Part shown: positions 1 through 64,000 of the stretch, in pieces
How positions within the stretch are numbered: position 1 is the stretch's first letter
How the letters are laid out: each line of letters starts with the position of its first letter
Origin: Opitutia bacterium
GTDB lineage: Bacteria > Verrucomicrobiota > Verrucomicrobiia > Opitutales > Opitutaceae
NCBI GenBank assembly: GCA_947478395.1
Contig: CANJVR010000009.1
Location: 27,232 to 91,231 of the forward strand
Direction: 5' to 3'
Length of the DNA: 64,000 nucleotides
Notes under the pieces: model-generated
What the model was told of the DNA's origin: nothing
Databases searched by the model: none
What the model saw: the letters and a program-made list of their open reading frames with translations, nothing else
Made by a program: the position numbers and the translations under genes

Positions 1-855
1 CTTCCCGGCGACGACGCCACGATTGAGCAGCATCTGACCAAAACGCGCCAGATCGCTGGCGGTGGCGTGCAAACCCCCACCCGGCACCGGCGGAAATTGT
101 CCGCGCACCGGCCGGCCGAACTGCAGCGCCCGAGGTTGCAGCTCCTTCGTGGCGTTGTTCGTCGCGTAACAGACCGCGAGGCGGCCTTGCTGTTCGTCGC
201 TCGTGTAGAACGTCGTGTCCTTCATCCCAAGCGGATCGAAAATCCGTTCCTGCAGGAACACGTCGTACGATTTCCCACTGACGATTTCCACGATGCGGCC
301 GGCGGTGTCGAAACCGAAGCTGGTGTATTTCCATCGCTCGCCAGGTTCGAAAAGCATCGGTGCGGCTGGAAAATAACTATCGATCGTCTCGGTGAGGTTT
401 TTCTTCCCTGCATACGATCCGCGTTTGATTTCCGCGAGCCCGGAGGTGTGCGTGAGCAAATGCTGGATCGTGAGATTCGCCGGCTTCCCGGAGGGCGTTT
501 TGAGTTCCGCGAACGCCGGGATGAATTTCGCGACAGGATCGGAGAGACTCAGCTTGCCCTCGTCGACCAGCATCAACACCGCCGTTGCCGTGATCGGCTT
601 CGTCGAAGACGCCAGCCAGAACATCGCGTCGGTTTCCATCGGACGCTTGCTCGCGAGATCGGCCATGCCGGTGGCTTCGAGGTGCAGGATTTTGTCTTTC
701 GTCGCGACCAGTGTAACGGCGCCAGCGACTTCATGAGCATCGACGGTGGCCTGCATCGCGGCGCCGACGCCGGCGAGTTTCGGCGCAGCCGCCATCGCCG
801 CAATCGGGAGAGCTACCACCAAAGACAAACCGGCGAAAAAACGAGGACTGATCAT
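1..855 (-). CDS. Serine hydrolase, beta-lactamase/AmpC-like family (3' end runs off the window)
   Basis: Translated by hand from ATG at 855: MISPRFFAGLSLVVALPIAAMAAPK (signal peptide)...AMFWLASSTKPITATAVLMLVDEGK with the SxxK motif; absent from the ORF track because there is no stop in the window. Confidence 0.85.
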   Translation of the reverse strand, partial: MISPRFFAGLSLVVALPIAAMAAAPKLAGVGAAMQATVDAHEVAGAVTLVATKDKILHLEATGMADLASKRPMETDAMFWLASSTKPITATAVLMLVDEGKLSLSDPVAKFIPAFAELKTPSGKPANLTIQHLLTHTSGLAEIKRGSYAGKKNLTETIDSYFPAAPMLFEPGERWKYTSFGFDTAGRIVEIVSGKSYDVFLQERIFDPLGMKDTTFYTSDEQQGRLAVCYATNNATKELQPRALQFGRPVRGQFPPVPGGGLHATASDLARFGQMLLNRGVVAGK

Positions 856-963
856 GGGGATAAATAAATGAGAAAGAAAATTTCTAAGAATCACCGATGT
901 CACTTAATAGGTGACATGTGGAGCGGGCCGGAATGCGTGCGTGCTCAGGGAGAAGAACCTCGA

Positions 964-1791
964 TCACTTCGCGGCGACGAAGCCGGTGGCGGTCAGCCAG
1001 CCGGTGAACAGCTTGGGCCACTCCGTGGTTGGCGTGCCTTTTTTGCCGAGCCCAAAGCCATGGCCACCCTTTGCGAACAAATGCATTTCCACCGGGACCT
1101 TCAGGGCCCGCACCCACGTGTACATCCGGATGCTGTCGTCGGTGTTGTCGTCGACCGCCTGCGCGATGAACGTCGGCGCGATATCAGCGGGCAGCGGCGC
1201 GAGGCTTAGCGGAATCTGGGCGTAAATCGGCGCGAGGAAAGCGGGACGCGCCGCTTTGGGCGGCTTCGTGCCCGCAAGCGCGGTCAGGTTTCCACCCGCC
1301 GAGAAGCCCATCATGCCCAACTTCGCGGGATCGATACCCCACTCCGCCGCGTGCGCCCGCACTAACTCCAGGGCCTGCACCGCATCGGCCAACGGCTGAT
1401 CGACCGTGTAAACATTACCGGGAGTTTTCGGCAGGCGGTATTTCAGCACAATGCCGGTGATCCCCTGCGTCGCGAGCCAGCGGGCCACGTCGTGGCCTTC
1501 CTTGTCGATCGTCACGTGATCGTACCCGCCTCCGGGCGCGATCAACACCGCGACGCCGTTGGCCACGGATTTGTCCGCGCGGTGCACGGTGATCGTCGGG
1601 ACGTGCACCTGTCGGACCGCGCGATCGACCACGCCATCTTTGCCGCGCTCTTCCCAAATTTCTTTTTCATTTCGCCCTTCAGATCCGGGAGCGATTCCCG
1701 GCCAGACCGGCATTTCAAGCGGTTCTGCGGCACGCGCGATCCCGGCCAGCAACAACGCCACGACGACGAGCAAACGGGGTGATGAACTCAT
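964..1791 (-). CDS. Secreted alpha/beta hydrolase (carbohydrate esterase-like)
   Basis: Signal peptide MSSSPRLLVVVALLL, PGGGY oxyanion motif, GFSAGG nucleophile elbow, C-terminal GGHGFG. Confidence 0.85.
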   Translation of the reverse strand: MSSSPRLLVVVALLLAGIARAAEPLEMPVWPGIAPGSEGRNEKEIWEERGKDGVVDRAVRQVHVPTITVHRADKSVANGVAVLIAPGGGYDHVTIDKEGHDVARWLATQGITGIVLKYRLPKTPGNVYTVDQPLADAVQALELVRAHAAEWGIDPAKLGMMGFSAGGNLTALAGTKPPKAARPAFLAPIYAQIPLSLAPLPADIAPTFIAQAVDDNTDDSIRMYTWVRALKVPVEMHLFAKGGHGFGLGKKGTPTTEWPKLFTGWLTATGFVAAK

Positions 1792-1846
1792 GCGAGCAAA
1801 GATGCCGCCGGGATGCCACGCCGCCAGTTTCAAAATAGATGAAAAC

Positions 1847-1884
1847 AAAAAGGGGCGAGACCGGCCCGGCCTCGCCCCTTTTTT
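1847..1884. terminator. Rho-independent terminator, possibly bidirectional
   Basis: aaaaaggggcgag-accggcccggc-ctcgccccttttttt: GC stem flanked by A and T tracts, just downstream of the 1895..4690 gene. Confidence 0.8.
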
Positions 1885-1894
1885 CAGACCGACC

Positions 1895-4690
1895 TCAACG
1901 CGCAGGTGGGGCGGCCGGAGATGGCGCAGGTGCTGCGACCGGCGCCGGTGGACCGCCGCGGGCCGCGCCACCACGTCCGCCGTCCCGCCCGCCACGCACC
2001 AGCGCAGCCGTCGGCAGCGCGTCTTTGCAGAGCTCCAGCATCTCAATAATCGTGAGCCCGGTCTGAGCCGCTTCGTTCGTGCTGATTTCAACGGCTTCAT
2101 CGAGTGGATTCAAAACGTCGGATCCGGTCAGCAAATGCGGCGTGGCCGAGCTACCGGCGCGCGTCGCGATATCGTTGATGGCGCGCTGGGCAAACGCCGG
2201 GTTCTTTGTCATCGCGTAAGCGTAGGCCGCAAGACGCGGTCCGCTTTGTTCGTTGAGAATGTACCGCGCGTCGGCGCCTTCGTTGCCGGTCGTCCGGTCC
2301 AAGGTCAGCACTTCGGCCGGCGCACCGCCGATGCGGCAGTATTGCAGCCACGCCGTTGCGAAATCTTTCCGGCCGAGCAGCGGCACGAGTTCAAACATGA
2401 CTTCGCCGCCGCCTTGAATGGTCGCGAGATTGTAGCTCACGGGCATCGAGCCTTTCGTGATCGGATCACGGATGGCGGTGAGCTTGCCGGTCGCGGCATC
2501 GTAGCCGACGAGTTGCGCGCCGCCGCCTTTCAGTTTGCCCATGCCGCCACCGGGGATGTCGGGATTGAGGCCATTGAGATGCCCGGTCTGCAGCCAGTAC
2601 GGCATGCCCATGATGGAATCGACGCCGGCGATAATGCGATCGCGCCACTTCACGTTACCCGTGCGCTCCCACTCGGTCATCCAGTTGCCGGCGAAGGCAA
2701 ACCAGTCCGGGCCGATGCGGATGCGCGCCGCGTATTGCGGTTCGCCCGGGATTTGCGGCGCGGCCAGACGCATCGGGTCAAATTTCGCCGCTGCGATGTC
2801 GGATGTCAGCGATTCGCGCATCAGATCACCCGTGCGTTCATCCGTGGTGAGATAATAGAACGGCCGCCAGTGGGCGGCTTGGCTGACGCGCGCTTCCTTT
2901 GCGCCGTCGCCCCATTTCACGACGTTGTGGCGCGAGCCGAGGCCGGCCATTTCGCCGATGTGATAGACATTGGTTTCGCTCGTGTTGCGGGTAAGCGCTT
3001 CCGCCAGGCGAAACACATCCGCGCGGCCCGTGCGCAAAAAGCTATACCACACCCAGAGCGGGGCCCCGAGTTCGGTGTTGTCCCAAGCATGCCCGCCCCA
3101 GTCGTAGTGCCACATGTGGCGCGGCGCGGAATACGAATGCATGAAATCGCCGAACTGCCAGAAGCCGTACCAGTGATGTTGGTCGACCTGCTTTTCGTAG
3201 TACGCGAGGACGGAATCCAAACCGTCTTCGATCGTTTTCTTAAACGGCGTGGAACGGTCCGGCAGGCTCCATACGCCAAGGACGCCGGCGGAATGAATGT
3301 ACTCCGGCGTGCACGCGAGCAAGGGCAGCTCGGCCCCGTTTTTCGCCATAGCCGCCGTTTCCGTGCGCGAGGGCAGCCCGGCGCTCGGATAAAAGGTCAA
3401 CTCGCTGGTGCGGGAAACGCCATACGCGCGGCTCATGCCGGGCTGCACGTCTTCGTACGACGCAGTCAATGTGTGCGCGACCAGATCGTAGTGACGCATA
3501 TCCATCTCCGGGCCGTCCGGTGACCATAGCCAGGCGACGAGCTCCGCGGCCGGCTGACTCGCGTGCCGCACCTCGAGTGAAGCCGGATACGACTGCCAGA
3601 AATTCTTAATGCTCACGCCCAATCCGCCCGTCAGATCGCCGACAAACGCGAGACCCGCGGCGCGCTGACCGCCCGCGGAGGTGATCCAGGTGCTCTTCGG
3701 ATTCGTGCGCTTGACGATGCTGAAGCCATCGGGATTGGGCTGCGTGAGTTTGAAATCATCCCAGACAGCGTTCTGCGTAAATCCACCCCGGCCGGCAAAC
3801 GGCTGGCCGGTTTCCTGCGCGACATTGCCGCCGCCGGGCTGGAGCGGCTCCGACCACACGCCACCGTTCGCGCCGGCGAAGCGCACGGTGCGGTTGAACG
3901 CTTCTTCCCGCAGCGGCACGGCGAACTGCACGCCCAGCCCGCGCACGAAATCTTTTTCCTGATCACCGTCGAAGATGATGGTGTGCACCATCCGCACCGC
4001 GGTCTCACCGCCGTAGAAATAAAGCCGCACGGAGAACGGCAGCCACTCGCGGCCCGAGCCCGCGACTTTGTGCAAGCCGTCGAATTTCACCACGGCGCGC
4101 ACCGGCCCGGATTGCTCGACCGTGACTTTTTGAATCACGCCGGAAAATTTAGTCCGCTTCGGCGCGTCCTCGGACGTCGTCGACGGACCATCCTGCAGGA
4201 TGCCGACGAGCTTACCGGCCCGCGCGACCTCACGACCAGCCACCATCATCGACTCGATCAGATTTTCTCCGGTCATCGGCAGCGTGCAGACGAGTGCGCC
4301 GGTATCGACGACGATGGTCTTGCCGTCGTTCTTAACGCTCAACGAGCCCTTCGCCGGCGAGGCCACACCGGGCGTGAGCGTGAATGCGCCCGCGGTCAGA
4401 CCCGTGCCGGCCGAAGCCGCGAAGCCACTCCATTTGATGGTGCCATCAGGCCAGTAGGCCAGCGGCCACGTTTGTACCGGCAAAGCTTTCCCCTGTGCAT
4501 CGGTCAGGTTAAAGGCCGTCTCACGCGGTACGGTGCCTTGAGGCCAGGGTACGCCCCAGCTCACACCACGCGTGGAACCAGCCGGCGGCTGCTCCAACCA
4601 ATGAAGTTGCACGGGCGCCGGCGCCGCGAGAGCGCCGAGCGTGAAAACCAGCGAGCACGTCGCGGCAACGAGGGAGAGTGTATTTTTCAT
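1895..4690 (-). CDS. Secreted YetA/PcRGLX-like exo-rhamnogalacturonan lyase (PL26-like)
   Basis: 931 aa, signal peptide, GVSWGVPW..G, WPLAYWPDGTIKWSG, WYGFWQFGDFMHSY, AWDNTEL, GSRHNV..WGDGAKEAR motifs recalled for this family. Confidence 0.7.
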   Translation of the reverse strand: MKNTLSLVAATCSLVFTLGALAAPAPVQLHWLEQPPAGSTRGVSWGVPWPQGTVPRETAFNLTDAQGKALPVQTWPLAYWPDGTIKWSGFAASAGTGLTAGAFTLTPGVASPAKGSLSVKNDGKTIVVDTGALVCTLPMTGENLIESMMVAGREVARAGKLVGILQDGPSTTSEDAPKRTKFSGVIQKVTVEQSGPVRAVVKFDGLHKVAGSGREWLPFSVRLYFYGGETAVRMVHTIIFDGDQEKDFVRGLGVQFAVPLREEAFNRTVRFAGANGGVWSEPLQPGGGNVAQETGQPFAGRGGFTQNAVWDDFKLTQPNPDGFSIVKRTNPKSTWITSAGGQRAAGLAFVGDLTGGLGVSIKNFWQSYPASLEVRHASQPAAELVAWLWSPDGPEMDMRHYDLVAHTLTASYEDVQPGMSRAYGVSRTSELTFYPSAGLPSRTETAAMAKNGAELPLLACTPEYIHSAGVLGVWSLPDRSTPFKKTIEDGLDSVLAYYEKQVDQHHWYGFWQFGDFMHSYSAPRHMWHYDWGGHAWDNTELGAPLWVWYSFLRTGRADVFRLAEALTRNTSETNVYHIGEMAGLGSRHNVVKWGDGAKEARVSQAAHWRPFYYLTTDERTGDLMRESLTSDIAAAKFDPMRLAAPQIPGEPQYAARIRIGPDWFAFAGNWMTEWERTGNVKWRDRIIAGVDSIMGMPYWLQTGHLNGLNPDIPGGGMGKLKGGGAQLVGYDAATGKLTAIRDPITKGSMPVSYNLATIQGGGEVMFELVPLLGRKDFATAWLQYCRIGGAPAEVLTLDRTTGNEGADARYILNEQSGPRLAAYAYAMTKNPAFAQRAINDIATRAGSSATPHLLTGSDVLNPLDEAVEISTNEAAQTGLTIIEMLELCKDALPTAALVRGGRDGGRGGAARGGPPAPVAAPAPSPAAPPAR

Positions 4691-5069
4691 GAAGCAAGCA
4701 ATGAAGGGTGAAACGTAAAACAGTCGGGGTATCGGATGTGTCCAGCAGAACCGTTAAACGAAATGACGCCGACTATCATCCGCGAGCAATAGCGACAGTC
4801 CGGTAAATCGCCTTTTGGTCGCGGAAGTGACGCGCGGCCTCGCCTGCGTTCCGGCATGCGCGAATCGGGCTAGCCCAAAAAATCAGACCTGAATCGACCC
4901 AAGACATCGGCCACCGAAGACGCGGAGCGCAGACGCAGGGCATAGAAGAATTCAGTTTCCCGTTTCATGAGATCTAGGTCCGAGCCCGGTGCGCTCTGGG
5001 GGCAAAGAAATCGCCCGGAAAGATATGCAATATACAGGCTGAAGCCTCCCGCTACGCGCACCACGGCGC

Positions 5070-5780
5070 CTACATCCGAAAGGCGATGATGGTACCCGCA
5101 ACGCCCACGATCTCCGCGAAACGGCCGGCCTTCGTCGCCTCGAAAATTGCCTGCGAGACGCCGTGCGCCCGGCTGCCAAAATCGTGAAACGCCATCACGC
5201 CGCCTCGTTTCACGAACGGCGCCCAGGCCTCGATGTCGGCACAGCAGGCTTGGTAGGAGTGATCGCCATCGATAAAAATAAAATCGACGGCGCCGCGCCG
5301 CGCCGCGAGTTGCCGCGCCGCCGCCAGCGAATCCGCGATCACGGGCTCGGCGCGGGCCGCAAAGCCCAGCGCCGCCATGTTGGACTTAAAAAAACCGAGC
5401 GTGCTGCCTTCACCGAGCGCCTGAAAATGCCGCTGATACCAAGCCGCGTCCTCGCCGCACGTCGACTGCCCGGCGAAATTATCCACCGCCTGGATTTTGG
5501 CCGAAGCGCCTTTTAATCCACCCGCGATGAAACAGGTCGACGCGCCCATCCACGAGCCGATCTCCACCACGCTGGCGTCGGCCGGAAGATCGCTGGCCAG
5601 TTGAAAAAGATAACCGCGCTCAGCCAAACTGCCCATGTCGTCCCGCTTGAAGTGGCGCGCAATCCGCCGGAACTCATCCCAGTTCAAGTCCGGCCGACGT
5701 TTGTGCGCACCGCGCAGATAACGGCGCGATTTCAGGGTAAACCGGACATCTCGCACCAGGGGCCAGTGTTTGAAGACCAT
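5070..5780 (-). CDS. Class I SAM-dependent methyltransferase (Methyltransf_24-like)
   Basis: VEIGSWMGAST motif I and DFIFIDGDHSY...GGVMAFHD; start uncertain (5780 or 5834). Confidence 0.85.
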   Translation of the reverse strand: MVFKHWPLVRDVRFTLKSRRYLRGAHKRRPDLNWDEFRRIARHFKRDDMGSLAERGYLFQLASDLPADASVVEIGSWMGASTCFIAGGLKGASAKIQAVDNFAGQSTCGEDAAWYQRHFQALGEGSTLGFFKSNMAALGFAARAEPVIADSLAAARQLAARRGAVDFIFIDGDHSYQACCADIEAWAPFVKRGGVMAFHDFGSRAHGVSQAIFEATKAGRFAEIVGVAGTIIAFRM

Positions 5781-6035
5781 CGAACAAAGGGAAGGCGTGA
5801 CGCCCAAGGGGTGAAGCTTTTTTTCGTGCGCCACGGCGAAATCCCCGGAATCGCGACGAGAACCACAAAAAACGGGCCTTCATTCCATCCCGCTAGCGCC
5901 CAGAGGCGCGCGGGCTACATCACCCGAGACGGAGAAATTTTCGTGTGTTTCGAGGCCATCGTTTAAATGGGCTCGAACTACTTTCTCGGCGTTCGTCCGT
6001 GCAATCGGGAGAAAATTCTTTTCCGCTCTGGCCCG

Positions 6036-7085
6036 ATGTCCGCCGTTCGCCCATCGATTCTCATCATCCGTCGCCGCTATCTGGGCGACGTCGTTTTGCT
6101 GGGCTCGGTGTTCCGTAATCTCCGCCTGCATTGGCCGACGGCCCATCTTTCGGCTCTCGTCGAACCCGCCTACGCTCCCGTCCTCGCGCTGAATCCCGAC
6201 GTTGATTTGGCGCTGACGCTGCCCACGCGCATCGCGGGCTGGCCAAGCTTTCTGCGCAAGCTGCGGCGCATGCGCTTCACGCACGTCCTCGATTTCGACA
6301 ACACCGAAAAGACGGCCGCGATCGCTCGACTGAGCGGAGCTCCTTTTCGCCTCGTGCTGAGCCACGGCTACGGCGTGAAACTGCGTTCGTGTTATTCCCA
6401 CCAAGTCGACGATCCGGCCGACGCCCATGAAACTCGACCGATCACGGACTACTATCTAAGTGCGTTGCCGCCCGCCGGCGTACCCATTGCAACGCGGGAA
6501 ATTCGCCTCACGCCGCGGCCCGAGGATCTCGCCGAGATGCGCCGCCTCGTCGGCGCCGCCGGCCCCGTTCTTTTGGTTCATCCGGGAACGCGCAGCCCAT
6601 GGCGCCGCTGGCCCGCCGAGCGTTTCGCCGCCGCGTGCGATTATGCGCAGGATGAACTCGGAGCCCAAGCCGTGCTCGTGGGCGGTCCGGGCGAGCAGGC
6701 GGTCATCGCGGAAATTCTCAGTCACACCCGCACGCATATCCTCACGCTCAGCGAACCCCCTTCGGTGGGGCGTCTCGCCGCCCTCGCCCAATTGAGTCGG
6801 GTGATTTTGTGCCACGACAGCGGGCCGATGCATGTTGCCGCCGCGGTCGGAACGCCCGTCATCGCCCTTTACGGTTCGCAAAACGCGGCGCTTTTCCGCC
6901 CGATGGGCGAAGGTCACACCGTCTTGCAGCCGCCACTGCCCTGCATCACATGCGTCAGCCCGGGGCGCTGCGTACCCGACGATTCCTACCGCAACCACTG
7001 CGTGCAAAATATCCCGGTTGCGACCGTGCGATCGGCCTTAGCGCGGTGCTTCCGCTCGGGATCCGAAGTTAAAACCGCGGGCTAA
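6036..7085 (+). CDS. Glycosyltransferase family 9 (LPS heptosyltransferase-like)
   Basis: RYLGDVVL, HPGT..RRWP, CHDSGPMHVAAAVGTPVIALYG. Confidence 0.9.
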   Translation: MSAVRPSILIIRRRYLGDVVLLGSVFRNLRLHWPTAHLSALVEPAYAPVLALNPDVDLALTLPTRIAGWPSFLRKLRRMRFTHVLDFDNTEKTAAIARLSGAPFRLVLSHGYGVKLRSCYSHQVDDPADAHETRPITDYYLSALPPAGVPIATREIRLTPRPEDLAEMRRLVGAAGPVLLVHPGTRSPWRRWPAERFAAACDYAQDELGAQAVLVGGPGEQAVIAEILSHTRTHILTLSEPPSVGRLAALAQLSRVILCHDSGPMHVAAAVGTPVIALYGSQNAALFRPMGEGHTVLQPPLPCITCVSPGRCVPDDSYRNHCVQNIPVATVRSALARCFRSGSEVKTAG

Positions 7086-7106
7086 AGCACCGCGCTGCTC
7101 GAGCCG

Positions 7107-8072
7107 CTACGCTTTCTCCAACAAAAACACGCCTTGATCGCCTTCGCCTCGCGCGTTGGCCGCTTCCGCCCTCTGGGAGAATAGGCGTACTTTCTCGGGA
7201 TCGTCCGCGGGCCGGCCGGTATAAGGCACATCGCGCCGGTAAAGTTCGCTCATTAAAAATCCGGTTTCGATGCCGTCGAACTCCGTGTGCACCACCCGCA
7301 GGCCGCTGCGCTCGGCCAGCGCGATCATGCCGTCGCGGCTGGGCACGAGCAAATGGCGCGGGGGATCGAGATTGAACCAGTGCTCCCCATATATTTTGCA
7401 AGATTCGCTCCCAGACACGGGAATACGGACCAGCAATTTTCCGCGCGGACCCAGCCGGTCGCGGGCGTCTTCCAAGGCGCGCCGGGGATCCGGCAAATGC
7501 TCGAGGACGTGATGGAGCATCATCAGGTCGTAACCCCCACCGGCATCGGCGAGTTCAGCGCGGCGAATTTGAAAGCCTCGCTCATTCACCTCGAACGGCG
7601 TGTAGGGATCGATGCCGGTCAAATCGGAAAACCCGTACCGCTGCATCCGGCGCAACAACCCGCCGCTGCCACAGCCGAGATCGAGAATCTTCGAGTCCAG
7701 CTCGATGCCCGCCAGGCGACACCAGTTAAAGAAAGGATATTTCCGCCGCTGCCATCGCACGATACCGCCGGCAAACAGCGAGGACAACAGCCAGCGGGCC
7801 CAGATTTGCCGCGGCCACGACGCCTTTTTCGAACGCAGGGGAGGAAGCTGGAGCGAGTAATAATCCGGCGGATAGTAATCGCCCAAATTCTCCGGAATCC
7901 GGCGGATCTGGAGGCTCCCGCAATGCGCGCACTCCGTATAGTCCGCCGGATGGCGCCAGCCAAAAAGCATCTCGCGTGTCCCGAACATCCGACACGTATC
8001 CTCCAAGCCACAGGCCCGGCATTTCATCACGGCAATGATCCTGCTCGGCGGCTTTTGCTCTAGAACATCCAT
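7107..8072 (-). CDS. Class I SAM-dependent methyltransferase with N-terminal Cys pairs
   Basis: CRACG and CAHCG pairs, ILDLGCGSG, HHVLEHLPDP, PPRHL; start uncertain (8072 or 8027). Confidence 0.85.
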   Translation of the reverse strand: MDVLEQKPPSRIIAVMKCRACGLEDTCRMFGTREMLFGWRHPADYTECAHCGSLQIRRIPENLGDYYPPDYYSLQLPPLRSKKASWPRQIWARWLLSSLFAGGIVRWQRRKYPFFNWCRLAGIELDSKILDLGCGSGGLLRRMQRYGFSDLTGIDPYTPFEVNERGFQIRRAELADAGGGYDLMMLHHVLEHLPDPRRALEDARDRLGPRGKLLVRIPVSGSESCKIYGEHWFNLDPPRHLLVPSRDGMIALAERSGLRVVHTEFDGIETGFLMSELYRRDVPYTGRPADDPEKVRLFSQRAEAANARGEGDQGVFLLEKA

Positions 8073-8197
8073 GACGAATGAAGACGCGCGTAAGAAAACG
8101 GACCAGAACCAATCATCCCGAGAATTCAGAAGCGGGTCTCCGCCTTTCGGCGAGCTAAACCTTGCTCGGTGCGATTGATTTTCGTCCGATCCGATCC

Positions 8198-9121
8198 GTG
8201 CCTCTCGATCGTTCGAATTTAGCGGCGGCTCCACCTGCGACCGTGCCGCTCGTGACGTTTGGCATTCCCGCCTTCAACCGTCCCGGATTGCTGGCTGAAA
8301 CGCTCGCCAGCATCGCCGCGCAAGTCACGTCGGCGCACTACGAAGTTATCGTGTGCGACGACGGCGCGCAGCCCGAAACCGCCGCGATCGTCGCGCGTTT
8401 TCGAGCCGACCGATTTTTCTATCACCGCAATGTTCCAACCCTCGGCGCCATCGGCAACTGGAACGAAGTCATGCGCCGCGCGCGCGCGCCATGGGTCATG
8501 GTGCTGCACGAAGACGACACACTCTATCCGTGGTACCTGGCAACCGTGCTGCCCCGCCTGCGCGACGATCTGGCTGCCGTCTGCACGCGCACGGTTTCTG
8601 GCGAGGTGCCGCCGGATCTGCCCACGCCCGCCGCGCCGGCAGACGCAAAACGGCGGACGTACGTCCCCCGGTATTTCCTGAAAAGTTCAATGACACCGTT
8701 TCCCGGCGTGCTCGTACGGCGGGAACTTGCATTGCGCCTCGGCGGCTTTCCCGAGCGCGCCGGCCCGATCGCCGACTACGGTTTCTGGTACCGTCTCGCG
8801 TGCGCCGGCCGCATCGAGGTGATCCGCGAGGTTGCCGTATTTTACCGGGTCTCGGACGACCAGTGGACCGCCAGCGTGTGGCCGATGATGATCCGCCAGA
8901 TGCATCTCTTGCGCCTGCGCATCGCCCGCGAACAGTTTCCCAAGTCTCCCCGCTGGGGACGCTGGCTCGCACGTTTTTTCACATACCGCAACGCACTCAG
9001 CTACGCCGCCCGCTTTCCCGAACGTCCCGCTTCGCTCCAACGCGCGTGCCGGCTCGGGCGAATTTGCGGCGCGCGCCTGCCGAGCGGCTGGGTGTGGGCG
9101 GCGTTGCAACTGAGTTCTTAA
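8198..9121 (+). CDS. Glycosyltransferase family 2
   Basis: IPAFNRP, VIVCDDG, NWN, LHEDD; start approximate. Confidence 0.88.
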   Translation: MPLDRSNLAAAPPATVPLVTFGIPAFNRPGLLAETLASIAAQVTSAHYEVIVCDDGAQPETAAIVARFRADRFFYHRNVPTLGAIGNWNEVMRRARAPWVMVLHEDDTLYPWYLATVLPRLRDDLAAVCTRTVSGEVPPDLPTPAAPADAKRRTYVPRYFLKSSMTPFPGVLVRRELALRLGGFPERAGPIADYGFWYRLACAGRIEVIREVAVFYRVSDDQWTASVWPMMIRQMHLLRLRIAREQFPKSPRWGRWLARFFTYRNALSYAARFPERPASLQRACRLGRICGARLPSGWVWAALQLSS

Positions 9122-9197
9122 CTCGACCGACGATGACCGCCGAGATTCCCCGTGGACATCGCCGGGCCGTCGCGCTCGATTCCCTGTTCCGCTCCGC

Positions 9198-10151
9198 ATG
9201 AATCACCCCGGTCTCAGCTCTCCGTCGACGTTGCGTCTCACCGTCGCCCTTTGCACGTACAACCGGGCCGACTTCCTGCGTCAAACCCTGGCCGGTCTCG
9301 CGCGCCAACAGTTCCCGCACGACCAGTTCGAAGTGCTGGTCATCGACAACAACTCGTCGGACCACACCCGCGCCGTCGTCGCTGAATTCGCCGCCAGTAA
9401 GCCCAGGCCTCGACATATCTTGGAAACGCAGCAGGGCCTCGACTTTGCCCGCAACCGCGCGATCGCGGAAGCTCGCGGCGAGATCGTGCTTTTGGGTGAT
9501 GACGATATTTTGGTGCAGCCGGACTGGCTGGCGCAGATGCACGCGCCGTTCGCGAGCGATGCCGCGCACCGGGTCGGCGCCGTCGGCGGCGAAGTCGTCC
9601 CGGTATTTCCCGACGGATTGCCGCCGTGGGTGGCGGAATGGCACGCCCCGCTCGCCTTCCGCGCCGAGGCCGGCCCGTTGCCGGCGCGGCATTCGCCGAT
9701 GGGGGCGAACCTCGCGATCCCGCGCCGGGTGTTCGCCCAAGTCGGATTGTTTCATACCGCGCTCGACCGCGCCGCGGGTAATTATTTTTCCGGAGGCGAC
9801 AGTGAAATGATCCGTCGAATCCGCGCCGCCGGGCTCGAGGTGTGGTTTGCCCCCGCCGCGGCGGTGCGACACCAGATGCCTGCGAACCGCACCACATTTC
9901 GCTATGCGGCCCGCCACGCATTCGACTCCGCACGTTCCCGGACCATCGACCGGGCCGGTCTACCCGGCGCAGTGGTATACCTGATTTCACGTTGGGTCGC
10001 GAATCTCCTGAAAGTCGCCGGCTTCGGCGTGCTCGCGTTGCTCGCGGCGCTTATTCTTCGCACCGGCGACGCCAAGAAAGCCCTCGTGCGCGCGTGGCGC
10101 TCGTGCGGGTACCTTTACCAAATTCCGCGCTCACTTGTTGGAAAAACATAG
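9198..10151 (+). CDS. Glycosyltransferase family 2
   Basis: CTYNRA, VIDNNSSD, GLDFARN, GDDD, GANLA. Confidence 0.9.
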   Translation: MNHPGLSSPSTLRLTVALCTYNRADFLRQTLAGLARQQFPHDQFEVLVIDNNSSDHTRAVVAEFAASKPRPRHILETQQGLDFARNRAIAEARGEIVLLGDDDILVQPDWLAQMHAPFASDAAHRVGAVGGEVVPVFPDGLPPWVAEWHAPLAFRAEAGPLPARHSPMGANLAIPRRVFAQVGLFHTALDRAAGNYFSGGDSEMIRRIRAAGLEVWFAPAAAVRHQMPANRTTFRYAARHAFDSARSRTIDRAGLPGAVVYLISRWVANLLKVAGFGVLALLAALILRTGDAKKALVRAWRSCGYLYQIPRSLVGKT

Positions 10152-10211
10152 GAGCCTGCTTGCAGGCGATTCGCGACTCGTTTGGGCTGGCGGCTTAAAT
10201 CGCGCGCAAGT

Positions 10212-11030
10212 GTGCCCCTAACTTTGAATTCGACCGCCCCGCTTCCCCTCTCCGTCGTCATCGTTGCCCGCAACGAAGCGGCGAATCTTCCGCGCTGTCT
10301 CGCGAGCGTACAGGGCTGGACCGCCGAAATCGTCGTGGCGTTGAACGCGACCACCGATGCGAGTGCGGAGATCGCTGCGGCTCACGGCGCACGCGTCGTC
10401 ACCTTAACGTGGCAAGGTTTTCGCGACACCAAGAACGCCGCCTTGGCGCTGGCCGCACAACCCTGGGCACTCTGCCTCGATGCCGACGAAGAAGTCTCGC
10501 CCCCGCTGCGCAGCGCGATCACGGCATTTTTTGCGCGCGCGGATCTCGGCGCGTTCGCGGGCGCACGTTTTCCCCGCAAAGTATGGTTCATCGACCGCTG
10601 GATCATGCACGGCGATTGGTATCCCGATCTGAGCCTGCGGCTCGTCCGCGTGGACCGCTCGCGCTGGGGCGGCGACGAATTCGTGCATGAGAAAATGGCC
10701 TGCACCGGCCCCGTGGCCACGTTGGCGGGCGACTTGCATCACTACTCGTTTCCCACGCTTGCCAGCCACGTCGCGAAAATAAATCCCTTCGCCGATCTGT
10801 TCATGCGGCAGCAGGAAGTCCGCGGCACGCGCTTCTCGCTGGGCGCCACCGTGGTTCGGCCCGGCTGGCGGTTCGTCCGCGCCTATATTTTGCGGCGCGG
10901 TTTTCTGGACGGGTTTCCCGGCCTCTACATCGCGTGGGCCACCGCTTTCGGCGCGTTCGTGCGCTACAGCCGGCTGTATGAGAACCAGCATCGAAAACTC
11001 CCGCCGGCTTTCGTCGCGGCGGACCAATGA
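10212..11030 (+). CDS. Glycosyltransferase family 2, LPS beta-1,4-glucosyltransferase (WaaE/KdtX-like)
   Basis: SVVIVARNE, LDADEEVS, WYPD..LRL, VHE, GFLDGFPG; GTG start assumed. Confidence 0.85.
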   Translation: MPLTLNSTAPLPLSVVIVARNEAANLPRCLASVQGWTAEIVVALNATTDASAEIAAAHGARVVTLTWQGFRDTKNAALALAAQPWALCLDADEEVSPPLRSAITAFFARADLGAFAGARFPRKVWFIDRWIMHGDWYPDLSLRLVRVDRSRWGGDEFVHEKMACTGPVATLAGDLHHYSFPTLASHVAKINPFADLFMRQQEVRGTRFSLGATVVRPGWRFVRAYILRRGFLDGFPGLYIAWATAFGAFVRYSRLYENQHRKLPPAFVAADQ

Positions 11031-11052
11031 TATTCTCTGCTTCGTCCCAGCC

Positions 11053-11466
11053 GTGAAATCCGTCGCCAAAAATTCCGGGGTCGCCGCCGAATCCCAAACT
11101 TTTAGTCGAATCGCCGAGGAATTGATTGGCGAACTCCGGGGCGTGCCGTTCGAAGAGCCGCGGAAATCCCGCAAGCGTCCGACTTTGCCGCTCGCCCAGC
11201 TGGTCGAATTGATTCTCGACGAACACCGGATTGGGCGCGAAGCGCCGGAGCACACCATTCGCGCCCATTGGCCCGCCCTCGTCGGGTCGGCCAACGCGGC
11301 CTATTCCCACGCCGTCCGCGTCGAACGCGACCGCAAGGTGGTGGTCCACGTCGCCCACGCGGTCGTGCGCAACGAACTCTTCATGCACCGCGCCGAGATC
11401 GTCGAACGGATCCAAAAATTGCCCGGTTGCGCCCAGATCAAAGAAATCCACCTGCGCGCGGGTTAA
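11053..11466 (+). CDS. DUF721/DciA-family protein
   Basis: IRAHWPALVG...VVHVAHAVVRNEL...IKEIHLRAG pattern typical of DUF721; start approximate. Confidence 0.65.
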   Translation: MKSVAKNSGVAAESQTFSRIAEELIGELRGVPFEEPRKSRKRPTLPLAQLVELILDEHRIGREAPEHTIRAHWPALVGSANAAYSHAVRVERDRKVVVHVAHAVVRNELFMHRAEIVERIQKLPGCAQIKEIHLRAG

Positions 11467-11569
11467 AGCTGCTTGGATTTCGCTTCTCAGGTCCCAAATT
11501 CAAGATCGACCGCTCTAAATTTGCGCTTGCGCGCGGCGCCCTCGTTTTAGAACCTCCGCCCTTGCGTTA

Positions 11570-11712
11570 GTGAAAGCCCATCGGTTGTGGGCTCTCACCA
11601 TGACCGGTCCGGCATTCCGCCGGATTAACAACGGTGACGCCGGCTCAACCTGGGTTTCCCCCGGGCTAGGCGGGTGGCACGGTGCCTGCAAAGGTGCCCT
11701 ACAGTCGTGCAA
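11570..11712 (+). ncRNA. Candidate structured RNA upstream of rpsO (S15 leader or 6S-like)
   Basis: Several nested stems found by eye, including catgac/gtcgtg, ggcatt/ggtgcc and a ~21 bp imperfect terminal stem; family not identified. Confidence 0.4.
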
Positions 11713-11727
11713 TCCAAACACTAAACC

Positions 11728-11994
11728 ATGTCTACCACCGTCGTTAAACCCGATATCATCGCTCAGTTCAAAACCCACGACAAGGATACCGGCTCGTCCG
11801 AAGTCCAAATCGCGCTCCTCACCGCTCGGATCAATCACTTAACCGAGCATCTCCGCACCCACCGTAAGGATTTCCATTCGCGCCGTGGTCTGCTCCAGAT
11901 GGCGAGCCGTCGTCGTAAGCTTCTCGATTACCTCAAGAAGCACGAACTCAACAAATACACCGACATCCTCGCGAAGCTAAGCCTTCGCAAGTAA
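11728..11994 (+). CDS. rpsO: 30S ribosomal protein S15
   Basis: [23 protein letters not shown]...[10 protein letters not shown]. Confidence 0.99.
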
Positions 11995-12007
11995 CGCTTT
12001 AAATCGC

Positions 12008-12043
12008 ACGGGCGACCCGATCCGCGGGTCGCCCGTTGTCTTT
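12008..12043 (+). terminator. Terminator/attenuator hairpin after rpsO
   Basis: Perfect 12 bp stem acgggcgacccg/cgggtcgcccgt followed by tgtcttt. Confidence 0.65.
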
Positions 12044-12334
12044 ACCGACACTCGCTTCACGACCGGGACATTTCTGTTTGCCGCTAAAAAGGCAGGGCGC
12101 GTTATTCTTAGCGCTCCGCTGCTAAAACAGGCGCCAAACAGAAATCTCTCGAGACTGACCGAGATGATGAGAAAGCCCGGCCGGCCTTAGCGCCGACCGC
12201 AGCCGCACCCCGCCCCGCCTTAGCCGCACCTCGTGCGCGCTTCCGGCGGCGCGTTATTCGTTAATCGAAAATCAGAAACCCGTTAGTTCATCCGAAATCC
12301 GCGGTCTTTGTGCCGCATTGTCCGAAACTCAGTT

Positions 12335-14548
12335 ATGAATCAGAAACACTCCGTTACCGTGCCCGGCCTCGGGCTCACGTTCTCCGCCGGCTCCATCGCC
12401 CAACTCGCCGGCGGCGCCGTCAACGTCAACGTTGGCGAAACCAACGTCTTCGTCACCGCCTGCGCCGCACAAACCATGCGCCCCGGCCAGGACTTCTTCC
12501 CGCTCACCGTCGACTACCGCGACAAATACGCCGCGGCCGGCCGTTTTCCCGGCGGCTATTTCAAGCGCGAGGGCCGTCCCTCCGAACGCGAAATTCTCAT
12601 CTCCCGGCTTTGCGACCGTCCCTGCCGTCCGCTCTTCCCCGAGGGTTTCCTCAATGAAGTGCAGATCATCGGCCAGCTGTTCTCCGCCGATTTGATCCAC
12701 GACTCCGACATCGCGATGGTCAACGGCGCCAGCGCCGCACTCGCCATCTCCGACATTCCGTGGGGCGGCCCGATCGGCTGCGTCCGCGTCGCCGAAATCG
12801 AAGGCCAGTTCGTCGCCAACCCGACGATCGAACAAATGTACGCGTCGTCGCTCGACCTCATCTACGTCGGCAACGAAAAAGACATGCTGATGATCGAAGG
12901 CTCCGCCGACCAGATCGCGGAGGAACGCTTCATCGAGGCGCTCGCGTTCGGTCACCAAGCGATCCAGCCAATCATCGCGGCGATCAAGCAACTCGTCACG
13001 CTCGCCGGCAAACCGAAGGCCCACTTCGCCCTCGTCGGCGCCACCCCCGAGGCCCGCGCCATCATCGAGCGCGTCGTCCCGGCCGAGCGCATTTCCACGG
13101 CCATCTTCGGCCATGAAAAACACGTCCGCTCCGCCAATATCAAAATGCTCAAGGCCGAGGCGCACGCCGCCCTCACGACCGAGCTCGGCGCCGGCCGCTT
13201 CAGCGATGTCGACCTCAACGTCGTCTTCGAAGACCTCCAATACAAAGCCTACCGCGCGACCGTTCTCGCGAAGGGCGTTCGTTCCGACCACCGCGACGCC
13301 AAGTCGCTCCGTCCCCTGCAGGCGCAGGTCGGTGTGCTGCCCCGCGTGCATGGCTCCGCCATGTTCCAACGCGGCGATACGCAGAACATCGCCATCGTCA
13401 CCCTCGGGCCGACCAAGGAAGCCCAGGACATGGACGGCCTCACCGGCGGCCCCACGTCAAAGAGCTTCATTCTCCATTACAACTTCCCGCCGTTCTCCGT
13501 CGGTGAAGCGGGCCGTTTCATCGGACCCGGTCGCCGCGAAATCGGCCACGGTGCGCTCGCCGAGCGTTCGCTCGTGCCGATTCTCCCCCCCGAGGACGCG
13601 TTTCCCTACTCGATCCGCGTCGTTTCCGAAATCATGGCGTCGAACGGCTCCACCTCGATGGCTTCCATCTGCGGCGGCTGTCTCGCCCTCATGGACGCCG
13701 GCGTGCCGATCATCGCGCCCGTCGCGGGCATCAGCTGCGGTCTAATGACGGAAATGGATTCCACCGGTGCCATCACGAAGTGGACCACGATCACCGACAT
13801 TCTTGGTGAAGAAGATCACTTCGGCGACATGGACTTCAAAGTCGCTGGCACCACGAAGGGCATCACGGGCTTCCAGCTCGACCTCAAGATCAACGGTCTG
13901 CCCTTCGAGATCGCGAAGACCGCGATTTTCCAAGCCCGCGATGCGCGCATTGAAATTCTCAAGGTCATGCTGGGCTCGCTGCCCGCGCCCCGCGCCGGCC
14001 TGAGCCAGTACGCGCCGCGCATTCAGACGATCCAGATCGATCCCGAAAAGATCGGTCTGCTCATCGGGCCCGGCGGCAAGACGATCCGTCGCATCACGGA
14101 AACGACCGGTGCGCAGATCGACATCGCCGACGACGACTCCGGCAAGATCTTCATCTACTCCAACAATGGCGAGGCGATGGCCCGCGCTATCAAGGAAATC
14201 GACGGCCTCTGCGGCGGCGGCTCCGGCCCCGGCGGTGGTGGTGGCGGCGGCGGCGAACCGATCGAGATGGACAAGATCTACACGGGTCGCGTCACCGGCA
14301 TCAAAGACTTCGGCTGCTTCGTTGAATGCACGCCCGGCAAGGAAGGTCTCTGTCACATCAGCGAACTCGCTGAGATGCGCGTCCGCCGTACGGAAGACGT
14401 CGTGAAGATGGGCGAGATGATCACCGTGAAGTGCATCGGCATCGACGAGCGCTCCGGCAAAGTCCGCTTGAGCCGCAAGGCCGCCATGCGCGACCTCGAG
14501 GCCCAGAAGCAGGGCGGCGGCGAACCCGCCGCGGCGCCCGCCAACTAA
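12335..14548 (+). CDS. pnp: Polyribonucleotide nucleotidyltransferase (PNPase)
   Basis: [40 protein letters not shown] and S1 domains; follows rpsO. Confidence 0.99.
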
Positions 14549-14598
14549 TCCGAAAATGTGGGTGGGGTGCCCTCACCCCGTTCCGTCTCCGTTCTTCC

Positions 14599-14630
14599 AA
14601 GCCGCGGCGCCCAAAGCGCCGCGGCTTTTT
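14599..14630 (+). terminator. Rho-independent terminator after pnp
   Basis: aagccgcggcgc-ccaaa-gcgccgcggctt followed by a T tract. Confidence 0.85.
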
Positions 14631-14713
14631 CTTGCCCAATTTTCCTCGTCTGAGTTTTCCGTCTTCCCCTTTTCACCGCTTTCCGCGTGTTTCGCGGGCA
14701 ACTCTTCCGCTTC

Positions 14714-15505
14714 ATGCGCCTGCTTCTCACCAACGACGATGGCATCGCCAGCGTTTTCCTCCACGAACTCGCCGCCGCGCTGCACCACGCGGGTCACGAC
14801 CTTTGCATCGTGGCGCCGAAGACCGAGCAAAGCTGGATCGGCGCCGCCAAATCGCGTCACCGCCCCGTCGCCGTGCGCCGGGACGACGACACGCACGGGC
14901 TGAATTGTCCGACGTGGATCGTGGACGGCACCCCGAGCGATTGCGTGAACATCGCGCTCGCCCACCTCTTGCCCGGCGCGAAGCTTCCTGCGCCCGAGGC
15001 CGTCGTCAGCGGCATCAACATCGGCCTCAACGCGTCGCTCGCCTTCATCCTCGCGAGCGGCACCATCGCCGGCGCTTGGGAAGGCGCGACGCACGGTTTG
15101 CCCGCGGTCGCATTCTCGCAGGACCTCAGTTTCGCGGCCTTCGATAAACTGAAACACGAAAAAGGGGTGCCCGATGAATCGTTGTTCGCGTCGCTACGCG
15201 CCTCCGCCGCGCACGCCGCGCGCCTCGTGCCGTCCCTCGTCGCCGCCACGCCACCCCGCAGCTTCACCGTGCACAACGTGAATTTCCCGTTCCCGTGCGT
15301 CGCGACCGCGGAAGTCCGCCGGACGATTCCCGCGCGGGTTGTGGTGCCAGGCCTTTTCAGCCCGGCCGACGACGACGGCACGCACCGTTTTGTCTTCAAC
15401 CTCGGCGAAGATCTGTCGCCGCCCTCGCCGCTCTCCGACCGCGCCGCCCTCGCGGCCGGTTTCATCAGTCACACGGTTCTAGACTATCGAAATCTCGGCC
15501 AATAA
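14714..15505 (+). CDS. surE: 5'/3'-nucleotidase SurE
   Basis: MRLLLTNDDG, APKTEQS, DGTPSDCV, VVSGINIGLN, SGTIAGA. Confidence 0.95.
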   Translation: MRLLLTNDDGIASVFLHELAAALHHAGHDLCIVAPKTEQSWIGAAKSRHRPVAVRRDDDTHGLNCPTWIVDGTPSDCVNIALAHLLPGAKLPAPEAVVSGINIGLNASLAFILASGTIAGAWEGATHGLPAVAFSQDLSFAAFDKLKHEKGVPDESLFASLRASAAHAARLVPSLVAATPPRSFTVHNVNFPFPCVATAEVRRTIPARVVVPGLFSPADDDGTHRFVFNLGEDLSPPSPLSDRAALAAGFISHTVLDYRNLGQ

Positions 15506-15604
15506 CACTGCGTTCTGTTCGGCGTGCTCGGTAACCCCCGTATTGCTCACACCCAAAACCGCCGCTCAATCCGCCCAGCCCCACTCCTCAATCTTACCCC
15601 CACC

Positions 15605-16450
15605 ATGAAATTTGGCGTCAGCACCTGGCTTTGGACTTCTCCTTTCCGCACCGAAACCGTCGCGCTTTTTCCCAAGATCAAACGCATGGGTTTCGATTTC
15701 ATCGAGGTCCCCGTCGAAGATCCCGCGCTAATCGACGGATCCGCCGTGCGGCGCGCGCTCGCCGATCACGGACTATTTCCGGTCATCTGCGGCGCGTTCG
15801 GTCCCACGCGTGACCTGACGGCCGACGATCCCAAACTCCGCGACTCCGGTTTCGATTACATCACGCGCAGCCTCGATCTCGCCCACGAACTCGGCGGAAA
15901 GTTTTTTGCCGGGCCCATGTACTCCGCCGTCGGCAAAGCCCGGCTCGTCGCGCCCGAGCAACGCCGCATCGAATGGCTCCGTGCCGTGGAAAATTTGCGC
16001 AAGGTCGCCGGCCTCGCGAGCGACCGTGGCCTGCAACTCGCCATCGAACCGCTCAACCGTTTCGAGACCGACCTCGTGAACACCGCCGCCGATGTCGTGC
16101 GACTCGTCGACGAAATCGCTCATCCGGCCGCGCGCGTGATGCTCGACTCGTTTCACATGACGATCGAGGAACGCGATCTCGAGGCGGCGATCCGGAGCGT
16201 CGGCCCGCGGCTGCTGCACGTGCAGGTATCGGAAAATTATCGCGGCACCCCCGGGACCGGACAGACGCGCTGGGACAGTTTCAAACGCGGCCTCGACGCC
16301 GTCGGTTATCAAGGCGGGATTTCGATCGAGAGTTTCACGCCCGAGATCAAGGAACTCGCCGGCGCCGTCTGCTTCTGGCGCCCTATGGCCGCAAGCCAGG
16401 ACGCCTTCGCCAGTGATGGACTCGCGTTTCTAAAGCAGGCGCTGGGCTGA
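15605..16450 (+). CDS. Sugar isomerase/epimerase, D-tagatose/D-psicose 3-epimerase-like TIM barrel
   Basis: IEPLNRFET, LDSFHMTIEE, HVQVSENYRGTPG, IESF metal-ligand pattern. Confidence 0.88.
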   Translation: MKFGVSTWLWTSPFRTETVALFPKIKRMGFDFIEVPVEDPALIDGSAVRRALADHGLFPVICGAFGPTRDLTADDPKLRDSGFDYITRSLDLAHELGGKFFAGPMYSAVGKARLVAPEQRRIEWLRAVENLRKVAGLASDRGLQLAIEPLNRFETDLVNTAADVVRLVDEIAHPAARVMLDSFHMTIEERDLEAAIRSVGPRLLHVQVSENYRGTPGTGQTRWDSFKRGLDAVGYQGGISIESFTPEIKELAGAVCFWRPMAASQDAFASDGLAFLKQALG

Positions 16451-16521
16451 ACTAAGTTTTTCCGTGGCCGTTATGTGCCGCGGCCGGCGTCTCTACCCGC
16501 CAGGTTCAGTGTCCTCCTTTC

Positions 16522-16546
16522 GGCCGGCGGGGACGCCTGCCGCTAC
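16522..16546 (-). repeat. GTAG-type REP palindrome, family 2
   Basis: Reverse complement gtagcggcaggcgtccccgccggcc matches 44947..44971 at 22/25 positions. Confidence 0.6.
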
Positions 16547-16557
16547 GTCTTTAGCGG

Positions 16558-17760
16558 CTACGCTTTTGGTAAAACCGCTCTAAACGTTCCGGCCGCCGCC
16601 CGAAATCCACTCGGGGTTTTGCCCGTTTCACGTTTGAAGACCACGCTCAAATATTCCACGTGCTCGAAGCCGGTGCGCTCCGCGATCAGGTACAGCGGAA
16701 GATCCGTGTCGCTGAGCAACTGGCGCACGCGGGTCAGTCGCACGTGCAAAATTTCCTCGCGCGGCGTCCGCCCCAGCAGCCGTTGAAAACGTTGCTCCAG
16801 CACGCGCCGTGACAGCGGCGCGGCGCGCAGCACATCGCTCACGTTGATCCCGTCGCACGCGTGTTCGCGGATGAACTGCACCGCCCGCGCCACATCGCGG
16901 TCGTCCACCGCGAGCACATCAGTCGACTGCCGTGCCGCCACCCCAAGCGGCGCGATCAAGCGCGCGTCGACCGGCACGCGTTTGCCCGCCATCAACCGGT
17001 CGAGCAGCATCGCCGCTTCGTATCCAGTGCGATGCGCGTTGGGGATCACGCTCGAAAGCGGCGGTGAAGCTAAGTCACAAAGCAGCTCGTCGTTATCGAC
17101 CCCGATCACCGCGACTTCGCCTGGCACCGCGAGCCCCGCACTGCGACACGCATCGAGCACCTGCTGCCCGCGAATATCGTAGCACGCCATAATCCCGATC
17201 GGCTTGGGCAACTCCCGCAGCCACCGGCGCAAGTCCGCGCTTTGCGCCGCCAAATCGCCAGACGCGGCCGCAGACGGTTGATAACAATGCACCGTCCGAC
17301 CGGCCGCCGCCTGTACGTGGGCGCAAAAATGCTTCTCCCGCCAAACCGACCAGTTGAAACGGGCGTCGCCGCAAAATCCAAAAGTTTTGAAACCGCGCTC
17401 CAGCAAATGCTCCGCCGCCAGCTGCGCGATTTGCTCGTCGTCGGTTTCGACCCAAGGCAATTCCGGCACAATGCGCGCCGCGCTTACGTCGACCGCGGGC
17501 ACCCCCGCGCGTACCACCGCGGCCGCGATACGCGGCGTCTCGATGCGCGCGATGATCCCATCGCCATTCCACCGTTTCAGCCAATCGGGGGGGTCGTCGC
17601 CCCGGCCCTGCTCCATCAGGTGAAACGACCACGGCTTATGCTCCCGGATGTAGTGCACCACCCCTTGCAACAGACCCCGGGCGTAAGCGTTCGACGTTTC
17701 GATCAGCAACGCCACTTGCCGACGGCGGGGCGCATGCGGGCGGATCGACGGAGACGGCAT
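16558..17760 (-). CDS. XylR-type transcriptional regulator (LacI-like ligand domain plus AraC HTH)
   Basis: VALLIETSNAYARGLL, VAVIGVDND, SRRVLEQRF, IAERTGFEHVEYLSVVFKRETGKTP. Confidence 0.92.
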   Translation of the reverse strand: MPSPSIRPHAPRRRQVALLIETSNAYARGLLQGVVHYIREHKPWSFHLMEQGRGDDPPDWLKRWNGDGIIARIETPRIAAAVVRAGVPAVDVSAARIVPELPWVETDDEQIAQLAAEHLLERGFKTFGFCGDARFNWSVWREKHFCAHVQAAAGRTVHCYQPSAAASGDLAAQSADLRRWLRELPKPIGIMACYDIRGQQVLDACRSAGLAVPGEVAVIGVDNDELLCDLASPPLSSVIPNAHRTGYEAAMLLDRLMAGKRVPVDARLIAPLGVAARQSTDVLAVDDRDVARAVQFIREHACDGINVSDVLRAAPLSRRVLEQRFQRLLGRTPREEILHVRLTRVRQLLSDTDLPLYLIAERTGFEHVEYLSVVFKRETGKTPSGFRAAAGTFRAVLPKA

Positions 17761-17948
17761 TCCGCGAGCCTTCGCCAGATTCGCAAAAAATCAACCCGCG
17801 AGCCACTTGACCCGATTCGGGGCCTTACTTTCATAGCGAAGGGACATTTTGAGCCCGGTGAGAAAACTCATCATTTTTGCGTCAACTCTCATGGGCGCCC
17901 CGCCCGCACTGTGTTAACCTCAGGCTCCCCCCAACCCCGTCCGTGCCC

Positions 17949-20900
17949 ATGAATTCCTCCGTCCTGCCCTCACGTCGCCATTCTTCGATTGGCTTCATCG
18001 CTTTTGTCGCCGCCTTTTTCCTGGCTGCACTTTCCGCCGCCGCCGCGCCGCTGAAAGTTCTGTTCCTCGGTGATAGCGGTCATCACGCCTCAGCGATCCG
18101 ACTGCGCGAACTGGCGCCCGCGATGATCGCGCGTGGCATCCAACTGGTCTACACCGAGGATGTCGCCGCGGCACTCACGCTCGAAAACCTGAAACGCTAC
18201 GATGCGTTCATGATCTTCGCCAATATCGACACGATCACACCCGCGCAGGATCAGGCCCTGTTTGATTACGTTTCCCAGGGCGGCGGGTTCGTGCCGGTGC
18301 ATTGTGCCTCCTATTGCTTCCGCAACTCCGAACGCTACGTCGCACTGGTCGGCGGCCAATTTCAACGGCACGCCGCGATCTCGAGTTTCAAAACCCGCAT
18401 CGTAGCACCCGATCATCCGATCATGAAGGGCTGGGTGGGCGTCGAAAGCACGGGCGACGAACCGTATGTGCACACCAAGCAGAATGAAAAGGACCGCACC
18501 GTGCTCGAAGTGCGCGACAACGAGCCCTACACGTGGGTGCGCAACGAAGGCAAAGGCCGCGTGTTCTACACAGCGTGGGGCCACGACGAGCGCACGTGGA
18601 TGAATGTTGGCTTCCAGGATTTGATCGAGCGCGGCATCAGATTCGCCGCAGGCCAGAAACTGCCCGACACGCTTTCGAAACCCACCGCCGTGACGCAGTT
18701 CGAATACGAGGAAGGGCTCAAGGTCCCCTACTATTCCAACGAGCAGGGCGCAGCGGCCCGCGGCGGCAATCCCTGGCCCAAAGTGCAAAAGCCGCTGACC
18801 GCGGCACAGTCGATGGAACACATCATCGTGCCTGCCGGTTTCGAGCTGCAGCTTTTTGCGAGTGAGCCCGACATCAAGAAACCGATCGCGATGTCCTGGG
18901 ACGAACGCGGCCGCCTGTGGATCATCGAGACCGTCGATTATCCGAACAAGCTCCTGCCCGCGGGAGAAGCGGGCAACGATCGCATTGTGATTTGCGAGGA
19001 CACGAATCACGACGGCAAAGCCGACAAGTTCACGGTATTCGCCGAGGGCCTGAACATTCCCACGAGCCTCACCTTCGCCAACGGCGGTGTGATCGTGCAG
19101 CAGATGCCGAACACGCTTTTTCTCAAAGACACCGACGGCGACGACAAGGCCGATATCAAGGAAGTGCTGATCACGGGCTGGGGTCGCCGTGACACGCATG
19201 CGGGCCCGAGCAATTTGCAGTACGGTCCCGACAATTGGATTTGGGGCGTCGTCGGTTACTCCGGTTTCAACGGCACCGTTGGCGGCAAGCCGTACACGTT
19301 TTCCCAGGGCTTCTATCGCTTCAAGTCCGACGGTTCCGCCATCGAATTTCCCCGCAACACGAACAACAACACCTGGGGCCTCGGTATCAGTGAGACGGGC
19401 ATCGTATTCGCGTCCACCGCCAACAACAACCCAAGCACGTACATGCCGATTCCCGCGCGTTACTATGAGCCCGCCGGTCTCACCGCCGGCGTGCTCGCCA
19501 CGATCGCGGACACGTCGCGCTACCTTCCGATCACGACGAAGTTTCGCGAGGTCGACGTGTTCGGCGGCTACACCGCGGGCGCGGGTCACGCCCTTTACAC
19601 GGCACGTTCCTACCCCAAGGAATATTGGAATCGCATCGCGTTCGTGACCGAACCGACGGGCCATCTCGTAGGGGAATTCATCCTCGATGCCGACGGCGCG
19701 AACTTCCGCTCGCACAATCCGACCAACCTGATTTCGAGCGACGACGAATGGTGCGCCCCAATCATGGCCGAAGTCGGACCCGACGGCTCGGTCTGGGTCA
19801 TCGACTGGTACAACTACATCATCCAGCACAACCCGACGCCGATCGGATTCCAAACCGGCGCTGGCGCCGCCTACGAAAACGAGCTGCGCGACAAACGTCA
19901 CGGCCGCATCTACCGCGTCGTCTGGAAAGACGGAAAACCTTCGCCACAGCCGAATCTGCACAACGCCACGCCCGAGGTGCTCGTGCAGGCGCTCACCAAC
20001 AACAATCTCTTCTGGCGCCGCCATGCCCAGCGTCTGCTCGTCGAACGCGGCCGCAAAGATGTCATTCCCGCGCTGATCGAGCTCACCAAAAATCAGACCG
20101 TAGACGAAATTGGCCTGAACGCCGGGGCCACGCACGCACTCTGGACGTTGCAGGGATTGAACGCGCTCGACTCAAGTCCGGCCGCCTTGACCGCAGCAAC
20201 GGAAGCCTTGAAGCATCCTTCCGCCGGTGTGCGCCGCAACGCCGTCACCGTTCTCCCGCGCACCGCTGCCACGGTTAACGCCATGATTGCGGCGAATCTC
20301 CTGCAAGACCCCGACGCGCAGGTTCGTCTCGCGGCGCTGCTTGCCCTCTCGGAGTCGCCCGAAGTACCGGCCGCCGGACAAGCACTCCACGCCACCTTCG
20401 CGGCCCAAAAAGTTTCACTGGATCGCTGGTCAGCGGACGCGGCCAAGATGGCCGCAACGCGCCAATCGAAAGGGTTTCTCGCCGCCGCCACGCCGGAGGA
20501 AATCGCAGCCGCCCGCGCCGCCGAGAATCAAGGCACGCGCAGCTTGCTCTCCAGCGCTTCGCTCATGACCAGCGGCACGGGACTTCCGGCCGATTGGACC
20601 CTGGCGAAAACCGCGGGGAACGTGGAGGCCACGCGAGCCAACGTCTCCCATGCCGGCCAGCAGAGCCTTCGGCTCACACTCGATGGCGAAGGCGCCGCCG
20701 GTGGCGTAAGCACCAAAATAAAATTGAAACGCAACTACCGCTACGAACTCACGGCGTGGATCAAAACCGAGGGACTACCCACTCTCCCCGCCGGCGGACG
20801 TGCCGGCGGCGGCGGTGGACGCGCCGGCGGCCCGAGTATCGGTGGCGCTTCATTGAGCGCGCCCGCTCCAGCTGGCGCACGCGCCGGCGCCCCGGCCGGA

Positions 20901-21569
20901 GCCGGCGGCGGGCCTCCGGCCTTCGTTCGCGGTACCACGGACTGGACGCAAGTCCGCCTGCAGGTCACGACGACAACCGAAGAGCTCACCGTGCTCTGCT
21001 CGGTATCGTTGGGCGCGGCCGACAGCGGCACGACCAAGGGCTCCGCGTGGTTCGATGACGTTACGATCCGGGAGATCGGCCCCTCCGACGATAGCGTCGT
21101 CGAGCCGCTGAACGCCGTGCTGAATCATCTCAACGCCCGCACCGCTGCGCTCGGCAAGCCCGCGACGGGGGCTCCGGCGCTCGACAACACGATGTTCACC
21201 CTCGTGCTTGGCACCACGCCCGACGTGATGAAATACGATCGCACCGAGCTAACGGTGAAAGCCGGCAGCGTCACCCGCCTCGGTTTCCGCAACACCGATC
21301 ACATGCAGCACAACGTCGTCATTCTTCGGCCGGGCACGATGGAAGCCGTCGGTCTGCTCGCGGACAAAATGCTGACGGACCCACAGGGCCTCGCAAAAAA
21401 TTATCTGCCGGCGACGCCCGATGTGTTGTTCAGCACGCCGCTGGTGAACCCAGGTGAAAACTTCGATCTCGTTTTCACCGCGCCTGCCGCGCCGGGCCGT
21501 TATCCGATCATCTGCACCTTCCCCGGCCACTGGCGGATTATGCAGAGCGTGCTCGTCGTGACACCCTGA
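17949..21569 (+). CDS. Secreted PVC-type multidomain protein: ThuA-like, putative dehydrogenase beta-propeller, HEAT repeats, CBM-like, and azurin/auracyanin copper domain
   Basis: GRVFYTAWGHD (ThuA), LFASEPDIKKPIAMSWDERGRLW (propeller), DPDAQVRLAALLAL (HEAT), MQHNVV...ICTFPGHWRIM (type 1 copper ligands). Confidence 0.85.
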   Translation: MNSSVLPSRRHSSIGFIAFVAAFFLAALSAAAAPLKVLFLGDSGHHASAIRLRELAPAMIARGIQLVYTEDVAAALTLENLKRYDAFMIFANIDTITPAQDQALFDYVSQGGGFVPVHCASYCFRNSERYVALVGGQFQRHAAISSFKTRIVAPDHPIMKGWVGVESTGDEPYVHTKQNEKDRTVLEVRDNEPYTWVRNEGKGRVFYTAWGHDERTWMNVGFQDLIERGIRFAAGQKLPDTLSKPTAVTQFEYEEGLKVPYYSNEQGAAARGGNPWPKVQKPLTAAQSMEHIIVPAGFELQLFASEPDIKKPIAMSWDERGRLWIIETVDYPNKLLPAGEAGNDRIVICEDTNHDGKADKFTVFAEGLNIPTSLTFANGGVIVQQMPNTLFLKDTDGDDKADIKEVLITGWGRRDTHAGPSNLQYGPDNWIWGVVGYSGFNGTVGGKPYTFSQGFYRFKSDGSAIEFPRNTNNNTWGLGISETGIVFASTANNNPSTYMPIPARYYEPAGLTAGVLATIADTSRYLPITTKFREVDVFGGYTAGAGHALYTARSYPKEYWNRIAFVTEPTGHLVGEFILDADGANFRSHNPTNLISSDDEWCAPIMAEVGPDGSVWVIDWYNYIIQHNPTPIGFQTGAGAAYENELRDKRHGRIYRVVWKDGKPSPQPNLHNATPEVLVQALTNNNLFWRRHAQRLLVERGRKDVIPALIELTKNQTVDEIGLNAGATHALWTLQGLNALDSSPAALTAATEALKHPSAGVRRNAVTVLPRTAATVNAMIAANLLQDPDAQVRLAALLALSESPEVPAAGQALHATFAAQKVSLDRWSADAAKMAATRQSKGFLAAATPEEIAAARAAENQGTRSLLSSASLMTSGTGLPADWTLAKTAGNVEATRANVSHAGQQSLRLTLDGEGAAGGVSTKIKLKRNYRYELTAWIKTEGLPTLPAGGRAGGGGGRAGGPSIGGASLSAPAPAGARAGAPAGAGGGPPAFVRGTTDWTQVRLQVTTTTEELTVLCSVSLGAADSGTTKGSAWFDDVTIREIGPSDDSVVEPLNAVLNHLNARTAALGKPATGAPALDNTMFTLVLGTTPDVMKYDRTELTVKAGSVTRLGFRNTDHMQHNVVILRPGTMEAVGLLADKMLTDPQGLAKNYLPATPDVLFSTPLVNPGENFDLVFTAPAAPGRYPIICTFPGHWRIMQSVLVVTP

Positions 21570-21589
21570 GCGGCGCCTCGTGCGGCGCG

Positions 21590-21692
21590 GTTTTGGGTGA
21601 GGAGTTGCGCGTTTTAGGTTTCGAACCTTTCAACGCGAATTTCCGCAGACTGGATCCAACTCGAAACCCAAAACTCAAAACCAAAAACTTTT
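21590..21692. repeat. Inverted arrays of degenerate 7-mer repeats
   Basis: gttttgggtgaggagttgcgcgttttaggtttcg facing aactcgaaacccaaaactcaaaaccaaaaac. Confidence 0.6.
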
Positions 21693-21703
21693 TCCGTCCT
21701 CCC

Positions 21704-22831
21704 ATGCCTCAGAAAAAAATCAACCTCGCGATTATTGGCCTCGGCTTCGGCGCCGAATTCATCCCCATTTTCCAAGCGCACCCCGATGCCAATCTCGTCG
21801 CGGTCTGCCAGCGTGACCCGAAAAAACTGAAAGCCATCCAGGACGCATTCGGCATTCCGAAGGGCTACACCGATTACGACGAGCTGCTGCGCGATCCCGA
21901 GATCGATGCCGTGCACATCAACACGCCGATCCCTGATCACGCCGCCCAGTCCATCAAGGCGCTCAAGGCCGGCAAACACGTGGCGTGCACGGTGCCCATG
22001 GCGACTTCGATCGCCGATTGCCGCACCATCGTACAGCTCGTGAAAAAAACGGGGCTCAAATACATGATGATGGAGACCGTCGTTTACGCCCGTGAATATC
22101 TTTACATCAAGGAACTCTACGACCGCGGCGAGCTCGGCAAAATTCAGTTTCTCCAGGCCAGTCACCAACAGGACATGGATGGTTGGCCCAATTACTGGCC
22201 CGGACTGCCGCCCATGTGGTACGCCACGCACTGCGTCGGCCCGATGCTCGCGCTGACGGACGCCGTGGCGGAATACGTTTCCTGCTTTGGGTCCGGCACA
22301 ATCCGGAAAGAGTTGATCGCGAAATACGGTTCACCCTTCGCGGTCGAGACGGCGCACATCAAGTTCAAGGATTCCGATCTCACGGCGCGCATCATCCGCT
22401 CCCTCTTCGACGTCGCCCGCCAGTATCGCGAAAGCATCGACGTGTACGGTTCGAAGAAATCTTTCGAGTGGACGCTCGTTGAGCACGAGGCCCACGTCCT
22501 CCACACCGCGAAGCTGGCCGAGGCCAAGATTCCGAAAAAAGTTCAGGTGCCCGACTACGCAAAACGCCTGCCGAAAGGCATCCAGAAGTTCACCACCAAG
22601 GGCGTTTACGATCTCGGCAAGAAAACGCATCTCAGCTTCACGCAAGGCGCCGGTCACGGCGGTTCGCATCCGCACCTCGCGCACGAATTCCTGCGCGCGC
22701 TGGTCGAGGATCGCGATCCGATGCCCAACGCGGTCAAATCCGCGAACTGGACGTGCGTCGGTCTCTGCGCGCACGAGTCCGCCCTCGCCGGCGGGAAAAT
22801 CGTGCGGCTGCCGGCGTTTACGCAGGGGTAG
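21704..22831 (+). CDS. Gfo/Idh/MocA-family NAD(P)-dependent oxidoreductase
   Basis: IIGLGFG Rossmann motif, DAVHINTPIPDH, AGKHVACTVPMA. Confidence 0.92.
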   Translation: MPQKKINLAIIGLGFGAEFIPIFQAHPDANLVAVCQRDPKKLKAIQDAFGIPKGYTDYDELLRDPEIDAVHINTPIPDHAAQSIKALKAGKHVACTVPMATSIADCRTIVQLVKKTGLKYMMMETVVYAREYLYIKELYDRGELGKIQFLQASHQQDMDGWPNYWPGLPPMWYATHCVGPMLALTDAVAEYVSCFGSGTIRKELIAKYGSPFAVETAHIKFKDSDLTARIIRSLFDVARQYRESIDVYGSKKSFEWTLVEHEAHVLHTAKLAEAKIPKKVQVPDYAKRLPKGIQKFTTKGVYDLGKKTHLSFTQGAGHGGSHPHLAHEFLRALVEDRDPMPNAVKSANWTCVGLCAHESALAGGKIVRLPAFTQG

Positions 22832-22916
22832 AACCGCGCTGGCGGAAAAACCCCGCCGTACTCTCTGCAAACTTCCCTTTGCATCACCGCGGCTTTGTCG
22901 TTCACTCGACGGCTCG

Positions 22917-23894
22917 ATGATCGAAGTTTCGCACCTCACCCGCGTTTTCCGCACGTATAAGAAGCAGCCCGGCTTTTGGGGCGGCGTGCGCGGACTCTTC
23001 AAACGCGAATTCGAGGAAACTGCCGCCGCGAAAGATATCTCCTTCACGATCGCCGAGGGCGAATTCGTGGGTTTTCTCGGGCCGAACGGCGCGGGCAAAA
23101 CCACCACGCTCAAGATGCTCGCCGGGCTGATCTATCCGACCAGCGGCACCGCGCGTGTCGCCGGTTTCGATCCAACCAAACGCGAAAACGCCTATCGCCG
23201 TCTCTTCGCGCTGGTGCTCGGCCAGAAAAATCAGCTCTGGTGGGATCTGCCGGCCATCGAGTCTTTTCAACTGCTCCGGGCGATCTACGGAATCCCGCCC
23301 GCGAATTTCAAAGCGACGCTCCACGAACTGGTCACCCTCCTCGATGTGGAGAAAAAACTCAACGTGATGGTCCGCGAGCTTTCGCTTGGCGAACGCATGA
23401 AGATGGAACTCATCGCGGCGCTGCTCCATCGCCCGCGCGTACTTTTTCTCGACGAACCCACGATCGGTCTGGATGTGATTTCGCAAAAAAACGTCCGCCA
23501 GTTTCTCCGCGAGTACAACCGCCGGCACAAGGTGACGATCCTGCTCACGAGCCACTACATGGCCGACATCAAGGAACTCTGCGAACGCGTGATCGTGATT
23601 CACAAGGGCTCGAAAATCTACGACGGCGCCCTCGATCGGCTCGAGGCCGGCTCCGGCAGCCGCAAAAAAATCATCACGTTTCTCCCGGGCGACGGTTCGT
23701 TTCCCGTTGGCTGGAAATCGTGCCACGGCGAGTCGAAGCGCGATGACACGACGGGGAAATTCACCGTGCGTGTGCCAGCCGAAAATCTGGTGGCCGTGTC
23801 GCAGGAAATTCTCAGCACCGGCCCGGTCGCCGATATTACGATCGAGGATATTCCGCTCGAAGACGTGATCGCCGAACTGTTCGCGGCCCAGTGA
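22917..23894 (+). CDS. ABC transporter ATP-binding protein (exporter type)
   Basis: GPNGAGKTT Walker A, LSLGERMK signature, FLDEPT Walker B, TSH. Confidence 0.93.
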   Translation: MIEVSHLTRVFRTYKKQPGFWGGVRGLFKREFEETAAAKDISFTIAEGEFVGFLGPNGAGKTTTLKMLAGLIYPTSGTARVAGFDPTKRENAYRRLFALVLGQKNQLWWDLPAIESFQLLRAIYGIPPANFKATLHELVTLLDVEKKLNVMVRELSLGERMKMELIAALLHRPRVLFLDEPTIGLDVISQKNVRQFLREYNRRHKVTILLTSHYMADIKELCERVIVIHKGSKIYDGALDRLEAGSGSRKKIITFLPGDGSFPVGWKSCHGESKRDDTTGKFTVRVPAENLVAVSQEILSTGPVADITIEDIPLEDVIAELFAAQ

Positions 23895-23965
23895 ATCGCG
23901 CGCCGCCGCCTGCCGGCGGCGGCCCCACCGGCGCAAGCAGGGGCGGATCGCGTGTTCGCCTCAGC

Positions 23966-24814
23966 TCAGACCAAGCGGCGCCAAGTCTCGCCCACGAGAT
24001 CACGCATGAGCCGTTCGCACGTGGTCGCACTGTGATCGACCGCGGCGCGTAGTTGCCCTGCGTCGAGGGTGGCCCGGACGCAAACGGCCTCGAGTTCACG
24101 CGCGCTTGCCACACGTTCGATGCGCCGTCCCTCGGGAAAACTCCGCTCGCTGCGGCGGAGTTTCAGCTCATGCAGCAGACGAAAATTAGTCTCGGCGAGT
24201 TCGCGGTGCAGCATGCGCTGGGCGGCGCTCAATTCGCCCCGCGCAATCTTGCGTAGCGTCCACAACTGCTCGCATGCGAACGCGTGCGCCAGGCCCCGCG
24301 CCGCCTCGTCGCTCAAGCGGAGATCCGGCACCTCGGCAACGACCTTCCGGTAAAACGGATCCCACGCTTCGCTGCCGTGCAAAAATCTCCAACCCGGCCG
24401 GATCACGATCGCGAGATCCTGCAGGCCCCGGCGTACTTTGCCTTCCATCCGATGCCGGCCAAGTAAGACCAGCCATTTCAAAAGCCGCATCATGCCCGCC
24501 GACAGGATGACAAAATCGGTTTCCACGCCCGTGAATATGGCGTTCACCTTCGGCACACCCCCGATCCGCGCCACGCGCGAAGCGTAGGCGCGAATTTCGA
24601 AGTTTTTCCCAATTTCCCGGGTCCAATCCGAGTTGGAAAATCGTCCGGCTGCGCTCGTGATGATTTGAAAATCCCAGTCCGATTCCGGATCGGCGCGCCA
24701 GATTTCGTCGGTGGCTTTTCTTTCGCGCGAACCGATCAACACGAGCGCTTTCACGGCCGGCGTGCGCTGGGCCCAGGCAGTCATGGCTTCGCCAAAATCG
24801 ACCGGGATACTCAC
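23966..24814 (-). CDS. Pol-beta-superfamily nucleotidyltransferase, aminoglycoside 6-adenylyltransferase-like
   Basis: VLIGSRER...DPESDWDF (GS plus DxD), third Asp in ETDF, KIARGEL and GRRIE motifs of the ANT(6)-like helical domain. Confidence 0.65.
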   Translation of the reverse strand: MSIPVDFGEAMTAWAQRTPAVKALVLIGSRERKATDEIWRADPESDWDFQIITSAAGRFSNSDWTREIGKNFEIRAYASRVARIGGVPKVNAIFTGVETDFVILSAGMMRLLKWLVLLGRHRMEGKVRRGLQDLAIVIRPGWRFLHGSEAWDPFYRKVVAEVPDLRLSDEAARGLAHAFACEQLWTLRKIARGELSAAQRMLHRELAETNFRLLHELKLRRSERSFPEGRRIERVASARELEAVCVRATLDAGQLRAAVDHSATTCERLMRDLVGETWRRLV

Positions 24815-26592
24815 AGGCTGCGCAGTGAAATTAAAATTTCCGTGCCGTTCATACCCGGACCGGCGTGAATTTCGCCGTGATGCAGACGTAATACCTCCTT
24901 CGCCAAAAATACACCGATACGGCCTTGATTGGGGACCAAGCCGTCAGCCGGCTCCGGCAGGATGCCTTCGAGCTCAAGGTGCTTGCCCTTGATCGACAGC
25001 ATGGCGGTCAATTCATCCCCCTTACCAGCGGACCGCACCTGCAACGTCAGCTCTCCTCCGTTCAGGGCGAATCGGTTTTCAAGGACGGTGGCGATCAGCG
25101 AGCGCAGGGAGAATTCGATCAATTCCCTAGTGACCGAAAGTGGCACCGGGTCAGGGCCGACTTCGACGCGGAACCCAAGCACGGCGCCGACCCCCTGCGC
25201 GAGTTCGCGCAGATCAACGACCGAAGGCTTGGCCTCGTAGAGCGACTGCATGAGGCGGATGTTACCGTTCAGTGCCTCAAGTTTTGCGACGTCGCCCCGC
25301 GCCGCTTCGAGCAGAGGCGGTGGAATATTGTTTCCCGCTCCGGCCTGCCGGAACGTCGTGAGCGAGACCAGCGCGTTAGCCAATTCATGATTGAGAGTAA
25401 GACCGAGTTCGCGGAGCAGGGTCCGGCGATCAGCCCGCTCACGTTGGGCCATATCTTGCCGCTCGAGACTCGCTTCCTCCCAAAACGCCCAGACTCCACC
25501 GGTTTCGACAATCGGACCGGAGCTCGCGCGAAAGGGTTGGCCCGGCTTTGGCGTGACGCGGCAGACGCCTTGGGCAACGCGCACATCCCCAATGAGCGCG
25601 CGCACGACAAGCGGGACCTGCCGTGGTGGATTTTCGTCGGGGCCCAAAATGAGAGTCCCCGGCAGATATTTCGCCCCGAGTGTCGCCTGCTCCGCCAGAT
25701 GGTGGAGACGCGCATATTGCCCACACTTCATCAGAAAATAGCGCAAGAGCCGCGCGTAATGGACCAGACGGGTGCGATCGAACTCGTCGTAGGGCTGGCC
25801 ATCATCGCGGACGCCGAGCGCAATAAGTCCCTGCAAGCGGCCGTTCTCGTGCATGGGTGCAAGCAACCGGGCGCCCCACAGCGCGAGCCGGTTGCGAATG
25901 GCCAGTTCCGCCACGGGATCGGCCGGGCCTTCCCACGACGATCCATCGACCACGATCGGATGAGTTTCAAAGAAAACCACCAAGGGATCATCGAGCCGAA
26001 AAAATGAGGTGCCTCGATCGGCGCGGAACCCGTCGGGCTCACGCAGAAAAAAAACCGCGTGCGACGCCCGCAGTAAATGGCGCGAGGCCCGGCGAAATTC
26101 CGCGATCAGCCGGTCGCGCGTATCCATCGTTTCAACTGCGGCCTCCAGGAAATCCCAAAGCTCAGCGGCGTCCACCAAAGGCTGCACTCGCGCGGTCGGC
26201 CGCACCGGCTCAGCGCGGCGGATCCGATCCGCCATTAGCTCAAGCATCGATTGTTTTTCTGCGACTTCCTCGACCAACGGCAGTAATTCCCGCAAGCGCA
26301 CGGCGCTCTCTTCGTAGGAGAGATAAATTTTGGCGCGCCCTGACAGTTTCGCCTGCTCGTATGGCAGGCTGCGGGGTTCACCGACAAAAATAGTAGCACA
26401 ACGCGCAAGCGCGGGCGGCAGGTCTGCTTCCGCCGCCGCATCCAAAACCACAACGGCTGCAAACCCCGGAGAAGTGCCGCTGGACAGCGCGTGCGGAATC
26501 ATCCTCAGCGCCGTTTTTCCCGGCGCGACCTGTCGTTCCCACGCATCCCCCAAAGCGGAGTCCGACGTCGCGAGAATGATTAAGGTCGGCAT
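24811..26592 (-). CDS. Pseudo-receiver, GAF-like and degenerate histidine-kinase protein
   Basis: LLAPMHENGRLQGLIALGVRDDGQPY (GAF-like), H-box LNHELANAL, no recognisable N or G1 box, GRIGVFLAKEVLRLHHGEI as G2 remnant. Confidence 0.7.
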   Translation of the reverse strand: MPTLIILATSDSALGDAWERQVAPGKTALRMIPHALSSGTSPGFAAVVVLDAAAEADLPPALARCATIFVGEPRSLPYEQAKLSGRAKIYLSYEESAVRLRELLPLVEEVAEKQSMLELMADRIRRAEPVRPTARVQPLVDAAELWDFLEAAVETMDTRDRLIAEFRRASRHLLRASHAVFFLREPDGFRADRGTSFFRLDDPLVVFFETHPIVVDGSSWEGPADPVAELAIRNRLALWGARLLAPMHENGRLQGLIALGVRDDGQPYDEFDRTRLVHYARLLRYFLMKCGQYARLHHLAEQATLGAKYLPGTLILGPDENPPRQVPLVVRALIGDVRVAQGVCRVTPKPGQPFRASSGPIVETGGVWAFWEEASLERQDMAQRERADRRTLLRELGLTLNHELANALVSLTTFRQAGAGNNIPPPLLEAARGDVAKLEALNGNIRLMQSLYEAKPSVVDLRELAQGVGAVLGFRVEVGPDPVPLSVTRELIEFSLRSLIATVLENRFALNGGELTLQVRSAGKGDELTAMLSIKGKHLELEGILPEPADGLVPNQGRIGVFLAKEVLRLHHGEIHAGPGMNGTEILISLRSL

Positions 26593-28583
26593 GGAAAGGT
26601 GACACGAAACGTCGCGCCCTGACCAAAGATCGGCTGGTCGGCCACAATCGTAGCATTAACATTGGCCAGAATGTCCCTACATATCGCCAGTCCAAGGCCA
26701 AAACCAGACGACTTGCTCGACTGAAAAGTTTCGAAAAGCCGCGGCCAAATATCCGGCGCAATCCCGGGGCCGCTGTCCGAAATCACTAACTCAATATTGT
26801 TTCCGACGTTGCGGGAAACGATTTTAATCCAGCGGTCGCCGGGCTGCGTTTCAACGGCTTGGATCGCGTTCAAGCAGAGATTGAGCACCACCTGCTTGAC
26901 CGCGGCAGGATCCGTATAGATGGCATCGGGGGCGGCCAATAAGTCGGAGCGCAATGCGACATTAAAGCCTGCTGCTTTCGCCGCAACGAGATCAAGGCTC
27001 TCGCGTAGCACCGCATGGAGCTCCATCAATTTTGGGGAGTAAACCCTGGGCGCCGCCACATCCAACAATTGTTCCGTCAGCCGATCTATGCGTCTAACTT
27101 CATCGCTGATGACGCGGAAAAATTTATCGCGGAAAGCCTGATCCTGATAGTGCTGCGGCAACAGTTGAACAAAGGTCTTGATCGCAACGAGTGGATTTCT
27201 GATTTCGTGCGCCAAGCTGGCGCCTAGCAGGCCCACGGTAGCAAGTTGAGCAGCGTGCTGCGCCTTGGCGGAGAGGCTGGCCCGCTCGAGCGCGTTTGCT
27301 ATAATCGCGGCAAGTTCCAGGAGCTGCAGAACCTGCGGGTAGGTGAACGGGCGCCTTGACGCAGCTAAACCGACGCCGACCAACGCATTTAGCGTCGGCC
27401 CATCACAGGCGACCAAAATACCCAAATTTTGATCAGAGAGAAATTTCGCAAGAGCGACACGGGCAGGACTAGGCCGTTCGCGAGCCAGCCGCTCAGGTGT
27501 CGCCCAGCGGATCTCCTTCATGAGCTGCGATTCGCTGGAATCCGCGGAAATTTCAATACCACCGCCTTGATAAAAACCTGCAGCGCCGGAAAGCACTATC
27601 GCATGCTCGCTTCGTCCCCAACCCTTCAGGATGGAGAGAAATACACCTACAAGCTCTTCCATCTGAGCCTCCTTGCCAGCGGCAGAAAAAGCTGCCCGCC
27701 GAGCATTAATCACCTGAGGATAAGCTTGAAATGCGCGGTTGAGCCAGGCGTTCAATAAACCAGCAAACCACAGCGTGAGAGCTGTCGTCGCCAGAAATTC
27801 AAGAGGGGGAGGAAAAATTGGACCCAAGCTCACGTTCAGCACCCATGCAAAAGCACAGCTCAGCAATACCAGAACACTCTTTTCCGCGCATACTATCACT
27901 ACTTGCCGTGCATCGAAGATGCGATGGGTGTTGATACCGATTACAGTAAATGCATACAGCACCAAAACAATGATCGGCTGGAGCTGAATGGCAATACGCG
28001 CGTTAAAAACTGCACCGACAGCCATGAGTACTAAAACAGTTACAGCTACCGCACTACCGCCCAGCAAAAGGATTTGAAGCTCCAATCTAGCAGCGCCAGC
28101 CCGCGCTCGCATTTTAACAATGGTATCACTACAAAGACCGGCATAAAGTAACACAAGCCCGCCCATATATGCGTAGTAACCAAAGCCGTAAATTTTATCA
28201 CCTGCAGTAGAATGGGCCGGAACAAACCAGCCAGTAAAGCTGACGATCGCTAACGCCAGCGAACATAAAACCCAAATCCACCCCCTGCATACAATAACTT
28301 TAATCCCCGGTGAACACTCAATAACAGCTTCTTTCAAAAGCCAAAGATGCAACGGGATAAAAGCTCCCGCAGCGGAAGATATTCGCACCCAAATAAGACC
28401 ATTACTGCCTAGAGTTGCAATATAAACACAAGTAATCCACGCACTAACATGCACAGATAATGTGAAAAACCATCGGTTTATTGCACGACGCGGATTAGCC
28501 CAGAAAGCAGCACAGCCGACAAGGAGAACGGCCACGGCAGCCAGCACCGCGGCAAAAGAACTTATTTGCTCATGACCAGACAT
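26580..28583 (-). CDS. Multi-TM (7TM-type) sensor histidine kinase
   Basis: About 8-9 hydrophobic N-terminal segments, LAHEIRNPL, LNLCLNAIQA, DSGPGI, GFGLGL. Confidence 0.92.
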   Translation of the reverse strand: MSGHEQISSFAAVLAAVAVLLVGCAAFWANPRRAINRWFFTLSVHVSAWITCVYIATLGSNGLIWVRISSAAGAFIPLHLWLLKEAVIECSPGIKVIVCRGWIWVLCSLALAIVSFTGWFVPAHSTAGDKIYGFGYYAYMGGLVLLYAGLCSDTIVKMRARAGAARLELQILLLGGSAVAVTVLVLMAVGAVFNARIAIQLQPIIVLVLYAFTVIGINTHRIFDARQVVIVCAEKSVLVLLSCAFAWVLNVSLGPIFPPPLEFLATTALTLWFAGLLNAWLNRAFQAYPQVINARRAAFSAAGKEAQMEELVGVFLSILKGWGRSEHAIVLSGAAGFYQGGGIEISADSSESQLMKEIRWATPERLARERPSPARVALAKFLSDQNLGILVACDGPTLNALVGVGLAASRRPFTYPQVLQLLELAAIIANALERASLSAKAQHAAQLATVGLLGASLAHEIRNPLVAIKTFVQLLPQHYQDQAFRDKFFRVISDEVRRIDRLTEQLLDVAAPRVYSPKLMELHAVLRESLDLVAAKAAGFNVALRSDLLAAPDAIYTDPAAVKQVVLNLCLNAIQAVETQPGDRWIKIVSRNVGNNIELVISDSGPGIAPDIWPRLFETFQSSKSSGFGLGLAICRDILANVNATIVADQPIFGQGATFRVTFPCRP

Positions 28584-29764
28584 GCGTTTGTTCCTGAAAG
28601 ACCGTGGGCATTTACTAGAGTAATCTGAGCCTGAAGTTTCCTGAAGTTTGAGCTCAAATTAAGGGCGCATAGTGGATCAGGAAATTTCCAATTAACCGTT
28701 GGCGGCAGCAATCCATGGCGCAATCCAAGCGCGGAGCATGCTATTTGAATCGCACCGGCAGCGCCGAGAGGATTGCCGATTGCGCCCTTGATTGAGAAAA
28801 CAGGGGTTTCCTCCACTCGTTCTCCCAACAAACGTGTGATCGCGACTGCTTCGGAGGCGTCGACCAAGCGATGCCCAGGACCCCATGCATTTACGGAATC
28901 AACATCAGAGACCTTATACCCACCGTTTGCGACCGCGAAGCGCATTGCGTCCATCATCCCTTCTCCGGGCATCTCAATAGAGTCGGTCGCGAATGCGTAT
29001 CCATCAATAAATGCATAACCAGGGCGCGGACTGGAATCCGGTTCTAACACTAAAACACACGCCCCCTCGCCGATTACTCCAGTAGTTCGCCACAGGTCAA
29101 ATGGTCTGCATTGGCGTTCCGGCCAATCCGAATTACCGGGCGCCAACCCAGCCATCTTCATTTCCAGCATGGGGTGAAAGTACAACGGAGACTCCGTTCC
29201 GCCACAAATGGCTATATCCGTTCGGCCCTGAGCAACCATGTCGGCGCCATGGCCGATTGCATCAAGTCCCGAGCAACATGCACTTTGATACGCCATCGTA
29301 CGAGTGGTGCCGCCGACAAGCTCACTGATAGTCCCAGCAATCGAGCTAACTGACGCAGAAAAAACCGAAGTTGGAAAGCCAATCACGGGCCCTTTTTTAA
29401 CTATCATCTCAACTGTTTTGTTGATAGTCCCAAAATCCATTAGTGACGCCCCAACCAAAATAACAGCATTTGTATTTTTAAGATCTTTTAATCTAAACCC
29501 AGCGTCCTTAGCTGCGAGTATTGCCGCAGCCACGGCTAGTTGCGTATGACGAGGCATACGTTTGTCGTGAATATCGGACACATAGTCATCTAATTTGAAT
29601 GACTTGATTTCTGCACCGACGAATTGGCCCGCTTCTTCATAGAAACGGGTAATCGATCCGACGCGGCTGACAGGCTCTAAGATACCTTTCCAGAAATTTT
29701 CCCTTCCAATTCCTGCTGGGGTAACCGGCCCGATACCCGTGATCTTTACACGTCGTCGCTTCAT
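28562..29764 (-). CDS. FabF-fold beta-ketoacyl synthase-like protein with atypical active site
   Basis: RRVKITGIGPVTPAG, SACCSG, CRPFD, GEGACVLVLE, LPPTVN; NAWG and GNPLGAAG replace the canonical NAHG and GHLLGAAG. Confidence 0.88.
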   Translation of the reverse strand: MKRRRVKITGIGPVTPAGIGRENFWKGILEPVSRVGSITRFYEEAGQFVGAEIKSFKLDDYVSDIHDKRMPRHTQLAVAAAILAAKDAGFRLKDLKNTNAVILVGASLMDFGTINKTVEMIVKKGPVIGFPTSVFSASVSSIAGTISELVGGTTRTMAYQSACCSGLDAIGHGADMVAQGRTDIAICGGTESPLYFHPMLEMKMAGLAPGNSDWPERQCRPFDLWRTTGVIGEGACVLVLEPDSSPRPGYAFIDGYAFATDSIEMPGEGMMDAMRFAVANGGYKVSDVDSVNAWGPGHRLVDASEAVAITRLLGERVEETPVFSIKGAIGNPLGAAGAIQIACSALGLRHGLLPPTVNWKFPDPLCALNLSSNFRKLQAQITLVNAHGLSGTNACLVMSK

Positions 29765-29801
29765 CTAGAGCGAGCGGGGGGTGGGCGCATAACTCACGAT
29801 T

Positions 29802-30953
29802 TTAAGCGCCCGGCTCCCGGGCCACGGGGACCACGATCCGAATCGTCGTCCCTTTCCCGTGTGCGGACGTCAGCTCGAACGTTCCGCCATGCGCACCTAT
29901 TAGGTGCCGGCAGATGCTCAACCCCAACCCGGTTCCACCGGGTTTGCTGCTAAAACCTCCGCGCAATGCCCGCCTTACACGATCCGCGTCCATGCCAGAT
30001 CCGTTGTCCACGATCAGAACTTCAAAATTATTTTCCTGGCGGGAAAAAGTTACCGTTAGAGCTGTCGCGCCCGCTTCCAAAGCATTCTTAAACGTATTTT
30101 GGAAAATCCGCATCAGCTCGTATTTCGAGCCGCGCACAACGGCGTTGGGTAGGCCCTCGTTGCGTATGGCGGGATTCCCGAAAAACAAAACCTGCCTCAC
30201 ATCCTCGGCCACGCTCACCAAATCCACCGGCCCAAATTCTGCAAGTTTCCTAAAGGACGATCTCCAATTCTCCGAGAGATGATGACAGTACTCCGCCGCT
30301 TTTTCGACAATTTCCGCGTAGCCCGTGAGCTTGCTCGCGATCTCCACTTCGTGCGCCGCAATCCTCCGTGCCTCCTCGGCCAGCAACGTCGCATAGCCAA
30401 TCACGACCGTCAGCGGATTGTTCAAATCGTGCACGAGTTCGACCGATGCCCGCGCCTGCCAGATCTGCGGCTCGTTCCGCTCAATTTCTGACTTTAGCGC
30501 CACGTTCATCGCTTGCGCGTCCATCGCCAATTTCTCGTGAAGACGACGCATCCGCGTGGCCTCGACCTGCTGGCGGACCGCGTCGCGTAGTTCGGCTACG
30601 TCCGGCGGCTTGCGCAGGTATTGATTGGCTCCCGCCAGCATCGCCTGCTGGGCCGTCAGCAAAGTACCGTATCCGGTCAGCATGATCACCGAGACCTGCG
30701 AATCGATCTTACGCAGTTCCTCCAATGCGCGGATCCCATCCATCTCTGGCATGCGAATATCCATCACCACCGCGGCATAGGAACGCTGCTTCAGCTTGGC
30801 TAGCGCCTCGCTCGCCCGTTCCGCCGTATCAACCGCAAACTCCGTCGACAACGTGAACGCAATCGACTCACGCGGACCGTATTCGTCGTCGACCACTATA
30901 ACCAGAGGCCGATCTGCCGACACAGCGGGAGCGGTAGATTTTTGCATCAACAT
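29802..30953 (-). CDS. Hybrid response regulator-histidine kinase (REC, HisKA, HATPase)
   Basis: VVDDE, MDIRMPEMDG, LTGYG, KPP; VHDLNNPL, FKNALEA, DNGSGM, GTGLGL. Confidence 0.92.
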   Translation of the reverse strand: MLMQKSTAPAVSADRPLVIVVDDEYGPRESIAFTLSTEFAVDTAERASEALAKLKQRSYAAVVMDIRMPEMDGIRALEELRKIDSQVSVIMLTGYGTLLTAQQAMLAGANQYLRKPPDVAELRDAVRQQVEATRMRRLHEKLAMDAQAMNVALKSEIERNEPQIWQARASVELVHDLNNPLTVVIGYATLLAEEARRIAAHEVEIASKLTGYAEIVEKAAEYCHHLSENWRSSFRKLAEFGPVDLVSVAEDVRQVLFFGNPAIRNEGLPNAVVRGSKYELMRIFQNTFKNALEAGATALTVTFSRQENNFEVLIVDNGSGMDADRVRRALRGGFSSKPGGTGLGLSICRHLIGAHGGTFELTSAHGKGTTIRIVVPVAREPGA

Positions 30954-31095
30954 TCTAAAGAGGCGCCCAAAAGAAACACGCCGAGCGCGAGACGGAGTTG
31001 TACCATGGGTAACGCGGGTTTGCAGTCTGCGTCGCACTCTGTCAAGGAGTGCGTCCCTCCGGTCGCTACGCTGCCACGTCTTCATCTCTCACTCC

Positions 31096-32385
31096 GTGAA
31101 TCTCGCCCTCGTTGTTCTCCTCTCAGCCTCTTCATCCAGCCTGTTCATCTGGCTCGTATTGCGGACCTACTACGCACCCCGCTTTGAACGCCTGCGAGCG
31201 GCGGAGGAGAAGAATACCGGCTTGATTACAGAGTTGTCATCGCTGCGAAGCGCGCGTGACGAAATCGCCCTTCAGCTAACACGCGCCCAGAGCTATCTCG
31301 AGACCGAGCGAAGTGCTCATGAGCGCTTGGTCAGCGAATTCAAAGCGCTTTCGGCGGACGCGCTTCGCGCCAATCGCGCCGATTTTCTCGAGCAAGCCAC
31401 CCAAGCATTCGCCCATCTCCAAACCCAGTCTTTGGGCGACCTCGAAAAGCGACAGCAGTCCATCGATGCTCTCGTCAAGCCCCTGCGCGAATCCCTCGAA
31501 AAAGTTGACGGCAAAATCGCCGACATCGAGAAGGCGCGCGCCACCGCCTATGGTGCGCTCGGCGAACAATTGAAGCATCTCGGCGCGGCTCAACTTCAAC
31601 TCCAAGCGGAAGCCGGGAAACTTTCGACCGCGCTTCGCTCCACTTCGTTTGCTGGCAGTTGGGGCGAACTCCAACTTCGCCGCGTCGTAGAGATGGCGGA
31701 TATGCTTCCTTACTGTGATTTCACGGAGCAAGAAACCGCCGCGGCCGGCGGCTTCCGCGCCGATCTTGTGGTCCGACTCCCCGGCGGACAACGCATCGTG
31801 GTTGACGCCAAGGCCCCACTTGAGGCGTACCGCGCCGCGGTGGATGCGACCGACGCCGGACTTCGCGAAACCCGGCTTGCCGAACATGCCCAGAAAGTGC
31901 GTGGCCATATCGACGCGCTCGGCGCCAAGAATTACTGGGAGCAGTTCCAACCTGCTCCGGAATTCGTCGTTCTCTTCTTACCCGGCGATCACTTTCTCAC
32001 GGCCGCGCTCTCCGCCGATTCGACATTGATGGACCGAGCCCTCAGCCGCCGCGTCTTACTCGCAACACCCACCACTTTAATCGCCCTCCTTAAAGCAGCT
32101 CACTATGGTTGGCGCCAGGAAGCGGTCTCAAAGAATGCCGACGAAATCAGCGCCCTGGGCCGGCAGCTGTATGATCGCGTGGTAGGATTCGCGGAAAACC
32201 TCGAAAAAGTCGGGCGCGGCCTCGACGGCGCGGTTAAAGGTTTCAATCAAGCCGTCGGCTCTTTCGAAGGCACCCTACTACCCGGCGCTCGGAAATTTGC
32301 TGAACTCGGAGCAAAGGGCACAAAAGACCTTATGACACCAAGCGGACTCGAAATCACGCCGAGAGAAATCAATAAACGCAGCTAA
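31096..32385 (+). CDS. rmuC: DNA recombination protein RmuC
   Basis: N-terminal TM and coiled coil, GSWGELQLRRVVEMA, DLVVRLPGG..IVVDAKAP, PEFVVLFLPG, ATPTTLIALL. Confidence 0.93.
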   Translation: MNLALVVLLSASSSSLFIWLVLRTYYAPRFERLRAAEEKNTGLITELSSLRSARDEIALQLTRAQSYLETERSAHERLVSEFKALSADALRANRADFLEQATQAFAHLQTQSLGDLEKRQQSIDALVKPLRESLEKVDGKIADIEKARATAYGALGEQLKHLGAAQLQLQAEAGKLSTALRSTSFAGSWGELQLRRVVEMADMLPYCDFTEQETAAAGGFRADLVVRLPGGQRIVVDAKAPLEAYRAAVDATDAGLRETRLAEHAQKVRGHIDALGAKNYWEQFQPAPEFVVLFLPGDHFLTAALSADSTLMDRALSRRVLLATPTTLIALLKAAHYGWRQEAVSKNADEISALGRQLYDRVVGFAENLEKVGRGLDGAVKGFNQAVGSFEGTLLPGARKFAELGAKGTKDLMTPSGLEITPREINKRS

Positions 32386-32523
32386 CCCATCAACTGCTCC
32401 GTCCTTTTTTTACCTGCGTTTCTCTGCGTTCACCAAACCACGAAACATTTCGAACAGGATTTCGCGCAACGCAGGCCGCGAAAACCGCCGCTACAAACTC
32501 TTTAGAAATCGCGCCCGATCGAA

Positions 32524-32640
32524 TGCATTAACCATATTTCCATTTCCAATAAATTAAATAATTTCTAAAAACAAAACCCCACATATGCCAATACTATATT
32601 AAAAAATAAAATATAGATATATTTACAATAATAAATACCA
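32524..32640. promoter_or_regulatory. Very AT-rich intergenic tract upstream of the second sensor kinase operon
   Basis: 32581-32640 has 9/60 G+C by hand count; contains inverted repeat ctatatt-N9-aatatag. Confidence 0.5.
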
Positions 32641-32721
32641 ACTCCGCGTTCATTGCGAAGAGCGCCTATTAAGGGCCGATCACGCCGCCAGCTCCAACGC
32701 ACCAAGCAAAAGCACAAATCT

Positions 32722-34821
32722 ATGCCCATAATAATTATAGCCATCGCAATTTTCACCATAGCCCTGGGTGCTGTTGTCGCATGGGCAAACCCAGAGCGCT
32801 TGCTTAATCGCGCATTCTGTACCGCAGCCATCATCCAGGCCATCTGGCTCGGATGCGTCTATGCAATGATTCTAGCAGGCTCTCGAGGCAATTTAGACGA
32901 GGTCGCTTTTTGGTTGAGGCTAAATGCAGCATTCTCCGCATTTTTTCCTCTTACACTTTGGTTAACCAAGGAACTTGTCTCAGTACCCAAGGACCACAAA
33001 CGCCTGTTAATGAATTGTATCCCATGGATTCTCGCTGGCGTTCTATTAGCGTCGCTTGCGTACACACCTTCATTTGTTTTTCGAGGAACGAACCCTCAAC
33101 GCTATGAGCGTGGACCTGGCTACTATTTATACGAGCTACTGGCGCTAACCATCTATTGCATTCTAGTAACAGAAACGTTTCGAAAGATGCGAAGCCTAAG
33201 CGGCATGCGACGCATTGAAACTCAATTTCTCGCGATGAACCTAGTAATCGCCGGACTCATCGGAACACTTTTAACCGCAGTAGGCACTTATCTCGATAGC
33301 TCGGCATTAAAGAGACTGAGCATTGCCGCATTTTTCTGCGCTTACGCGGCCTCGGCTTGGGCCATAAGCACACATCGCATATTCGAATTCCGTCAAGTTT
33401 TCACGTCGATTTCGCAACGGATTAGCGTCATAATTATATCTGGTGTTGGTGTAGCCAGCGCAACTTGGTTTCTCGATATTTTCCTACCCCAATATATCGC
33501 TCTTTTCATCAGTACATTATTTTTCGGAGCTTTAGCTTTTTTATTGGATCGCAAGTCGCGCGAGTGGCTCGACCTAAATAGGATGCGTCACCTTGCGAGA
33601 TTTCGGCAGACTTTTATCGAGGTCGCGAAGCGCGAAGCGAGTCCGGACGAATTATGTCTGCGATTCTCAACGTTATTGAGCGCCGAACATGGAACACTCC
33701 ATGCCATGCTGCTGATCGATAAAGGTGTGGGAGTCCCTGAGTCGGCGCTAGAGATCTCCAAAAGCCGTCTTGGCTATTCCGCGCTCTGCCAGATGGGCTG
33801 GGCCACTCCTGAAAGTCTTGAGCGGCGACGGCCCGATCCAGCTTTGGCTGACTTGCAAGATTTCCTCTCTGAAAACAATCTCGGCGTGATTGTTACCAGT
33901 CCCCATGGCAGTGAAAGCCCCGCCTTGGTCGTTGCGTTAGGCAGGAAACCCAACGATTGGCCTTTCACTTACCCCGAGGTCCAGCGGCTTCAGAATATTG
34001 CCGAGCTGATGGATAGCATCCTCGCCCGCTCTCGCCTCGCCATGCAGGCCGCCATGCAGGTAAAACTGGAGCACATGGCGATGATGTCACGCGGCCTGGC
34101 CCACGATCTGAGCAATCTCATTACACCCATCTCGTCGTTTCTGATTTGCACCGATGGTAGATTCCCAGTCGGCACCACTGAAGCAGAGGTTCATTTCGCC
34201 GCGCGGCGCTCGATTCGGGTGATGGGCGAGTATGTCCGGGAGGCACTATTTTTTTCAGAGCGACTTTCTCCAAACTTCGAGCGCGTCGATCCTGGCGCGC
34301 TGTTTCGCGCGGTCCAAGACCTCACCACCGCCCAGGCCACCGAGCAAGGTGTCGTAATTTCGATCTCATCCGATTATCATGACACGTTCCAAGGCGACAC
34401 GATCCTCCTCCACCGCACGCTCGTCAATTTGGTGAATAATGCCCTCGACGCCTCAAAGACCGGTCAAGTTATTGAATTGTCCGCAACCGCTGGGCCCCTC
34501 GGCCGGGTCCTTATCAAAGTGAGCGATTGCGGCTCCGGCGTGCCGCCGGAAAACATTGCGCGGATTTTCGATCCTTATTTTACGACGAAACAGTTTGGCG
34601 CCGAAGTGCGCGGTTTTGGCCTGGGGCTGACTATCTGCCAAAAAATCGTGCATCTGCATCACGGGACCATTTCGGTAAGTAGCAGGCCGAACCGAGGCAC
34701 GACGTTCACCATCGACCTGCCCATTTCACCAGCCCCCAACGGTACTCGGATGACGCAAACCCGCGTTGCCCCCCAGCCGCGCGAGATCGCGATCGCAAGG
34801 CCTCAGCCCATCCTAACATGA
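32722..34821 (+). CDS. Multi-TM (7TM-type) sensor histidine kinase, paralog of 26580..28583
   Basis: Hydrophobic N-terminus, LAHDLSNL, VNLVNNALDA, DCGSGV, FDPYFTTK, GFGLGL; shares WANP, THRIF, WATPE and PFTYP motifs with the first kinase. Confidence 0.92.
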   Translation: MPIIIIAIAIFTIALGAVVAWANPERLLNRAFCTAAIIQAIWLGCVYAMILAGSRGNLDEVAFWLRLNAAFSAFFPLTLWLTKELVSVPKDHKRLLMNCIPWILAGVLLASLAYTPSFVFRGTNPQRYERGPGYYLYELLALTIYCILVTETFRKMRSLSGMRRIETQFLAMNLVIAGLIGTLLTAVGTYLDSSALKRLSIAAFFCAYAASAWAISTHRIFEFRQVFTSISQRISVIIISGVGVASATWFLDIFLPQYIALFISTLFFGALAFLLDRKSREWLDLNRMRHLARFRQTFIEVAKREASPDELCLRFSTLLSAEHGTLHAMLLIDKGVGVPESALEISKSRLGYSALCQMGWATPESLERRRPDPALADLQDFLSENNLGVIVTSPHGSESPALVVALGRKPNDWPFTYPEVQRLQNIAELMDSILARSRLAMQAAMQVKLEHMAMMSRGLAHDLSNLITPISSFLICTDGRFPVGTTEAEVHFAARRSIRVMGEYVREALFFSERLSPNFERVDPGALFRAVQDLTTAQATEQGVVISISSDYHDTFQGDTILLHRTLVNLVNNALDASKTGQVIELSATAGPLGRVLIKVSDCGSGVPPENIARIFDPYFTTKQFGAEVRGFGLGLTICQKIVHLHHGTISVSSRPNRGTTFTIDLPISPAPNGTRMTQTRVAPQPREIAIARPQPILT

Positions 34822-36038
34822 GCCGGCGGATCGATCACCTCTTTACCCCTCGTATCCTTGTGGTGGATGACGAGCAACAAATCCACGCCTCACTACGGCT
34901 ACGATTGGCCAAGGACCACGAGATCGTTTCCTGTCTTGATCCCGCCGCCGCCCTTAGCGTGGTCGCCGAATCCCAGTTCGATCTGTGCCTCGTCGACATC
35001 CATATGCCCGGAATGGATGGACTCACCTTCATCGAGGCCGCCCAAAAAAGCGATCCAGCGCTCGGCTTTGTGGTCCTCAGCGCGTTCGATTCAGCTGAAA
35101 ATCTCCGCCGTACCATCCCGCTTCAGGTTTTTGAATTCGTGACGAAACCGTTCCCGGAACGACATGAATTCGAGGCGCGCATCCCGGGCTGGGTCGACCG
35201 GACCCGCAAACAAAGGCAGGAGCAAAAACTCGCCCTAGACGCCGCCATCCTCAACCGCGAGCTCGAGTTCGCTCGTCAGGAACGCGAAATCGAGCTGGTT
35301 GCCTCGGAAACAGCCCGGGATGCGTTGCTCCAAACGACCAACCTGCTCACCACCGTCAACGCCCACCTCGACACAGCGGTGGCTCTCGTTGCCACAAAAG
35401 CCAAGGCTGACCTAGGTTCCGCCCCGCTGCTGCGGAATTTGGACGTGGCCCGAAAAACCGCCGACGCCGCGGTCACGGTGGCCGAAAAATTCTTCGGCTC
35501 TGCCTACGCCAACCGCGACTCTGCGCCAGCCTTCATCGATTCAGGCCTTCAGCATGCCATCCAGATTGCGCTGCGCATGAATATCGCCGGGATCGAAAGC
35601 AAAGCCGTGGATTTCTCCCCGGCCGATGGACGTTCGTTGGTGCGTGGGCTATCCGGCATCGATTTTCTCCTCATGATGATCCCGCTCGTTAGCCTCGCAT
35701 TGATGGTGACCGAGCCGAACACCACCGTCGGCCTGCGGGCGGAAACGATCGGGCGACTCGACGTTGTTTCAAAAGACTCCCGGTTTCGGAACTATCTTTG
35801 GATCAACCGTCGCAACGCGCTCAGCAGCCAGCCGGGTGTCATGATTTCGCTGGCCGCAACCGCGCCGGCATTCGCCCGTGCGGCGGCGGTAAGTTGGCTG
35901 AACGGGGACGATGGCCCGCTCGCCTCCAATACGCCGCGCGGGCTAGTTGCCGGCCTCCAAAAAAGCCGCGGCCTCCTAGGTCTGAGCATATCACCTCTTT
36001 GCGATCAGTTTCGAGTCTGTCTCGCTCTTCCCGGATAA
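34818..36038 (+). CDS. Response regulator with degenerate kinase-like C-terminal domain
   Basis: ILVVDDE, LVDIHMPGMDG, LSAFD, TKPF; coiled coil; no clear H, N or G boxes; ATGA overlap with the upstream kinase. Confidence 0.8.
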   Translation: MSRRIDHLFTPRILVVDDEQQIHASLRLRLAKDHEIVSCLDPAAALSVVAESQFDLCLVDIHMPGMDGLTFIEAAQKSDPALGFVVLSAFDSAENLRRTIPLQVFEFVTKPFPERHEFEARIPGWVDRTRKQRQEQKLALDAAILNRELEFARQEREIELVASETARDALLQTTNLLTTVNAHLDTAVALVATKAKADLGSAPLLRNLDVARKTADAAVTVAEKFFGSAYANRDSAPAFIDSGLQHAIQIALRMNIAGIESKAVDFSPADGRSLVRGLSGIDFLLMMIPLVSLALMVTEPNTTVGLRAETIGRLDVVSKDSRFRNYLWINRRNALSSQPGVMISLAATAPAFARAAAVSWLNGDDGPLASNTPRGLVAGLQKSRGLLGLSISPLCDQFRVCLALPG

Positions 36039-36065
36039 GCCGAAGCGAAACCCTCACTGATCATC

Positions 36066-36848
36066 GTGCTCACGATCATCTCCAGTGTCGCACGGGAACG
36101 CGCTGCCTTCGCCGCGTTAAGCGACGCCCGCCGATGGGGCTACTCGGAGTGCGACAGCATCCGCGCATTCAAGAGGCTGCTGCAACACACCCGACCTGGA
36201 ATTGTCTTAGTCCGACAGAAACTGAGCGATGGGTACTCGGATGACGTGATCGCGCTCTTGAAGGACAACGGGGCTTCCGCCACGAAAATCGTGGTCCTAC
36301 TTCCCGCCGGTTCACCGTCGGCGCTGGAGGCCCGCCAAATCGCGCTGGGCGCACATTGCGTGCAACGTGATCCCGTTCGCACTGACGTGCTGGTCGAATA
36401 TCTCAACCAATACCGCGTCCATTCGAAACACACCGCGAAAGCCTCTCCGGCGGCAGCGCCCACGTTCCCATTCGCCGGCGCCACCATTCATTTCGTCGAT
36501 CGAAAAATTGAATCAAAAGGAAAATCGGCGAGCCTGACCCCGCGCGAGCTCCAGCTCGCCGGGCTGCTTGGCGAATCCGCGGGGGCCGTGCTTTCATACG
36601 AAACTTTGTATAGCGAAATTCTCAGCCAGAAATTTCGGGGCGACACCAGCAACCTACGCGTGCTGCTCGGCAAGCTCGATGTTTCCGCGCGCCGCGCCGG
36701 CATCGCGCTCCGCAGCTGGGTCGAGGTGATTCCAAAACTGGGCTATCGGTATCGCGCCCCTTCATCCGATTTTCTATCCATTCGCCGCCCTCGTTGCCGT
36801 AACAGTGCTCTCGCGCGAGCTCCCGGAATTCTCCCCGCTAAATCCTAA
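36066..36848 (+). CDS. OmpR-type winged-helix regulator with atypical receiver
   Basis: LTPRELQL, NLRVLLGKL, EVIPKLGYRY; receiver lacks the acidic pocket (IISSVARE) and the phosphoacceptor Asp (VLVRQKLSDG). Confidence 0.8.
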   Translation: MLTIISSVARERAAFAALSDARRWGYSECDSIRAFKRLLQHTRPGIVLVRQKLSDGYSDDVIALLKDNGASATKIVVLLPAGSPSALEARQIALGAHCVQRDPVRTDVLVEYLNQYRVHSKHTAKASPAAAPTFPFAGATIHFVDRKIESKGKSASLTPRELQLAGLLGESAGAVLSYETLYSEILSQKFRGDTSNLRVLLGKLDVSARRAGIALRSWVEVIPKLGYRYRAPSSDFLSIRRPRCRNSALARAPGILPAKS

Positions 36849-36999
36849 AAACGCCGCTGGCACGGACGTTCCATCGATTTCGCTTTTCGTCGGCTGCACC
36901 TCGTGGGTGCCGAGATGGCGACGCGAGATGCGCCCGAAATCTTCGCCCCAGTTCTGCCCGCAGGAATCCAGCTAAAAATCAGCCGCCGCCCGGCCCGCA

Positions 37000-38106
37000 T
37001 CAACGCACTTGCAAGGTGTCGCCTTCAAAAACCAAGCCAAGCGATGGGATCGTGACCGCCTTGCGGGTCCCCGCCTTCTTCACCCGACCCGCGATCCACG
37101 CTTCGTGGCCACAGGCGCGCGCGACCCCGACCACCGCCTCCGCTGCGTCCGGCGCCACATAGGCGGCGAAACCGACCCCCATGTTAAACGTGGCGTACGC
37201 CTCCCGCACCGTGATGGGGCCCGCCTCCATGAGAAATTGAAATAAAGCCGGCGCCGCATGCGGCTCGGAAATCTCATACACGAAAGGCTCGTCGAGCCGC
37301 ATGAGCTTGCGCCAGCCGTGACCCGTCACGTGCGCCACGTAATTCAACTTCAGCCCCGACTGCTGGCACTGGCTCACGAAATCCACGTAGATGGCCGACG
37401 CCGCCAGCAAGGCCTCACCATAGCTCCGCGGATCGCCGTGACCAATCGGCGTCTGATAACCTTGCGGAAGTTTATCGGCGATGAGACGGCACAGACTCAG
37501 GCCATTGGTCTGCACTCCGGTTGAAGCGAGGAAAACAATCACATCGCCATCGCTTACCTCGCCCGTGATGCGAAGCGACTTCGGCGCAATTTTCCCCACG
37601 GCAGATCCGGCGAGCACGATGGTTCCGGGATCCACGATTCCACGCAGCGTCGGCGTTTCACCGCCACCCCACACGGCGCCCGCCTGGCGGCAGCCGGCGG
37701 CGAAACCCTCAACCAGTTGCCGCGTCCGCGTCTCGTCCGCGAACCAGCCCGAGTCCCCCACCGCCGCATGCATCGCGACCGAGATCGGCAAGGCCCCGCA
37801 CGTGATGAGGTCGTTGACCATCGTTGCCACCGTATCGATCGCGATTTCCCGGTAGAAACATTGCCCCGTGGCGGCGTAAACCGCGTCGGCCACCAGGTTC
37901 TTCGTGCCCAGACCTTCCTCGACGTGCGCGAGAAAATGGTCCGCCGCTTCCATCAAGTACGCGCTCTCGCCGCGCGTGGTCGCCGGCTCGCCATAGCCGT
38001 GCGGTGCCAACGCCCCGGCCGTCGTGCGCGCCGCCTTCTGGCACGCACGCTTGAACGCATCGAGCTGGTCGTAGCGGACACCGGAAGATTCGTAGGATAG
38101 CGACAT
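37000..38106 (-). CDS. purM: Phosphoribosylformylglycinamidine cyclo-ligase (AIR synthase)
   Basis: MSLSYESSGV, EEGLGTK, MVNDLI..GA, GGETP, STGVQTNG, HVTGHG, TFNMGVG; adjacent to purF. Confidence 0.9.
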   Translation of the reverse strand: MSLSYESSGVRYDQLDAFKRACQKAARTTAGALAPHGYGEPATTRGESAYLMEAADHFLAHVEEGLGTKNLVADAVYAATGQCFYREIAIDTVATMVNDLITCGALPISVAMHAAVGDSGWFADETRTRQLVEGFAAGCRQAGAVWGGGETPTLRGIVDPGTIVLAGSAVGKIAPKSLRITGEVSDGDVIVFLASTGVQTNGLSLCRLIADKLPQGYQTPIGHGDPRSYGEALLAASAIYVDFVSQCQQSGLKLNYVAHVTGHGWRKLMRLDEPFVYEISEPHAAPALFQFLMEAGPITVREAYATFNMGVGFAAYVAPDAAEAVVGVARACGHEAWIAGRVKKAGTRKAVTIPSLGLVFEGDTLQVR

Positions 38107-38163
38107 GAGAAAAAACGCCGGGCTACGAACGCTTCAAACAGAACCTCTCAGCCGCGGCACTCA

Positions 38164-40110
38164 TCAGTAACTGCGACCCTCGGCCTGCTCGTAATAGTTG
38201 AGGTAGGCTTGGTTCACGACCCGGTAGCCGCCAGGCGTCGGATATTTTCCAGTGAAATACCAATCGCCCGTGTGCGCGGGCACGGCGGCGTGGAGGTTTT
38301 CGATGGTTTGAAAAATGATCTCGATCTCGCCTTTCCACTCGACGCCCTTGGGCCAGACCCGCTCGACGATTTTGCGCGAAATCTCCTCGGGCGTGAACGG
38401 CTCGTAGATTTTGCGCACGTGGTTGGTCATGCCGTGCCGCGCAACTTCGTCGCGACACGCCTGGTGCACCTCGGCGAGCAACACGCCCTGCCCACGTTCC
38501 TTCAACAGCGCGACCGCCGCCTCGAACGCGACGAATTTCCCCAGCTCCGACATGTCGATGCCGTAGCAATCCGGGTAGCGAATCTGCGGCGCCGTGGAAA
38601 CGATGATGATCTTCCGCGGATTGAGCCGCGTGAGAATGCGCAGGATGGATTTGCGCAACGTCGTGCCGCGCACGATCGAGTCGTCGACACACACGAGGTT
38701 GTCCCCCGGCTTCACCGAGCCGTAGGTGATATCGTACACGTGACTCGCGAGCTGGTTGCGCATGCCTTCCTGGCCGATGAACGTGCGGATCTTGATGTCC
38801 TTGCTCACGACTTTCTCGCCGCGCGGCCAATTCCGTAAAATCAGGTCGTCGAGCAGCGCCTCGTCGAGCTTACCCGCCGCGCTCGCTGCGAGGATCGCCG
38901 CTTTTACTTCGTCGCGCCGCCGCGTACGCAAAGCCGACATCATTCCGTAGTAAGCGACCTCCGCCGTATTGGGGATAAAACTGAAAACCGTATTCGCCCA
39001 GTCTCGGCCAATGGACTTGATCACCTGGTCGGCGAGCCCGCCACCGAGCGCCTGACGCTCACGATAGATGTCGAGATCGTTGCCCCGGGAAAAATAAATG
39101 CGCTCAAACGAACACGAGGCGCGGGGCAGCGGCGCCGTGAATTGCACCGTGCTCACCGTGCCGCGCCGCTTCATGACGACCACGTGGCCGGGGGGAACTT
39201 CCTGCACCTGATCGATCGAAAGATCGAACACCGTCATCAGGGGCGCGCGTTCAGACGCGAAGGCGACGACCTCGTCGTTTTGAAAATAAAAACAGGGACG
39301 GATGCCCGAGGGATCGCGCGCGACGAACGCATCGCCGTTGCCGATTTGACCGCAAAGCGTGTAGCCGCCGTCCCATTTTTCCGAGGCGCGCGTGAGCACG
39401 CGGGCCACGTCCAGATCCTCGCTGATCCGCCGGGAAAGTTCTTCCCCGGCGAGATTGCGCGTGCGCAGGAAGCGGTAGATGTCCTCGTGCTCCTCATCGA
39501 GGAAGAAGCCGATCTTTTCGAGAATCGCCTGCGTGTCGGTCGCGTAGATCGGATGCTGGCCCATCGCCGTGAGCGATTGGTTAAGCTCCGTCGTATTCGT
39601 CAGGTTAAAATTTCCGCAGAGGGCGAGATTGCGCGTCGGCCAGGGACTGCGCCGGAAAAACGGGTGGCACGAACTGAGGCTGTAGCCGCCGCTGGTGCCA
39701 TAACGGAGGTGCCCCATGAGGGATTCGCCGCCGAAGTCGAAGTGCCGCTTAACCGTATCGGCGAACTCCGGATGGATGATGCCGGTGGCGACACGCTCGT
39801 TGTACTGCCCGAGCAGGGTCTTGAAAATCTTGTCGAGCGGATTGGTCTTCACGCAGCGCTCGCGGAACATGAATGGCTCGCCGGCCGGCGTATCGAGCTT
39901 CACGCAGGACACGCCCGCGCCGTCCTGCCCGCGGTTGTGCTGCTTTTCCATCAGCAGGAAAAGCTTCGTGAAACCCCAGAGCGGCGTGCCGTATTTCTCC
40001 TGATAATAGGAGAGCGGCTTCAGCAGCCGCACGAGCGCGATACCGCATTCGTGCGTGAGCAACGCGTCGCGCCGCTCTTCGAATTCATCTCCGGGCGACG
40101 GAACGCTCAT
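38164..40110 (-). CDS. purF: Amidophosphoribosyltransferase (long form)
   Basis: HECGI N-terminal nucleophile, QHNRGQDGAG, GHLRYGT, CSFERIYFSRG, VDDSIVRGTT PRPP motif. Confidence 0.93.
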   Translation of the reverse strand: MSVPSPGDEFEERRDALLTHECGIALVRLLKPLSYYQEKYGTPLWGFTKLFLLMEKQHNRGQDGAGVSCVKLDTPAGEPFMFRERCVKTNPLDKIFKTLLGQYNERVATGIIHPEFADTVKRHFDFGGESLMGHLRYGTSGGYSLSSCHPFFRRSPWPTRNLALCGNFNLTNTTELNQSLTAMGQHPIYATDTQAILEKIGFFLDEEHEDIYRFLRTRNLAGEELSRRISEDLDVARVLTRASEKWDGGYTLCGQIGNGDAFVARDPSGIRPCFYFQNDEVVAFASERAPLMTVFDLSIDQVQEVPPGHVVVMKRRGTVSTVQFTAPLPRASCSFERIYFSRGNDLDIYRERQALGGGLADQVIKSIGRDWANTVFSFIPNTAEVAYYGMMSALRTRRRDEVKAAILAASAAGKLDEALLDDLILRNWPRGEKVVSKDIKIRTFIGQEGMRNQLASHVYDITYGSVKPGDNLVCVDDSIVRGTTLRKSILRILTRLNPRKIIIVSTAPQIRYPDCYGIDMSELGKFVAFEAAVALLKERGQGVLLAEVHQACRDEVARHGMTNHVRKIYEPFTPEEISRKIVERVWPKGVEWKGEIEIIFQTIENLHAAVPAHTGDWYFTGKYPTPGGYRVVNQAYLNYYEQAEGRSY

Positions 40111-40361
40111 GCGCGGGTCACGAGACGTTGCAGCCCGCGCGGCGAGGCGTGAAACGAGGGCAAGCGGACCACGCTGCCTGATTGGACCGCAATCGGTGGG
40201 ATGAAATTCATGCGACGGGCGAAGGAAAAGGGCTGATTTCGCGGACGCACCGGGAATGGTCAACGGCTTTCTCCGTGCATCGCGTTTTAGGAAAATTCCG
40301 CGGCACTTTCAGTCCCCTTGACCGCATGGGCGTTGTCTCGAAGCATCGCATTTCCTCCACC

Positions 40362-43300
40362 ATGTTGATCCTCCGTGGCTCGCCCGCCCTCTCTCCATTT
40401 CGCCTGCAAAAATTAACGCAGGATCTCGCCGGCGCCGGAGTGACCGTGCGCGCCATCAGCGCTGAATTCGTGCACGTGGTCGAACTCACCACCGAGCTGA
40501 CCGCCGTCGAACGCGGCGTGTTGGAGCAACTGCTCACCTACGGCCCGCGCCGCGCCCCAGTTCCCGTCGAAGGCCTCGTTCAAGTGATCGCGCCGCGGCC
40601 GGGCACCATTTCCCCGTGGTCCTCAAAAGCGACCGACATCGCGCATATTTGCGGTCTGGTCGCGGTGAAACGCATCGAGCGCGTGATCGCCTACACCCTT
40701 GATCTCGGCGCGCCGCATCCCGGGTCTCAAATCGCAGATTTCAAATCTCAAATCGCAGCGAAGCTGAGCGACCGCATGACCCAGGTCGTGTTCGCCGAAC
40801 TCGCCGCGTGCGAGGTGCTGTTTCGCCACGAAGCGCCGCGGCGCATGACCAGCGTGCCCGTCCTCGCCCAGGGCCGCGCGGCGCTCGCCGCCGCCAACGT
40901 CGCGCTCGGACTCGCGCTCGCCGAGGACGAAATCGATTACCTCGTCAACGCCTTCACCACGCTTGGACGCGATCCGAACGACATCGAGTTAATGATGTTT
41001 GCCCAGGCCAACTCCGAGCATTGCCGGCATAAAATTTTTAACGCCACCTGGGACATCGACGGTACCACGAAGGACCACTCGCTGTTCCAGATGATCAAGC
41101 ACACGTACACGCTGCACAGCGAAGGGATCCTTTCCGCCTACAAGGACAACGCCGCCGTCCTCGCCGGCACGCGCGGCGGCCGCTTTTATGTCGACCCACG
41201 CACCCAGGAATACGCGGCGCACGACGAAGACATCCACCTTCTTTGCAAAGTTGAAACGCACAATCACCCGACCGCGATCTCGCCGTTTTCCGGCGCGGCG
41301 ACGGGCTCGGGCGGCGAAATCCGCGACGAAGGTGCGACGGGCCGCGGCTCCAAACCGAAAGCCGGACTCGTCGGCTTCAGCGTTTCAAATCTGCGCCTTC
41401 CCGGCGCGATCCAGCCGTGGGAAAAAGATCACGGCAAACCCAACCGCATCGTCTCCGCGCTCGACATCATGATCGAGGGCCCGCTCGGCGGCGCCGCCTT
41501 CAACAACGAATTCGGCCGCCCCGCGATCAACGGATATTTCCGGACGTTCGAACAAAAGGTTCCGAGCTCCCAACCCGAAATCCGAAACCCGAAACTCGAA
41601 ACCGCAGCTCCTTCGTCCGAGCTGCGCGGCTACCACAAGCCGATCATGCTGGCCGGCGGACTCGGAAACATCAAAGCCGAGCACGTCAAAAAAGGGGCGA
41701 TCAACCCGGGCGATCAGTTAATCGTCCTCGGCGGACCCGCGATGTTGATCGGCCTCGGCGGCGGCGCCGCTAGTTCGATGGCGAGCGGACACGGCAACGA
41801 GGATCTCGATTTCGCCAGCGTCCAACGCGACAACGCGGAGATGGAACGACGTTGCCAGGAGGTCATCGACCGCTGCTGGGCATTGGGCGCCGACAATCCG
41901 ATTTCATTCATTCACGACGTCGGGGCCGGCGGCATCTCCAACGCCCTGCCCGAGCTCGTCAACGACGGCGGACGTGGCGGAAAATTTCAGCTCCGCGCCG
42001 TGCCGAACGACGAGCCCGGTATGTCCCCGCTCGAGATCTGGTGCAACGAATCCCAGGAGCGTTACGTGCTCGCCGTCCCGGCGGCGCATCTTCCGTTGTT
42101 CGAAGCGCTCTGCGACCGCGAGCGCTGTCCGTTTGCGGTCGTCGGCGAAGCGACCGCCGCAAAACAGCTCGTTTTAGAGGACGCCCATTTCAACAACACC
42201 CCCATCGATCTCCCGCTCGACGTCCTCCTCGGCAAACCGCCGCGCATGCACCGCAGCGATGCCACCCGCACGCGGCCGCAGCATCCCCTCGACCTCAGCA
42301 CGCTAACCCGCCCCGAGGTAGGGCGCGTTATCCCTAACGCGCCGTCCACCGTTGCCACCGAACGCGCCGCGCTCGCCGAAGCCATTCGCCGCGTCCTCGC
42401 CCATCCCACCGTCGCGGACAAAACATTTCTGATTTCCATCGGCGATCGCACGCTCGGCGGGCTCATCGCCCGCGATCAAATGGTCGGTCCTTGGCAGGTG
42501 CCCGTCGCCGATTGCGCCGTCACGGCCGCCGCATTCGACGTATACACCGGCGAAGCCATGGCCATGGGCGAGCGTACCCCCGTCGCCGTCAACCATGCCG
42601 CCGCCTCCGCCCGGCTCGCGGTCGGCGAAGCACTCACTAATCTCGCCGCCGCACAGATCGGCGATCTCGGCAAAGTGAACCTCTCCGCCAACTGGATGGC
42701 CGCGCCTGCGGTCCCCGGTGACGGCGCGGATCTCTACGCCGCCGTGCAAGCGGTCGGTTTGGAACTCTGTCCCGCCCTCGGGATCACGATTCCCGTGGGG
42801 AAAGATTCGATGAGCATGAGCACCGTCTGGGAGGAAAAATCCTCCGGCGAGAAAAAGCGGGTCACCGCCCCGATCTCGCTGATCGTTTCCGCCTTCGCCC
42901 CGGTGGCCGACATCCGCCTCACGCTCACGCCGCAACTGCGTTACGACCGACCCGAATCCTTTGCGCAGGAGCAAAAAGAAAAAACGGAGAAACCGACACC
43001 GCTTGGTGCAGGCCCCTCTTCCGCTCCTTCGGTTAAAATTTCCGAATCCATCAGCGAGCCGATTGGCGATACCGTCCTCCTTCTTATCGACCTCGGCCGC
43101 GGCAAGAACCGACTCGGCGGCTCGATCCTCGCGCAGACTGTTTCGCAGATGGGCGAAGCCACGCCCGACGTCGACAGCCCGAAGGACCTGAAAAATTTCT
43201 GGAACGCGATCCAGCGGCTCGGTCGCGATAAAAAACTCCTCGCCTACCATGATCGCTCGGACGGCGGACTACTGGCCGCGGTCGTCGAAATGGCCTTCGC

Positions 43301-44579
43301 CGGCCACACCGGGGTCGATCTCGAAATTCCTCAAGGCCACGAAGTCTTTTCAGCTCTCTTCAACGAAGAACTGGGCGCTGTCATCCAAATCCGCGCCGTC
43401 GATCTCGACGCCGTTTCGCTCACGCTGCGGGAGCACGGATTCAAGGCCTGCACCACGCGCATCGGCACGCTCAACCGCACGCACACACTGCGCGTGAACC
43501 GTGGCGGTAAAGCCATCTTTGAGGAAAATCTTTTTGCCCTGCGCGGGATTTGGTCCGACGTCACCCGTCGCATCGCCTCGCTCCGCGATAACCCGGTCAG
43601 CGCCGAACAGGAACATCAACTTCGCCTCGATCCGCAAAACCCCGGCATCACGCCGAAGATCACGTTCAAATTCGGAAAGGTGCCCACGGAACACACGGAG
43701 CACACGGAAGCCCAATCCGATTCTTCATCTGTGTCCTCCGCGAAATCCGCCGCAAAAATTCCGGATTCCGTGTCCTCCGTGTATTCCGTGGGCAAATCCC
43801 AAGTCCGCCCGCCGATCGCCATCCTGCGCGAACAAGGTGTAAACGGCGAAGTGGAGATGGCCGCCGCTTTCACGCGCGCTGGCTTCAAGGCGATCGATGT
43901 CCACATGACCGACATCCTCAGCGGGCGAGTCTCGCTGCAAGATTTTCGCGGCCTCGCAGCGTGCGGCGGATTCAGTTACGGCGACGTGCTCGGGGCCGGC
44001 GAGGGCTGGGCCAAGAGCATCCTCTTCAATCCACGCGCCCGCGCCGAGTTCGCGGCGTTCTTCGCGCGCGAGGATGCGTTCGCGCTCGGCGTCTGCAACG
44101 GCTGTCAGATGGTAAGCAACCTGCACTCGATCATCCCGGGCGCCGAACTCTGGCCGCGCTTTGTGCAAAACCAAAGCGAGCGGTACGAGGGCCGGTTCGT
44201 TTCGGTCAAAATCGAAAAAAGTCCGAGCGTGTTATTTAGCGGGATGGAGGGCTCCGTCATTCCCATCGCGGTCGCACACGGCGAAGGCTACGCCGAATTC
44301 AAAGACGCCGCCGCCGCCAAACGCTGCAACGACTCTGGCCTCGTGACCGGACGGTTCGTGGATAATCACCACGCGATCACCGAGCAATATCCGCTCAATC
44401 CGAACGGTTCACCTTTCGGCATGACGGCACTCACGACGACGACCGGTCGGGTCACGATCATGATGCCACACCCCGAACGCGTTTTCCGTACCGCCGCGAT
44501 GAGCTGGCATCCCGAAACCTGGGGCGAAGACAGCCCCTGGATGAAACTCTTCGCCAACGCCCGCGCTTGGGTGGGGTAA
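40362..44579 (+). CDS. purL: Phosphoribosylformylglycinamidine synthase, large fused type
   Basis: [55 protein letters not shown]. Confidence 0.98.
42318..42344 (+). repeat. GTAG REP palindrome (family 1) in frame inside purL
   Basis: gtagggcgcgttatccctaacgcgccg equals the reverse complement of the right arm at 52072..52098; encodes VGRVIPNAP. Confidence 0.85.
43681..43794. repeat. 114 bp inverted-repeat element in frame inside purL
   Basis: 29 bp arms tgcccacggaacacacggagcacacggaa and ttccgtgtcctccgtgtattccgtgggca pair at 27/29. Confidence 0.85.
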
Positions 44580-44719
44580 GCTGCTCGGAAAATCGCCGTC
44601 GGCATCCCGGATTGTCCCACGAAAGCGATCGGGCAAATAACAGCCCAGCATCCCGTCGCTCGTAGGGCTCGCGAAGTCACCGGCAACTTTGACCGAAGAT
44701 CGTGGTCCGTCTTCGGTCC

Positions 44720-44932
44720 ATGAACGACGCTCAATCCCACCATCACGGCCGACCGCACGCCGCCGAACATCCCCCGCATCGCCCTTACTGGAAGCGAATG
44801 CACCACAGCCCGTTCTTTTGGGTCGCGGCTTTTTTCATTCTGCTGGCGATGACCATCTACGTCGCCACGAACAATCTCGCTTTCCGGCCCAGCCAAAAAA
44901 TTCAAGCGCCGGTTCCCGCGCTCGCACCTTGA
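44720..44932 (+). CDS. Small His-rich single-TM membrane protein
   Basis: MNDAQSHHHGRPH...YWKRMHHSPFFWVAAFFILLAMTIYV; fills the gap after purL. Confidence 0.55.
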   Translation: MNDAQSHHHGRPHAAEHPPHRPYWKRMHHSPFFWVAAFFILLAMTIYVATNNLAFRPSQKIQAPVPALAP

Positions 44933-44946
44933 TCAGCTCGTTTTGA

Positions 44947-44971
44947 GTAGCGGCAGGCGTCTCTGCCTGCC
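44947..44971 (+). repeat. GTAG-type REP palindrome, family 2
   Basis: gtagc-ggcaggcgtctctgcctgcc; matches the copy at 16522..16546. Confidence 0.6.
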
Positions 44972-45063
44972 GGGTTCGGCTTCCTCGCTGCGGCCGGCAG
45001 CTACGCTTTGGGTTAAACCGATCCCGCGCCACCGTTCCGAGGAACCGCGTCCCGCTGCACGCT

Positions 45064-45471
45064 TCAATCGACTAGCGCTTCGACCACGGAGAAATAGTCG
45101 AGCACGACCTCGACGCGTTCATCCAACGTCACGCCCACGCGCGCACACTCGGCGCCGAGATAGGCCCAATGAGCGCGTCGCCAATGCTCGAGGCTTTTAT
45201 CACCTTCGCCTTCGACCGCCGCGTAAGCCGCGTCGACCTCGCAAAAGCGGCGGGTTTCTACGCGCGTGGTTTCAATCACGGCGATAGCCCGGCCGCATCC
45301 GTCGTGCACCACACTGCGCCGGCCGACCGCCGGCAACGGTTCGCGATCGAATGCATACGCCGCGAGCAACGCCGTCGTCGCGCGCTTGTCTCCGCGCAAA
45401 ACCAAAAACGCGGATGAGGTTTTCCCCTCCGGCGTAAGTCCAAATTCAGTGATCGGCAGAGCGGTCGACAC
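45064..45471 (-). CDS. ASCH domain protein
   Basis: LVLRGDKRATT, EGEGDKSLEHWRRAHW. Confidence 0.88.
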   Translation of the reverse strand: MSTALPITEFGLTPEGKTSSAFLVLRGDKRATTALLAAYAFDREPLPAVGRRSVVHDGCGRAIAVIETTRVETRRFCEVDAAYAAVEGEGDKSLEHWRRAHWAYLGAECARVGVTLDERVEVVLDYFSVVEALVD

Positions 45472-45571
45472 GCGGAATGCAGGATTAAGAGTAAATTGAA
45501 TCCGGCGAGCCCGACTTTTTGAATTTAAGCCTGCATTTCCATCCCCGGTCAGCGCGGCGCTCCGGAATTCC

Positions 45572-46060
45572 TTATTTCTTGTCCGCCGCTTTTTCTTTCG
45601 CCGCCTTCATGGCCGCGCGTTCGGAGGCATCGAGTTTGCCATCCTTGTTCGGGTCGTGGAGCGCGAGCTCCTCTTTCGTTATCTTCAGCTCGTTGATTTT
45701 TTCCTTCATCGCTTCCGCCACCACCTTGCTCGTCTCCACCGTCTTGTCCGCGACGGTCTTGCTCACCTCCACGATTTTTTCCCTCGCCTTGATCGCGGTG
45801 TCTTTGGTCACCGCATAAGCCTCCTTGGATTCTTCTTTCGTGACCTCCGCGGCGTGTTTGGTGCCTTCGGCGGCCTTGTCGTAAAGCTCGATCGATTTCG
45901 CCTTCGCCGCGACCGCCGCTTGCTTGGCGGCCTCCGCCACTTGCTGCGCCGTCACCTTCACGGCCTCCTTCGTCTTTTCGATTCTACTCTCCTCCGCTAG
46001 CAGTCGGAACGGGAGGGAAAGCACGAGAGCAAGGCAGATGAAACGAAACGGAGTTTTCAT
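45572..46060 (-). CDS. Secreted Lys/Ala/Glu-rich LEA-like helical protein with an EF-hand-like loop
   Basis: Signal peptide, amphipathic K/A/E/T repeats, DPNKDGKLDASE. Confidence 0.7.
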   Translation of the reverse strand: MKTPFRFICLALVLSLPFRLLAEESRIEKTKEAVKVTAQQVAEAAKQAAVAAKAKSIELYDKAAEGTKHAAEVTKEESKEAYAVTKDTAIKAREKIVEVSKTVADKTVETSKVVAEAMKEKINELKITKEELALHDPNKDGKLDASERAAMKAAKEKAADKK

Positions 46061-46175
46061 CGGTAAAATTGCGATTCAAGCCAACGTGAAGCCGTTCCTC
46101 GCGCCTGACAATACCGGCCACGCCCGCGCGCTCTATTGACCGCAATGGCATTTTTTCCCGACACTTGTCTCACCC

Positions 46176-47219
46176 ATGACTCGCACCGCCCCCGACGTTT
46201 TTCTTGGCACCGATTCCGGCGCTACCACTTCAAAGACCGGCGGCGTCTGGGCCGACGGCTCGCCCATATCGCTCAAGCTCCGGCAAAGCTCCACCAATTC
46301 CCAGCTCGGTACTGCCGCCGTTATCGCGGGCTGGGCCGAAGGCGTCGCCGGCTTTCTCGCCGACAACCAGCTTTCTTGGGACCAGGTGCGCGGCGTCGGC
46401 CTCGCGCTCCCTGGCCCGTACCTGCGCTACGGTGTGCTCGGCCAAAGCGCCAATCTTCCGGCGTCGTTCGACGGTTGGGATTTTCACACCGATTATTCCA
46501 CCGCGCTCGCCGCCAAGGCCGGCCGGCCGATTCCGCTTATCTGCGGCAACGACGGCAACTACGGCGGCGTCGGCGAAGCCGCGCGCGCCAGGGGAGACCG
46601 GCGCGCCGCGGTCCTGATGCTCGCGCCCGGCTCGGGTCTGGGAGCAGCTTACGTCGATCCCCGCGGCCTGCCTCTTGATGGCGATACGCTGGCCGGAATG
46701 GAAGCAGGCCATATGCCGGCACCGTTGCATCTCCTCGGCGGCATCCGGGCGTTTGCCTGCGGCTGCGGACGCACCTGGGGTTGTATCGAGGCCTACACGA
46801 CAATCTCCGGACTCCCGCAACTGCTCGCCGAGTTTTTACCCAAGTACCCGGATCATGAGCTGGCGACGTCGTCCGCGCCGATCAAAGACAAGGTGCTCTC
46901 GCTCCGCACCCGCGCGCAAAAAGGCGATCCACTGGCGCTGGAAATCTTCGATTTCCAAGCGCGCGCCCTCGGTCTTCACCTGGCGAGTCTCACCATCGCG
47001 CTCGACGCCGAGTTCGTCGTCATCGGTGGCGGCCTCATCGACCCCGAAGCCACCACCCCGGAATTTCGTCAGCGGTATCTGAATGGGATCCGCGCCGCGG
47101 CCGAGCCGTATTTTTTTCCGATGCAGCGCAAGTGCGTAAAAATCGTCCCGGCCGCGCTCGGCGAACTTTCCCAAGCCATCGGCGCCGCCCTCGTTGCCCT
47201 CTACTCCCACAAATCCTGA
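46176..47219 (+). CDS. ROK family sugar kinase
   Basis: GTDSGATTSK, GNDGN, GSGLG, EAGH...CGCGRTWGCIE. Confidence 0.9.
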   Translation: MTRTAPDVFLGTDSGATTSKTGGVWADGSPISLKLRQSSTNSQLGTAAVIAGWAEGVAGFLADNQLSWDQVRGVGLALPGPYLRYGVLGQSANLPASFDGWDFHTDYSTALAAKAGRPIPLICGNDGNYGGVGEAARARGDRRAAVLMLAPGSGLGAAYVDPRGLPLDGDTLAGMEAGHMPAPLHLLGGIRAFACGCGRTWGCIEAYTTISGLPQLLAEFLPKYPDHELATSSAPIKDKVLSLRTRAQKGDPLALEIFDFQARALGLHLASLTIALDAEFVVIGGGLIDPEATTPEFRQRYLNGIRAAAEPYFFPMQRKCVKIVPAALGELSQAIGAALVALYSHKS

Positions 47220-47313
47220 CCGCGAGTTCGGCCTGATCGCCCCTAAACTGGCCCGCTCCTCGCACGCCTCGCTCCGCTTTATTCCTTCAAACTTTCGCTC
47301 ACTCCATCACCCC

Positions 47314-48297
47314 ATGAAAAAAAACGCTCTGCTCGCTCTTCTCAGTTTGTTCACGGTCACGTTCGGGTGGCCCGAAGAAGTCGTCTCGCCCGCACCCGCC
47401 ACGACCGTTCCCGATGCGGCGGCCCGTGCCAGTCGCCCGCCAGCCAACACGCACGGCGTCGACATGCGCACCCAGGCCGATCCGGCCGGCACCGCCCGTT
47501 ACTCACCCCCGCTACCACTCGATGCGACGCTGCCCACCTTCTGGTTGATCGGTGATTCGACGGTGCGCAACGGCAGCGCCGGCGACGGCACCAACCTGAA
47601 TCAATGGGGTTGGGGCGCACCGCTGACGTTTTTCTTCGACGCGCAAAAGGTGAACGTCGTCAATCGCGCCCTCGGCGGCACCAGCGCGCGGAGTTTCTAC
47701 AACGGCAATTGGAAGGCCATGGTCGAGCTGATCAAGACGGGCGACACCGTGATCATGCAGTTCGGCACCAATGACGGCGGCGCTCCCGCCACCAGCGTCG
47801 GCGAGCTCCGCGGCATCGGTGAAGAAACCAGCGAAATCACGAACCGCGCCGGTAAATCGGAGACGGTCCATACTTTCGGTTGGTACCTTCGCCAAATAAT
47901 CGCCGAGACACGCGCCAAAGGCGCCACTCCGATCGTCTGCTCACTGATCCCGCGCAAAAGCTGGGACGAGCAGAAGCACATCAAACGCGCCCACGACACC
48001 TTCGCCGGCTGGGCCGGACAAGCGGCGGCGGCAGAAAAAGTCGGCTTCATCGACCTCAACGAATTGATCGCCCGCCGCCTCGACGTACTCGGCAAAGAAA
48101 AAGTCGACCTCCTCTACGTACCCAATCCGACACCCGAAAAACCGGGCGGCGAAACGGTTCATCCGGGCTGGGATGGAGCGGTCATCAACGCAGAAGTCGT
48201 CGTATCGGGCCTCAAGGCGCTCGGTGCCAAAAATCCCGTCGGCGCCTATTTTTCCGCCCGCGCCAGCACCGTGGCGGCCGCCACGACGCTCCCTTGA
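47314..48297 (+). CDS. SGNH/GDSL rhamnogalacturonan acetylesterase-like protein
   Basis: Signal peptide, IGDSTV, GWG, NRALGGTSARSF, QFGTND, ETVHP. Confidence 0.85.
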   Translation: MKKNALLALLSLFTVTFGWPEEVVSPAPATTVPDAAARASRPPANTHGVDMRTQADPAGTARYSPPLPLDATLPTFWLIGDSTVRNGSAGDGTNLNQWGWGAPLTFFFDAQKVNVVNRALGGTSARSFYNGNWKAMVELIKTGDTVIMQFGTNDGGAPATSVGELRGIGEETSEITNRAGKSETVHTFGWYLRQIIAETRAKGATPIVCSLIPRKSWDEQKHIKRAHDTFAGWAGQAAAAEKVGFIDLNELIARRLDVLGKEKVDLLYVPNPTPEKPGGETVHPGWDGAVINAEVVVSGLKALGAKNPVGAYFSARASTVAAATTLP

Positions 48298-48579
48298 CTT
48301 TAGCGGGTCGGTTTCCAGCAAGCGGAGTCTTCCAACTCCGATTAATTCCACGGTCAACAGCCCCGCTCACGGCCGACCCCAAAGCACGCGGCCAAACCGC
48401 CGCGCTCAGCGAACAGCTCAAGTCCAGCAGAGTTGCCGTGGCCGTCAGCAGCGCGAAACGCCGAGGGCTCCCGCCTTCCGCCCGCGCGCCGTGCGTCGTG
48501 GCGGAATACATTTCACTGTAGCGCGCCGCTCGGTCTCACGCGTTGACCGCCTCCCCGCCGTGCGCTCCGCTGGCGCACC

Positions 48580-49242
48580 ATGAAAGTCACTTACTATCTC
48601 GAAGTGTTGTCATCCTGGTGCACGTGGGCCGAGCCCACCTGGGCCGCATTAAAAACGCGCTATGCCCCCCGCGGCGTGACGTTCGAGTGGAAAATCGCGC
48701 TGATGAATCCCGGCGATTTCCCGGTATCAGCGGCGCAGTGCGACTGGTTTTATCAACGCGGCGGCGGCACCGTGATGCATTCGCCATTCAAGCTTAACTC
48801 GGGTTGGTTCGAGGCCGGACGCAAAGGAGTTTACCATGCGCCCAGTCTCGTCGCCGAAGCCGGCAAAGATTTCGGATTTACCGGCGACGAACTGCGGCTC
48901 GCGCTGGCTCACGCCGCCGTGCGCGAGGGCCGAAAAGTTGGCAACATGGCCGAGGCCATCGCCGTGGCGACCAAGGCCACCCGGCTTCCGCCCAAAAAAC
49001 TTCGCGCCGCCGCAGAATCCGCCGCCGTAAAAGCCCGGGTCGAAGCGAGCACCAAGGAATTTCACGCCCATCAAATATCACAGCGCCCAGCTTTCATCCT
49101 CAGCGATGCGATCGGCGATAAAGCGATATTCTCCGGACTCGTCCGCTTGGAACCTCTAGCCGCGACGATTGAAGCGATGCTGGGCGACACGGCGGCCTAT
49201 GCCGCTCACGCCGCCCATTTTGGGAAGCCGCCGGCCCGCTGA
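48580..49242 (+). CDS. DsbA/thioredoxin-fold protein
   Basis: MKVTYYLEVLSSWC (SxxC) and QRPAFIL cis-Pro region. Confidence 0.7.
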   Translation: MKVTYYLEVLSSWCTWAEPTWAALKTRYAPRGVTFEWKIALMNPGDFPVSAAQCDWFYQRGGGTVMHSPFKLNSGWFEAGRKGVYHAPSLVAEAGKDFGFTGDELRLALAHAAVREGRKVGNMAEAIAVATKATRLPPKKLRAAAESAAVKARVEASTKEFHAHQISQRPAFILSDAIGDKAIFSGLVRLEPLAATIEAMLGDTAAYAAHAAHFGKPPAR

Positions 49243-49281
49243 TGGGATTTTAAACGCCAGCGACGCCCCGCCGCTTTCTGA

Positions 49282-50256
49282 TCACTTCAACGCGTCCACC
49301 AGCACACGGGGCACGCGCAGCACGGTGCCGTGGCGAATGCCGACGGGCATGACCAGCTGGGCACTCAGATCTTCCCAAGTCATGAGATCCTTCGAGCGAA
49401 TCACGCCGTATTTTTTGTCCCGGTATTTGTCGAAGTAAACGTGCCACCAGCCGTCGATCTTGATCGCCGTCGGCCCCTCGACCCAAATTCCCGCGGGCGG
49501 GAGCGGCGCGCTGGGTGAGCTCCATGGGCCGTCAGGCGACGGCGCTTTCACGATGAAGAGATATTTCGCGGCCGCGGGAATCTCCGTCTCGTTTTTCACG
49601 AACATCGTCCAACCGGAGGCATCGTGCACCATCGTTTCGTCGATCACGTTAACCCCGGGTTCATAGTGAACGCGCGTCGGCGTGAACGTCTCGAAATCCT
49701 TCGTCGTCGTCGAATAGAGCCGGTGATTGCGCGGCGGCTTGGTCTTGTCCTTGCGCTCGGTTTCATCGGCCACGGGGAATTTTCCCGGCACCGTCGAGGA
49801 CCAATAAATCAAATAGTGCTGCTTCGCGTCGTCCCACACGATTTCCGGCGCCCAGCAATTTGCAGTCGTTGGCTCGTGCGCCATGACCGGAATCGCTTTC
49901 TGTTCCGACCAGTGCACGAGGTCCTTTGAACTCGCGTAGCCGATAGTCACGCCCGTCCAAGAGGTCGTCCACACGAGTCTGAAAACGCCGTCCGGCCCGC
50001 GCAGCAGACACGGGTCGCGCATGAGTTTGTTTTCACCGACGACCGGCGTGAGGAACGACGCACGATCGCGCAACGCGGTCCACTTGAGGCCATCTTCACT
50101 CACGGCGAGATGCAGACCGTCCTCACCGTTGCCCATGAAGTAGCTGAAAAGAAAAACATCGCCGGCCGGCTCGGCGGCGAAGGCCAGGCTACGGAGCAGA
50201 AACGCTATCAGCAATCCGGCGCTAAGGCCTTGGAAGAAAGAGCGGCGGGGAATCAT
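49282..50256 (-). CDS. Glycoside hydrolase family 43-like beta-propeller, possible Tat export
   Basis: RRSFF leader, LFSYF, MRDP, WAPE, VIDET, EGPT, RHGTV. Confidence 0.85.
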   Translation of the reverse strand: MIPRRSFFQGLSAGLLIAFLLRSLAFAAEPAGDVFLFSYFMGNGEDGLHLAVSEDGLKWTALRDRASFLTPVVGENKLMRDPCLLRGPDGVFRLVWTTSWTGVTIGYASSKDLVHWSEQKAIPVMAHEPTTANCWAPEIVWDDAKQHYLIYWSSTVPGKFPVADETERKDKTKPPRNHRLYSTTTKDFETFTPTRVHYEPGVNVIDETMVHDASGWTMFVKNETEIPAAAKYLFIVKAPSPDGPWSSPSAPLPPAGIWVEGPTAIKIDGWWHVYFDKYRDKKYGVIRSKDLMTWEDLSAQLVMPVGIRHGTVLRVPRVLVDALK

Positions 50257-50339
50257 GGGAAAATGGGGATGGGTGAATTCGGCGGCGCTTTCAGCAAAAT
50301 TATGCGCTCCGAAAGCGCATCTAAAAAGCGTCGCTCGAA

Positions 50340-50434
<95 letters not shown>

Positions 50435-50490
50435 TTAGACGCCTCCTATTTTCATTTCGCCTCCCACGGCGACGTCCGCACATTCACGGC

Positions 50491-51183
50491 ATGCGTACCC
50501 ACCTTTCACTTTTTTTGATCGCATCGATGCTGACCTCCGCAGGTTTCGGCGAGACTCCGACCAAGGCGATGACAATGCTCAACGGCAAAGATTTGTCCGG
50601 CTGGGAACTCGTTACGCCGGAAAATAAACCCATCGCCGAGGTTTGCCACGTGAAGCCCGACGGTGCCGTTGCGATCGACGGAAGTCCGGTCGGATTTCTC
50701 GCCACCAGCACGAGCTACGAAAATTACCGCTTGCACGTCGAGTGGCGCTGGACCGGAAAGCCCGACAACAGCGGAGTGCTCCTTCACATTTCCGAGGGCA
50801 AGATGGATCGGATGTGGCCGGTCTCGTTTCAGGTTCAAACCAAGTATAAGCGCGTCGGCGACATCCTGCCGATGGCGGGAGCGAAAGTCGCCGAACCAGT
50901 GGGTGGCACTCCCGCGGTCCCGACCCTCAGCCGCTTCAATGCCGACAACGAAAAGCCCGTCGGCGAATGGAACACAGCCGACATCGATTGCCGCGGCGAC
51001 ACCATCGAAGTCACCATCAACGGCCTCGCGCAAAATCGCATCACCAAGTGCGTCCCGGCCGCCGGGAAGATCGGGTTTCAGCTCGAGGGCGTTCCATTTG
51101 AAATCCGGAATGTCCGCCTCACTCCGTTGCCTCTTTCGATCGATCGCAGTTTTCAAGCGCCGGCACCCGCTGTCGCCCGATAA
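50491..51183 (+). CDS. DUF1080 (3-keto-disaccharide hydrolase-like) secreted protein
   Basis: LNGKDLSGW, NYRLHVEWRW, NSGV, GEWN, GKIGFQLEG..FEIRNV. Confidence 0.88.
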   Translation: MRTHLSLFLIASMLTSAGFGETPTKAMTMLNGKDLSGWELVTPENKPIAEVCHVKPDGAVAIDGSPVGFLATSTSYENYRLHVEWRWTGKPDNSGVLLHISEGKMDRMWPVSFQVQTKYKRVGDILPMAGAKVAEPVGGTPAVPTLSRFNADNEKPVGEWNTADIDCRGDTIEVTINGLAQNRITKCVPAAGKIGFQLEGVPFEIRNVRLTPLPLSIDRSFQAPAPAVAR

Positions 51184-51189
51184 TCGGCC

Positions 51190-51993
51190 ATGGTGATGCC
51201 TCCGTTCCCGTCCGATTCTCCGACGTTCTATGAGCGTCTCTCGACGCTTGAACGGGAGTCGGCGGCGTTCGTTGTCGTCTTCCTTGTCGAAGCTCTCGGC
51301 AGCACGCCCCAGGACGCCGGGGCGAAGATGCTCGTCACCCCGTCCGGCCTGCTCGCGGGCACAGTAGGCGGGGGCCGGGTCGAGGCGCAGGCCATCGCCC
51401 TCGCACAGGAACTTCTTGCCCACGGAGAGATTCACCCGCGCTTCGTCAATTGGAGCCTCAAGACCGACGTCGGCATGACCTGCGGCGGCTCCGTCAAACT
51501 CTACTTCGAACCCCATCCCGCCGTCGGTCCCTGGCCCATTGTCATCTTCGGCGCTGGCCATGTTGCGCAGGCGCTCGTGCCTGTGCTGGTGCCGTTGGCG
51601 TGCACGCTGACGGTCATCGACTCGCGCACCGATTGGCTGGAGCGGCTCCCGCACTCGCGAAACTTGAAAAAGATCACGAGCGAAACGCCCGCCGATCTGA
51701 TTCCCGGTCTCCCGGAAAGCGCTTTCGTTCTCTGCATGACCAAAGGCCACACGACCGACCGACCTGTCCTCCAGCGCGCGTTGGCGGAGAGAAATTTCCC
51801 TTTTGTCGGCGTGATCGGCAGCGATGCCAAAGCCGCGATCCTCCGCCGCGAACTCATCGCCAACGGCCTGCCGCCGGATCGCGCCGAAAAATTCGTCTGC
51901 CCCGTCGGCCTCCCCTTCGGCACCAACCACCCCCATGAAATCGCGCTGAGTATCGCCGCGCAGCTCGTTTCGGAGCGGGATCGGAACACTTGA
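51190..51993 (+). CDS. xdhC: Xanthine dehydrogenase accessory protein XdhC
   Basis: GSTPQDAGAKMLV, GTVGGG, GMTCGG, FGAGHVA, GVIGS, IALSIAAQL. Confidence 0.93.
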   Translation: MVMPPFPSDSPTFYERLSTLERESAAFVVVFLVEALGSTPQDAGAKMLVTPSGLLAGTVGGGRVEAQAIALAQELLAHGEIHPRFVNWSLKTDVGMTCGGSVKLYFEPHPAVGPWPIVIFGAGHVAQALVPVLVPLACTLTVIDSRTDWLERLPHSRNLKKITSETPADLIPGLPESAFVLCMTKGHTTDRPVLQRALAERNFPFVGVIGSDAKAAILRRELIANGLPPDRAEKFVCPVGLPFGTNHPHEIALSIAAQLVSERDRNT

Positions 51994-52008
51994 GAGTGAG
52001 TGCCCGTG

Positions 52009-52099
52009 GGTAGGGCGGGTTATCCCTAACCCGCCGCTGCGACTCGGGTCACAAAGAGAGCGATGCCGAACCGGCGCGTTAGGGATAACGCGCCCTACC
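52009..52099. repeat. Second copy of the REPIN/MITE-like element
   Basis: Same arms and a similar spacer as 50340..50430; lies between convergent xdhC and xdhAB. Confidence 0.9.
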
Positions 52100-52137
52100 T
52101 TTCAGACGCTGCGCGCCCAATCCCACGTCCCCTGCCC

Positions 52138-55100
52138 TCAGCCCCGCGCCTTCACCGCCGCGAAGATCGCCTCACCCGTCGCCGGCGAAGCCAGACTCAC
52201 TTCGCCGCCGGCTTTTCCGAAAGCACCCACCGCATCGCGAATCGCCTCGCGCACGGAAAACGCCAGCATCAGCGGCGGTTCGCCCACGGCCTTGCTCCCG
52301 TGAATCGTGTTCGGCTGCGCCGCATTCGCCAGCAGCGTCACATTGAACTCCATCGGCGCGTCGCCGATCGCGGGGATTTGATACGTGCTCGCGCTGTGCG
52401 TGAGCAGCCGGCCTTTCGCGTCCCACTTCAACTCCTCGCTCGTCAGCCAGCCCATGCCTTGCACGAAGCCGCCCTCAATCTGACCTCGATCGACGCCGGG
52501 GTTTAACGAATTACCGACGTCGTGGACGATGTCCACGCGTCGCACGCGATGCATGCCGGTGAAGCCATCCACCTCCACTTCAGCCACGGCCGCGCCGCAG
52601 GCGAAGTAGTGAAACGGCCGGCCGGCCGATTTGCTCCAGTCCCAGTGAATGCCCGGAGTCTTGTAATAGCCCGCCGCCGTCAGACTCACGCGCTCGGTGT
52701 AAGCGCGACCACAGACTTTATTGAAAGGGACTTTATTCTGCGTCCCACGTTGCACCGCGCAGCCTTGGACAAAGTCCACATTCCCCGGCGGCGTCTCCAG
52801 CATTTGGCCGGCGATGATCGCGAGCCGATCCCGCAACGTCGCACACGCGGCCGCCACCGCCATACCGTTAAGATCCGCGCCGCTCGACGCCGCCGTGGCC
52901 GACGTGTTGGGCACCTTGTCCGTGCTGGTCGGCATCATGCGGATGCTTTCTGCCGGCAAACCAAGCTCACGCATGACGACCCCGAGAATTTTCGTGTGCA
53001 AACCCTGCCCCATTTCCGTTCCGCCGTGGTTCACCTGCACGCTGCCGTCCGCATAAATCAAAACCAGCGCGCCGGCCTGGTTGTAATGCGTGAGCGTAAA
53101 CGAAATCCCGAATTTAACCGGCGTGATCGCTAGGCCTCGCTTCACGTTGCCATGCGCCCGATTCCACGCCGCGATTTCTTCGCGGCGCGACGCAAAAGCT
53201 GACTCGGTCAACGCCTGACGCCAAATCGCCTGAATGCGATTGTCGCCGATATCCTCGCCATAGTGCGTCTGGTTGGTCGCGCCCGTGCCGTGGTAAAGAT
53301 TGCGCTCGCGCACGATTTCCGGCGGCAAACCGAGCCGGCGCGCCACTCGGTCCATGATTTCCTCAATCACCATCATGCCTTGCGGACCGCCGAAACCGCG
53401 GAACGCCGTGTGCGACGTCACGTTGGTCTTTGCCACCCGTCCGGTAAAATGCACCGCGGGTAAATAATAGGCGTTGTCCAAATGAAAGAGCGCGCGGTCG
53501 AGAATCGGCTGCGACAGGTCAAGCGACCAGCCGCCGTCCGAAACGAGCTCCACGTGCGCGGCGCGCAGCCGCCCGTCGCGTTCGTAGCCCACCGAAAATT
53601 TAGCCTGAAACGGATGCCGCTTCCCCGTGAGCGACATGTCGAGGTCGCGGTCGAATTGCACTCGCACCGAGCGTCCGGTCTTCACCGCCGCGAGCGCGAC
53701 GTAGGCCGCGAGAGCGTTGCCCTGCGTTTCCTTCCCGCCGAAACCGCCGCCCATCCGCGGCGCCTGCACGACGACTTTGTGCCGCGCCACGTGCAACACC
53801 TCCGAAACGATCGCCTGAATCTCGGACGGATGTTGCGTCGATGAATTCACCAGCACCGTCCCGTCCTCGCCCGGTTCCGCCCACGCGGCCTGCGTCTCCA
53901 AATAAAAATGCTCCTGCCCGCCAAAAGAGAATTCGCCGTCCAGCCGCTCCGGCGCCGACCCGAGCGCAGCACCGCTATCCCCACGCTTCAGCGTATGCGG
54001 ATCCGTATGATAACTGCCCAACGCGACCGCCGCCTGAATTCCCACCACTGCGGCCAGCGGCTCGTAGTCGACCTCGACCAACGACGCGGCCGCCCGGCAC
54101 GCCTGGATCGACTCACCGACGACTAACGCCACGACCTGCCCGTGAAACCAAACTTCGTCCAACGCGAGCAGCGGCTCATCGTGCCGCACCGGGCCCGTGT
54201 TGTTTTCTCCGGGAATATCTTCCGCGAGTAACACCGCCACCACGCCTGGGGCGCGGCTGGCCTGGCTGGCGTCGCGGCGCAAAATTTTCGCCCGCGCATG
54301 CGGTGACATCACCGGCCACACCTCCAACATCGGCCGGCCTTGCGCAATATCGTCCACGTAACGCGCACCGCCCGTCACGTGGCCCACTGCACTTTCGTGT
54401 CGAAGCTGACGCGAGGCATCTTCGCCGGGCCACGGATGACTGTACGCAAACGTCGGCTCTGCGTCGTGGATGGTGCTGGTCTCGCCGGACGCAAACTTCT
54501 CCCAAAGTGACACCACCAGCCCGCGCCGATACACCGCCCCGCTGCGCACGTCGTCGATCGGCGTGAATTCCTCGCGCAGAATCGCCGCGACGGCGGCTCG
54601 CGCGTCCGCCACGGCTTTCCCTACTAGTGCAGTCTCGGCCGCCAGCGCCCGTTTGGTTCGTTCCGCCACACCACCGTACGCCAGTCGCGCAGCGCGCACC
54701 ACTCCGGTCGCATCGCAATCCACGCGAAACGCCGCCGCCACGATGCTGATATCCAGCTCCTGCCGGTGCGACACCTTGATAAAATCCACGCGGCGCACGA
54801 GGCCCGTGTTTGGTCCGCCCCGTGGCAGCAAAATTTCTCGAATCACCTCGTCCGCGCGCAGCAGCGTCTGCCGGTAACCCGTGAAAAAATCTGCCAGCGC
54901 CACCGTGCGTTCGCCTGTGGCCGTCGCCAGCACCAGCTGCGCATCGAGAGTCAGCAACACCGGCGCGCTGTCGCCGATCGGTGAGCCGGTCGCGAGGTTG
55001 CCGCCAAGTGTTGCGCGGTTCCGAATCTGCCGCGCGGCAAACACCCGCAGCATTTTCGCGAGCGAGGGATATTCGCCGCCAAGTTTTTCTTCGATCGCCG

Positions 55101-55944
55101 TGAGCGTGGCCCCCGCGCCGATCCGCCACAGCGCAGGCGTTTCGACGATGCCCGTGAGTTCAGGCACCGCCTCGGTTGAGATCAGCAGCGGAAATTTCTT
55201 AAACTTCTTGTTCAGCTCCACGCCAATCTCCGTGGCTCCGGCCACGAGCCGCGCTGCGGCATGCGCGTGCTTCAACGCGAAAAGTTCCGCCAGTGAGGTC
55301 GGCCGAAAAAACCGCTCCGTAATGGACGCGGGGTTCCCCCACTTCGCTTCTGATTCATAATCCAACGCCGCGAGCGCGCCCACCGGACGAAGCAACCGAC
55401 GCGCGAACTCGTCCTGCGCGTCGCCCTCGGGCGTGCGGTGCGCGATCGCGTCCATCGCCGCATCGCGAATCGGCCGGTAGCCCGTGCAGCGGCAGAGATT
55501 ACCGCACAACTGATCGTTGATCTGCGCCGGGGCCTTTACGCCGTCGCGATAGTACGCTTCGAACATCGAGACCACGAAACCCGGGGTGCAATAGCCACAC
55601 TGCGATCCGTAGTGTTTCACCATCGCCGCCTGCACCGGATGGAGGGTGGCGCCCTGTTTAAGGCCTTCGACGGTGATAACCTCACGGCCGGCAAACATCG
55701 GGAGCAGGGCAATACAGCTGTTGATCGCGCGATAAGTGGGCTGGCCGCTCGCATCGCGCTCCACCAGCGCAACCGTGCAGGCGCCGCAGTCGCCCTCCGC
55801 GCAACCTTGCTTGCTGCCCGTGCGCCCGCTCGAGCGCAACCAATCGAGCAGCGTCGTCGTGGCCGGCACGTCGGCAATGCGCACCGTCTCACCGTTCAGG
55901 ATGAAATCAAAACTCGATGCCGCAGTTTCCAAGGAGGCCACCAT
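52138..55944 (-). CDS. xdhB: Xanthine dehydrogenase, fused XdhA-XdhB (2Fe-2S, FAD, molybdopterin)
   Basis: GCAEGDCGAC, QCGYCTPG, NLCRCTGY, IRNRATLGGN, GGGFGGKET, AFRGFGGPQG, KAVGEPP. Confidence 0.95.
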   Translation of the reverse strand: MVASLETAASSFDFILNGETVRIADVPATTTLLDWLRSSGRTGSKQGCAEGDCGACTVALVERDASGQPTYRAINSCIALLPMFAGREVITVEGLKQGATLHPVQAAMVKHYGSQCGYCTPGFVVSMFEAYYRDGVKAPAQINDQLCGNLCRCTGYRPIRDAAMDAIAHRTPEGDAQDEFARRLLRPVGALAALDYESEAKWGNPASITERFFRPTSLAELFALKHAHAAARLVAGATEIGVELNKKFKKFPLLISTEAVPELTGIVETPALWRIGAGATLTAIEEKLGGEYPSLAKMLRVFAARQIRNRATLGGNLATGSPIGDSAPVLLTLDAQLVLATATGERTVALADFFTGYRQTLLRADEVIREILLPRGGPNTGLVRRVDFIKVSHRQELDISIVAAAFRVDCDATGVVRAARLAYGGVAERTKRALAAETALVGKAVADARAAVAAILREEFTPIDDVRSGAVYRRGLVVSLWEKFASGETSTIHDAEPTFAYSHPWPGEDASRQLRHESAVGHVTGGARYVDDIAQGRPMLEVWPVMSPHARAKILRRDASQASRAPGVVAVLLAEDIPGENNTGPVRHDEPLLALDEVWFHGQVVALVVGESIQACRAAASLVEVDYEPLAAVVGIQAAVALGSYHTDPHTLKRGDSGAALGSAPERLDGEFSFGGQEHFYLETQAAWAEPGEDGTVLVNSSTQHPSEIQAIVSEVLHVARHKVVVQAPRMGGGFGGKETQGNALAAYVALAAVKTGRSVRVQFDRDLDMSLTGKRHPFQAKFSVGYERDGRLRAAHVELVSDGGWSLDLSQPILDRALFHLDNAYYLPAVHFTGRVAKTNVTSHTAFRGFGGPQGMMVIEEIMDRVARRLGLPPEIVRERNLYHGTGATNQTHYGEDIGDNRIQAIWRQALTESAFASRREEIAAWNRAHGNVKRGLAITPVKFGISFTLTHYNQAGALVLIYADGSVQVNHGGTEMGQGLHTKILGVVMRELGLPAESIRMMPTSTDKVPNTSATAASSGADLNGMAVAAACATLRDRLAIIAGQMLETPPGNVDFVQGCAVQRGTQNKVPFNKVCGRAYTERVSLTAAGYYKTPGIHWDWSKSAGRPFHYFACGAAVAEVEVDGFTGMHRVRRVDIVHDVGNSLNPGVDRGQIEGGFVQGMGWLTSEELKWDAKGRLLTHSASTYQIPAIGDAPMEFNVTLLANAAQPNTIHGSKAVGEPPLMLAFSVREAIRDAVGAFGKAGGEVSLASPATGEAIFAAVKARG

Positions 55945-55987
55945 TGTCCGGAAGAAGCAGCAAACGCGCCGAACGCGCAAATCAGAA

Positions 55988-56084
55988 GGTAGGCCGTGCT
56001 ATCCTTCACGCGCCGCACCGCCGCGTCCGCATCTTCGCTTCACCTGAGCTACCCGGCGGATTAGGGATCCATGCGCCCCAGCCT
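55988..56084. repeat. Degenerate third copy of the REPIN-like element
   Basis: ggtaggccgtgctatccttcacgcgccg...cggcggattagggatccatgcgccccagcc. Confidence 0.6.
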
Positions 56085-56827
56085 CAGAGCGCAGCCCGGT
56101 TCACATCCTTGTAATAAAGATAACTCGCCGGAGCCTTGCCCATCGCGACGAACCACTGCGGGCAATACGGCGCCATCCAGATGGCATCACCCGCCGCGAC
56201 GGGATACCACGATTCCCCGAGTCGGTAGACGCCCTGACCCGCCAGCATCAAAAGCCCGTGCTCCATGATGTGGGTCTCAACAAACGGGAGCGTGGCGCCC
56301 GGTTGATAGGTGAAAATATTCACCGCGAGATCGTAGGCAGGATCGTCGGGCAACAGCACTTGCAGGCGTGCATCCGGGTCGCCGAGAAACGGCTGGCCCT
56401 CAACCTTGCCCGCCGCACCGACGATCGCCTTCGGCGCCGCCGCACCCGCCTGCGGCACGAATTTTTTCTGGAACAGCGTGACCCGCGTGCTGCGCTTCGG
56501 CGCCGCGATCGACCATGCCTGACCCGCCGGAGCGAAAAAATAACCGCCCGCGGCCACTGTGTGTTTCGCCCCACCAATCGTCAGCGTCGCTCCCCCGGTT
56601 TCAAAATAACCCACGGTTTCAATTTCACTCGCGGCCAATGCGGCCCGCCCACCCGCTTCAAACGTGACGAGCAGTTGGGAGAATTTCGCGCCCATGGCCG
56701 GGGAAATCAGAACGACGGTCACGGCGCCCGTGATGCCGGGCACGTTGCTTTTCACGTGGCCGTCGGGCGCGATGAGGGCGTGCGAGGCGGAGATGCGCGT
56801 GCGGGTCTGGCCGTAGGGAATGCTCAT
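56084..56827 (-). CDS. allE: (S)-ureidoglycine aminohydrolase (bicupin)
   Basis: PFVETHIMEHGL, WMAPYCPQWF, YLYYKDVNR. Confidence 0.93.
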   Translation of the reverse strand: MSIPYGQTRTRISASHALIAPDGHVKSNVPGITGAVTVVLISPAMGAKFSQLLVTFEAGGRAALAASEIETVGYFETGGATLTIGGAKHTVAAGGYFFAPAGQAWSIAAPKRSTRVTLFQKKFVPQAGAAAPKAIVGAAGKVEGQPFLGDPDARLQVLLPDDPAYDLAVNIFTYQPGATLPFVETHIMEHGLLMLAGQGVYRLGESWYPVAAGDAIWMAPYCPQWFVAMGKAPASYLYYKDVNRAAL

Positions 56828-56854
56828 GGTGAAAAAGAAAATTCCGAAATTCGA

Positions 56855-58270
56855 TTACGATCCGTGCGGACGGAGAAATTGGCCCCGCTGCGGAAAATTC
56901 GTCAACTGGCCGTCGGCCAGTATCGCGGTCCCGCGCACATAGGTGTGCGTGATTGCGATGCGGCTGCTTTGGCCAACGTAGGCGCTGATGCGGTGCCGCG
57001 TCCACAAATCGTCGGTCGCGATTTCGTGCGGCTTCTTATTGAGTTTCACGAGCGAGAAATCCGCGTCGCGCCCTTCGGCGATCAAACCCTTCTGGCCGTC
57101 GATCCGGAAACGCCGCGCCACATTTCGCGCCAGCACCGCGGCGAAAAGCGGCAGATCTTTTTCCAAAGTGCCGGCGGCTTCGTTAAGCAAAAGTTCGTAG
57201 CCGTGCTGGATGCCGGCGATGCCACCCCAGACCGCAAAAAGATTTGCGGAGTCCTTCATTTCGGGGCGCGACGGCGAATGATCGGACCCGATGGTCTGAA
57301 TGTGACCCGCCCTCAATTCCCGCCAGAGAGCCAGCCGGCGCTTTTCATCGCGCAGCGGCGGAGCGCATTTGGCCAGCGCACCGAGCCGGACCACGTCCTT
57401 GTCGTTGAGCAAAAGATAATGCGGGCAGGTTTCGGCCGTTACATCGACGCGTTGCAGCCGGGCTTCGGCGATGAGAGCCAGGCCTTCGGGACTGCTGACA
57501 TGCACGACATGGAGCGCGCAGCCCGTTTCTCCGGCAATTTCCAGCGCGACGCGAATCGCCTCGAGCTCCACTTCGACGGGGCGCGACGCGAGATAGGCCC
57601 GGGCATCCGTGCGGCCCTTCGCCTTCTGTTCCGCCGTGAACTTGGCGGCGAGCGCATCGTCCTCCGCATGCACCGCCACCAGCAGGTTGAGTTTCGCCGC
57701 GCGCTTCATGCCTTCGCGCAACACGGTCGCATCGACGCGGGGAAAACTGGCGATGCCGCTGTCGCACATGAACGCCTTCAGCCCGATCGCCCCGGCGTCG
57801 CGCAGGCCCGCGAGTTTGTCGAGATTGCCCGGCACGAGTCCGCCCCACAGCGCGAAGTCGACGCACGATTTCTCCTCCGCCAGCGCGCGCTTTTCTCGCA
57901 GATGCGCGGCGTCGAGCACCGGCGGCTCGGAGTTGAGCGGCATGTCAAAAAAACACGTGCCGCCGCCCGCCGCGAGCGCGGCGGAGCCGGTCGCGATGCC
58001 TTCCCAATCGGCGCGGCCAGGCTCGTTGAAGTGCACGTGGGCATCGATGATGCCGGGGAAAACATAGCTGCCCGTCGCGTCCAGCGTCTGATGCGCGGGA
58101 TCGTCCACCCTCGGCGCGAGACGGACGATTTTACCGCGCATCACGCCGAGGTCGGCGCGCACCACGCCTTCCGGCGTGACCACTTTGCCCCCACGCACCA
58201 CGAGATCGAGACGTTCAGGTTCGGCGATTTCCTTGCCAAAAACGGCGCGCGCGGTGGAGGTGCGTTTCAT
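56855..58270 (-). CDS. allB: Allantoinase
   Basis: PGIIDAHVHFNEPGR, DMPLNS, VHAE, ETCPHYL, KCAPPLR, SDHSP; purine-catabolism context. Confidence 0.93.
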   Translation of the reverse strand: MKRTSTARAVFGKEIAEPERLDLVVRGGKVVTPEGVVRADLGVMRGKIVRLAPRVDDPAHQTLDATGSYVFPGIIDAHVHFNEPGRADWEGIATGSAALAAGGGTCFFDMPLNSEPPVLDAAHLREKRALAEEKSCVDFALWGGLVPGNLDKLAGLRDAGAIGLKAFMCDSGIASFPRVDATVLREGMKRAAKLNLLVAVHAEDDALAAKFTAEQKAKGRTDARAYLASRPVEVELEAIRVALEIAGETGCALHVVHVSSPEGLALIAEARLQRVDVTAETCPHYLLLNDKDVVRLGALAKCAPPLRDEKRRLALWRELRAGHIQTIGSDHSPSRPEMKDSANLFAVWGGIAGIQHGYELLLNEAAGTLEKDLPLFAAVLARNVARRFRIDGQKGLIAEGRDADFSLVKLNKKPHEIATDDLWTRHRISAYVGQSSRIAITHTYVRGTAILADGQLTNFPQRGQFLRPHGS

Positions 58271-58282
58271 AATATTTTATTT

Positions 58283-59515
58283 CTAACCAGCCAGGCGCCC
58301 GATAAAATCAAGCAACACGCGCAACGCGACCTCAAGATCGGCCGGGGCGGCATATTCATCCGGATGATGACTCAAACCATCGCGGCATCGCACAAACAGC
58401 ATCGTCACGGGCGTGAGCGTCGCCAGCACGACTGCGTCATGACCCGCCCCGCTGACGAGCGACCGAGAACGGCCCTGCACGGCCTTCACGCTGCGCTCGA
58501 GCGCCAACGATAGCTTGGGCGAAGAGGCGACGGCGCCATTGTCCTGCGTGACCGTCCATTCGCAGCTCAGTCGGCGACGGCGCGCAATCTGTGCGGCTTG
58601 TTTCAGGAAACGCGCGAGTGCGGCCCGACGCGAGGCGTCCCGAGGATGCCGCACATCGAGCGAAAGCGATACCTCGCCGGGAATCACGTTCGGTGCGCCG
58701 GGTTTGACCTCGAGCGCTCCAACGGTGGCCACCAGCGGCGCGTGGTTGGCCGCATATTTCTCCACAACCAGCACCAGTTCCGCCGCGCCGGCGAGCGCGT
58801 CGCGGCGCAACGACATGGGCGTTGTCCCTGCGTGACCGGCCTTACCGCGGAAAATTAACCGCCCGCGAGTTTGTCCGGCAATTGCGGACACCACTCCGAC
58901 CGCCAGCCGCTCCGCTTCGAGCACCGGCCCCTGTTCGATATGAACTTCAACGTAACCTATCAGGCGACTTTGGCGGTGCGCCGATTTCGGGAGCGCGAAT
59001 TTTTTCGCCGTACGGGCCGCATGAGCATCAAGAGCATCGCGCACCTGGACGCCGTCGGCGTCGCGAAAACGCAGATCGGACGCGCGCAGCTGGCCGGTGT
59101 AAGCCTTGCTACCGATGTAAGCGCTCGAGAATCGAACCCCCTCCTCCTCCGAAAAACCGATGACCTCGACCGCGAACGGCAGCGTCACACCGCGCCGGCG
59201 CAGTTCGCCGAGTACGGCAATGGGCAACAGCACGCCGAGCGGACCATCAAAGCGTCCGGCATTGCGCACGGTATCCAAGTGCGAGCCGAGCAGCAGCGTT
59301 TTCGCGCCGGGCGGACCCTCGCATCGCCCGATAAGATTGCCAACACTGTCCTCGCGCACGGCGAGACCCGCTTCGCGCATCCATTTTCCCACGAGCGCAT
59401 TCGCCCGGACCATGGCGGGGGAAAGAAACGTGCGCGTCAGTGCGCCGGGCTCGTCAGAAATTTTCCCGAGTTCATCGAGCCGTCGAACGAGAATCTGGGC
59501 GGACGTACTGCTCAT
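58283..59515 (-). CDS. allC: Allantoate amidohydrolase (M20 family)
   Basis: GSHLDTV, EEEGVRF, EVHIEQGPVLE, HAGTTPM, SGAGHDA, SHHPDE. Confidence 0.9.
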   Translation of the reverse strand: MSSTSAQILVRRLDELGKISDEPGALTRTFLSPAMVRANALVGKWMREAGLAVREDSVGNLIGRCEGPPGAKTLLLGSHLDTVRNAGRFDGPLGVLLPIAVLGELRRRGVTLPFAVEVIGFSEEEGVRFSSAYIGSKAYTGQLRASDLRFRDADGVQVRDALDAHAARTAKKFALPKSAHRQSRLIGYVEVHIEQGPVLEAERLAVGVVSAIAGQTRGRLIFRGKAGHAGTTPMSLRRDALAGAAELVLVVEKYAANHAPLVATVGALEVKPGAPNVIPGEVSLSLDVRHPRDASRRAALARFLKQAAQIARRRRLSCEWTVTQDNGAVASSPKLSLALERSVKAVQGRSRSLVSGAGHDAVVLATLTPVTMLFVRCRDGLSHHPDEYAAPADLEVALRVLLDFIGRLAG

Positions 59516-59520
59516 GCGCA

Positions 59521-59883
59521 TCAGCTGCCGCGATAGGTACTGTACGACCAAGGCGTCACCAACAACGGCACGTGATAGGACGCATTGGCATCAGTGAGTT
59601 GAAACCGAATCGGCACGACTTCTAAAAATGAAGATTCGACGCGCTGACTGGTGAAATAGTCCTTCACGTGAAACCGGATTTCGTAAGTGCCCTCGGTCAT
59701 TTCGTCCGCACCGAGCAAGGGGGCATCGGTACGACCGTCTGCATTGGTGAGCGTGGAACGCAGCCGCGTGGGCTGGCCGATCACGGGCGGGTGCGGATCG
59801 AAACGCCAAAGCTCGATCTTCATCCCGGCGGCGGGCCGACCGACCGTCAGATCAAGGACATGGGTGCTGAGTTTGGCAGGCAT
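59521..59883 (-). CDS. uraH: 5-hydroxyisourate hydrolase
   Basis: LSTHVLD, TNADGR, YHVPLL, C-terminal YRGS. Confidence 0.97.
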   Translation of the reverse strand: MPAKLSTHVLDLTVGRPAAGMKIELWRFDPHPPVIGQPTRLRSTLTNADGRTDAPLLGADEMTEGTYEIRFHVKDYFTSQRVESSFLEVVPIRFQLTDANASYHVPLLVTPWSYSTYRGS

Positions 59884-59967
59884 GAGAGGAGGATTGTCCA
59901 CGGCTCCATTGAGCCCACGGAAAGCCGATTCGGATCTCCGCGAGTCTGACCCGCGCCGTGGGGCGAA

Positions 59968-60477
59968 TTAGATGCTTAGCAGATCATCGAGTCGGAGCCG
60001 GGCAATTTTTTCGATTTCGGCAAGGGCAGTGGTGAATTCAGTGTCCGGGGTATTGCCGAGGCGGGACTGCATGGCGGTGAGGATCGCGGTGCACGCATTG
60101 AGCCGCGCACAAATGATGAACGGGAAACCGAAGCGCGCGCGGTAACGGGCATTGATCGATTGAAAAGTCGCGAGTTCCTCCGCCGTCAAGCGGTTGAGCC
60201 CGGCGCTGGCCTGCTCGCGGGTGGATGCCGCGGTCAGCTGGTTTTGTTGCGCGAGGCGACCCGCGAGATCGGGATGTGCCCGAATCAGGTCGAACTGACG
60301 CTCCGATGAGGCCTGCCGCATGGTCGCGCACAATTCGGCGTGCAACTGAGCAGCGTCGCGAAACGGCCGACGCGGCCAAGTGTCCTCGGCGACCCAGGGC
60401 GAGTGCTCGAACAAATGGCCGAGGAGTGCGGTGAACCCCGTGCGATCCGAGCGATTGATTTCCGCCAGCGAGGTCAT
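59968..60477 (-). CDS. uraD: OHCU decarboxylase
   Basis: FEHSPWVA, AHPDLAG, STREQASAGL, FGFPFIICAR, EIEKIARLRL. Confidence 0.95.
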   Translation of the reverse strand: MTSLAEINRSDRTGFTALLGHLFEHSPWVAEDTWPRRPFRDAAQLHAELCATMRQASSERQFDLIRAHPDLAGRLAQQNQLTAASTREQASAGLNRLTAEELATFQSINARYRARFGFPFIICARLNACTAILTAMQSRLGNTPDTEFTTALAEIEKIARLRLDDLLSI

Positions 60478-60482
60478 TCCGC

Positions 60483-62075
60483 CTAGGGCAGCAGCTCGTA
60501 GGCAGGCAACGACAGGAACTCGTCGAATTCCTCGCTACGCACCATGCGCATGAAGAGATCGGTCGCGGCGGGAAAGTGCCCGCCATCGTAAACCGTATCG
60601 CCGTATTCGGCGCGGATTTTGGCGAGTTCTTCCGCGAGGAGTTTTTCGTAGAGGGCCAGCGTGATAACGCGGCCGTCGTCGAGTTTGGCACTGTAGCGCA
60701 GCCATTGCCAAAGCTGGGAGCGGGAAATTTCGGAGGTGGCGAGATCCTCCATCAGATTGTGAATCGGCTCCGCGCCCGAGCCGCCCAACCAGGCCTCGAG
60801 ATAGCGGATGCCAACGTGGATATTCCAACGCACGCCATTTTCCGTGATGGGACCGTGCAACGGCGCGAGCATGTCGGCGGCGGTGACCTTCACGTCTTCG
60901 CGCAGTCGATCGATTTGATTCGGCCCCTTCATGTGCAGCGCGAACGCATCGAGCGCCGTTTGAACGAGCCCAGGATGCGCGACCCACGTGCCATCATGGC
61001 CATCGGCGGCTTCGCGCTCCTTGTCGATGCGCACTTTGGCGAAAGCCTCGGCGTTGGCGGCGGGATTGTTGCGAATCGGAATCTGCGCGGCCATGCCGCC
61101 CATCGCGTACGCGCCGTGACGATGGCAAACTTGAATCACATGAAAACAGTACGCGCGCAGGAACGGCACCGTCATGGTGATGAGCGTGCGGTCGGGATAG
61201 ATATATTCCGGACGGTTGCGGAATTTTTTCACCAAACTGAACATGTAGTCCCAACGGCCGCAGTTCAGGCCCGATGCGTGCTCCCGCAATTCGTAGAGGA
61301 TCTCCTCCGCCTCGAACGCACCCAGAATCGTCTCGACCAGGACGGTGGCGCGAATCGTCCCGCGCGGAATCCCGAGGGCGGATTGGGCGTGGATGAACAC
61401 GTCATTCCATAAACGGGCCTCAAGATGGCCTTCGAGTTTCGGTAAATAAAAATAAGGGCCGCTGCCGCGGGCGATGAGAGCCTTCGCGTTGTGGAAAAAA
61501 TAAAGTCCCCAGTCGAACAGCGAGGCCGAGACACGTTTACCGGCGAACCGCACGTGCTTTTCGTCCATGTGCCAGCCGCGGGGGCGGGCAATGATGGTCG
61601 CGATTTTTTCCTTCAGGGCGTAGGCCTTGCCTTCCGGGCTCGTGAAAGTGAGCGTGCGCCGGGCCGCATCGCGCATGGTTAGCTGACCCTCCAGACAGTT
61701 TTCCCACGTGGGGGAGTTCGCATCCTCGAAGTCCGCCATCCAGCATTGGGCGCCCGAGTTGAGCGCGTTGATGGCCATCTTACGATCGACGGGGCCGGTG
61801 ATTTCCGTGCGCCGATCCAGCAGGTCAGGCGGAGGCGGCGGCACACGCCAGTTGCCAGCGCGGATCGAGGCGGTTTCCGGGAGGAAATGCGGGAGCTGGC
61901 CGGCGTCGATTGCCTTCTGGCGTTCGACTCGCGCCGCCAGAATAATTTGCCGGCGGGGTTCGAAACGTAAAAAGAGATCGGAAATGAACGCGCATGCTTC
62001 CGGCGTCAAAATCTCTGCGTAGCGGGAATTCATCGGTCCCGAGATTTCCAAGTCTGCAATAGTAAGGGTGCTCAT
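60483..62075 (-). CDS. aceB: Malate synthase A
   Basis: DRRTEITGP, MADFEDA, RPRGWH, GLNCGRWDY, GHDGTWVAHP, LMEDLATSEISRSQ. Confidence 0.95.
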   Translation of the reverse strand: MSTLTIADLEISGPMNSRYAEILTPEACAFISDLFLRFEPRRQIILAARVERQKAIDAGQLPHFLPETASIRAGNWRVPPPPPDLLDRRTEITGPVDRKMAINALNSGAQCWMADFEDANSPTWENCLEGQLTMRDAARRTLTFTSPEGKAYALKEKIATIIARPRGWHMDEKHVRFAGKRVSASLFDWGLYFFHNAKALIARGSGPYFYLPKLEGHLEARLWNDVFIHAQSALGIPRGTIRATVLVETILGAFEAEEILYELREHASGLNCGRWDYMFSLVKKFRNRPEYIYPDRTLITMTVPFLRAYCFHVIQVCHRHGAYAMGGMAAQIPIRNNPAANAEAFAKVRIDKEREAADGHDGTWVAHPGLVQTALDAFALHMKGPNQIDRLREDVKVTAADMLAPLHGPITENGVRWNIHVGIRYLEAWLGGSGAEPIHNLMEDLATSEISRSQLWQWLRYSAKLDDGRVITLALYEKLLAEELAKIRAEYGDTVYDGGHFPAATDLFMRMVRSEEFDEFLSLPAYELLP

Positions 62076-62151
62076 GAAGAAAAGTGGAGTCATCGTAGTT
62101 ACACGTTGCCGCCTGTCGATAGCGCGAAGAGCTTCACGGACTTAAAAAATC

Positions 62152-62622
62152 ATGAGCCAGGCAGAATTCATGCGGGAGGCGATCAAGCTCGCCGAAGACG
62201 GAATGCGCAGCGGCCGCGGCGGGCCTTTTGGCTGCGTAGTAGTTCGGCGCGGTGAAATCATTGGGCGCGGGAGCAATCGCGTGACCTCGACCAACGATCC
62301 GACGGCCCACGCTGAGGTGGTGGCAATTCGCGAGGCATGCGCGGCGCTGAAGACGTTTCAGCTGAGCGATTGCGAACTCTATACGAGTTGCGAACCATGC
62401 CCAATGTGCCTGGCGGCCGTTTACTGGGCTCGAATCCCTCAGGTGTTTTATGGCAACACACGGGGCGACGCGGCCGCCGTCGGTTTCGACGACGATTTCA
62501 TCTACCAGCAGGTGCCTCTTCCGCCCGAGCAGAGAAGCATAAAAATGGAACTGCTTCTTCGCGAAGAGGCGCAGGGCGCCTTTGTCGAATGGGCCGCGAA
62601 GACCAATAAAATCGCATATTAA
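62152..62622 (+). CDS. guaD: Cytidine-deaminase-fold nucleoside deaminase, probable guanine deaminase
   Basis: GGPFG, AHAEV, CEPCPMC, GFDD..IY, C-terminal Tyr; divergent from the purine-catabolism operon. Confidence 0.85.
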   Translation: MSQAEFMREAIKLAEDGMRSGRGGPFGCVVVRRGEIIGRGSNRVTSTNDPTAHAEVVAIREACAALKTFQLSDCELYTSCEPCPMCLAAVYWARIPQVFYGNTRGDAAAVGFDDDFIYQQVPLPPEQRSIKMELLLREEAQGAFVEWAAKTNKIAY

Positions 62623-62676
62623 GCAGCTGCACCACGCCCTTGCCAAATCCTCCGCCACCCGCACGTTTTCCTGATC

Positions 62677-63327
62677 ATGCATTTCGACAACCTGCAACCC
62701 GCCCTTAACGCTCCTCTCCCCCGTCTCGACGATGAAGACGACGACGAGAAGGATGAGCCTACGCAGAAAAAAATGGGTGCGCCCGTGGCAATGCTGCTCC
62801 AAAAGAAGTTTCTCGAGCAGCGAAAGATTTTTCTTTGGGGCGCTGTGACCGATGAGACCGCCAAAGATATCACCGAACGTCTGTTGTACCTCGAGGGCGT
62901 GGCTCCGGGTAAAGAGATCACGTTTTATATTAACACCCCGGGCGGATCGATCACGGCGGGCATGGCAGTCTTTGACACCATGCAACTCGTCACGTCCCCA
63001 ATCACCGTCGTCGTCACGGGCATGGCGGCGTCGATGGGCTCGATCCTACTTTCCGGTGCAGCCAAAGGCCGCCGTCTGCTTTATCCCCACGCCAGGGTGC
63101 TCATCCATCAACCGTTAATTTCAGGCCGTATGGTCGGACCAGCAACGGACATAAATATTCAGGCTAAGGAGATGGAGAAATTGCGTTCCGAGCTAAACGA
63201 TATTTTAGCCCAAGCCTCGGGTCAGCCGATTGAGCGCATCAACCGCGACACTGATCGTGATTTTTATCTCAATGCATCGGAAGCGATCGCATACGGCCTT
63301 GCGGATCGCGTGGTAGATAAACTTTAG
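62677..63327 (+). CDS. clpP: ATP-dependent Clp protease proteolytic subunit
   Basis: YINTPGGS, GMAASMGS, IHQP, DTDRDFYL. Confidence 0.93.
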   Translation: MHFDNLQPALNAPLPRLDDEDDDEKDEPTQKKMGAPVAMLLQKKFLEQRKIFLWGAVTDETAKDITERLLYLEGVAPGKEITFYINTPGGSITAGMAVFDTMQLVTSPITVVVTGMAASMGSILLSGAAKGRRLLYPHARVLIHQPLISGRMVGPATDINIQAKEMEKLRSELNDILAQASGQPIERINRDTDRDFYLNASEAIAYGLADRVVDKL

Positions 63328-63504
63328 ATCACGAAATATTTGGGTTTTCCGGAAGCGGCGCAAAATTGACCGCCGGGGAAAGTCGAAAAGCGCGCGGTGG
63401 AAGACTTCCATCGGCGGGCGCGAAGCGCGGTTGAGAAACAGTGGCCGACTTTTACTAATAGGGACGTTCGGTACAATCCGCGCGATTACAGAGCCGGCGA
63501 ACCC

Positions 63505-63547
63505 CATAAAAGAAGAAGGCCCGAATGCGTTTGAAGCATCCGGGCCT
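63505..63547 (-). terminator. Terminator downstream of the 5S rRNA
   Basis: Stem aggcccgaatgc/gcatccgggcct with a T-rich tail on the minus strand. Confidence 0.7.
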
Positions 63548-63551
63548 ATAA

Positions 63552-63668
63552 ACCTAGCAATGACCTACTCTCGCGGGACCTATAGTCCTACTACCATTGG
63601 CTACTCAGGGCTTAACGGCCGTGTTCGGAATGGGAACGGGTGGGACCCTGAGCATATAATCACTAGGA
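63552..63668 (-). rRNA. rrf: 5S ribosomal RNA
   Basis: Minus strand contains cccgttcccattccgaacacggccgttaag and gagagtaggtca; terminal helix cctag/ctagg. Confidence 0.97.
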
Positions 63669-63741
63669 AGTGACTCTCTGCGAAGCAGAGAAATTAAAGT
63701 TTCGAAAAGTAAGGGGAAAATTAAACGCCTAAAATTGAACG

Positions 63742-64000
<259 letters not shown>

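Follow-up and report, generated by a model that had tools for sequence, protein, structure and literature searches.

The window analysed here is a stretch of 64,000 nucleotides from an Opitutia bacterium (GCA_947478395.1, CANJVR010000009.1:27232-91231). The genome that hosts the module described below is that of a freshwater member of the Opitutaceae. Five tightly coupled genes, all on the minus strand, encode a receiver-bearing histidine kinase (REC-HK), a ketosynthase (KS), a multi-TM kinase, a kinase-like protein and a nucleotidyltransferase. A paralogous set lies on the plus strand, separated from the five-gene run by rmuC, whose RmuC domain was confirmed by Pfam. The features, with the evidence on which each is assigned, are:

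29802..31085, minus strand: REC-histidine kinase (Response_reg, HisKA and HATPase_c; Pfam)
28562..29764, minus strand: orphan FabF-fold ketosynthase, KS (ketoacyl-synt N and C; Pfam)
26580..28583, minus strand: multi-TM sensor histidine kinase, 667 aa (HisKA and HATPase_c; Pfam)
24811..26592, minus strand: kinase-like protein, 593 aa, with REC-fold, GAF and DHp parts (hhalign to outgroup GAF-PAS kinases; predicted fold for the N-terminus)
23966..24814, minus strand: two-domain nucleotidyltransferase, 282 aa (AF2 model and Foldseek)
32653..34821, plus strand: paralogous 7TM-type sensor kinase, 722 aa, without a KS of its own (BLASTP; HATPase_c)
34818..36038, plus strand: receiver-domain protein, 406 aa (Response_reg; Pfam)
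36066..36848, plus strand: OmpR-type DNA-binding protein, 260 aa (Trans_reg_C; Pfam)

The open reading frames and their spacing bear out the single coupled run that had been described from the sequence alone. REC-HK is followed by KS after a gap of 37 nt; KS and the multi-TM kinase overlap by 22 nt, that kinase and the 593-aa protein by 13 nt, and the 593-aa and 282-aa proteins by 4 nt. The KS gene is translationally coupled to the kinase gene. As the sequence-only reading had also held, a search of the window turned up no ACP, acyltransferase or reductase. The three PP-binding (ACP) matches in the genome are all on other contigs, each adjoining another KS paralogue. Nor was a sigma-54-like site found between 23 and 37.5 kb of the window, an exporter or positive-feedback element visible at the locus, or FadL found in the host genome.

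The KS matches both ketosynthase domains (PF00109, E 1.4e-30; PF02801, E 2.2e-19; Pfam) and has the nucleophilic cysteine, Cys163; by sequence, it is a protein of the thiolase-superfamily condensing-enzyme fold. It aligns over its full length with the two-domain thiolase fold of a solved FabF (4ls5; E 2.2e-52), shares 31% identity with the genome's own FabF, and scores 249.3 bits against the fabF family TIGR03150, short of the cut-off of 493.75. In the alignment to 4ls5, Cys163 is kept, and Trp294 and Asn331 occupy the positions of the first and second catalytic histidines, which rules out a Cys-His-His triad of the FabF kind; the gate motif is HGLSG where FabF has GFGG. Three residues are invariant in the 33 Opitutaceae loci (C163, H298 and K326, 33/33 each) and H387 nearly so (32/33). 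Position 294 drifts among W, C and V, with W in 31 of the 33, and position 331 holds N (20 loci), T (nine) or S (four). Comparison across the KS family reveals that where the first histidine is lost the residue four positions on is nearly always histidine, and distant relatives have an active site of the Cys-His-Asn type. Since both canonical histidines are gone from the Opitutaceae KS, decarboxylative condensation may have been lost as well. We infer that the enzyme is catalytically active, and it presumably draws on housekeeping acyl-ACP. In the KS tree the kinase-linked enzymes form one clade (69 rows, SH-aLRT 97), inside which the Opitutaceae sequences are nested (27 rows, support 100), and housekeeping FabF forms another (SH-aLRT 96). 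Identity with housekeeping FabF was rejected on these grounds—the sub-cut-off score, the lost histidines and the separate clade—and on a position away from acpP and fab genes.

Directly downstream of the KS lies the 667-aa sensor kinase, composed of a HisKA_7TM-type domain (residues 1-290), a GAF-equivalent region (about 309-435), HisKA and HATPase. Its distant orthologues also have a PAS domain, whose deletion here is visible in the full-length hhalign alignment. The TM domain aligns with the outgroup HisKA_7TM domain (probability 100, E 1.2e-40), and the whole kinase with its outgroup orthologues (E 4e-105, 654 columns). PF16927 finds no match in the window's kinase at E<=1; it matches 2 of 21 orthologues directly (best E 2.2e-7) and the TM domains of all four outgroup proteins scanned, three of them above the 28.6-bit cut-off. 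PrsK (TIGR02916) was considered as an identity for the kinase and rejected: the score was 75.2 bits against a cut-off of 300, and only profile positions 368-679 were matched. Topology, read from the sequence by eye, suggests about nine TM helices joined by short outer loops, features that would fit sensing within the membrane, and places the most conserved motifs of the 7TM domain (NPxRxxNR, RxxxGxxRxE and HRIFDARQ) on the cytoplasmic face.

Two receiver-bearing proteins flank this pair. REC-HK carries its receiver at the N-terminus, followed by HisKA and HATPase (Response_reg, 1.1e-25; HATPase_c, 1.4e-20; HisKA, 2.4e-6; Pfam); its true start is probably about 45 codons downstream of the ORF start, because orthologues align only from about residue 36-60. 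The 593-aa protein, like the 282-aa protein, has no Pfam or NCBIfam match. It is an end-to-end orthologue of the GAF-PAS kinases of other families (hhalign 99.9%, 583 columns). Its N-terminal 140 aa are, by predicted structure, a response-regulator receiver fold (pLDDT 91.2): the strands and helices follow the receiver order, and the top Foldseek matches are the receivers of DctD (1l5y), WspR, LqsR and FrzS. Each of D11, D51 and S75 recurs in 90% or more of the 55 sequences compared. Aligned with active outgroup kinases, it keeps the H-box histidine and has lost the G1 and G2 boxes of the ATP-binding domain, IKGKHLE and GRIGVFL facing the outgroup DNGPGI and GMGLGL. On this alignment, it is a kinase-like phosphorelay component with a degenerate ATP-binding domain. 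The original label, 'GAF pseudokinase', is thus too narrow for this protein, with its REC-fold N-terminus and GAF-PAS kinase orthology.

For the 282-aa protein, the profile alone reaches only E 5e-4 to 4e-3 against the PDB, covering just the N-terminal motif. The AF2 model (pLDDT 91.3) matches LinB best (3jyy; Foldseek E 1.1e-7, TM 0.65/0.68) and ANT(6)-Ib next (8vxb; TM 0.59), a whole-length, two-domain agreement at 12-16% identity. Twenty sequences share the invariant residues G28-S29, D46-x-D48 and D100, that is, GS...DxD and a third Asp. By modelled fold, this is a nucleotidyltransferase of the LinB/ANT(6) small-molecule type, which agrees with the assignment first made from the sequence. 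The gene accompanies an intact KS in 33/33 Opitutaceae loci, is absent from the 4/4 in which the KS is lost or decayed, and has so far been seen only in Opitutaceae loci of the module.

Across rmuC, the 722-aa kinase is, as proposed, a full-length paralogue of the 667-aa kinase (BLASTP, 28% over 685 aa, E 5e-67), with HATPase_c at E 4.9e-27 (Pfam) and 73 bits against LuxQ (NCBIfam), whose cut-off is 1200. The 406-aa protein had been called a REC-pseudokinase. Its receiver is real (Response_reg, E 1.3e-18), and only this part aligns to REC-HK; the supposed pseudokinase part, 280 aa at the C-terminus, received no assignment in the Atlas search. 'Atypical OmpR regulator' suits the 260-aa protein well, with Trans_reg_C (E 1.3e-6), NCBIfam scores for KdpE and VanR that are weak and fall far short of the cut-offs, and an N-terminal half in which Pfam finds no receiver. 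The sequence-only reading had counted this set as part of the system. It lies outside the conserved core, with orthologues of the 406-aa REC protein in 4 of 61 Opitutaceae genomes, and is a narrow, lineage-specific addition.

What is conserved is the KS followed directly by a HisKA_7TM-type kinase. This order occurs in all 33 full Opitutaceae loci. It was seen in 16/16 own-family genomes of the phylum sample, in 13 further own-family loci, and in those of seven genome-contig matches that have enough sequence. Among the loci examined in the phylum's other families, 24 of 26 show it as well, the remaining two being ordinary FabF, and so does a metagenome contig (L111) with a KS of basal type. 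In every examined locus of the kinase-linked KS clade, the KS precedes an orthologous 7TM kinase. Almost all of the 80 KS loci fetched by generic patterns carry the FabF motif AHGTST, and the layout is absent from all that do. A REC-GAF kinase and a REC-kinase stand beside the pair both in Opitutaceae and in other families, REC-HK orthologues being present at all full Opitutaceae loci and at 23 of the 24 kinase-linked loci elsewhere. Neighbours at the other-family loci include a FadL outer-membrane channel (21/24), a sigma-54 regulator (10/24), an O-methyltransferase beside the KS (two loci) and a B12 radical-SAM enzyme (one); neither ACP nor PKS genes turned up next to the KS homologues examined there, and no other lipid-synthesis genes were seen at 24/24 loci. 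The homologues, then, do not lie away from kinases or within fatty-acid or polyketide synthase clusters; they form a clade of their own with the 7TM kinase adjoining. Synteny within one family is partly inherited, and it is the other families that supply independent weight. The module is conserved across the phylum, and its arrangement goes far beyond chance. Co-phylogeny, which had been put forward as a check, gave correlated KS and 7TM-domain distances (r 0.65, or 0.42 as a partial correlation controlling for the kinase core; reverse partial 0.07). Shared descent confounds this correlation, as does the higher rate of change in the 7TM domain. A literature search found no description of such a KS/7TM-kinase system, in keeping with the initial impression that the pairing was new.

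One Opitutaceae clade of four genera (support 100) keeps the three kinases and has lost the enzymes: the nucleotidyltransferase is absent, and the KS is either decayed, with the Cys lost and 24 aa deleted, or missing. The loss of the two is a single change on the tree. The remaining kinases have no internal stops, apart from one in the alignment of a single REC-HK (L093). Among columns conserved in at least 30 of the 33 KS-bearing loci, 6 of the 20 that lie in the 7TM domain have changed in at least three of the four loci of this clade, compared with 1/15 for the GAF region and 0/73 for the kinase core. The relaxed sites include the outer-loop motif P122, S125; the cytoplasmic-face motifs of the 7TM domain are kept. 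Both the co-loss of KS and nucleotidyltransferase and the relaxation of the 7TM domain rest on one evolutionary event.

Most likely, what the kinases read is a lipid-like cue that the KS either makes or processes. The more particular proposal, that the 7TM kinase receives a lipid-like ligand from the KS and tailoring enzymes, we hold at about an even chance. Of what the sequence-only reading had claimed, the functional link between KS and kinase signalling stands; a KS that acts as a condensing signal synthase is unproven, both canonical histidines being replaced. The module would be the Opitutaceae form of a phylum-wide signalling module, in which a diverged, dedicated FabF-fold KS supplies a hydrophobic, fatty-acyl-derived ligand. 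It may work with the LinB/ANT(6)-like nucleotidyltransferase in Opitutaceae; elsewhere an O-methyltransferase or a B12 radical-SAM enzyme is among its neighbours. The HisKA_7TM domain of the kinase directly downstream would read the ligand inside the membrane, and this primary kinase, which alone among the three core kinases lacks a receiver domain, would control two receiver-bearing secondary kinases, REC-HK and the REC-GAF kinase-like protein. The output regulator would be encoded elsewhere; many distant relatives would use a sigma-54 activator for this, which probably drives a FadL channel operon. We infer both that the KS product is the ligand and that phosphotransfer runs in this order. 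Cell-to-cell quorum sensing, as opposed to a cue acting on the producer alone, is unproven.

The KS-like protein might instead be the sensor itself: acylated at Cys163 by acyl-ACP or acyl-CoA without condensing, as happens in non-elongating ketosynthases, it would report the fatty-acyl pool to the kinases by contact, and the module would then be a sensor of lipid status, whether of the acyl pool or of imported fatty acids. The retention of Cys in 33/33 loci while the histidine positions drift is what one expects if formation of the acyl-enzyme suffices, and the translational coupling of the KS and kinase genes, the kept cytoplasmic motifs that are the best conserved of the 7TM domain, and FadL at most distant loci point the same way. 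However, the three kinases persist intact in the clade without KS, so they do not require the KS as a subunit, and the sites relaxed there include P122 and S125 of the outer loop and not the cytoplasmic motifs. A small-molecule nucleotidyltransferase tied to the KS and lost with it, and variable tailoring enzymes beside the KS elsewhere, also fit a product better. We consider this reading unlikely.

A role for the KS as an effector of membrane homeostasis seems to us more doubtful. Here the 7TM kinase would sense a membrane property or envelope stress, the KS and nucleotidyltransferase would alter a lipid, and KS and sensor would be coupled only by indirect feedback through membrane composition. 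An intramembrane type of sensor with minimal outer loops (topology by eye), a KS from the fatty-acid synthase superfamily, a clade that keeps the module without KS, and FadL and sigma-54 control in relatives, suggestive of lipid uptake or remodelling, would all agree with this. Yet the KS shares an operon with its supposed regulators rather than having a separate regulated promoter, its active site is remodelled away from FabF chemistry, the distant loci carry no lipid-synthesis gene besides it, and it is not obvious what an enzyme of the LinB/ANT(6) type would do in bulk lipid synthesis. An inherited neighbourhood without functional link, the KS being a spare fatty-acid enzyme among kinase genes, is very improbable and already disfavoured: synteny within the family from an ABC-ATPase gene to rmuC means that part of the conservation is shared descent, but the adjacency spans many families and classes with differing flanking genes, and the linkage defines the KS clade and is lacking at ordinary FabF loci.

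If the KS supplies a ligand to the 7TM kinase, the module invites comparison with several known systems, though Pfam and NCBIfam gave it no homology to their synthase or receptor families: the matches were to KS domains and generic kinase cores, all NCBIfam kinase scores being far below cut-off. The Ralstonia quorum-sensing system phcBSR(Q) encodes in one operon the methyltransferase PhcB, a sensor kinase and a receiver-plus-kinase-like protein, and uses a fatty-acid-derived signal. The likeness is that one operon unites a lipid-modifying enzyme, a membrane sensor kinase and a receiver/kinase-like protein, and two distant loci of the module even carry an O-methyltransferase beside the KS. The present module has a FabF-fold KS instead of PhcB, and a putative receptor of the HisKA_7TM type. 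In CqsA/CqsS (Vibrio), LqsA/LqsS (Legionella) and LuxM/LuxN, the synthase adjoins a multi-TM kinase whose ligand, a hydrophobic, acyl-derived autoinducer, is bound in the membrane and whose output is a phosphorelay. Unlike the thiolase-fold KS, CqsA and LqsA belong to the PLP-dependent acyl-CoA transferases. As in such synthase–receptor pairs, the enzyme gene is conserved beside a multi-TM kinase gene (33 Opitutaceae loci, 24/26 distant loci), with three kinases in place of one hybrid kinase and an Hpt protein. RpfF/RpfC of the Xanthomonas DSF system likewise pairs an enzyme from fatty-acid metabolism with a multi-TM kinase encoded beside it; RpfF acts on acyl-ACP, binds the receptor and has a crotonase fold rather than that of FabF, and the output is an HD-GYP regulator.

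Among the enzymes, LinB/Lnu(B) and ANT(6) share the whole-length fold and the GS...DxD and third-Asp motifs of the 282-aa protein, which differs in belonging to a signalling operon instead of a resistance element and in its want of a Pfam match. Photorhabdus PpyS and DarB, FabH-like proteins of the KAS III fold, make signal lipids from acyl thioesters that are sensed by cytoplasmic LuxR solos. Each is a single thiolase-superfamily enzyme without a full PKS, and distant KS relatives share their Cys-His-Asn type of active site; the KS here has the KAS I/II fold and a membrane kinase as partner. FabF/KAS II (TIGR03150, 4ls5) has in common with the KS the two-domain thiolase fold, the nucleophilic Cys and a Lys, and differs in both catalytic histidines, the gate, the clade and the proximity of acpP. 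The non-elongating KS0 domains of trans-AT polyketide synthases accept an acyl chain without decarboxylation or condensation and pass it to a downstream ACP. They, too, have lost the HGTGT-equivalent histidine and kept the Cys; they are embedded in megasynthases, whereas the KS here stands alone, with the conserved replacement histidines H298 and H387.

Across many families of Verrucomicrobiota there is a dedicated lineage of ketosynthases (KS) whose sole constant partners are a HisKA_7TM kinase and two receiver-bearing kinases. In the window this lineage is represented by an orphan enzyme of the FabF fold, encoded within a run of five genes whose positions and spacing are exactly those of the sequence-only reading:

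29802-31085, minus strand: REC-HK, a receiver and histidine kinase (Pfam Response_reg, HisKA and HATPase_c)
28562-29764, minus strand: KS (Pfam ketoacyl-synt N and C), after a 37-nt gap from REC-HK
26580-28583, minus strand: 667-aa multi-TM (7TM) kinase (Pfam HisKA and HATPase_c), overlapping by 22 nt
24811-26592, minus strand: 593-aa REC-GAF kinase-like protein, overlapping by 13 nt
23966-24814, minus strand: 282-aa nucleotidyltransferase, overlapping by 4 nt

The gene for RmuC (Pfam) lies divergently upstream of this cluster. Beyond it are a second multi-TM kinase, paralogous to the first along its full length (28% identity over 685 aa, E 5e-67), a 406-aa receiver protein and a regulator. 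The receiver protein had been called a ‘REC-pseudokinase’; its REC part is recognised, and its C-terminal 280 aa drew no assignment from an Atlas search. The regulator, described as an atypical OmpR protein, does have an OmpR-type DNA-binding domain and no receiver recognisable by Pfam. The remaining genes of the window have carbohydrate, purine and housekeeping functions, and no ACP, acyltransferase or reductase was found among those annotated, as had also been said. The genome amounts to 3.3 Mb in nine contigs, with the window at C9:27232-91231, and the public runs that hold the stretch are all freshwater, lake or biofilm metagenome DNA, with no RNA run listed.

Several other features of the window are recorded here for completeness. 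The longest rmuC ORF (30796-32385, plus strand, TTG start) overlaps the longest REC-HK ORF (29802-31085, minus strand) by ~290 nt. Alignments with orthologues begin only at residue ~74-174 in RmuC and ~36-60 in REC-HK, and on this evidence both genes probably start further inside their ORFs, with a short divergent promoter region between them. G+C content is 0.50-0.57 at 26000-34000, against ~0.62 elsewhere, a dip that covers KS and both 7TM-kinase genes. Recent horizontal transfer was set aside as its cause, being unlikely because the locus is syntenic across the family, Opitutaceae; the codon content of membrane domains may contribute. At 17877-21569 (plus strand) is a gene for a 1230-aa protein that combines ThuA, DUF7133, HEAT repeats and a plastocyanin/azurin-type copper domain. 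What looks like a purine-catabolism cluster occupies 52138-62093 (minus strand), where a fused 1280-aa xanthine-dehydrogenase-type molybdoenzyme, with 2Fe-2S, FAD and MoCo domains in a single chain, is encoded near an OHCU decarboxylase, an M20 peptidase and malate synthase.

Solved FabF structures align with KS along its whole length (4ls5, E 2.2e-52). The score of KS with the fabF model is 249 bits, where the cut-off is 493.75, and its identity to the best FabF candidate of its own genome is 31%. The alignment to 4ls5 shows the nucleophilic Cys retained (SACCSG), the first catalytic His replaced by Trp (NAWGPGH versus NAHGTST) and the second by Asn (GNPLGAAG versus GHLLGAAG). Among 33 Opitutaceae orthologues, C163, H298 and K326 are invariant and H387 is present in 32; position 294 is W in 31, C in one and V in one, and position 331 is N in 20, T in nine and S in four. 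The nucleophile is therefore under strict selection, and both residues of classical decarboxylation have been replaced. Where the first His is lost, another His occurs four residues later in all family members, in the distant loci L067/L071 and in the KS representatives P0139, P0147 and P0163. This does not hold for P0143, P0151 or L085/L087, and L085/L087 have kept the second-site His instead. This pattern suggests compensation in the alignments, not decay. The genome has three ACP genes, all on contigs other than the window's; the best FabF candidate and two other KS paralogues each adjoin one of them. The paralogues beside an ACP (PP-binding) gene are at C2:866223-867798, C2:338084-339571 and C4:73206-75410, and no ACP was matched near a fourth, at C5:100661-101956. 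Two or more of these other paralogues resemble small KS-ACP systems in their own right.

A sample of 401 genomes from the phylum was searched for KS orthologues at E<=1e-100. Of 35 other genomes of the family, 16 have one, and of 365 genomes from other families none does. KS is followed directly by the 7TM kinase in all 16. The 593-aa gene is adjacent to the kinase in 15, with a 4-kb insert in the other, and REC-HK and the 282-aa gene are inside the cluster in all 16, though one group of loci has them in a rearranged order. The cluster is flanked by an ABC-ATPase gene and by rmuC. Where contigs allow, the same order is found in seven loci from genome contigs and in another 13 from the family. 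Of 61 family genomes taken one per genus, 21 have KS and 26 the 593-aa protein, with 20 having the two together. The sole KS-only case is a 4-kb contig, and the six 593-aa-only cases comprise two at contig ends and four from a lineage, discussed below, in which KS is missing or decayed. Public proteins at 60-83% identity to KS number more than 120, nearly all of exactly 400 aa, and the names on close homologues are Verrucomicrobia, Opitutae and Opitutaceae. In an exhaustive profile-free search, bit scores drop from 304, for the last family-like representative, to 252 or less. The representatives that come next have Cys, AHGP[SG][DH] and GNPL—a Cys-His-Asn arrangement on the FabF fold—and, where named, belong to Kiritimatiellia, including Pontiella.

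A tree of 76 KS rows (IQ-TREE quick search, LG+C20 PMSF, SH-aLRT support) places housekeeping FabF in one clade (96) and all kinase-linked KS in another, of 69 rows (97). The Opitutaceae enzymes (27 rows, 100) are nested within the radiation of the distant kinase-linked KS. Within the Opitutaceae clade falls the KS of L009 (JANRKO010000004.1), a 4.9-kb contig binned in a Polyangiaceae MAG that carries REC-HK, KS and 7TM-kinase genes of Opitutaceae type at ~61-63% identity; this contig is probably mis-binned.

The same association recurs outside the family. A distant KS representative, P0128, used as query (E<=1e-90) matched 48 places in 46 of the 401 genomes, none of them in Opitutaceae, and 26 of the 48 were examined. 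At 24 of these 26, KS is followed at once by a ~835-aa kinase (HisKA_7TM, GAF, PAS, HisKA and HATPase by Pfam, in four loci), and next, in all 22 loci uncut by a contig end, by a ~660-aa kinase with GAF, PAS, HisKA and HATPase domains. REC-HK is present in 23 of the 24 kinase-linked loci and a FadL/Toluene_X outer-membrane channel in 21, both divergently upstream of KS in most. A sigma-54 response regulator is full-length in 10 of the 24 (two more have a receiver-sized match only), and an O-methyltransferase occurs in two. The two kinase-free loci have the FabF motifs AHATST or AHGTST and GH. When KS was searched across genomes and its neighbours tabulated, the check that the sequence-only reading proposed, sensor kinases proved adjacent to the enzyme in the kinase-linked clade.

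A metagenome scan with an alignment of basal KS representatives used patterns too generic to be selective, and nearly all of its 80 loci were ordinary FabF. It returned one contig, L111, with a KS of the basal type (AHAPSD) and the complete module set; ~70 AHGTST-type FabF loci from the same scan lack this layout and serve as a rough negative control. On another metagenome contig (L141, 3921-8053), the N-terminus of a HisKA_7TM-like kinase lies ~1.5 kb downstream of an ordinary-looking FabF (AHGTST). Single distant loci show further neighbours: a B12-binding radical-SAM gene directly upstream of the kinase-linked KS (L068, 6112-7581); a protein with a lantibiotic-dehydratase N-terminal match near the module (L067, 3995-6430); and FadL in two tblastn pieces in different frames (L080, 10814-12024), which may reflect a frameshift or assembly error. 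Sites with at least nine of 11 positions of the sigma-54 -24/-12 consensus number nine in the 24 windows of 480 bp upstream of KS, against ~1.7 predicted from the whole-locus rate (60 hits in 417,550 bp). Six face fadL at 60-160 bp, two face KS and one is inside fadL. At the same threshold there is no such site at 23-37.5 kb of the window, and no FadL match in the window's genome.

The kinases of the two groups of loci correspond. The membrane domain of the 7TM kinase matches the distant HisKA_7TM domain with probability 100 (E 1.2e-40, 280 columns), and the full kinases match at E 4e-105 over 654 columns, the PAS domain being cleanly deleted in the Opitutaceae form. Over 583 columns (99.9%) the 593-aa protein aligns end-to-end with its GAF-PAS counterparts in the distant loci. 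It had been read as a GAF pseudokinase, and it has indeed lost the G1 and G2 nucleotide-binding boxes, with the H-box His kept; the reading missed its first 140 residues, which adopt a receiver fold (pLDDT 91.2; top matches the receivers of DctD, WspR, LqsR and FrzS) in which D11, D51 and S75 are nearly invariant among 55 family and distant sequences. From these domain results, the core therefore consists of one receiver-less 7TM kinase and two receiver-bearing kinase-type proteins. Membership of PrsK was considered and rejected. A complex prediction for KS with the cytoplasmic part of the 7TM kinase (295-667) scored 0.00, which is evidence neither way.

The 282-aa protein comprises a nucleotidyltransferase domain and a helical domain (predicted fold, pLDDT 91.3) and matches LinB (3jyy, TM 0.65/0.68) and ANT(6)-Ib (8vxb) over its whole length; G28-S29, D46-x-D48 and D100 are invariant in 20 sequences. 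Its gene is present in all 33 loci with intact KS by tblastn and profile search, the latter recovering two genes that tblastn had missed or that were cut. L099, by tblastn a KS locus without the nucleotidyltransferase, was found to have it by profile search. The protein was not found in the distant loci. In three genera of the family the genes for REC-HK, 7TM kinase and REC-GAF protein stand side by side at the same chromosomal position, and both KS and the nucleotidyltransferase are absent. A fourth genus, likewise lacking the nucleotidyltransferase, retains KS only in decayed form, at 38% identity, with a 24-aa deletion and without the active-site Cys. A tree built from the two kinases concatenated unites the four as one clade (100) in which the decayed-KS genome branches first, so the loss is a single history. 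In their kinases the catalytic His is retained, as are the motifs on the cytoplasmic face of the membrane domain, and the one internal stop is in the REC-HK alignment of the decayed-KS locus. The 7TM domain has 20 columns that are conserved in 30 or more of the 33 KS-bearing loci, and six of them (W28, L50, P122, S125, Y147 and F223) have changed in three or all of the four members; the corresponding figures are one of 15 columns for the GAF-equivalent region and none of 73 for the kinase core. For this one lineage, the shift of constraint is suggestive of a link between the 7TM domain and KS. Co-phylogeny with the transmembrane domain, which the sequence-only reading proposed to test, was approached through distances: those that best match the KS distances across the 33 loci with the enzyme are those of the 7TM domain (r 0.65; partial correlation given the kinase core 0.42, reverse partial 0.07), a relation suggestive of coupling and confounded by shared descent and unequal rates.

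The reading we favour, at about even odds, is that the 7TM domain receives a lipid-like ligand from KS. Several features of KS speak for it: the nucleophile is invariant, the protein as a whole is strongly conserved, and the enzyme is an orphan. Its neighbours do too, namely variable small-molecule tailoring enzymes and, in relatives, a FadL channel, as do the intramembrane type of the sensor, the disappearance of the nucleotidyltransferase along with KS and the constraint shift that followed in the 7TM domain. The main argument for two other readings is that Opitutaceae KS have lost both canonical His residues. KS might itself be a sensor that works by acylation, which we think improbable; that it is an effector of membrane remodelling, from the same loss, seems to us less probable still.

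Should KS indeed make a ligand, quorum sensing proper, with release of the product and density dependence, would be a minority sub-case, which we rate as rather unlikely. Kinase-linked KS, of Cys-His-Asn type and remodelled further in Opitutaceae, would then be autoinducer synthases of undescribed lipid-based cell-to-cell systems, widespread in Verrucomicrobiota including Kiritimatiellia. The HisKA_7TM kinases would be the receptors, FadL the outer-membrane entry route, and regulators of the sigma-54 or another type would stand at the end of the three-kinase relay. Lineage-specific ‘dialects’ of the signal would come from the variable tailoring enzymes, such as nucleotidyltransferase, O-methyltransferase and radical SAM, and lineages without KS would be listeners only.

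Verrucomicrobiota are abundant in freshwater, soil, ocean and gut, and we know of no chemical signalling system characterised in them. If the ligand reading is true, a KAS I/II-fold ketosynthase acting alone would be a new class of signal-synthesis enzyme, the uncharacterised HisKA_7TM sensor domain would gain a ligand class, and the condensing enzyme would be a natural case of active-site migration. Even under rival readings (acyl-pool sensor, lipid homeostasis), lipid metabolism would be wired to two-component signalling in a new way. A comparative set of 33 full loci from the family, 24 from more distant genomes and one KS-less, kinase-keeping clade makes the question directly testable. A full-text literature search (ketosynthase with histidine kinase, FadL, sigma-54 or quorum sensing) found no such system described, consistent with the earlier statement that the pairing was not known to have been described. 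The HisKA_7TM papers that turned up are censuses of archaeal two-component systems, and FadL is treated with long-chain acyl-homoserine lactones (PMC9938287, PMC5977203). The ketosynthase heterodimer of an anammox preprint (10.64898/2026.05.19.726425) is a KS/CLF-like pair, not a kinase-linked KS.

Follow-up and report, generated by a model that had tools for sequence, protein, structure and literature searches.

A FabF-like protein with a rebuilt active site shares a hypervariable block with a neighbouring 7TM kinase and likely makes a lipid-like signal in Verrucomicrobia

Introduction

Soils and fresh waters commonly harbour Verrucomicrobiota. The literature that we searched contained no native cell-to-cell signal system for this phylum. 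In the CqsA/CqsS, RpfF/RpfC and PhcB/PhcS-PhcR systems, the synthase of a fatty-acid-derived signal is encoded beside a membrane histidine kinase. To our knowledge, CqsA, RpfF and PhcB are PLP, crotonase and methyltransferase enzymes, respectively, and none of them has the thiolase fold. The comQXP locus of Bacillus resembles agr in having a hypervariable region that covers the genes for signal production and for the receptor kinase. In the staphylococcal agrBDCA locus, as described in the part of PMC10482373 available to us, the flanks are conserved, and hypervariability extends over the genes for signal production together with the receptor kinase. According to the available portion of PMC4578411, PpyS of Photorhabdus is a stand-alone ketosynthase that produces a quorum-sensing signal by head-to-head condensation. 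Chain-length factors and the anammox protein FabFmut combine a FabF fold with a broken triad (bioRxiv 10.64898/2026.05.19.726425, partial text), and the PrsK/PrsR pair has been tied to N-acyl amino acid synthases and PEP-CTERM systems (PMC7293339, partial text).

Here we describe a FabF-like protein encoded beside a membrane kinase in a 64,000-nucleotide stretch of Opitutia DNA, which is referred to throughout as the window.

Results

The open frame at 28562..29764 on the minus strand (P0001) encodes a 400-residue protein, here called KS*, in which the four motifs reported by a first-pass annotation (SACCSG, NAWGPGH, KGAIGNPLGAAG and NAHGLSGTN) are present as written. Pfam assigned PF00109 and PF02801 to it and, besides ketoacyl-synt, gave only a weak Thiolase_N match. 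The AlphaFold model of KS* superposed on PDB 4LS8 with a TM score of 0.94 at 31% identity. The PDB matches listed were FabF, FabB and type II ketosynthases, which places KS* outside the KAS III family.

Alignment with E. coli FabF put C163, W294, P296 and H298 of KS* at FabF C163, H303, T305 and T307, K326, N331 and Q340 at K335, H340 and E349, and H387, L389 and G229 at F398, F400 and F229. Equivalents of FabF Lys335, Asp311, Glu314 and Asn396 were kept, and gate loop 2 was 4-5 residues shorter. The nucleophilic cysteine (Cys163, codon at 29276..29278, minus strand) is thus retained while the malonyl/pantetheine half-site is rebuilt. C163, W294 and N331 stand in place of the Cys-His-His triad, the segment W294-G-P-G-H298 (28871..28885, minus strand) occupies the position of FabF H303-G-T-S-T307, and Asn331 (28772..28774, minus strand) that of His340. 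P296, H298 and GLSG replace the pantetheine threonines T305/T307 and the GFGG gate, whose roles in FabF are described in PMC9006962; loss of the threonines impairs other ketosynthases (PMC9006962). Judged from the alignment and the published FabF roles, on which the placement of both His298 and His387 rests, His298 would sit at the Thr307 place in the pantetheine channel rather than at the His303 place.

KS* scored 249 bits against TIGR03150 (cut-off 494) and 244 bits against PRK07314 (cut-off 387), and a canonical Cys-His-His FabF that exceeds the TIGR03150 cut-off is encoded on another contig of the same genome. The earlier proposal that KS* is not a housekeeping FabF is therefore upheld, and the triad comparison does not support the name that such proteins routinely receive, '3-oxoacyl-ACP synthase II'. 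The thiolase fingerprints NEAF, GHP and CxG (PMC3406046) read NAWG, GNP and HGL in KS*. The only thiolase match was the motif register that puts His387 (codon at 28604..28606, minus strand; Arg in one distant clade) at the place of thiolase Cys378/379. We considered His387 as a general base like thiolase Cys378; this assignment is weakened by the Arg found there in 114 of 120 distant matches and by PDB 9s5h_B, which has His at this position and appears to keep both triad histidines.

The KS* gene was carried by 84 of 201 family genomes. Among 120 homologues with 60-100% identity, C163 and H387 were present in 120, H298 and N331 in 119 and W294 in 117. Across 88 genome loci the counts were C163 88, H298 88, W294 87, H387 85 and N331 64, with Thr, Ser or Ala at position 331 in 23. 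Recurrence of the same residues in both sets indicates that the active-site changes are due neither to chance nor to sequencing error, and the possibility that they were unique to one copy can be set aside (Cys163 and His298 each 88/88). A second set of 120 more distant matches had Asn331 in all 120 and Tyr at 294 and Arg at 387 in 114 each. In some distant members position 294 is still His, which gives Cys-His-Asn in place, several distant representatives have Asp at the His298 position, and no single new histidine was universal across KS* clades. Named matches include Pontiella desulfatans, a cultured carrier. The one candidate for occurrence outside Verrucomicrobiota is a 4.9-kb contig from a MAG labelled Polyangiaceae, which may be misbinned.

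Cys163 was lost only in two genomes (G223 and G401) and one library representative; in the two genomes KS* is otherwise intact (dN 0.41, dS 1.9). Four pairs of the same KS* type had dN/dS values of 0.04-0.16, which shows that the gene is under purifying selection and is not decaying. A single stop-free match was found in 83 of the 84 genomes, and a canonical FabF was found in 30/30 genomes tested. Among relatives, the cassette of G455 is pseudogenised and two copies are degenerate.

KS* heads a kinase cassette. The next gene, for HK1 (26580..28583, minus strand), begins 22 nt before the end of the KS* gene, and the two genes overlap or abut in most loci. HK1 is a HisKA_7TM-type membrane sensor with a GAF-like domain, HisKA and HATPase, in which the H-box and G boxes are intact; PF16927 was found in distant HK1 orthologues. 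A fold search of the HK1 model returned only GAF matches plus weak GPCR matches at E >0.02, and HK1 was placed in no receptor family on this basis. We also compared HK1 with PrsK (TIGR02916), but it scored only 75 bits against a cut-off of 300, in the C-terminal part only; a distant orthologue scored 77 bits. Downstream in the window are a GAF pseudokinase that keeps its H-box, the ATP-binding G boxes being lost in the family consensus (24811..26592, minus strand), and an ANT(6)-fold nucleotidyltransferase-like protein (23966..24814, minus strand). Upstream of KS* is a receiver-kinase hybrid (29802..31085, minus strand) whose true start is probably about 45 codons in. A further 7TM kinase of this family, HK2 (32653..34821, plus strand), has no KS* adjoining and is followed by two regulators (34818-36038 and 36066-36848).

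Of the 97 genome loci that include DNA downstream of KS*, 95 have a 7TM-GAF kinase gene directly after it, as do 71 of the 72 metagenome loci that extend at least 500 bp beyond it. HK1 was absent at the KS* locus in L069 and L094, and 10 cassettes keep the kinases without KS*. The nucleotidyltransferase gene accompanied KS* in 76 of 88 loci and was absent from all 12 cassettes that lack a Cys-bearing KS*; these 12 represent only about five genera. It is one of several clade-specific neighbours, together with genes for an FAD oxidase (16/98 loci), an O-methyltransferase and a LanB-like protein. FadL was encoded in 7 of 10 distant genome loci, distant cassettes carry a sigma-54 activator, and some cassettes abut exopolysaccharide genes. 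No ACP, acyltransferase or other substrate-supplying gene was seen in KS* cassettes, nor was any other candidate synthase common to them. No second ketosynthase adjoined KS*, although 1 of 98 loci has one further away. A precursor peptide gene was not noticed in the cassette, for which there was no systematic search. Near-identical contigs from two other metagenomes skip a 6,835-bp stretch (24169..31003); the junction contigs are X12, which has 1,463 bp and a shorter side of at least 255 letters, and X9, whose shorter side has 26. The whole cassette is thus absent in some conspecific strains and dispensable as a unit.

Most of KS* and the 7TM part of HK1 form one hypervariable block of about 2 kb (approximate ends 27800..29660, minus strand). 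GC3 of the two genes was 0.47 and 0.52, compared with 0.67-0.78 in most neighbours. In the close pair G454 and G471, FabF was 97-98% and the kinase core 98% identical, whereas KS* was 59% and the 7TM part 56% identical. DNA identity in this pair was 55-66% in the block and 82-95% over most of the flanks, and dS was 1.0-1.6 in the block and 0.39-0.48 in the flanks. An identity dip across both genes was also seen in 3 of 6 other pairs compared.

Co-variation was examined in 60 of the 88 loci, after exclusion of L089, in which HK1 is frameshifted, and of incomplete loci. The partial correlation of KS* with the 7TM part was 0.52 (p 0.0005) and that with GAF was 0.07 (p 0.10), in permutation tests that treat related genomes as independent. 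The 7TM alignment fitted the KS* tree better than the core tree by 658 lnL units, whereas the GAF alignment fitted the core tree better; these comparisons are stated as likelihood differences only, since the AU tests ran on 2,000 replicates, fewer than recommended. KS* and the 7TM part thus have a common ancestry that sets them apart from the rest of the cassette. The earlier suggestion that KS* is linked to the adjacent kinase is borne out by the gene order and, through this co-variation, is stronger than was visible from the window alone. Since the two regions lie side by side, a single recombination tract can produce such a correlation even if they do not work as a pair. Pairing was loose in L079/L084 (KS* 82%, 7TM 41% identical) and L075/L076 (80% and 40%). 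In the distant Tyr/Arg clade KS* was mildly variable (87% identity in L198/L204), and the pocket-to-7TM partial correlation was 0.11. Complex prediction with KS* and HK1 residues 8-440 gave a score of 0.00, which we counted neither for nor against binding.

Differences among KS* sequences concentrate in the acyl pocket, in the manner of the agr variable region. Across 28 genomes the pocket segments of FabF were more conserved than the rest of the protein (0.86 vs 0.81), and those of KS* less so (0.46 vs 0.55). Between L198 and L204, 21 of 51 pocket positions differed, compared with 30 of 349 outside the pocket (p 2e-8); the pockets fall into discrete types that recur. These segments make up the dimer face as well.

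Discussion

We favour a reading, to which we assign a probability of about one half, in which KS* is an acyl-transferring autoinducer synthase with a putative lipid-like product and the neighbouring 7TM kinase is its receptor. An acyl group would be loaded on Cys163 and passed to an acceptor other than malonyl-ACP. The donor would come from the host fatty-acid pool, as neither an ACP nor an acyltransferase gene was seen among those of the cassette. Without H303 and H340, KS* is not expected to decarboxylate malonyl groups, and the second half-reaction would be acyl transfer or head-to-head condensation, in which His298 and the basic residue at 387 may bind or activate the acceptor. Pocket alleles would set the acyl chain and with it the signal type, and the product is predicted to be sensed by binding to the matching 7TM domain of HK1. 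Phosphoryl groups could then pass from HK1 to the pseudokinase His, the receiver-kinase hybrid and a regulator (the sigma-54 activator in distant cassettes). The nucleotidyltransferase, FAD oxidase, O-methyltransferase and LanB-like protein may tailor or inactivate the signal, with FadL as its possible outer-membrane passage.

Two features of quorum-sensing cassettes were found: an enzyme gene fixed beside the receptor gene (95/97 and 71/72 loci), and co-diversifying enzyme and receptor alleles, the latter weaker in the distant clade. The product of KS* is therefore likely to be a lipid-like signal that passes between cells of Verrucomicrobia and differs between strains. Several observations count against a synthase: the 10 cassettes that keep kinases without KS*, the loss of both pantetheine threonines, the loosely paired loci L079/L084 and L075/L076 together with the weak pocket-7TM correlation in the distant clade, and the want of a universal new histidine. 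The intact Cys-less KS* of two genomes weakens this reading further by hinting at a non-catalytic role.

The main rival, which we regard as unlikely, takes KS* as a cytoplasmic co-sensor, either acylated at Cys163 from the acyl-ACP/acyl-CoA pool or lipid-binding, that alters HK1 activity by contact. Persistence of the Cys-less form (dN/dS near 0.2), the overlapping or abutting genes, the dismantled half-site and the missing substrate-supplying genes would all suit such a protein. However, it is the membrane 7TM part, not the cytoplasmic GAF domain, that co-varies with KS*, and allele swaps among close relatives would be unexpected if the cell were sensing its own metabolism. FadL and tailoring-type enzymes in distant cassettes, and the kinases kept without KS* in 10 cassettes, also argue against it. 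As between the acyl-transfer enzyme and the acyl-chain sensor feeding the kinase, both raised in the first-pass annotation, the sequences lean towards the former, as a signal synthase, without settling the choice; the kinase link itself stands.

If KS* were instead a Cys-His hydrolase or transacylase acting on an incoming signal, a lipid imported by FadL that it would activate or destroy, it would likewise co-vary with the receptor. FadL is an importer, and no pair of residues is more constant than Cys163 and His298 (88/88 and, for Cys163, 120/120). We consider this rather improbable, as the cassettes share no other candidate synthase and several of the distant representatives have Asp in place of His298. 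Also proposed earlier was a decarboxylative condensing enzyme of the FabH kind whose Cys-His-Asn triad has moved, which is more doubtful still: invariant Asn331 in the distant set and the members with His at 294 are in its favour, but this branch has Trp at 294 in 87/88 loci and has replaced Asn331 in 23/88 (Asn in 64/88), His298 maps to Thr307, and 114/120 distant matches have Tyr at 294. That KS* is a decaying copy or an ordinary elongating FabF is barely credible, its low GC3, the pseudogenised G455 cassette and the two degenerate copies in relatives being outweighed by the stop-free single matches in 83/84 genomes, the dN/dS of 0.04-0.16 within types and the canonical FabF in all 30 genomes tested.

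If KS* is a synthase, it would show that FabF can become a non-elongating enzyme with its cysteine kept, and a new autoinducer chemistry as well as a ligand for a HisKA_7TM kinase would follow. G454 versus G471 and G279 would then be natural matched and mismatched enzyme-receptor pairs in which specificity is directly testable. More tentatively, and at somewhat less than even odds, quorum sensing of this kind may be phylum-wide in Verrucomicrobiota, with a FabF-derived acyltransferase making a new class of lipid autoinducer, the HisKA_7TM kinase reading it, and allele exchange producing agr-like dialects, in populations that also contain 'listeners' without a producer and strains that have lost the whole cassette.

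Comparison with known systems

KS* shares the thiolase fold of about 410 residues and Cys163 with FabF/KAS II (E. coli FabF; B. subtilis FabF, PDB 4LS5/4LS8; TIGR03150). Unlike FabF, it has H303, H340, T305, T307, F229, F398, F400 and E349 replaced, and it adjoins a kinase gene, whereas true FabF adjoins an ACP gene (28/28 true FabF loci). The Cys-His-Asn triad of FabH/KAS III, PpyS and OleA is not that of KS* (Trp294 in 87/88, Asn331 in 64/88). In chain-length factors and FabFmut, as far as the partial text describes them, the Cys is lost and an active ketosynthase partner adjoins; KS* retains Cys in 88/88 loci and stands without a neighbouring partner ketosynthase.

The predicted receptor in the KS* cassette is of the HisKA_7TM type, unlike those of the CqsS, RpfC and PhcS systems; PhcR is a receiver-kinase hybrid, as is found in the KS* cassette. 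Resemblance to PrsK/PrsR lies in the membrane kinase with GAF and the sigma-54 regulator, in the FAD oxidase and methyltransferase neighbours and in the exopolysaccharide genes that some KS* cassettes abut, but the PrsK-system enzyme is a GNAT synthase and KS* is not. PpyS provides a precedent for a ketosynthase as autoinducer synthase (PMC4578411, available portion); as described there, it keeps Cys-His-Asn, has been modelled after OleA with Glu as the base and acts through the LuxR solo PluR. KS*, unlike PpyS, is FabF-derived and paired with a membrane kinase. As in agr, KS* and the 7TM part are hypervariable between conserved flanks; the agr signal is a ribosomal peptide, whereas the variable enzyme here is a ketosynthase. 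New here are the hypervariable block shared by KS* and the 7TM part, their common ancestry and the pocket-centred differences.

Active site and conservation of KS*

KS* (P0001) is encoded by a 400-aa open frame at 28562–29764 on the (−) strand, and its translation contains all of the motifs quoted in the first-pass annotation. A Pfam search matched both ketoacyl-synthase domains, and the AlphaFold model (pLDDT 88) superposed on B. subtilis FabF with a TM score of 0.94. Alignment with E. coli FabF indicated that C163, D311, E314, K335 and N396 are retained. Replacements in KS* include H303 by W294, T305 by P296, T307 by H298, H340 by N331, F229 by G, E349 by Q, F398 by H387 and F400 by L; gate loop 2 is also 4–5 residues shorter. 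In FabF, T305 and T307 hold the pantetheine arm in place, and F400 serves to open the malonyl pocket (PMC9006962). Because C163 and the other residues listed are retained while T305, T307 and F400 are replaced, the site is, judged from the alignment, one in which the acyl-cysteine half is kept and the malonyl half rebuilt. Motif register, rather than structures, would place His387 at the position of the thiolase base cysteine (AtoB C379), whose role is described in PMC3406046.

C163 and H298 were present in 88 of 88 genome loci, W294 in 87 and H387 in 85; position 331 was Asn in 64, Thr in 17, Ser in 5, Ala in 1 and a gap in 1. All 120 distant proteins carried C163, H298 and N331, with Tyr (114) or His (6) at position 294 and Arg (114) or His (6) at position 387. 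Some further distant members combine His294 with Asp298. From these counts, what stays constant is the cysteine, the absence of H340, the GP motif, Q340 and the basic character of position 387. The relocated Cys-His-Asn triad proposed earlier did not hold for the branch of the window, since N331 occurs in only 64 of the 88 loci and His298 aligns with T307, not H303.

Distribution and cassette organization

Of 201 genomes from the window's family, taken to be Opitutaceae by the names of hits, 84 carry KS*, with one match each; in a phylum sample, 25 of 301 genomes did so. Ten of these 25 were distant (35–38% identity); named distant matches were from Kiritimatiellia, Pontiella and Chthoniobacterales. 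FabF itself scored above cut-off in 30 of 30 genomes tested, and true FabF had Cys-His-His and a nearby ACP gene in 28 of 28 examined.

The order in the window is a receiver-kinase hybrid, KS*, HK1 (7TM, GAF and kinase domains), a GAF pseudokinase that has its His box but no G boxes, and an ANT(6)-fold nucleotidyltransferase. A 7TM kinase directly follows KS* in 95 of the 97 genome loci having downstream DNA (one further locus stops at the gene). Of 72 metagenome loci that extend 500 bp or more past KS*, 71 show this arrangement. In the complete genome G390 (loci L069 and L146), KS* directly precedes the pseudokinase, and a 7TM kinase gene accompanied by one for a nucleotidyltransferase lies ~1.9 Mb away. 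At L060:12708–16547, the 7TM kinase is separated from the pseudokinase by inserted genes, one for a NodU-like carbamoyltransferase and one for a GDSL-like protein. Of the 201 genomes from the window's family, 101 have the pseudokinase. The nucleotidyltransferase was present in 76 of 88 KS* loci vs 0 of 12 cassettes without a Cys-bearing KS*, these 12 coming from about five genera. Its gene in the window (23966–24814, (−)) often equals the KS*-7TM block in variability, with about 50% DNA identity in four of seven pairs, G454/G471 not among them.

Distant cassettes additionally carry FadL (7 of 10) together with a sigma-54 regulator and, in some cases, an O-methyltransferase. Sixteen of 98 loci encode a FAD oxidase, and a gene for ACP, FabD or FabH was found in none of the 98. 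In the Tyr294/Arg387 clade, L046:5395–7830 and 35 of 80 metagenome loci encode a stand-alone, LanB-like protein of ~810 aa behind the receiver-kinase gene, with an N-terminal lantibiotic dehydratase match (PF04738). This protein, which presumably resembles PEARL enzymes, could be a tRNA-dependent ligase. At 32653–36848 (+) the window also encodes a second 7TM kinase from the same family as HK1, with 29% identity to it and a low GC3; behind this gene come a receiver protein whose C-terminal domain has no family assignment and an OmpR-type regulator. No ketosynthase adjoins this kinase, which is possibly an orphan receptor.

A hypervariable block spanning KS* and the 7TM domain

GC3 was 0.47 for KS* and 0.52 for HK1 vs 0.67–0.78 in most neighbours. 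Between genomes G454 and G471, FabF was 97–98% and the kinase core 98% identical, vs 59% for KS* and 56% for the 7TM domain. DNA identity was 55–66% from about 150 to 1,950 bases past the KS* start and 82–95% outside, apart from 74% in one upstream interval, while dS was 1.0–1.6 in the block vs 0.39–0.48 outside. The low identity and high dS point to replacement by an old allele. Among six other pairs, the dip covered both genes in three, the 7TM part only in one, and was absent from two.

Across 60 genomes with all parts, and with four other cassette or flanking parts controlled, KS* distance correlated with 7TM distance (partial r 0.52, p 0.0005) and not with GAF distance (partial r 0.07, p 0.10); related genomes are not independent in these statistics, and the correlation can be obtained from adjacency alone. 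The KS* tree fitted the 7TM alignment better than the core tree by 658 lnL units, and the 7TM tree fitted the KS* alignment better than the core tree by 1,161; for the GAF alignment, the core tree was better than the KS* tree by 478. Several pairs were similar in KS* and unlike in 7TM (82%/41%, 80%/40% and 81%/47%). In the distant clade KS* is far less variable than 7TM (0.77 vs 0.52), and pocket and 7TM co-vary less there, with a partial correlation of only 0.11 (41 loci) vs 0.30 in the window's family.

Variation in KS* is concentrated in segments 107–141 and 191–206, which we take to form the acyl channel lining and dimer face in FabF. Over 28 genomes, mean KS* identity was 0.46 in these pocket segments vs 0.55 elsewhere, compared with 0.86 vs 0.81 for FabF. 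In two distant-clade pairs, 21 and 23 of 51 pocket positions differed vs 30 and 31 of 349 others.

Cassettes without an intact KS*

Eighteen pseudokinase genomes without a KS* match were sorted by locus content: ten had the kinases with KS* cleanly missing, two had a Cys-less KS*, one had a broken cassette and five were cut by contig ends. The Cys-less copies (L152:6947–8098 and L155:7719–8873), from two genomes of one genus, have intact frames, lack Cys163, His298 and His387, and have a shortened pocket region; a third genome of this genus has no KS*. In genome G455 (L161) the whole cassette is fragmented: KS*, HK1, pseudokinase and nucleotidyltransferase are all broken. Two other freshwater metagenomes yielded near-identical contigs in which window position 24168 abuts 31004, omitting the whole cassette; this junction is well supported in X12 and has 26 letters on its short side in X9. 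Other contigs of the same two runs cover the cassette. Several KS*-less cassettes (L145:897–3853, L153, L156 and L159) adjoin an exopolysaccharide sugar transferase, and L145 also has a PEP-CTERM-type ATPase just below its cut-off. These neighbours hint at what the cassette regulates.

Proposed function

The most likely reading, with a probability of about one half, is that KS* is the synthase of a putative lipid-like signal. Cys163 would be acylated from the host acyl pool, and the chain would be passed to a non-malonyl acceptor. The pocket allele would set the chain of the signal, the matching 7TM domain would read it, and cassettes lacking KS* would be listeners. PpyS, a ketosynthase that makes an autoinducer by head-to-head condensation, provides a precedent (PMC4578411).

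Evidence against a synthase includes loss of the pantetheine threonines and persistence of the Cys-less copies, with dN of 0.41 and dS of 1.9, along with the loosely matched KS*/7TM pairs and the weaker distant-clade co-variation described above. A co-sensor subunit is the foremost, though less probable, alternative. It is doubtful that KS* instead processes a signal made elsewhere, and a FabH-like decarboxylative enzyme is less probable still. Decay or an ordinary FabF is very unlikely: dN/dS was 0.04–0.16 (four same-type pairs), only one of the 84 carriers has an internal stop, key positions are nearly fixed across 120 homologues, KS* scored 249 bits against TIGR03150 vs a cut-off of 494, and the genome encodes four other ketosynthases, each with both histidines.

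CqsA/CqsS, RpfF/RpfC, PhcB/PhcS and comQXP are the systems with which we compared the KS*-HK1 cassette. The scheme of a synthase beside its receptor, with polymorphic types, is already known, while this enzyme family and pairing were not found in print. A full-text literature search, judged by titles and the openings of abstracts in a library covering few subscription journals, listed no published account of the cassette. The anammox FabF heterodimer has a Cys-less partner, unlike the Cys-bearing KS*, and is a separate case (10.64898/2026.05.19.726425). N-acyl amino acid synthases have been linked to PEP-CTERM (PMC7293339). The layout of the KS*-7TM block matches that of agr, in which a hypervariable region extends over agrB, agrD and agrC (PMC10482373).
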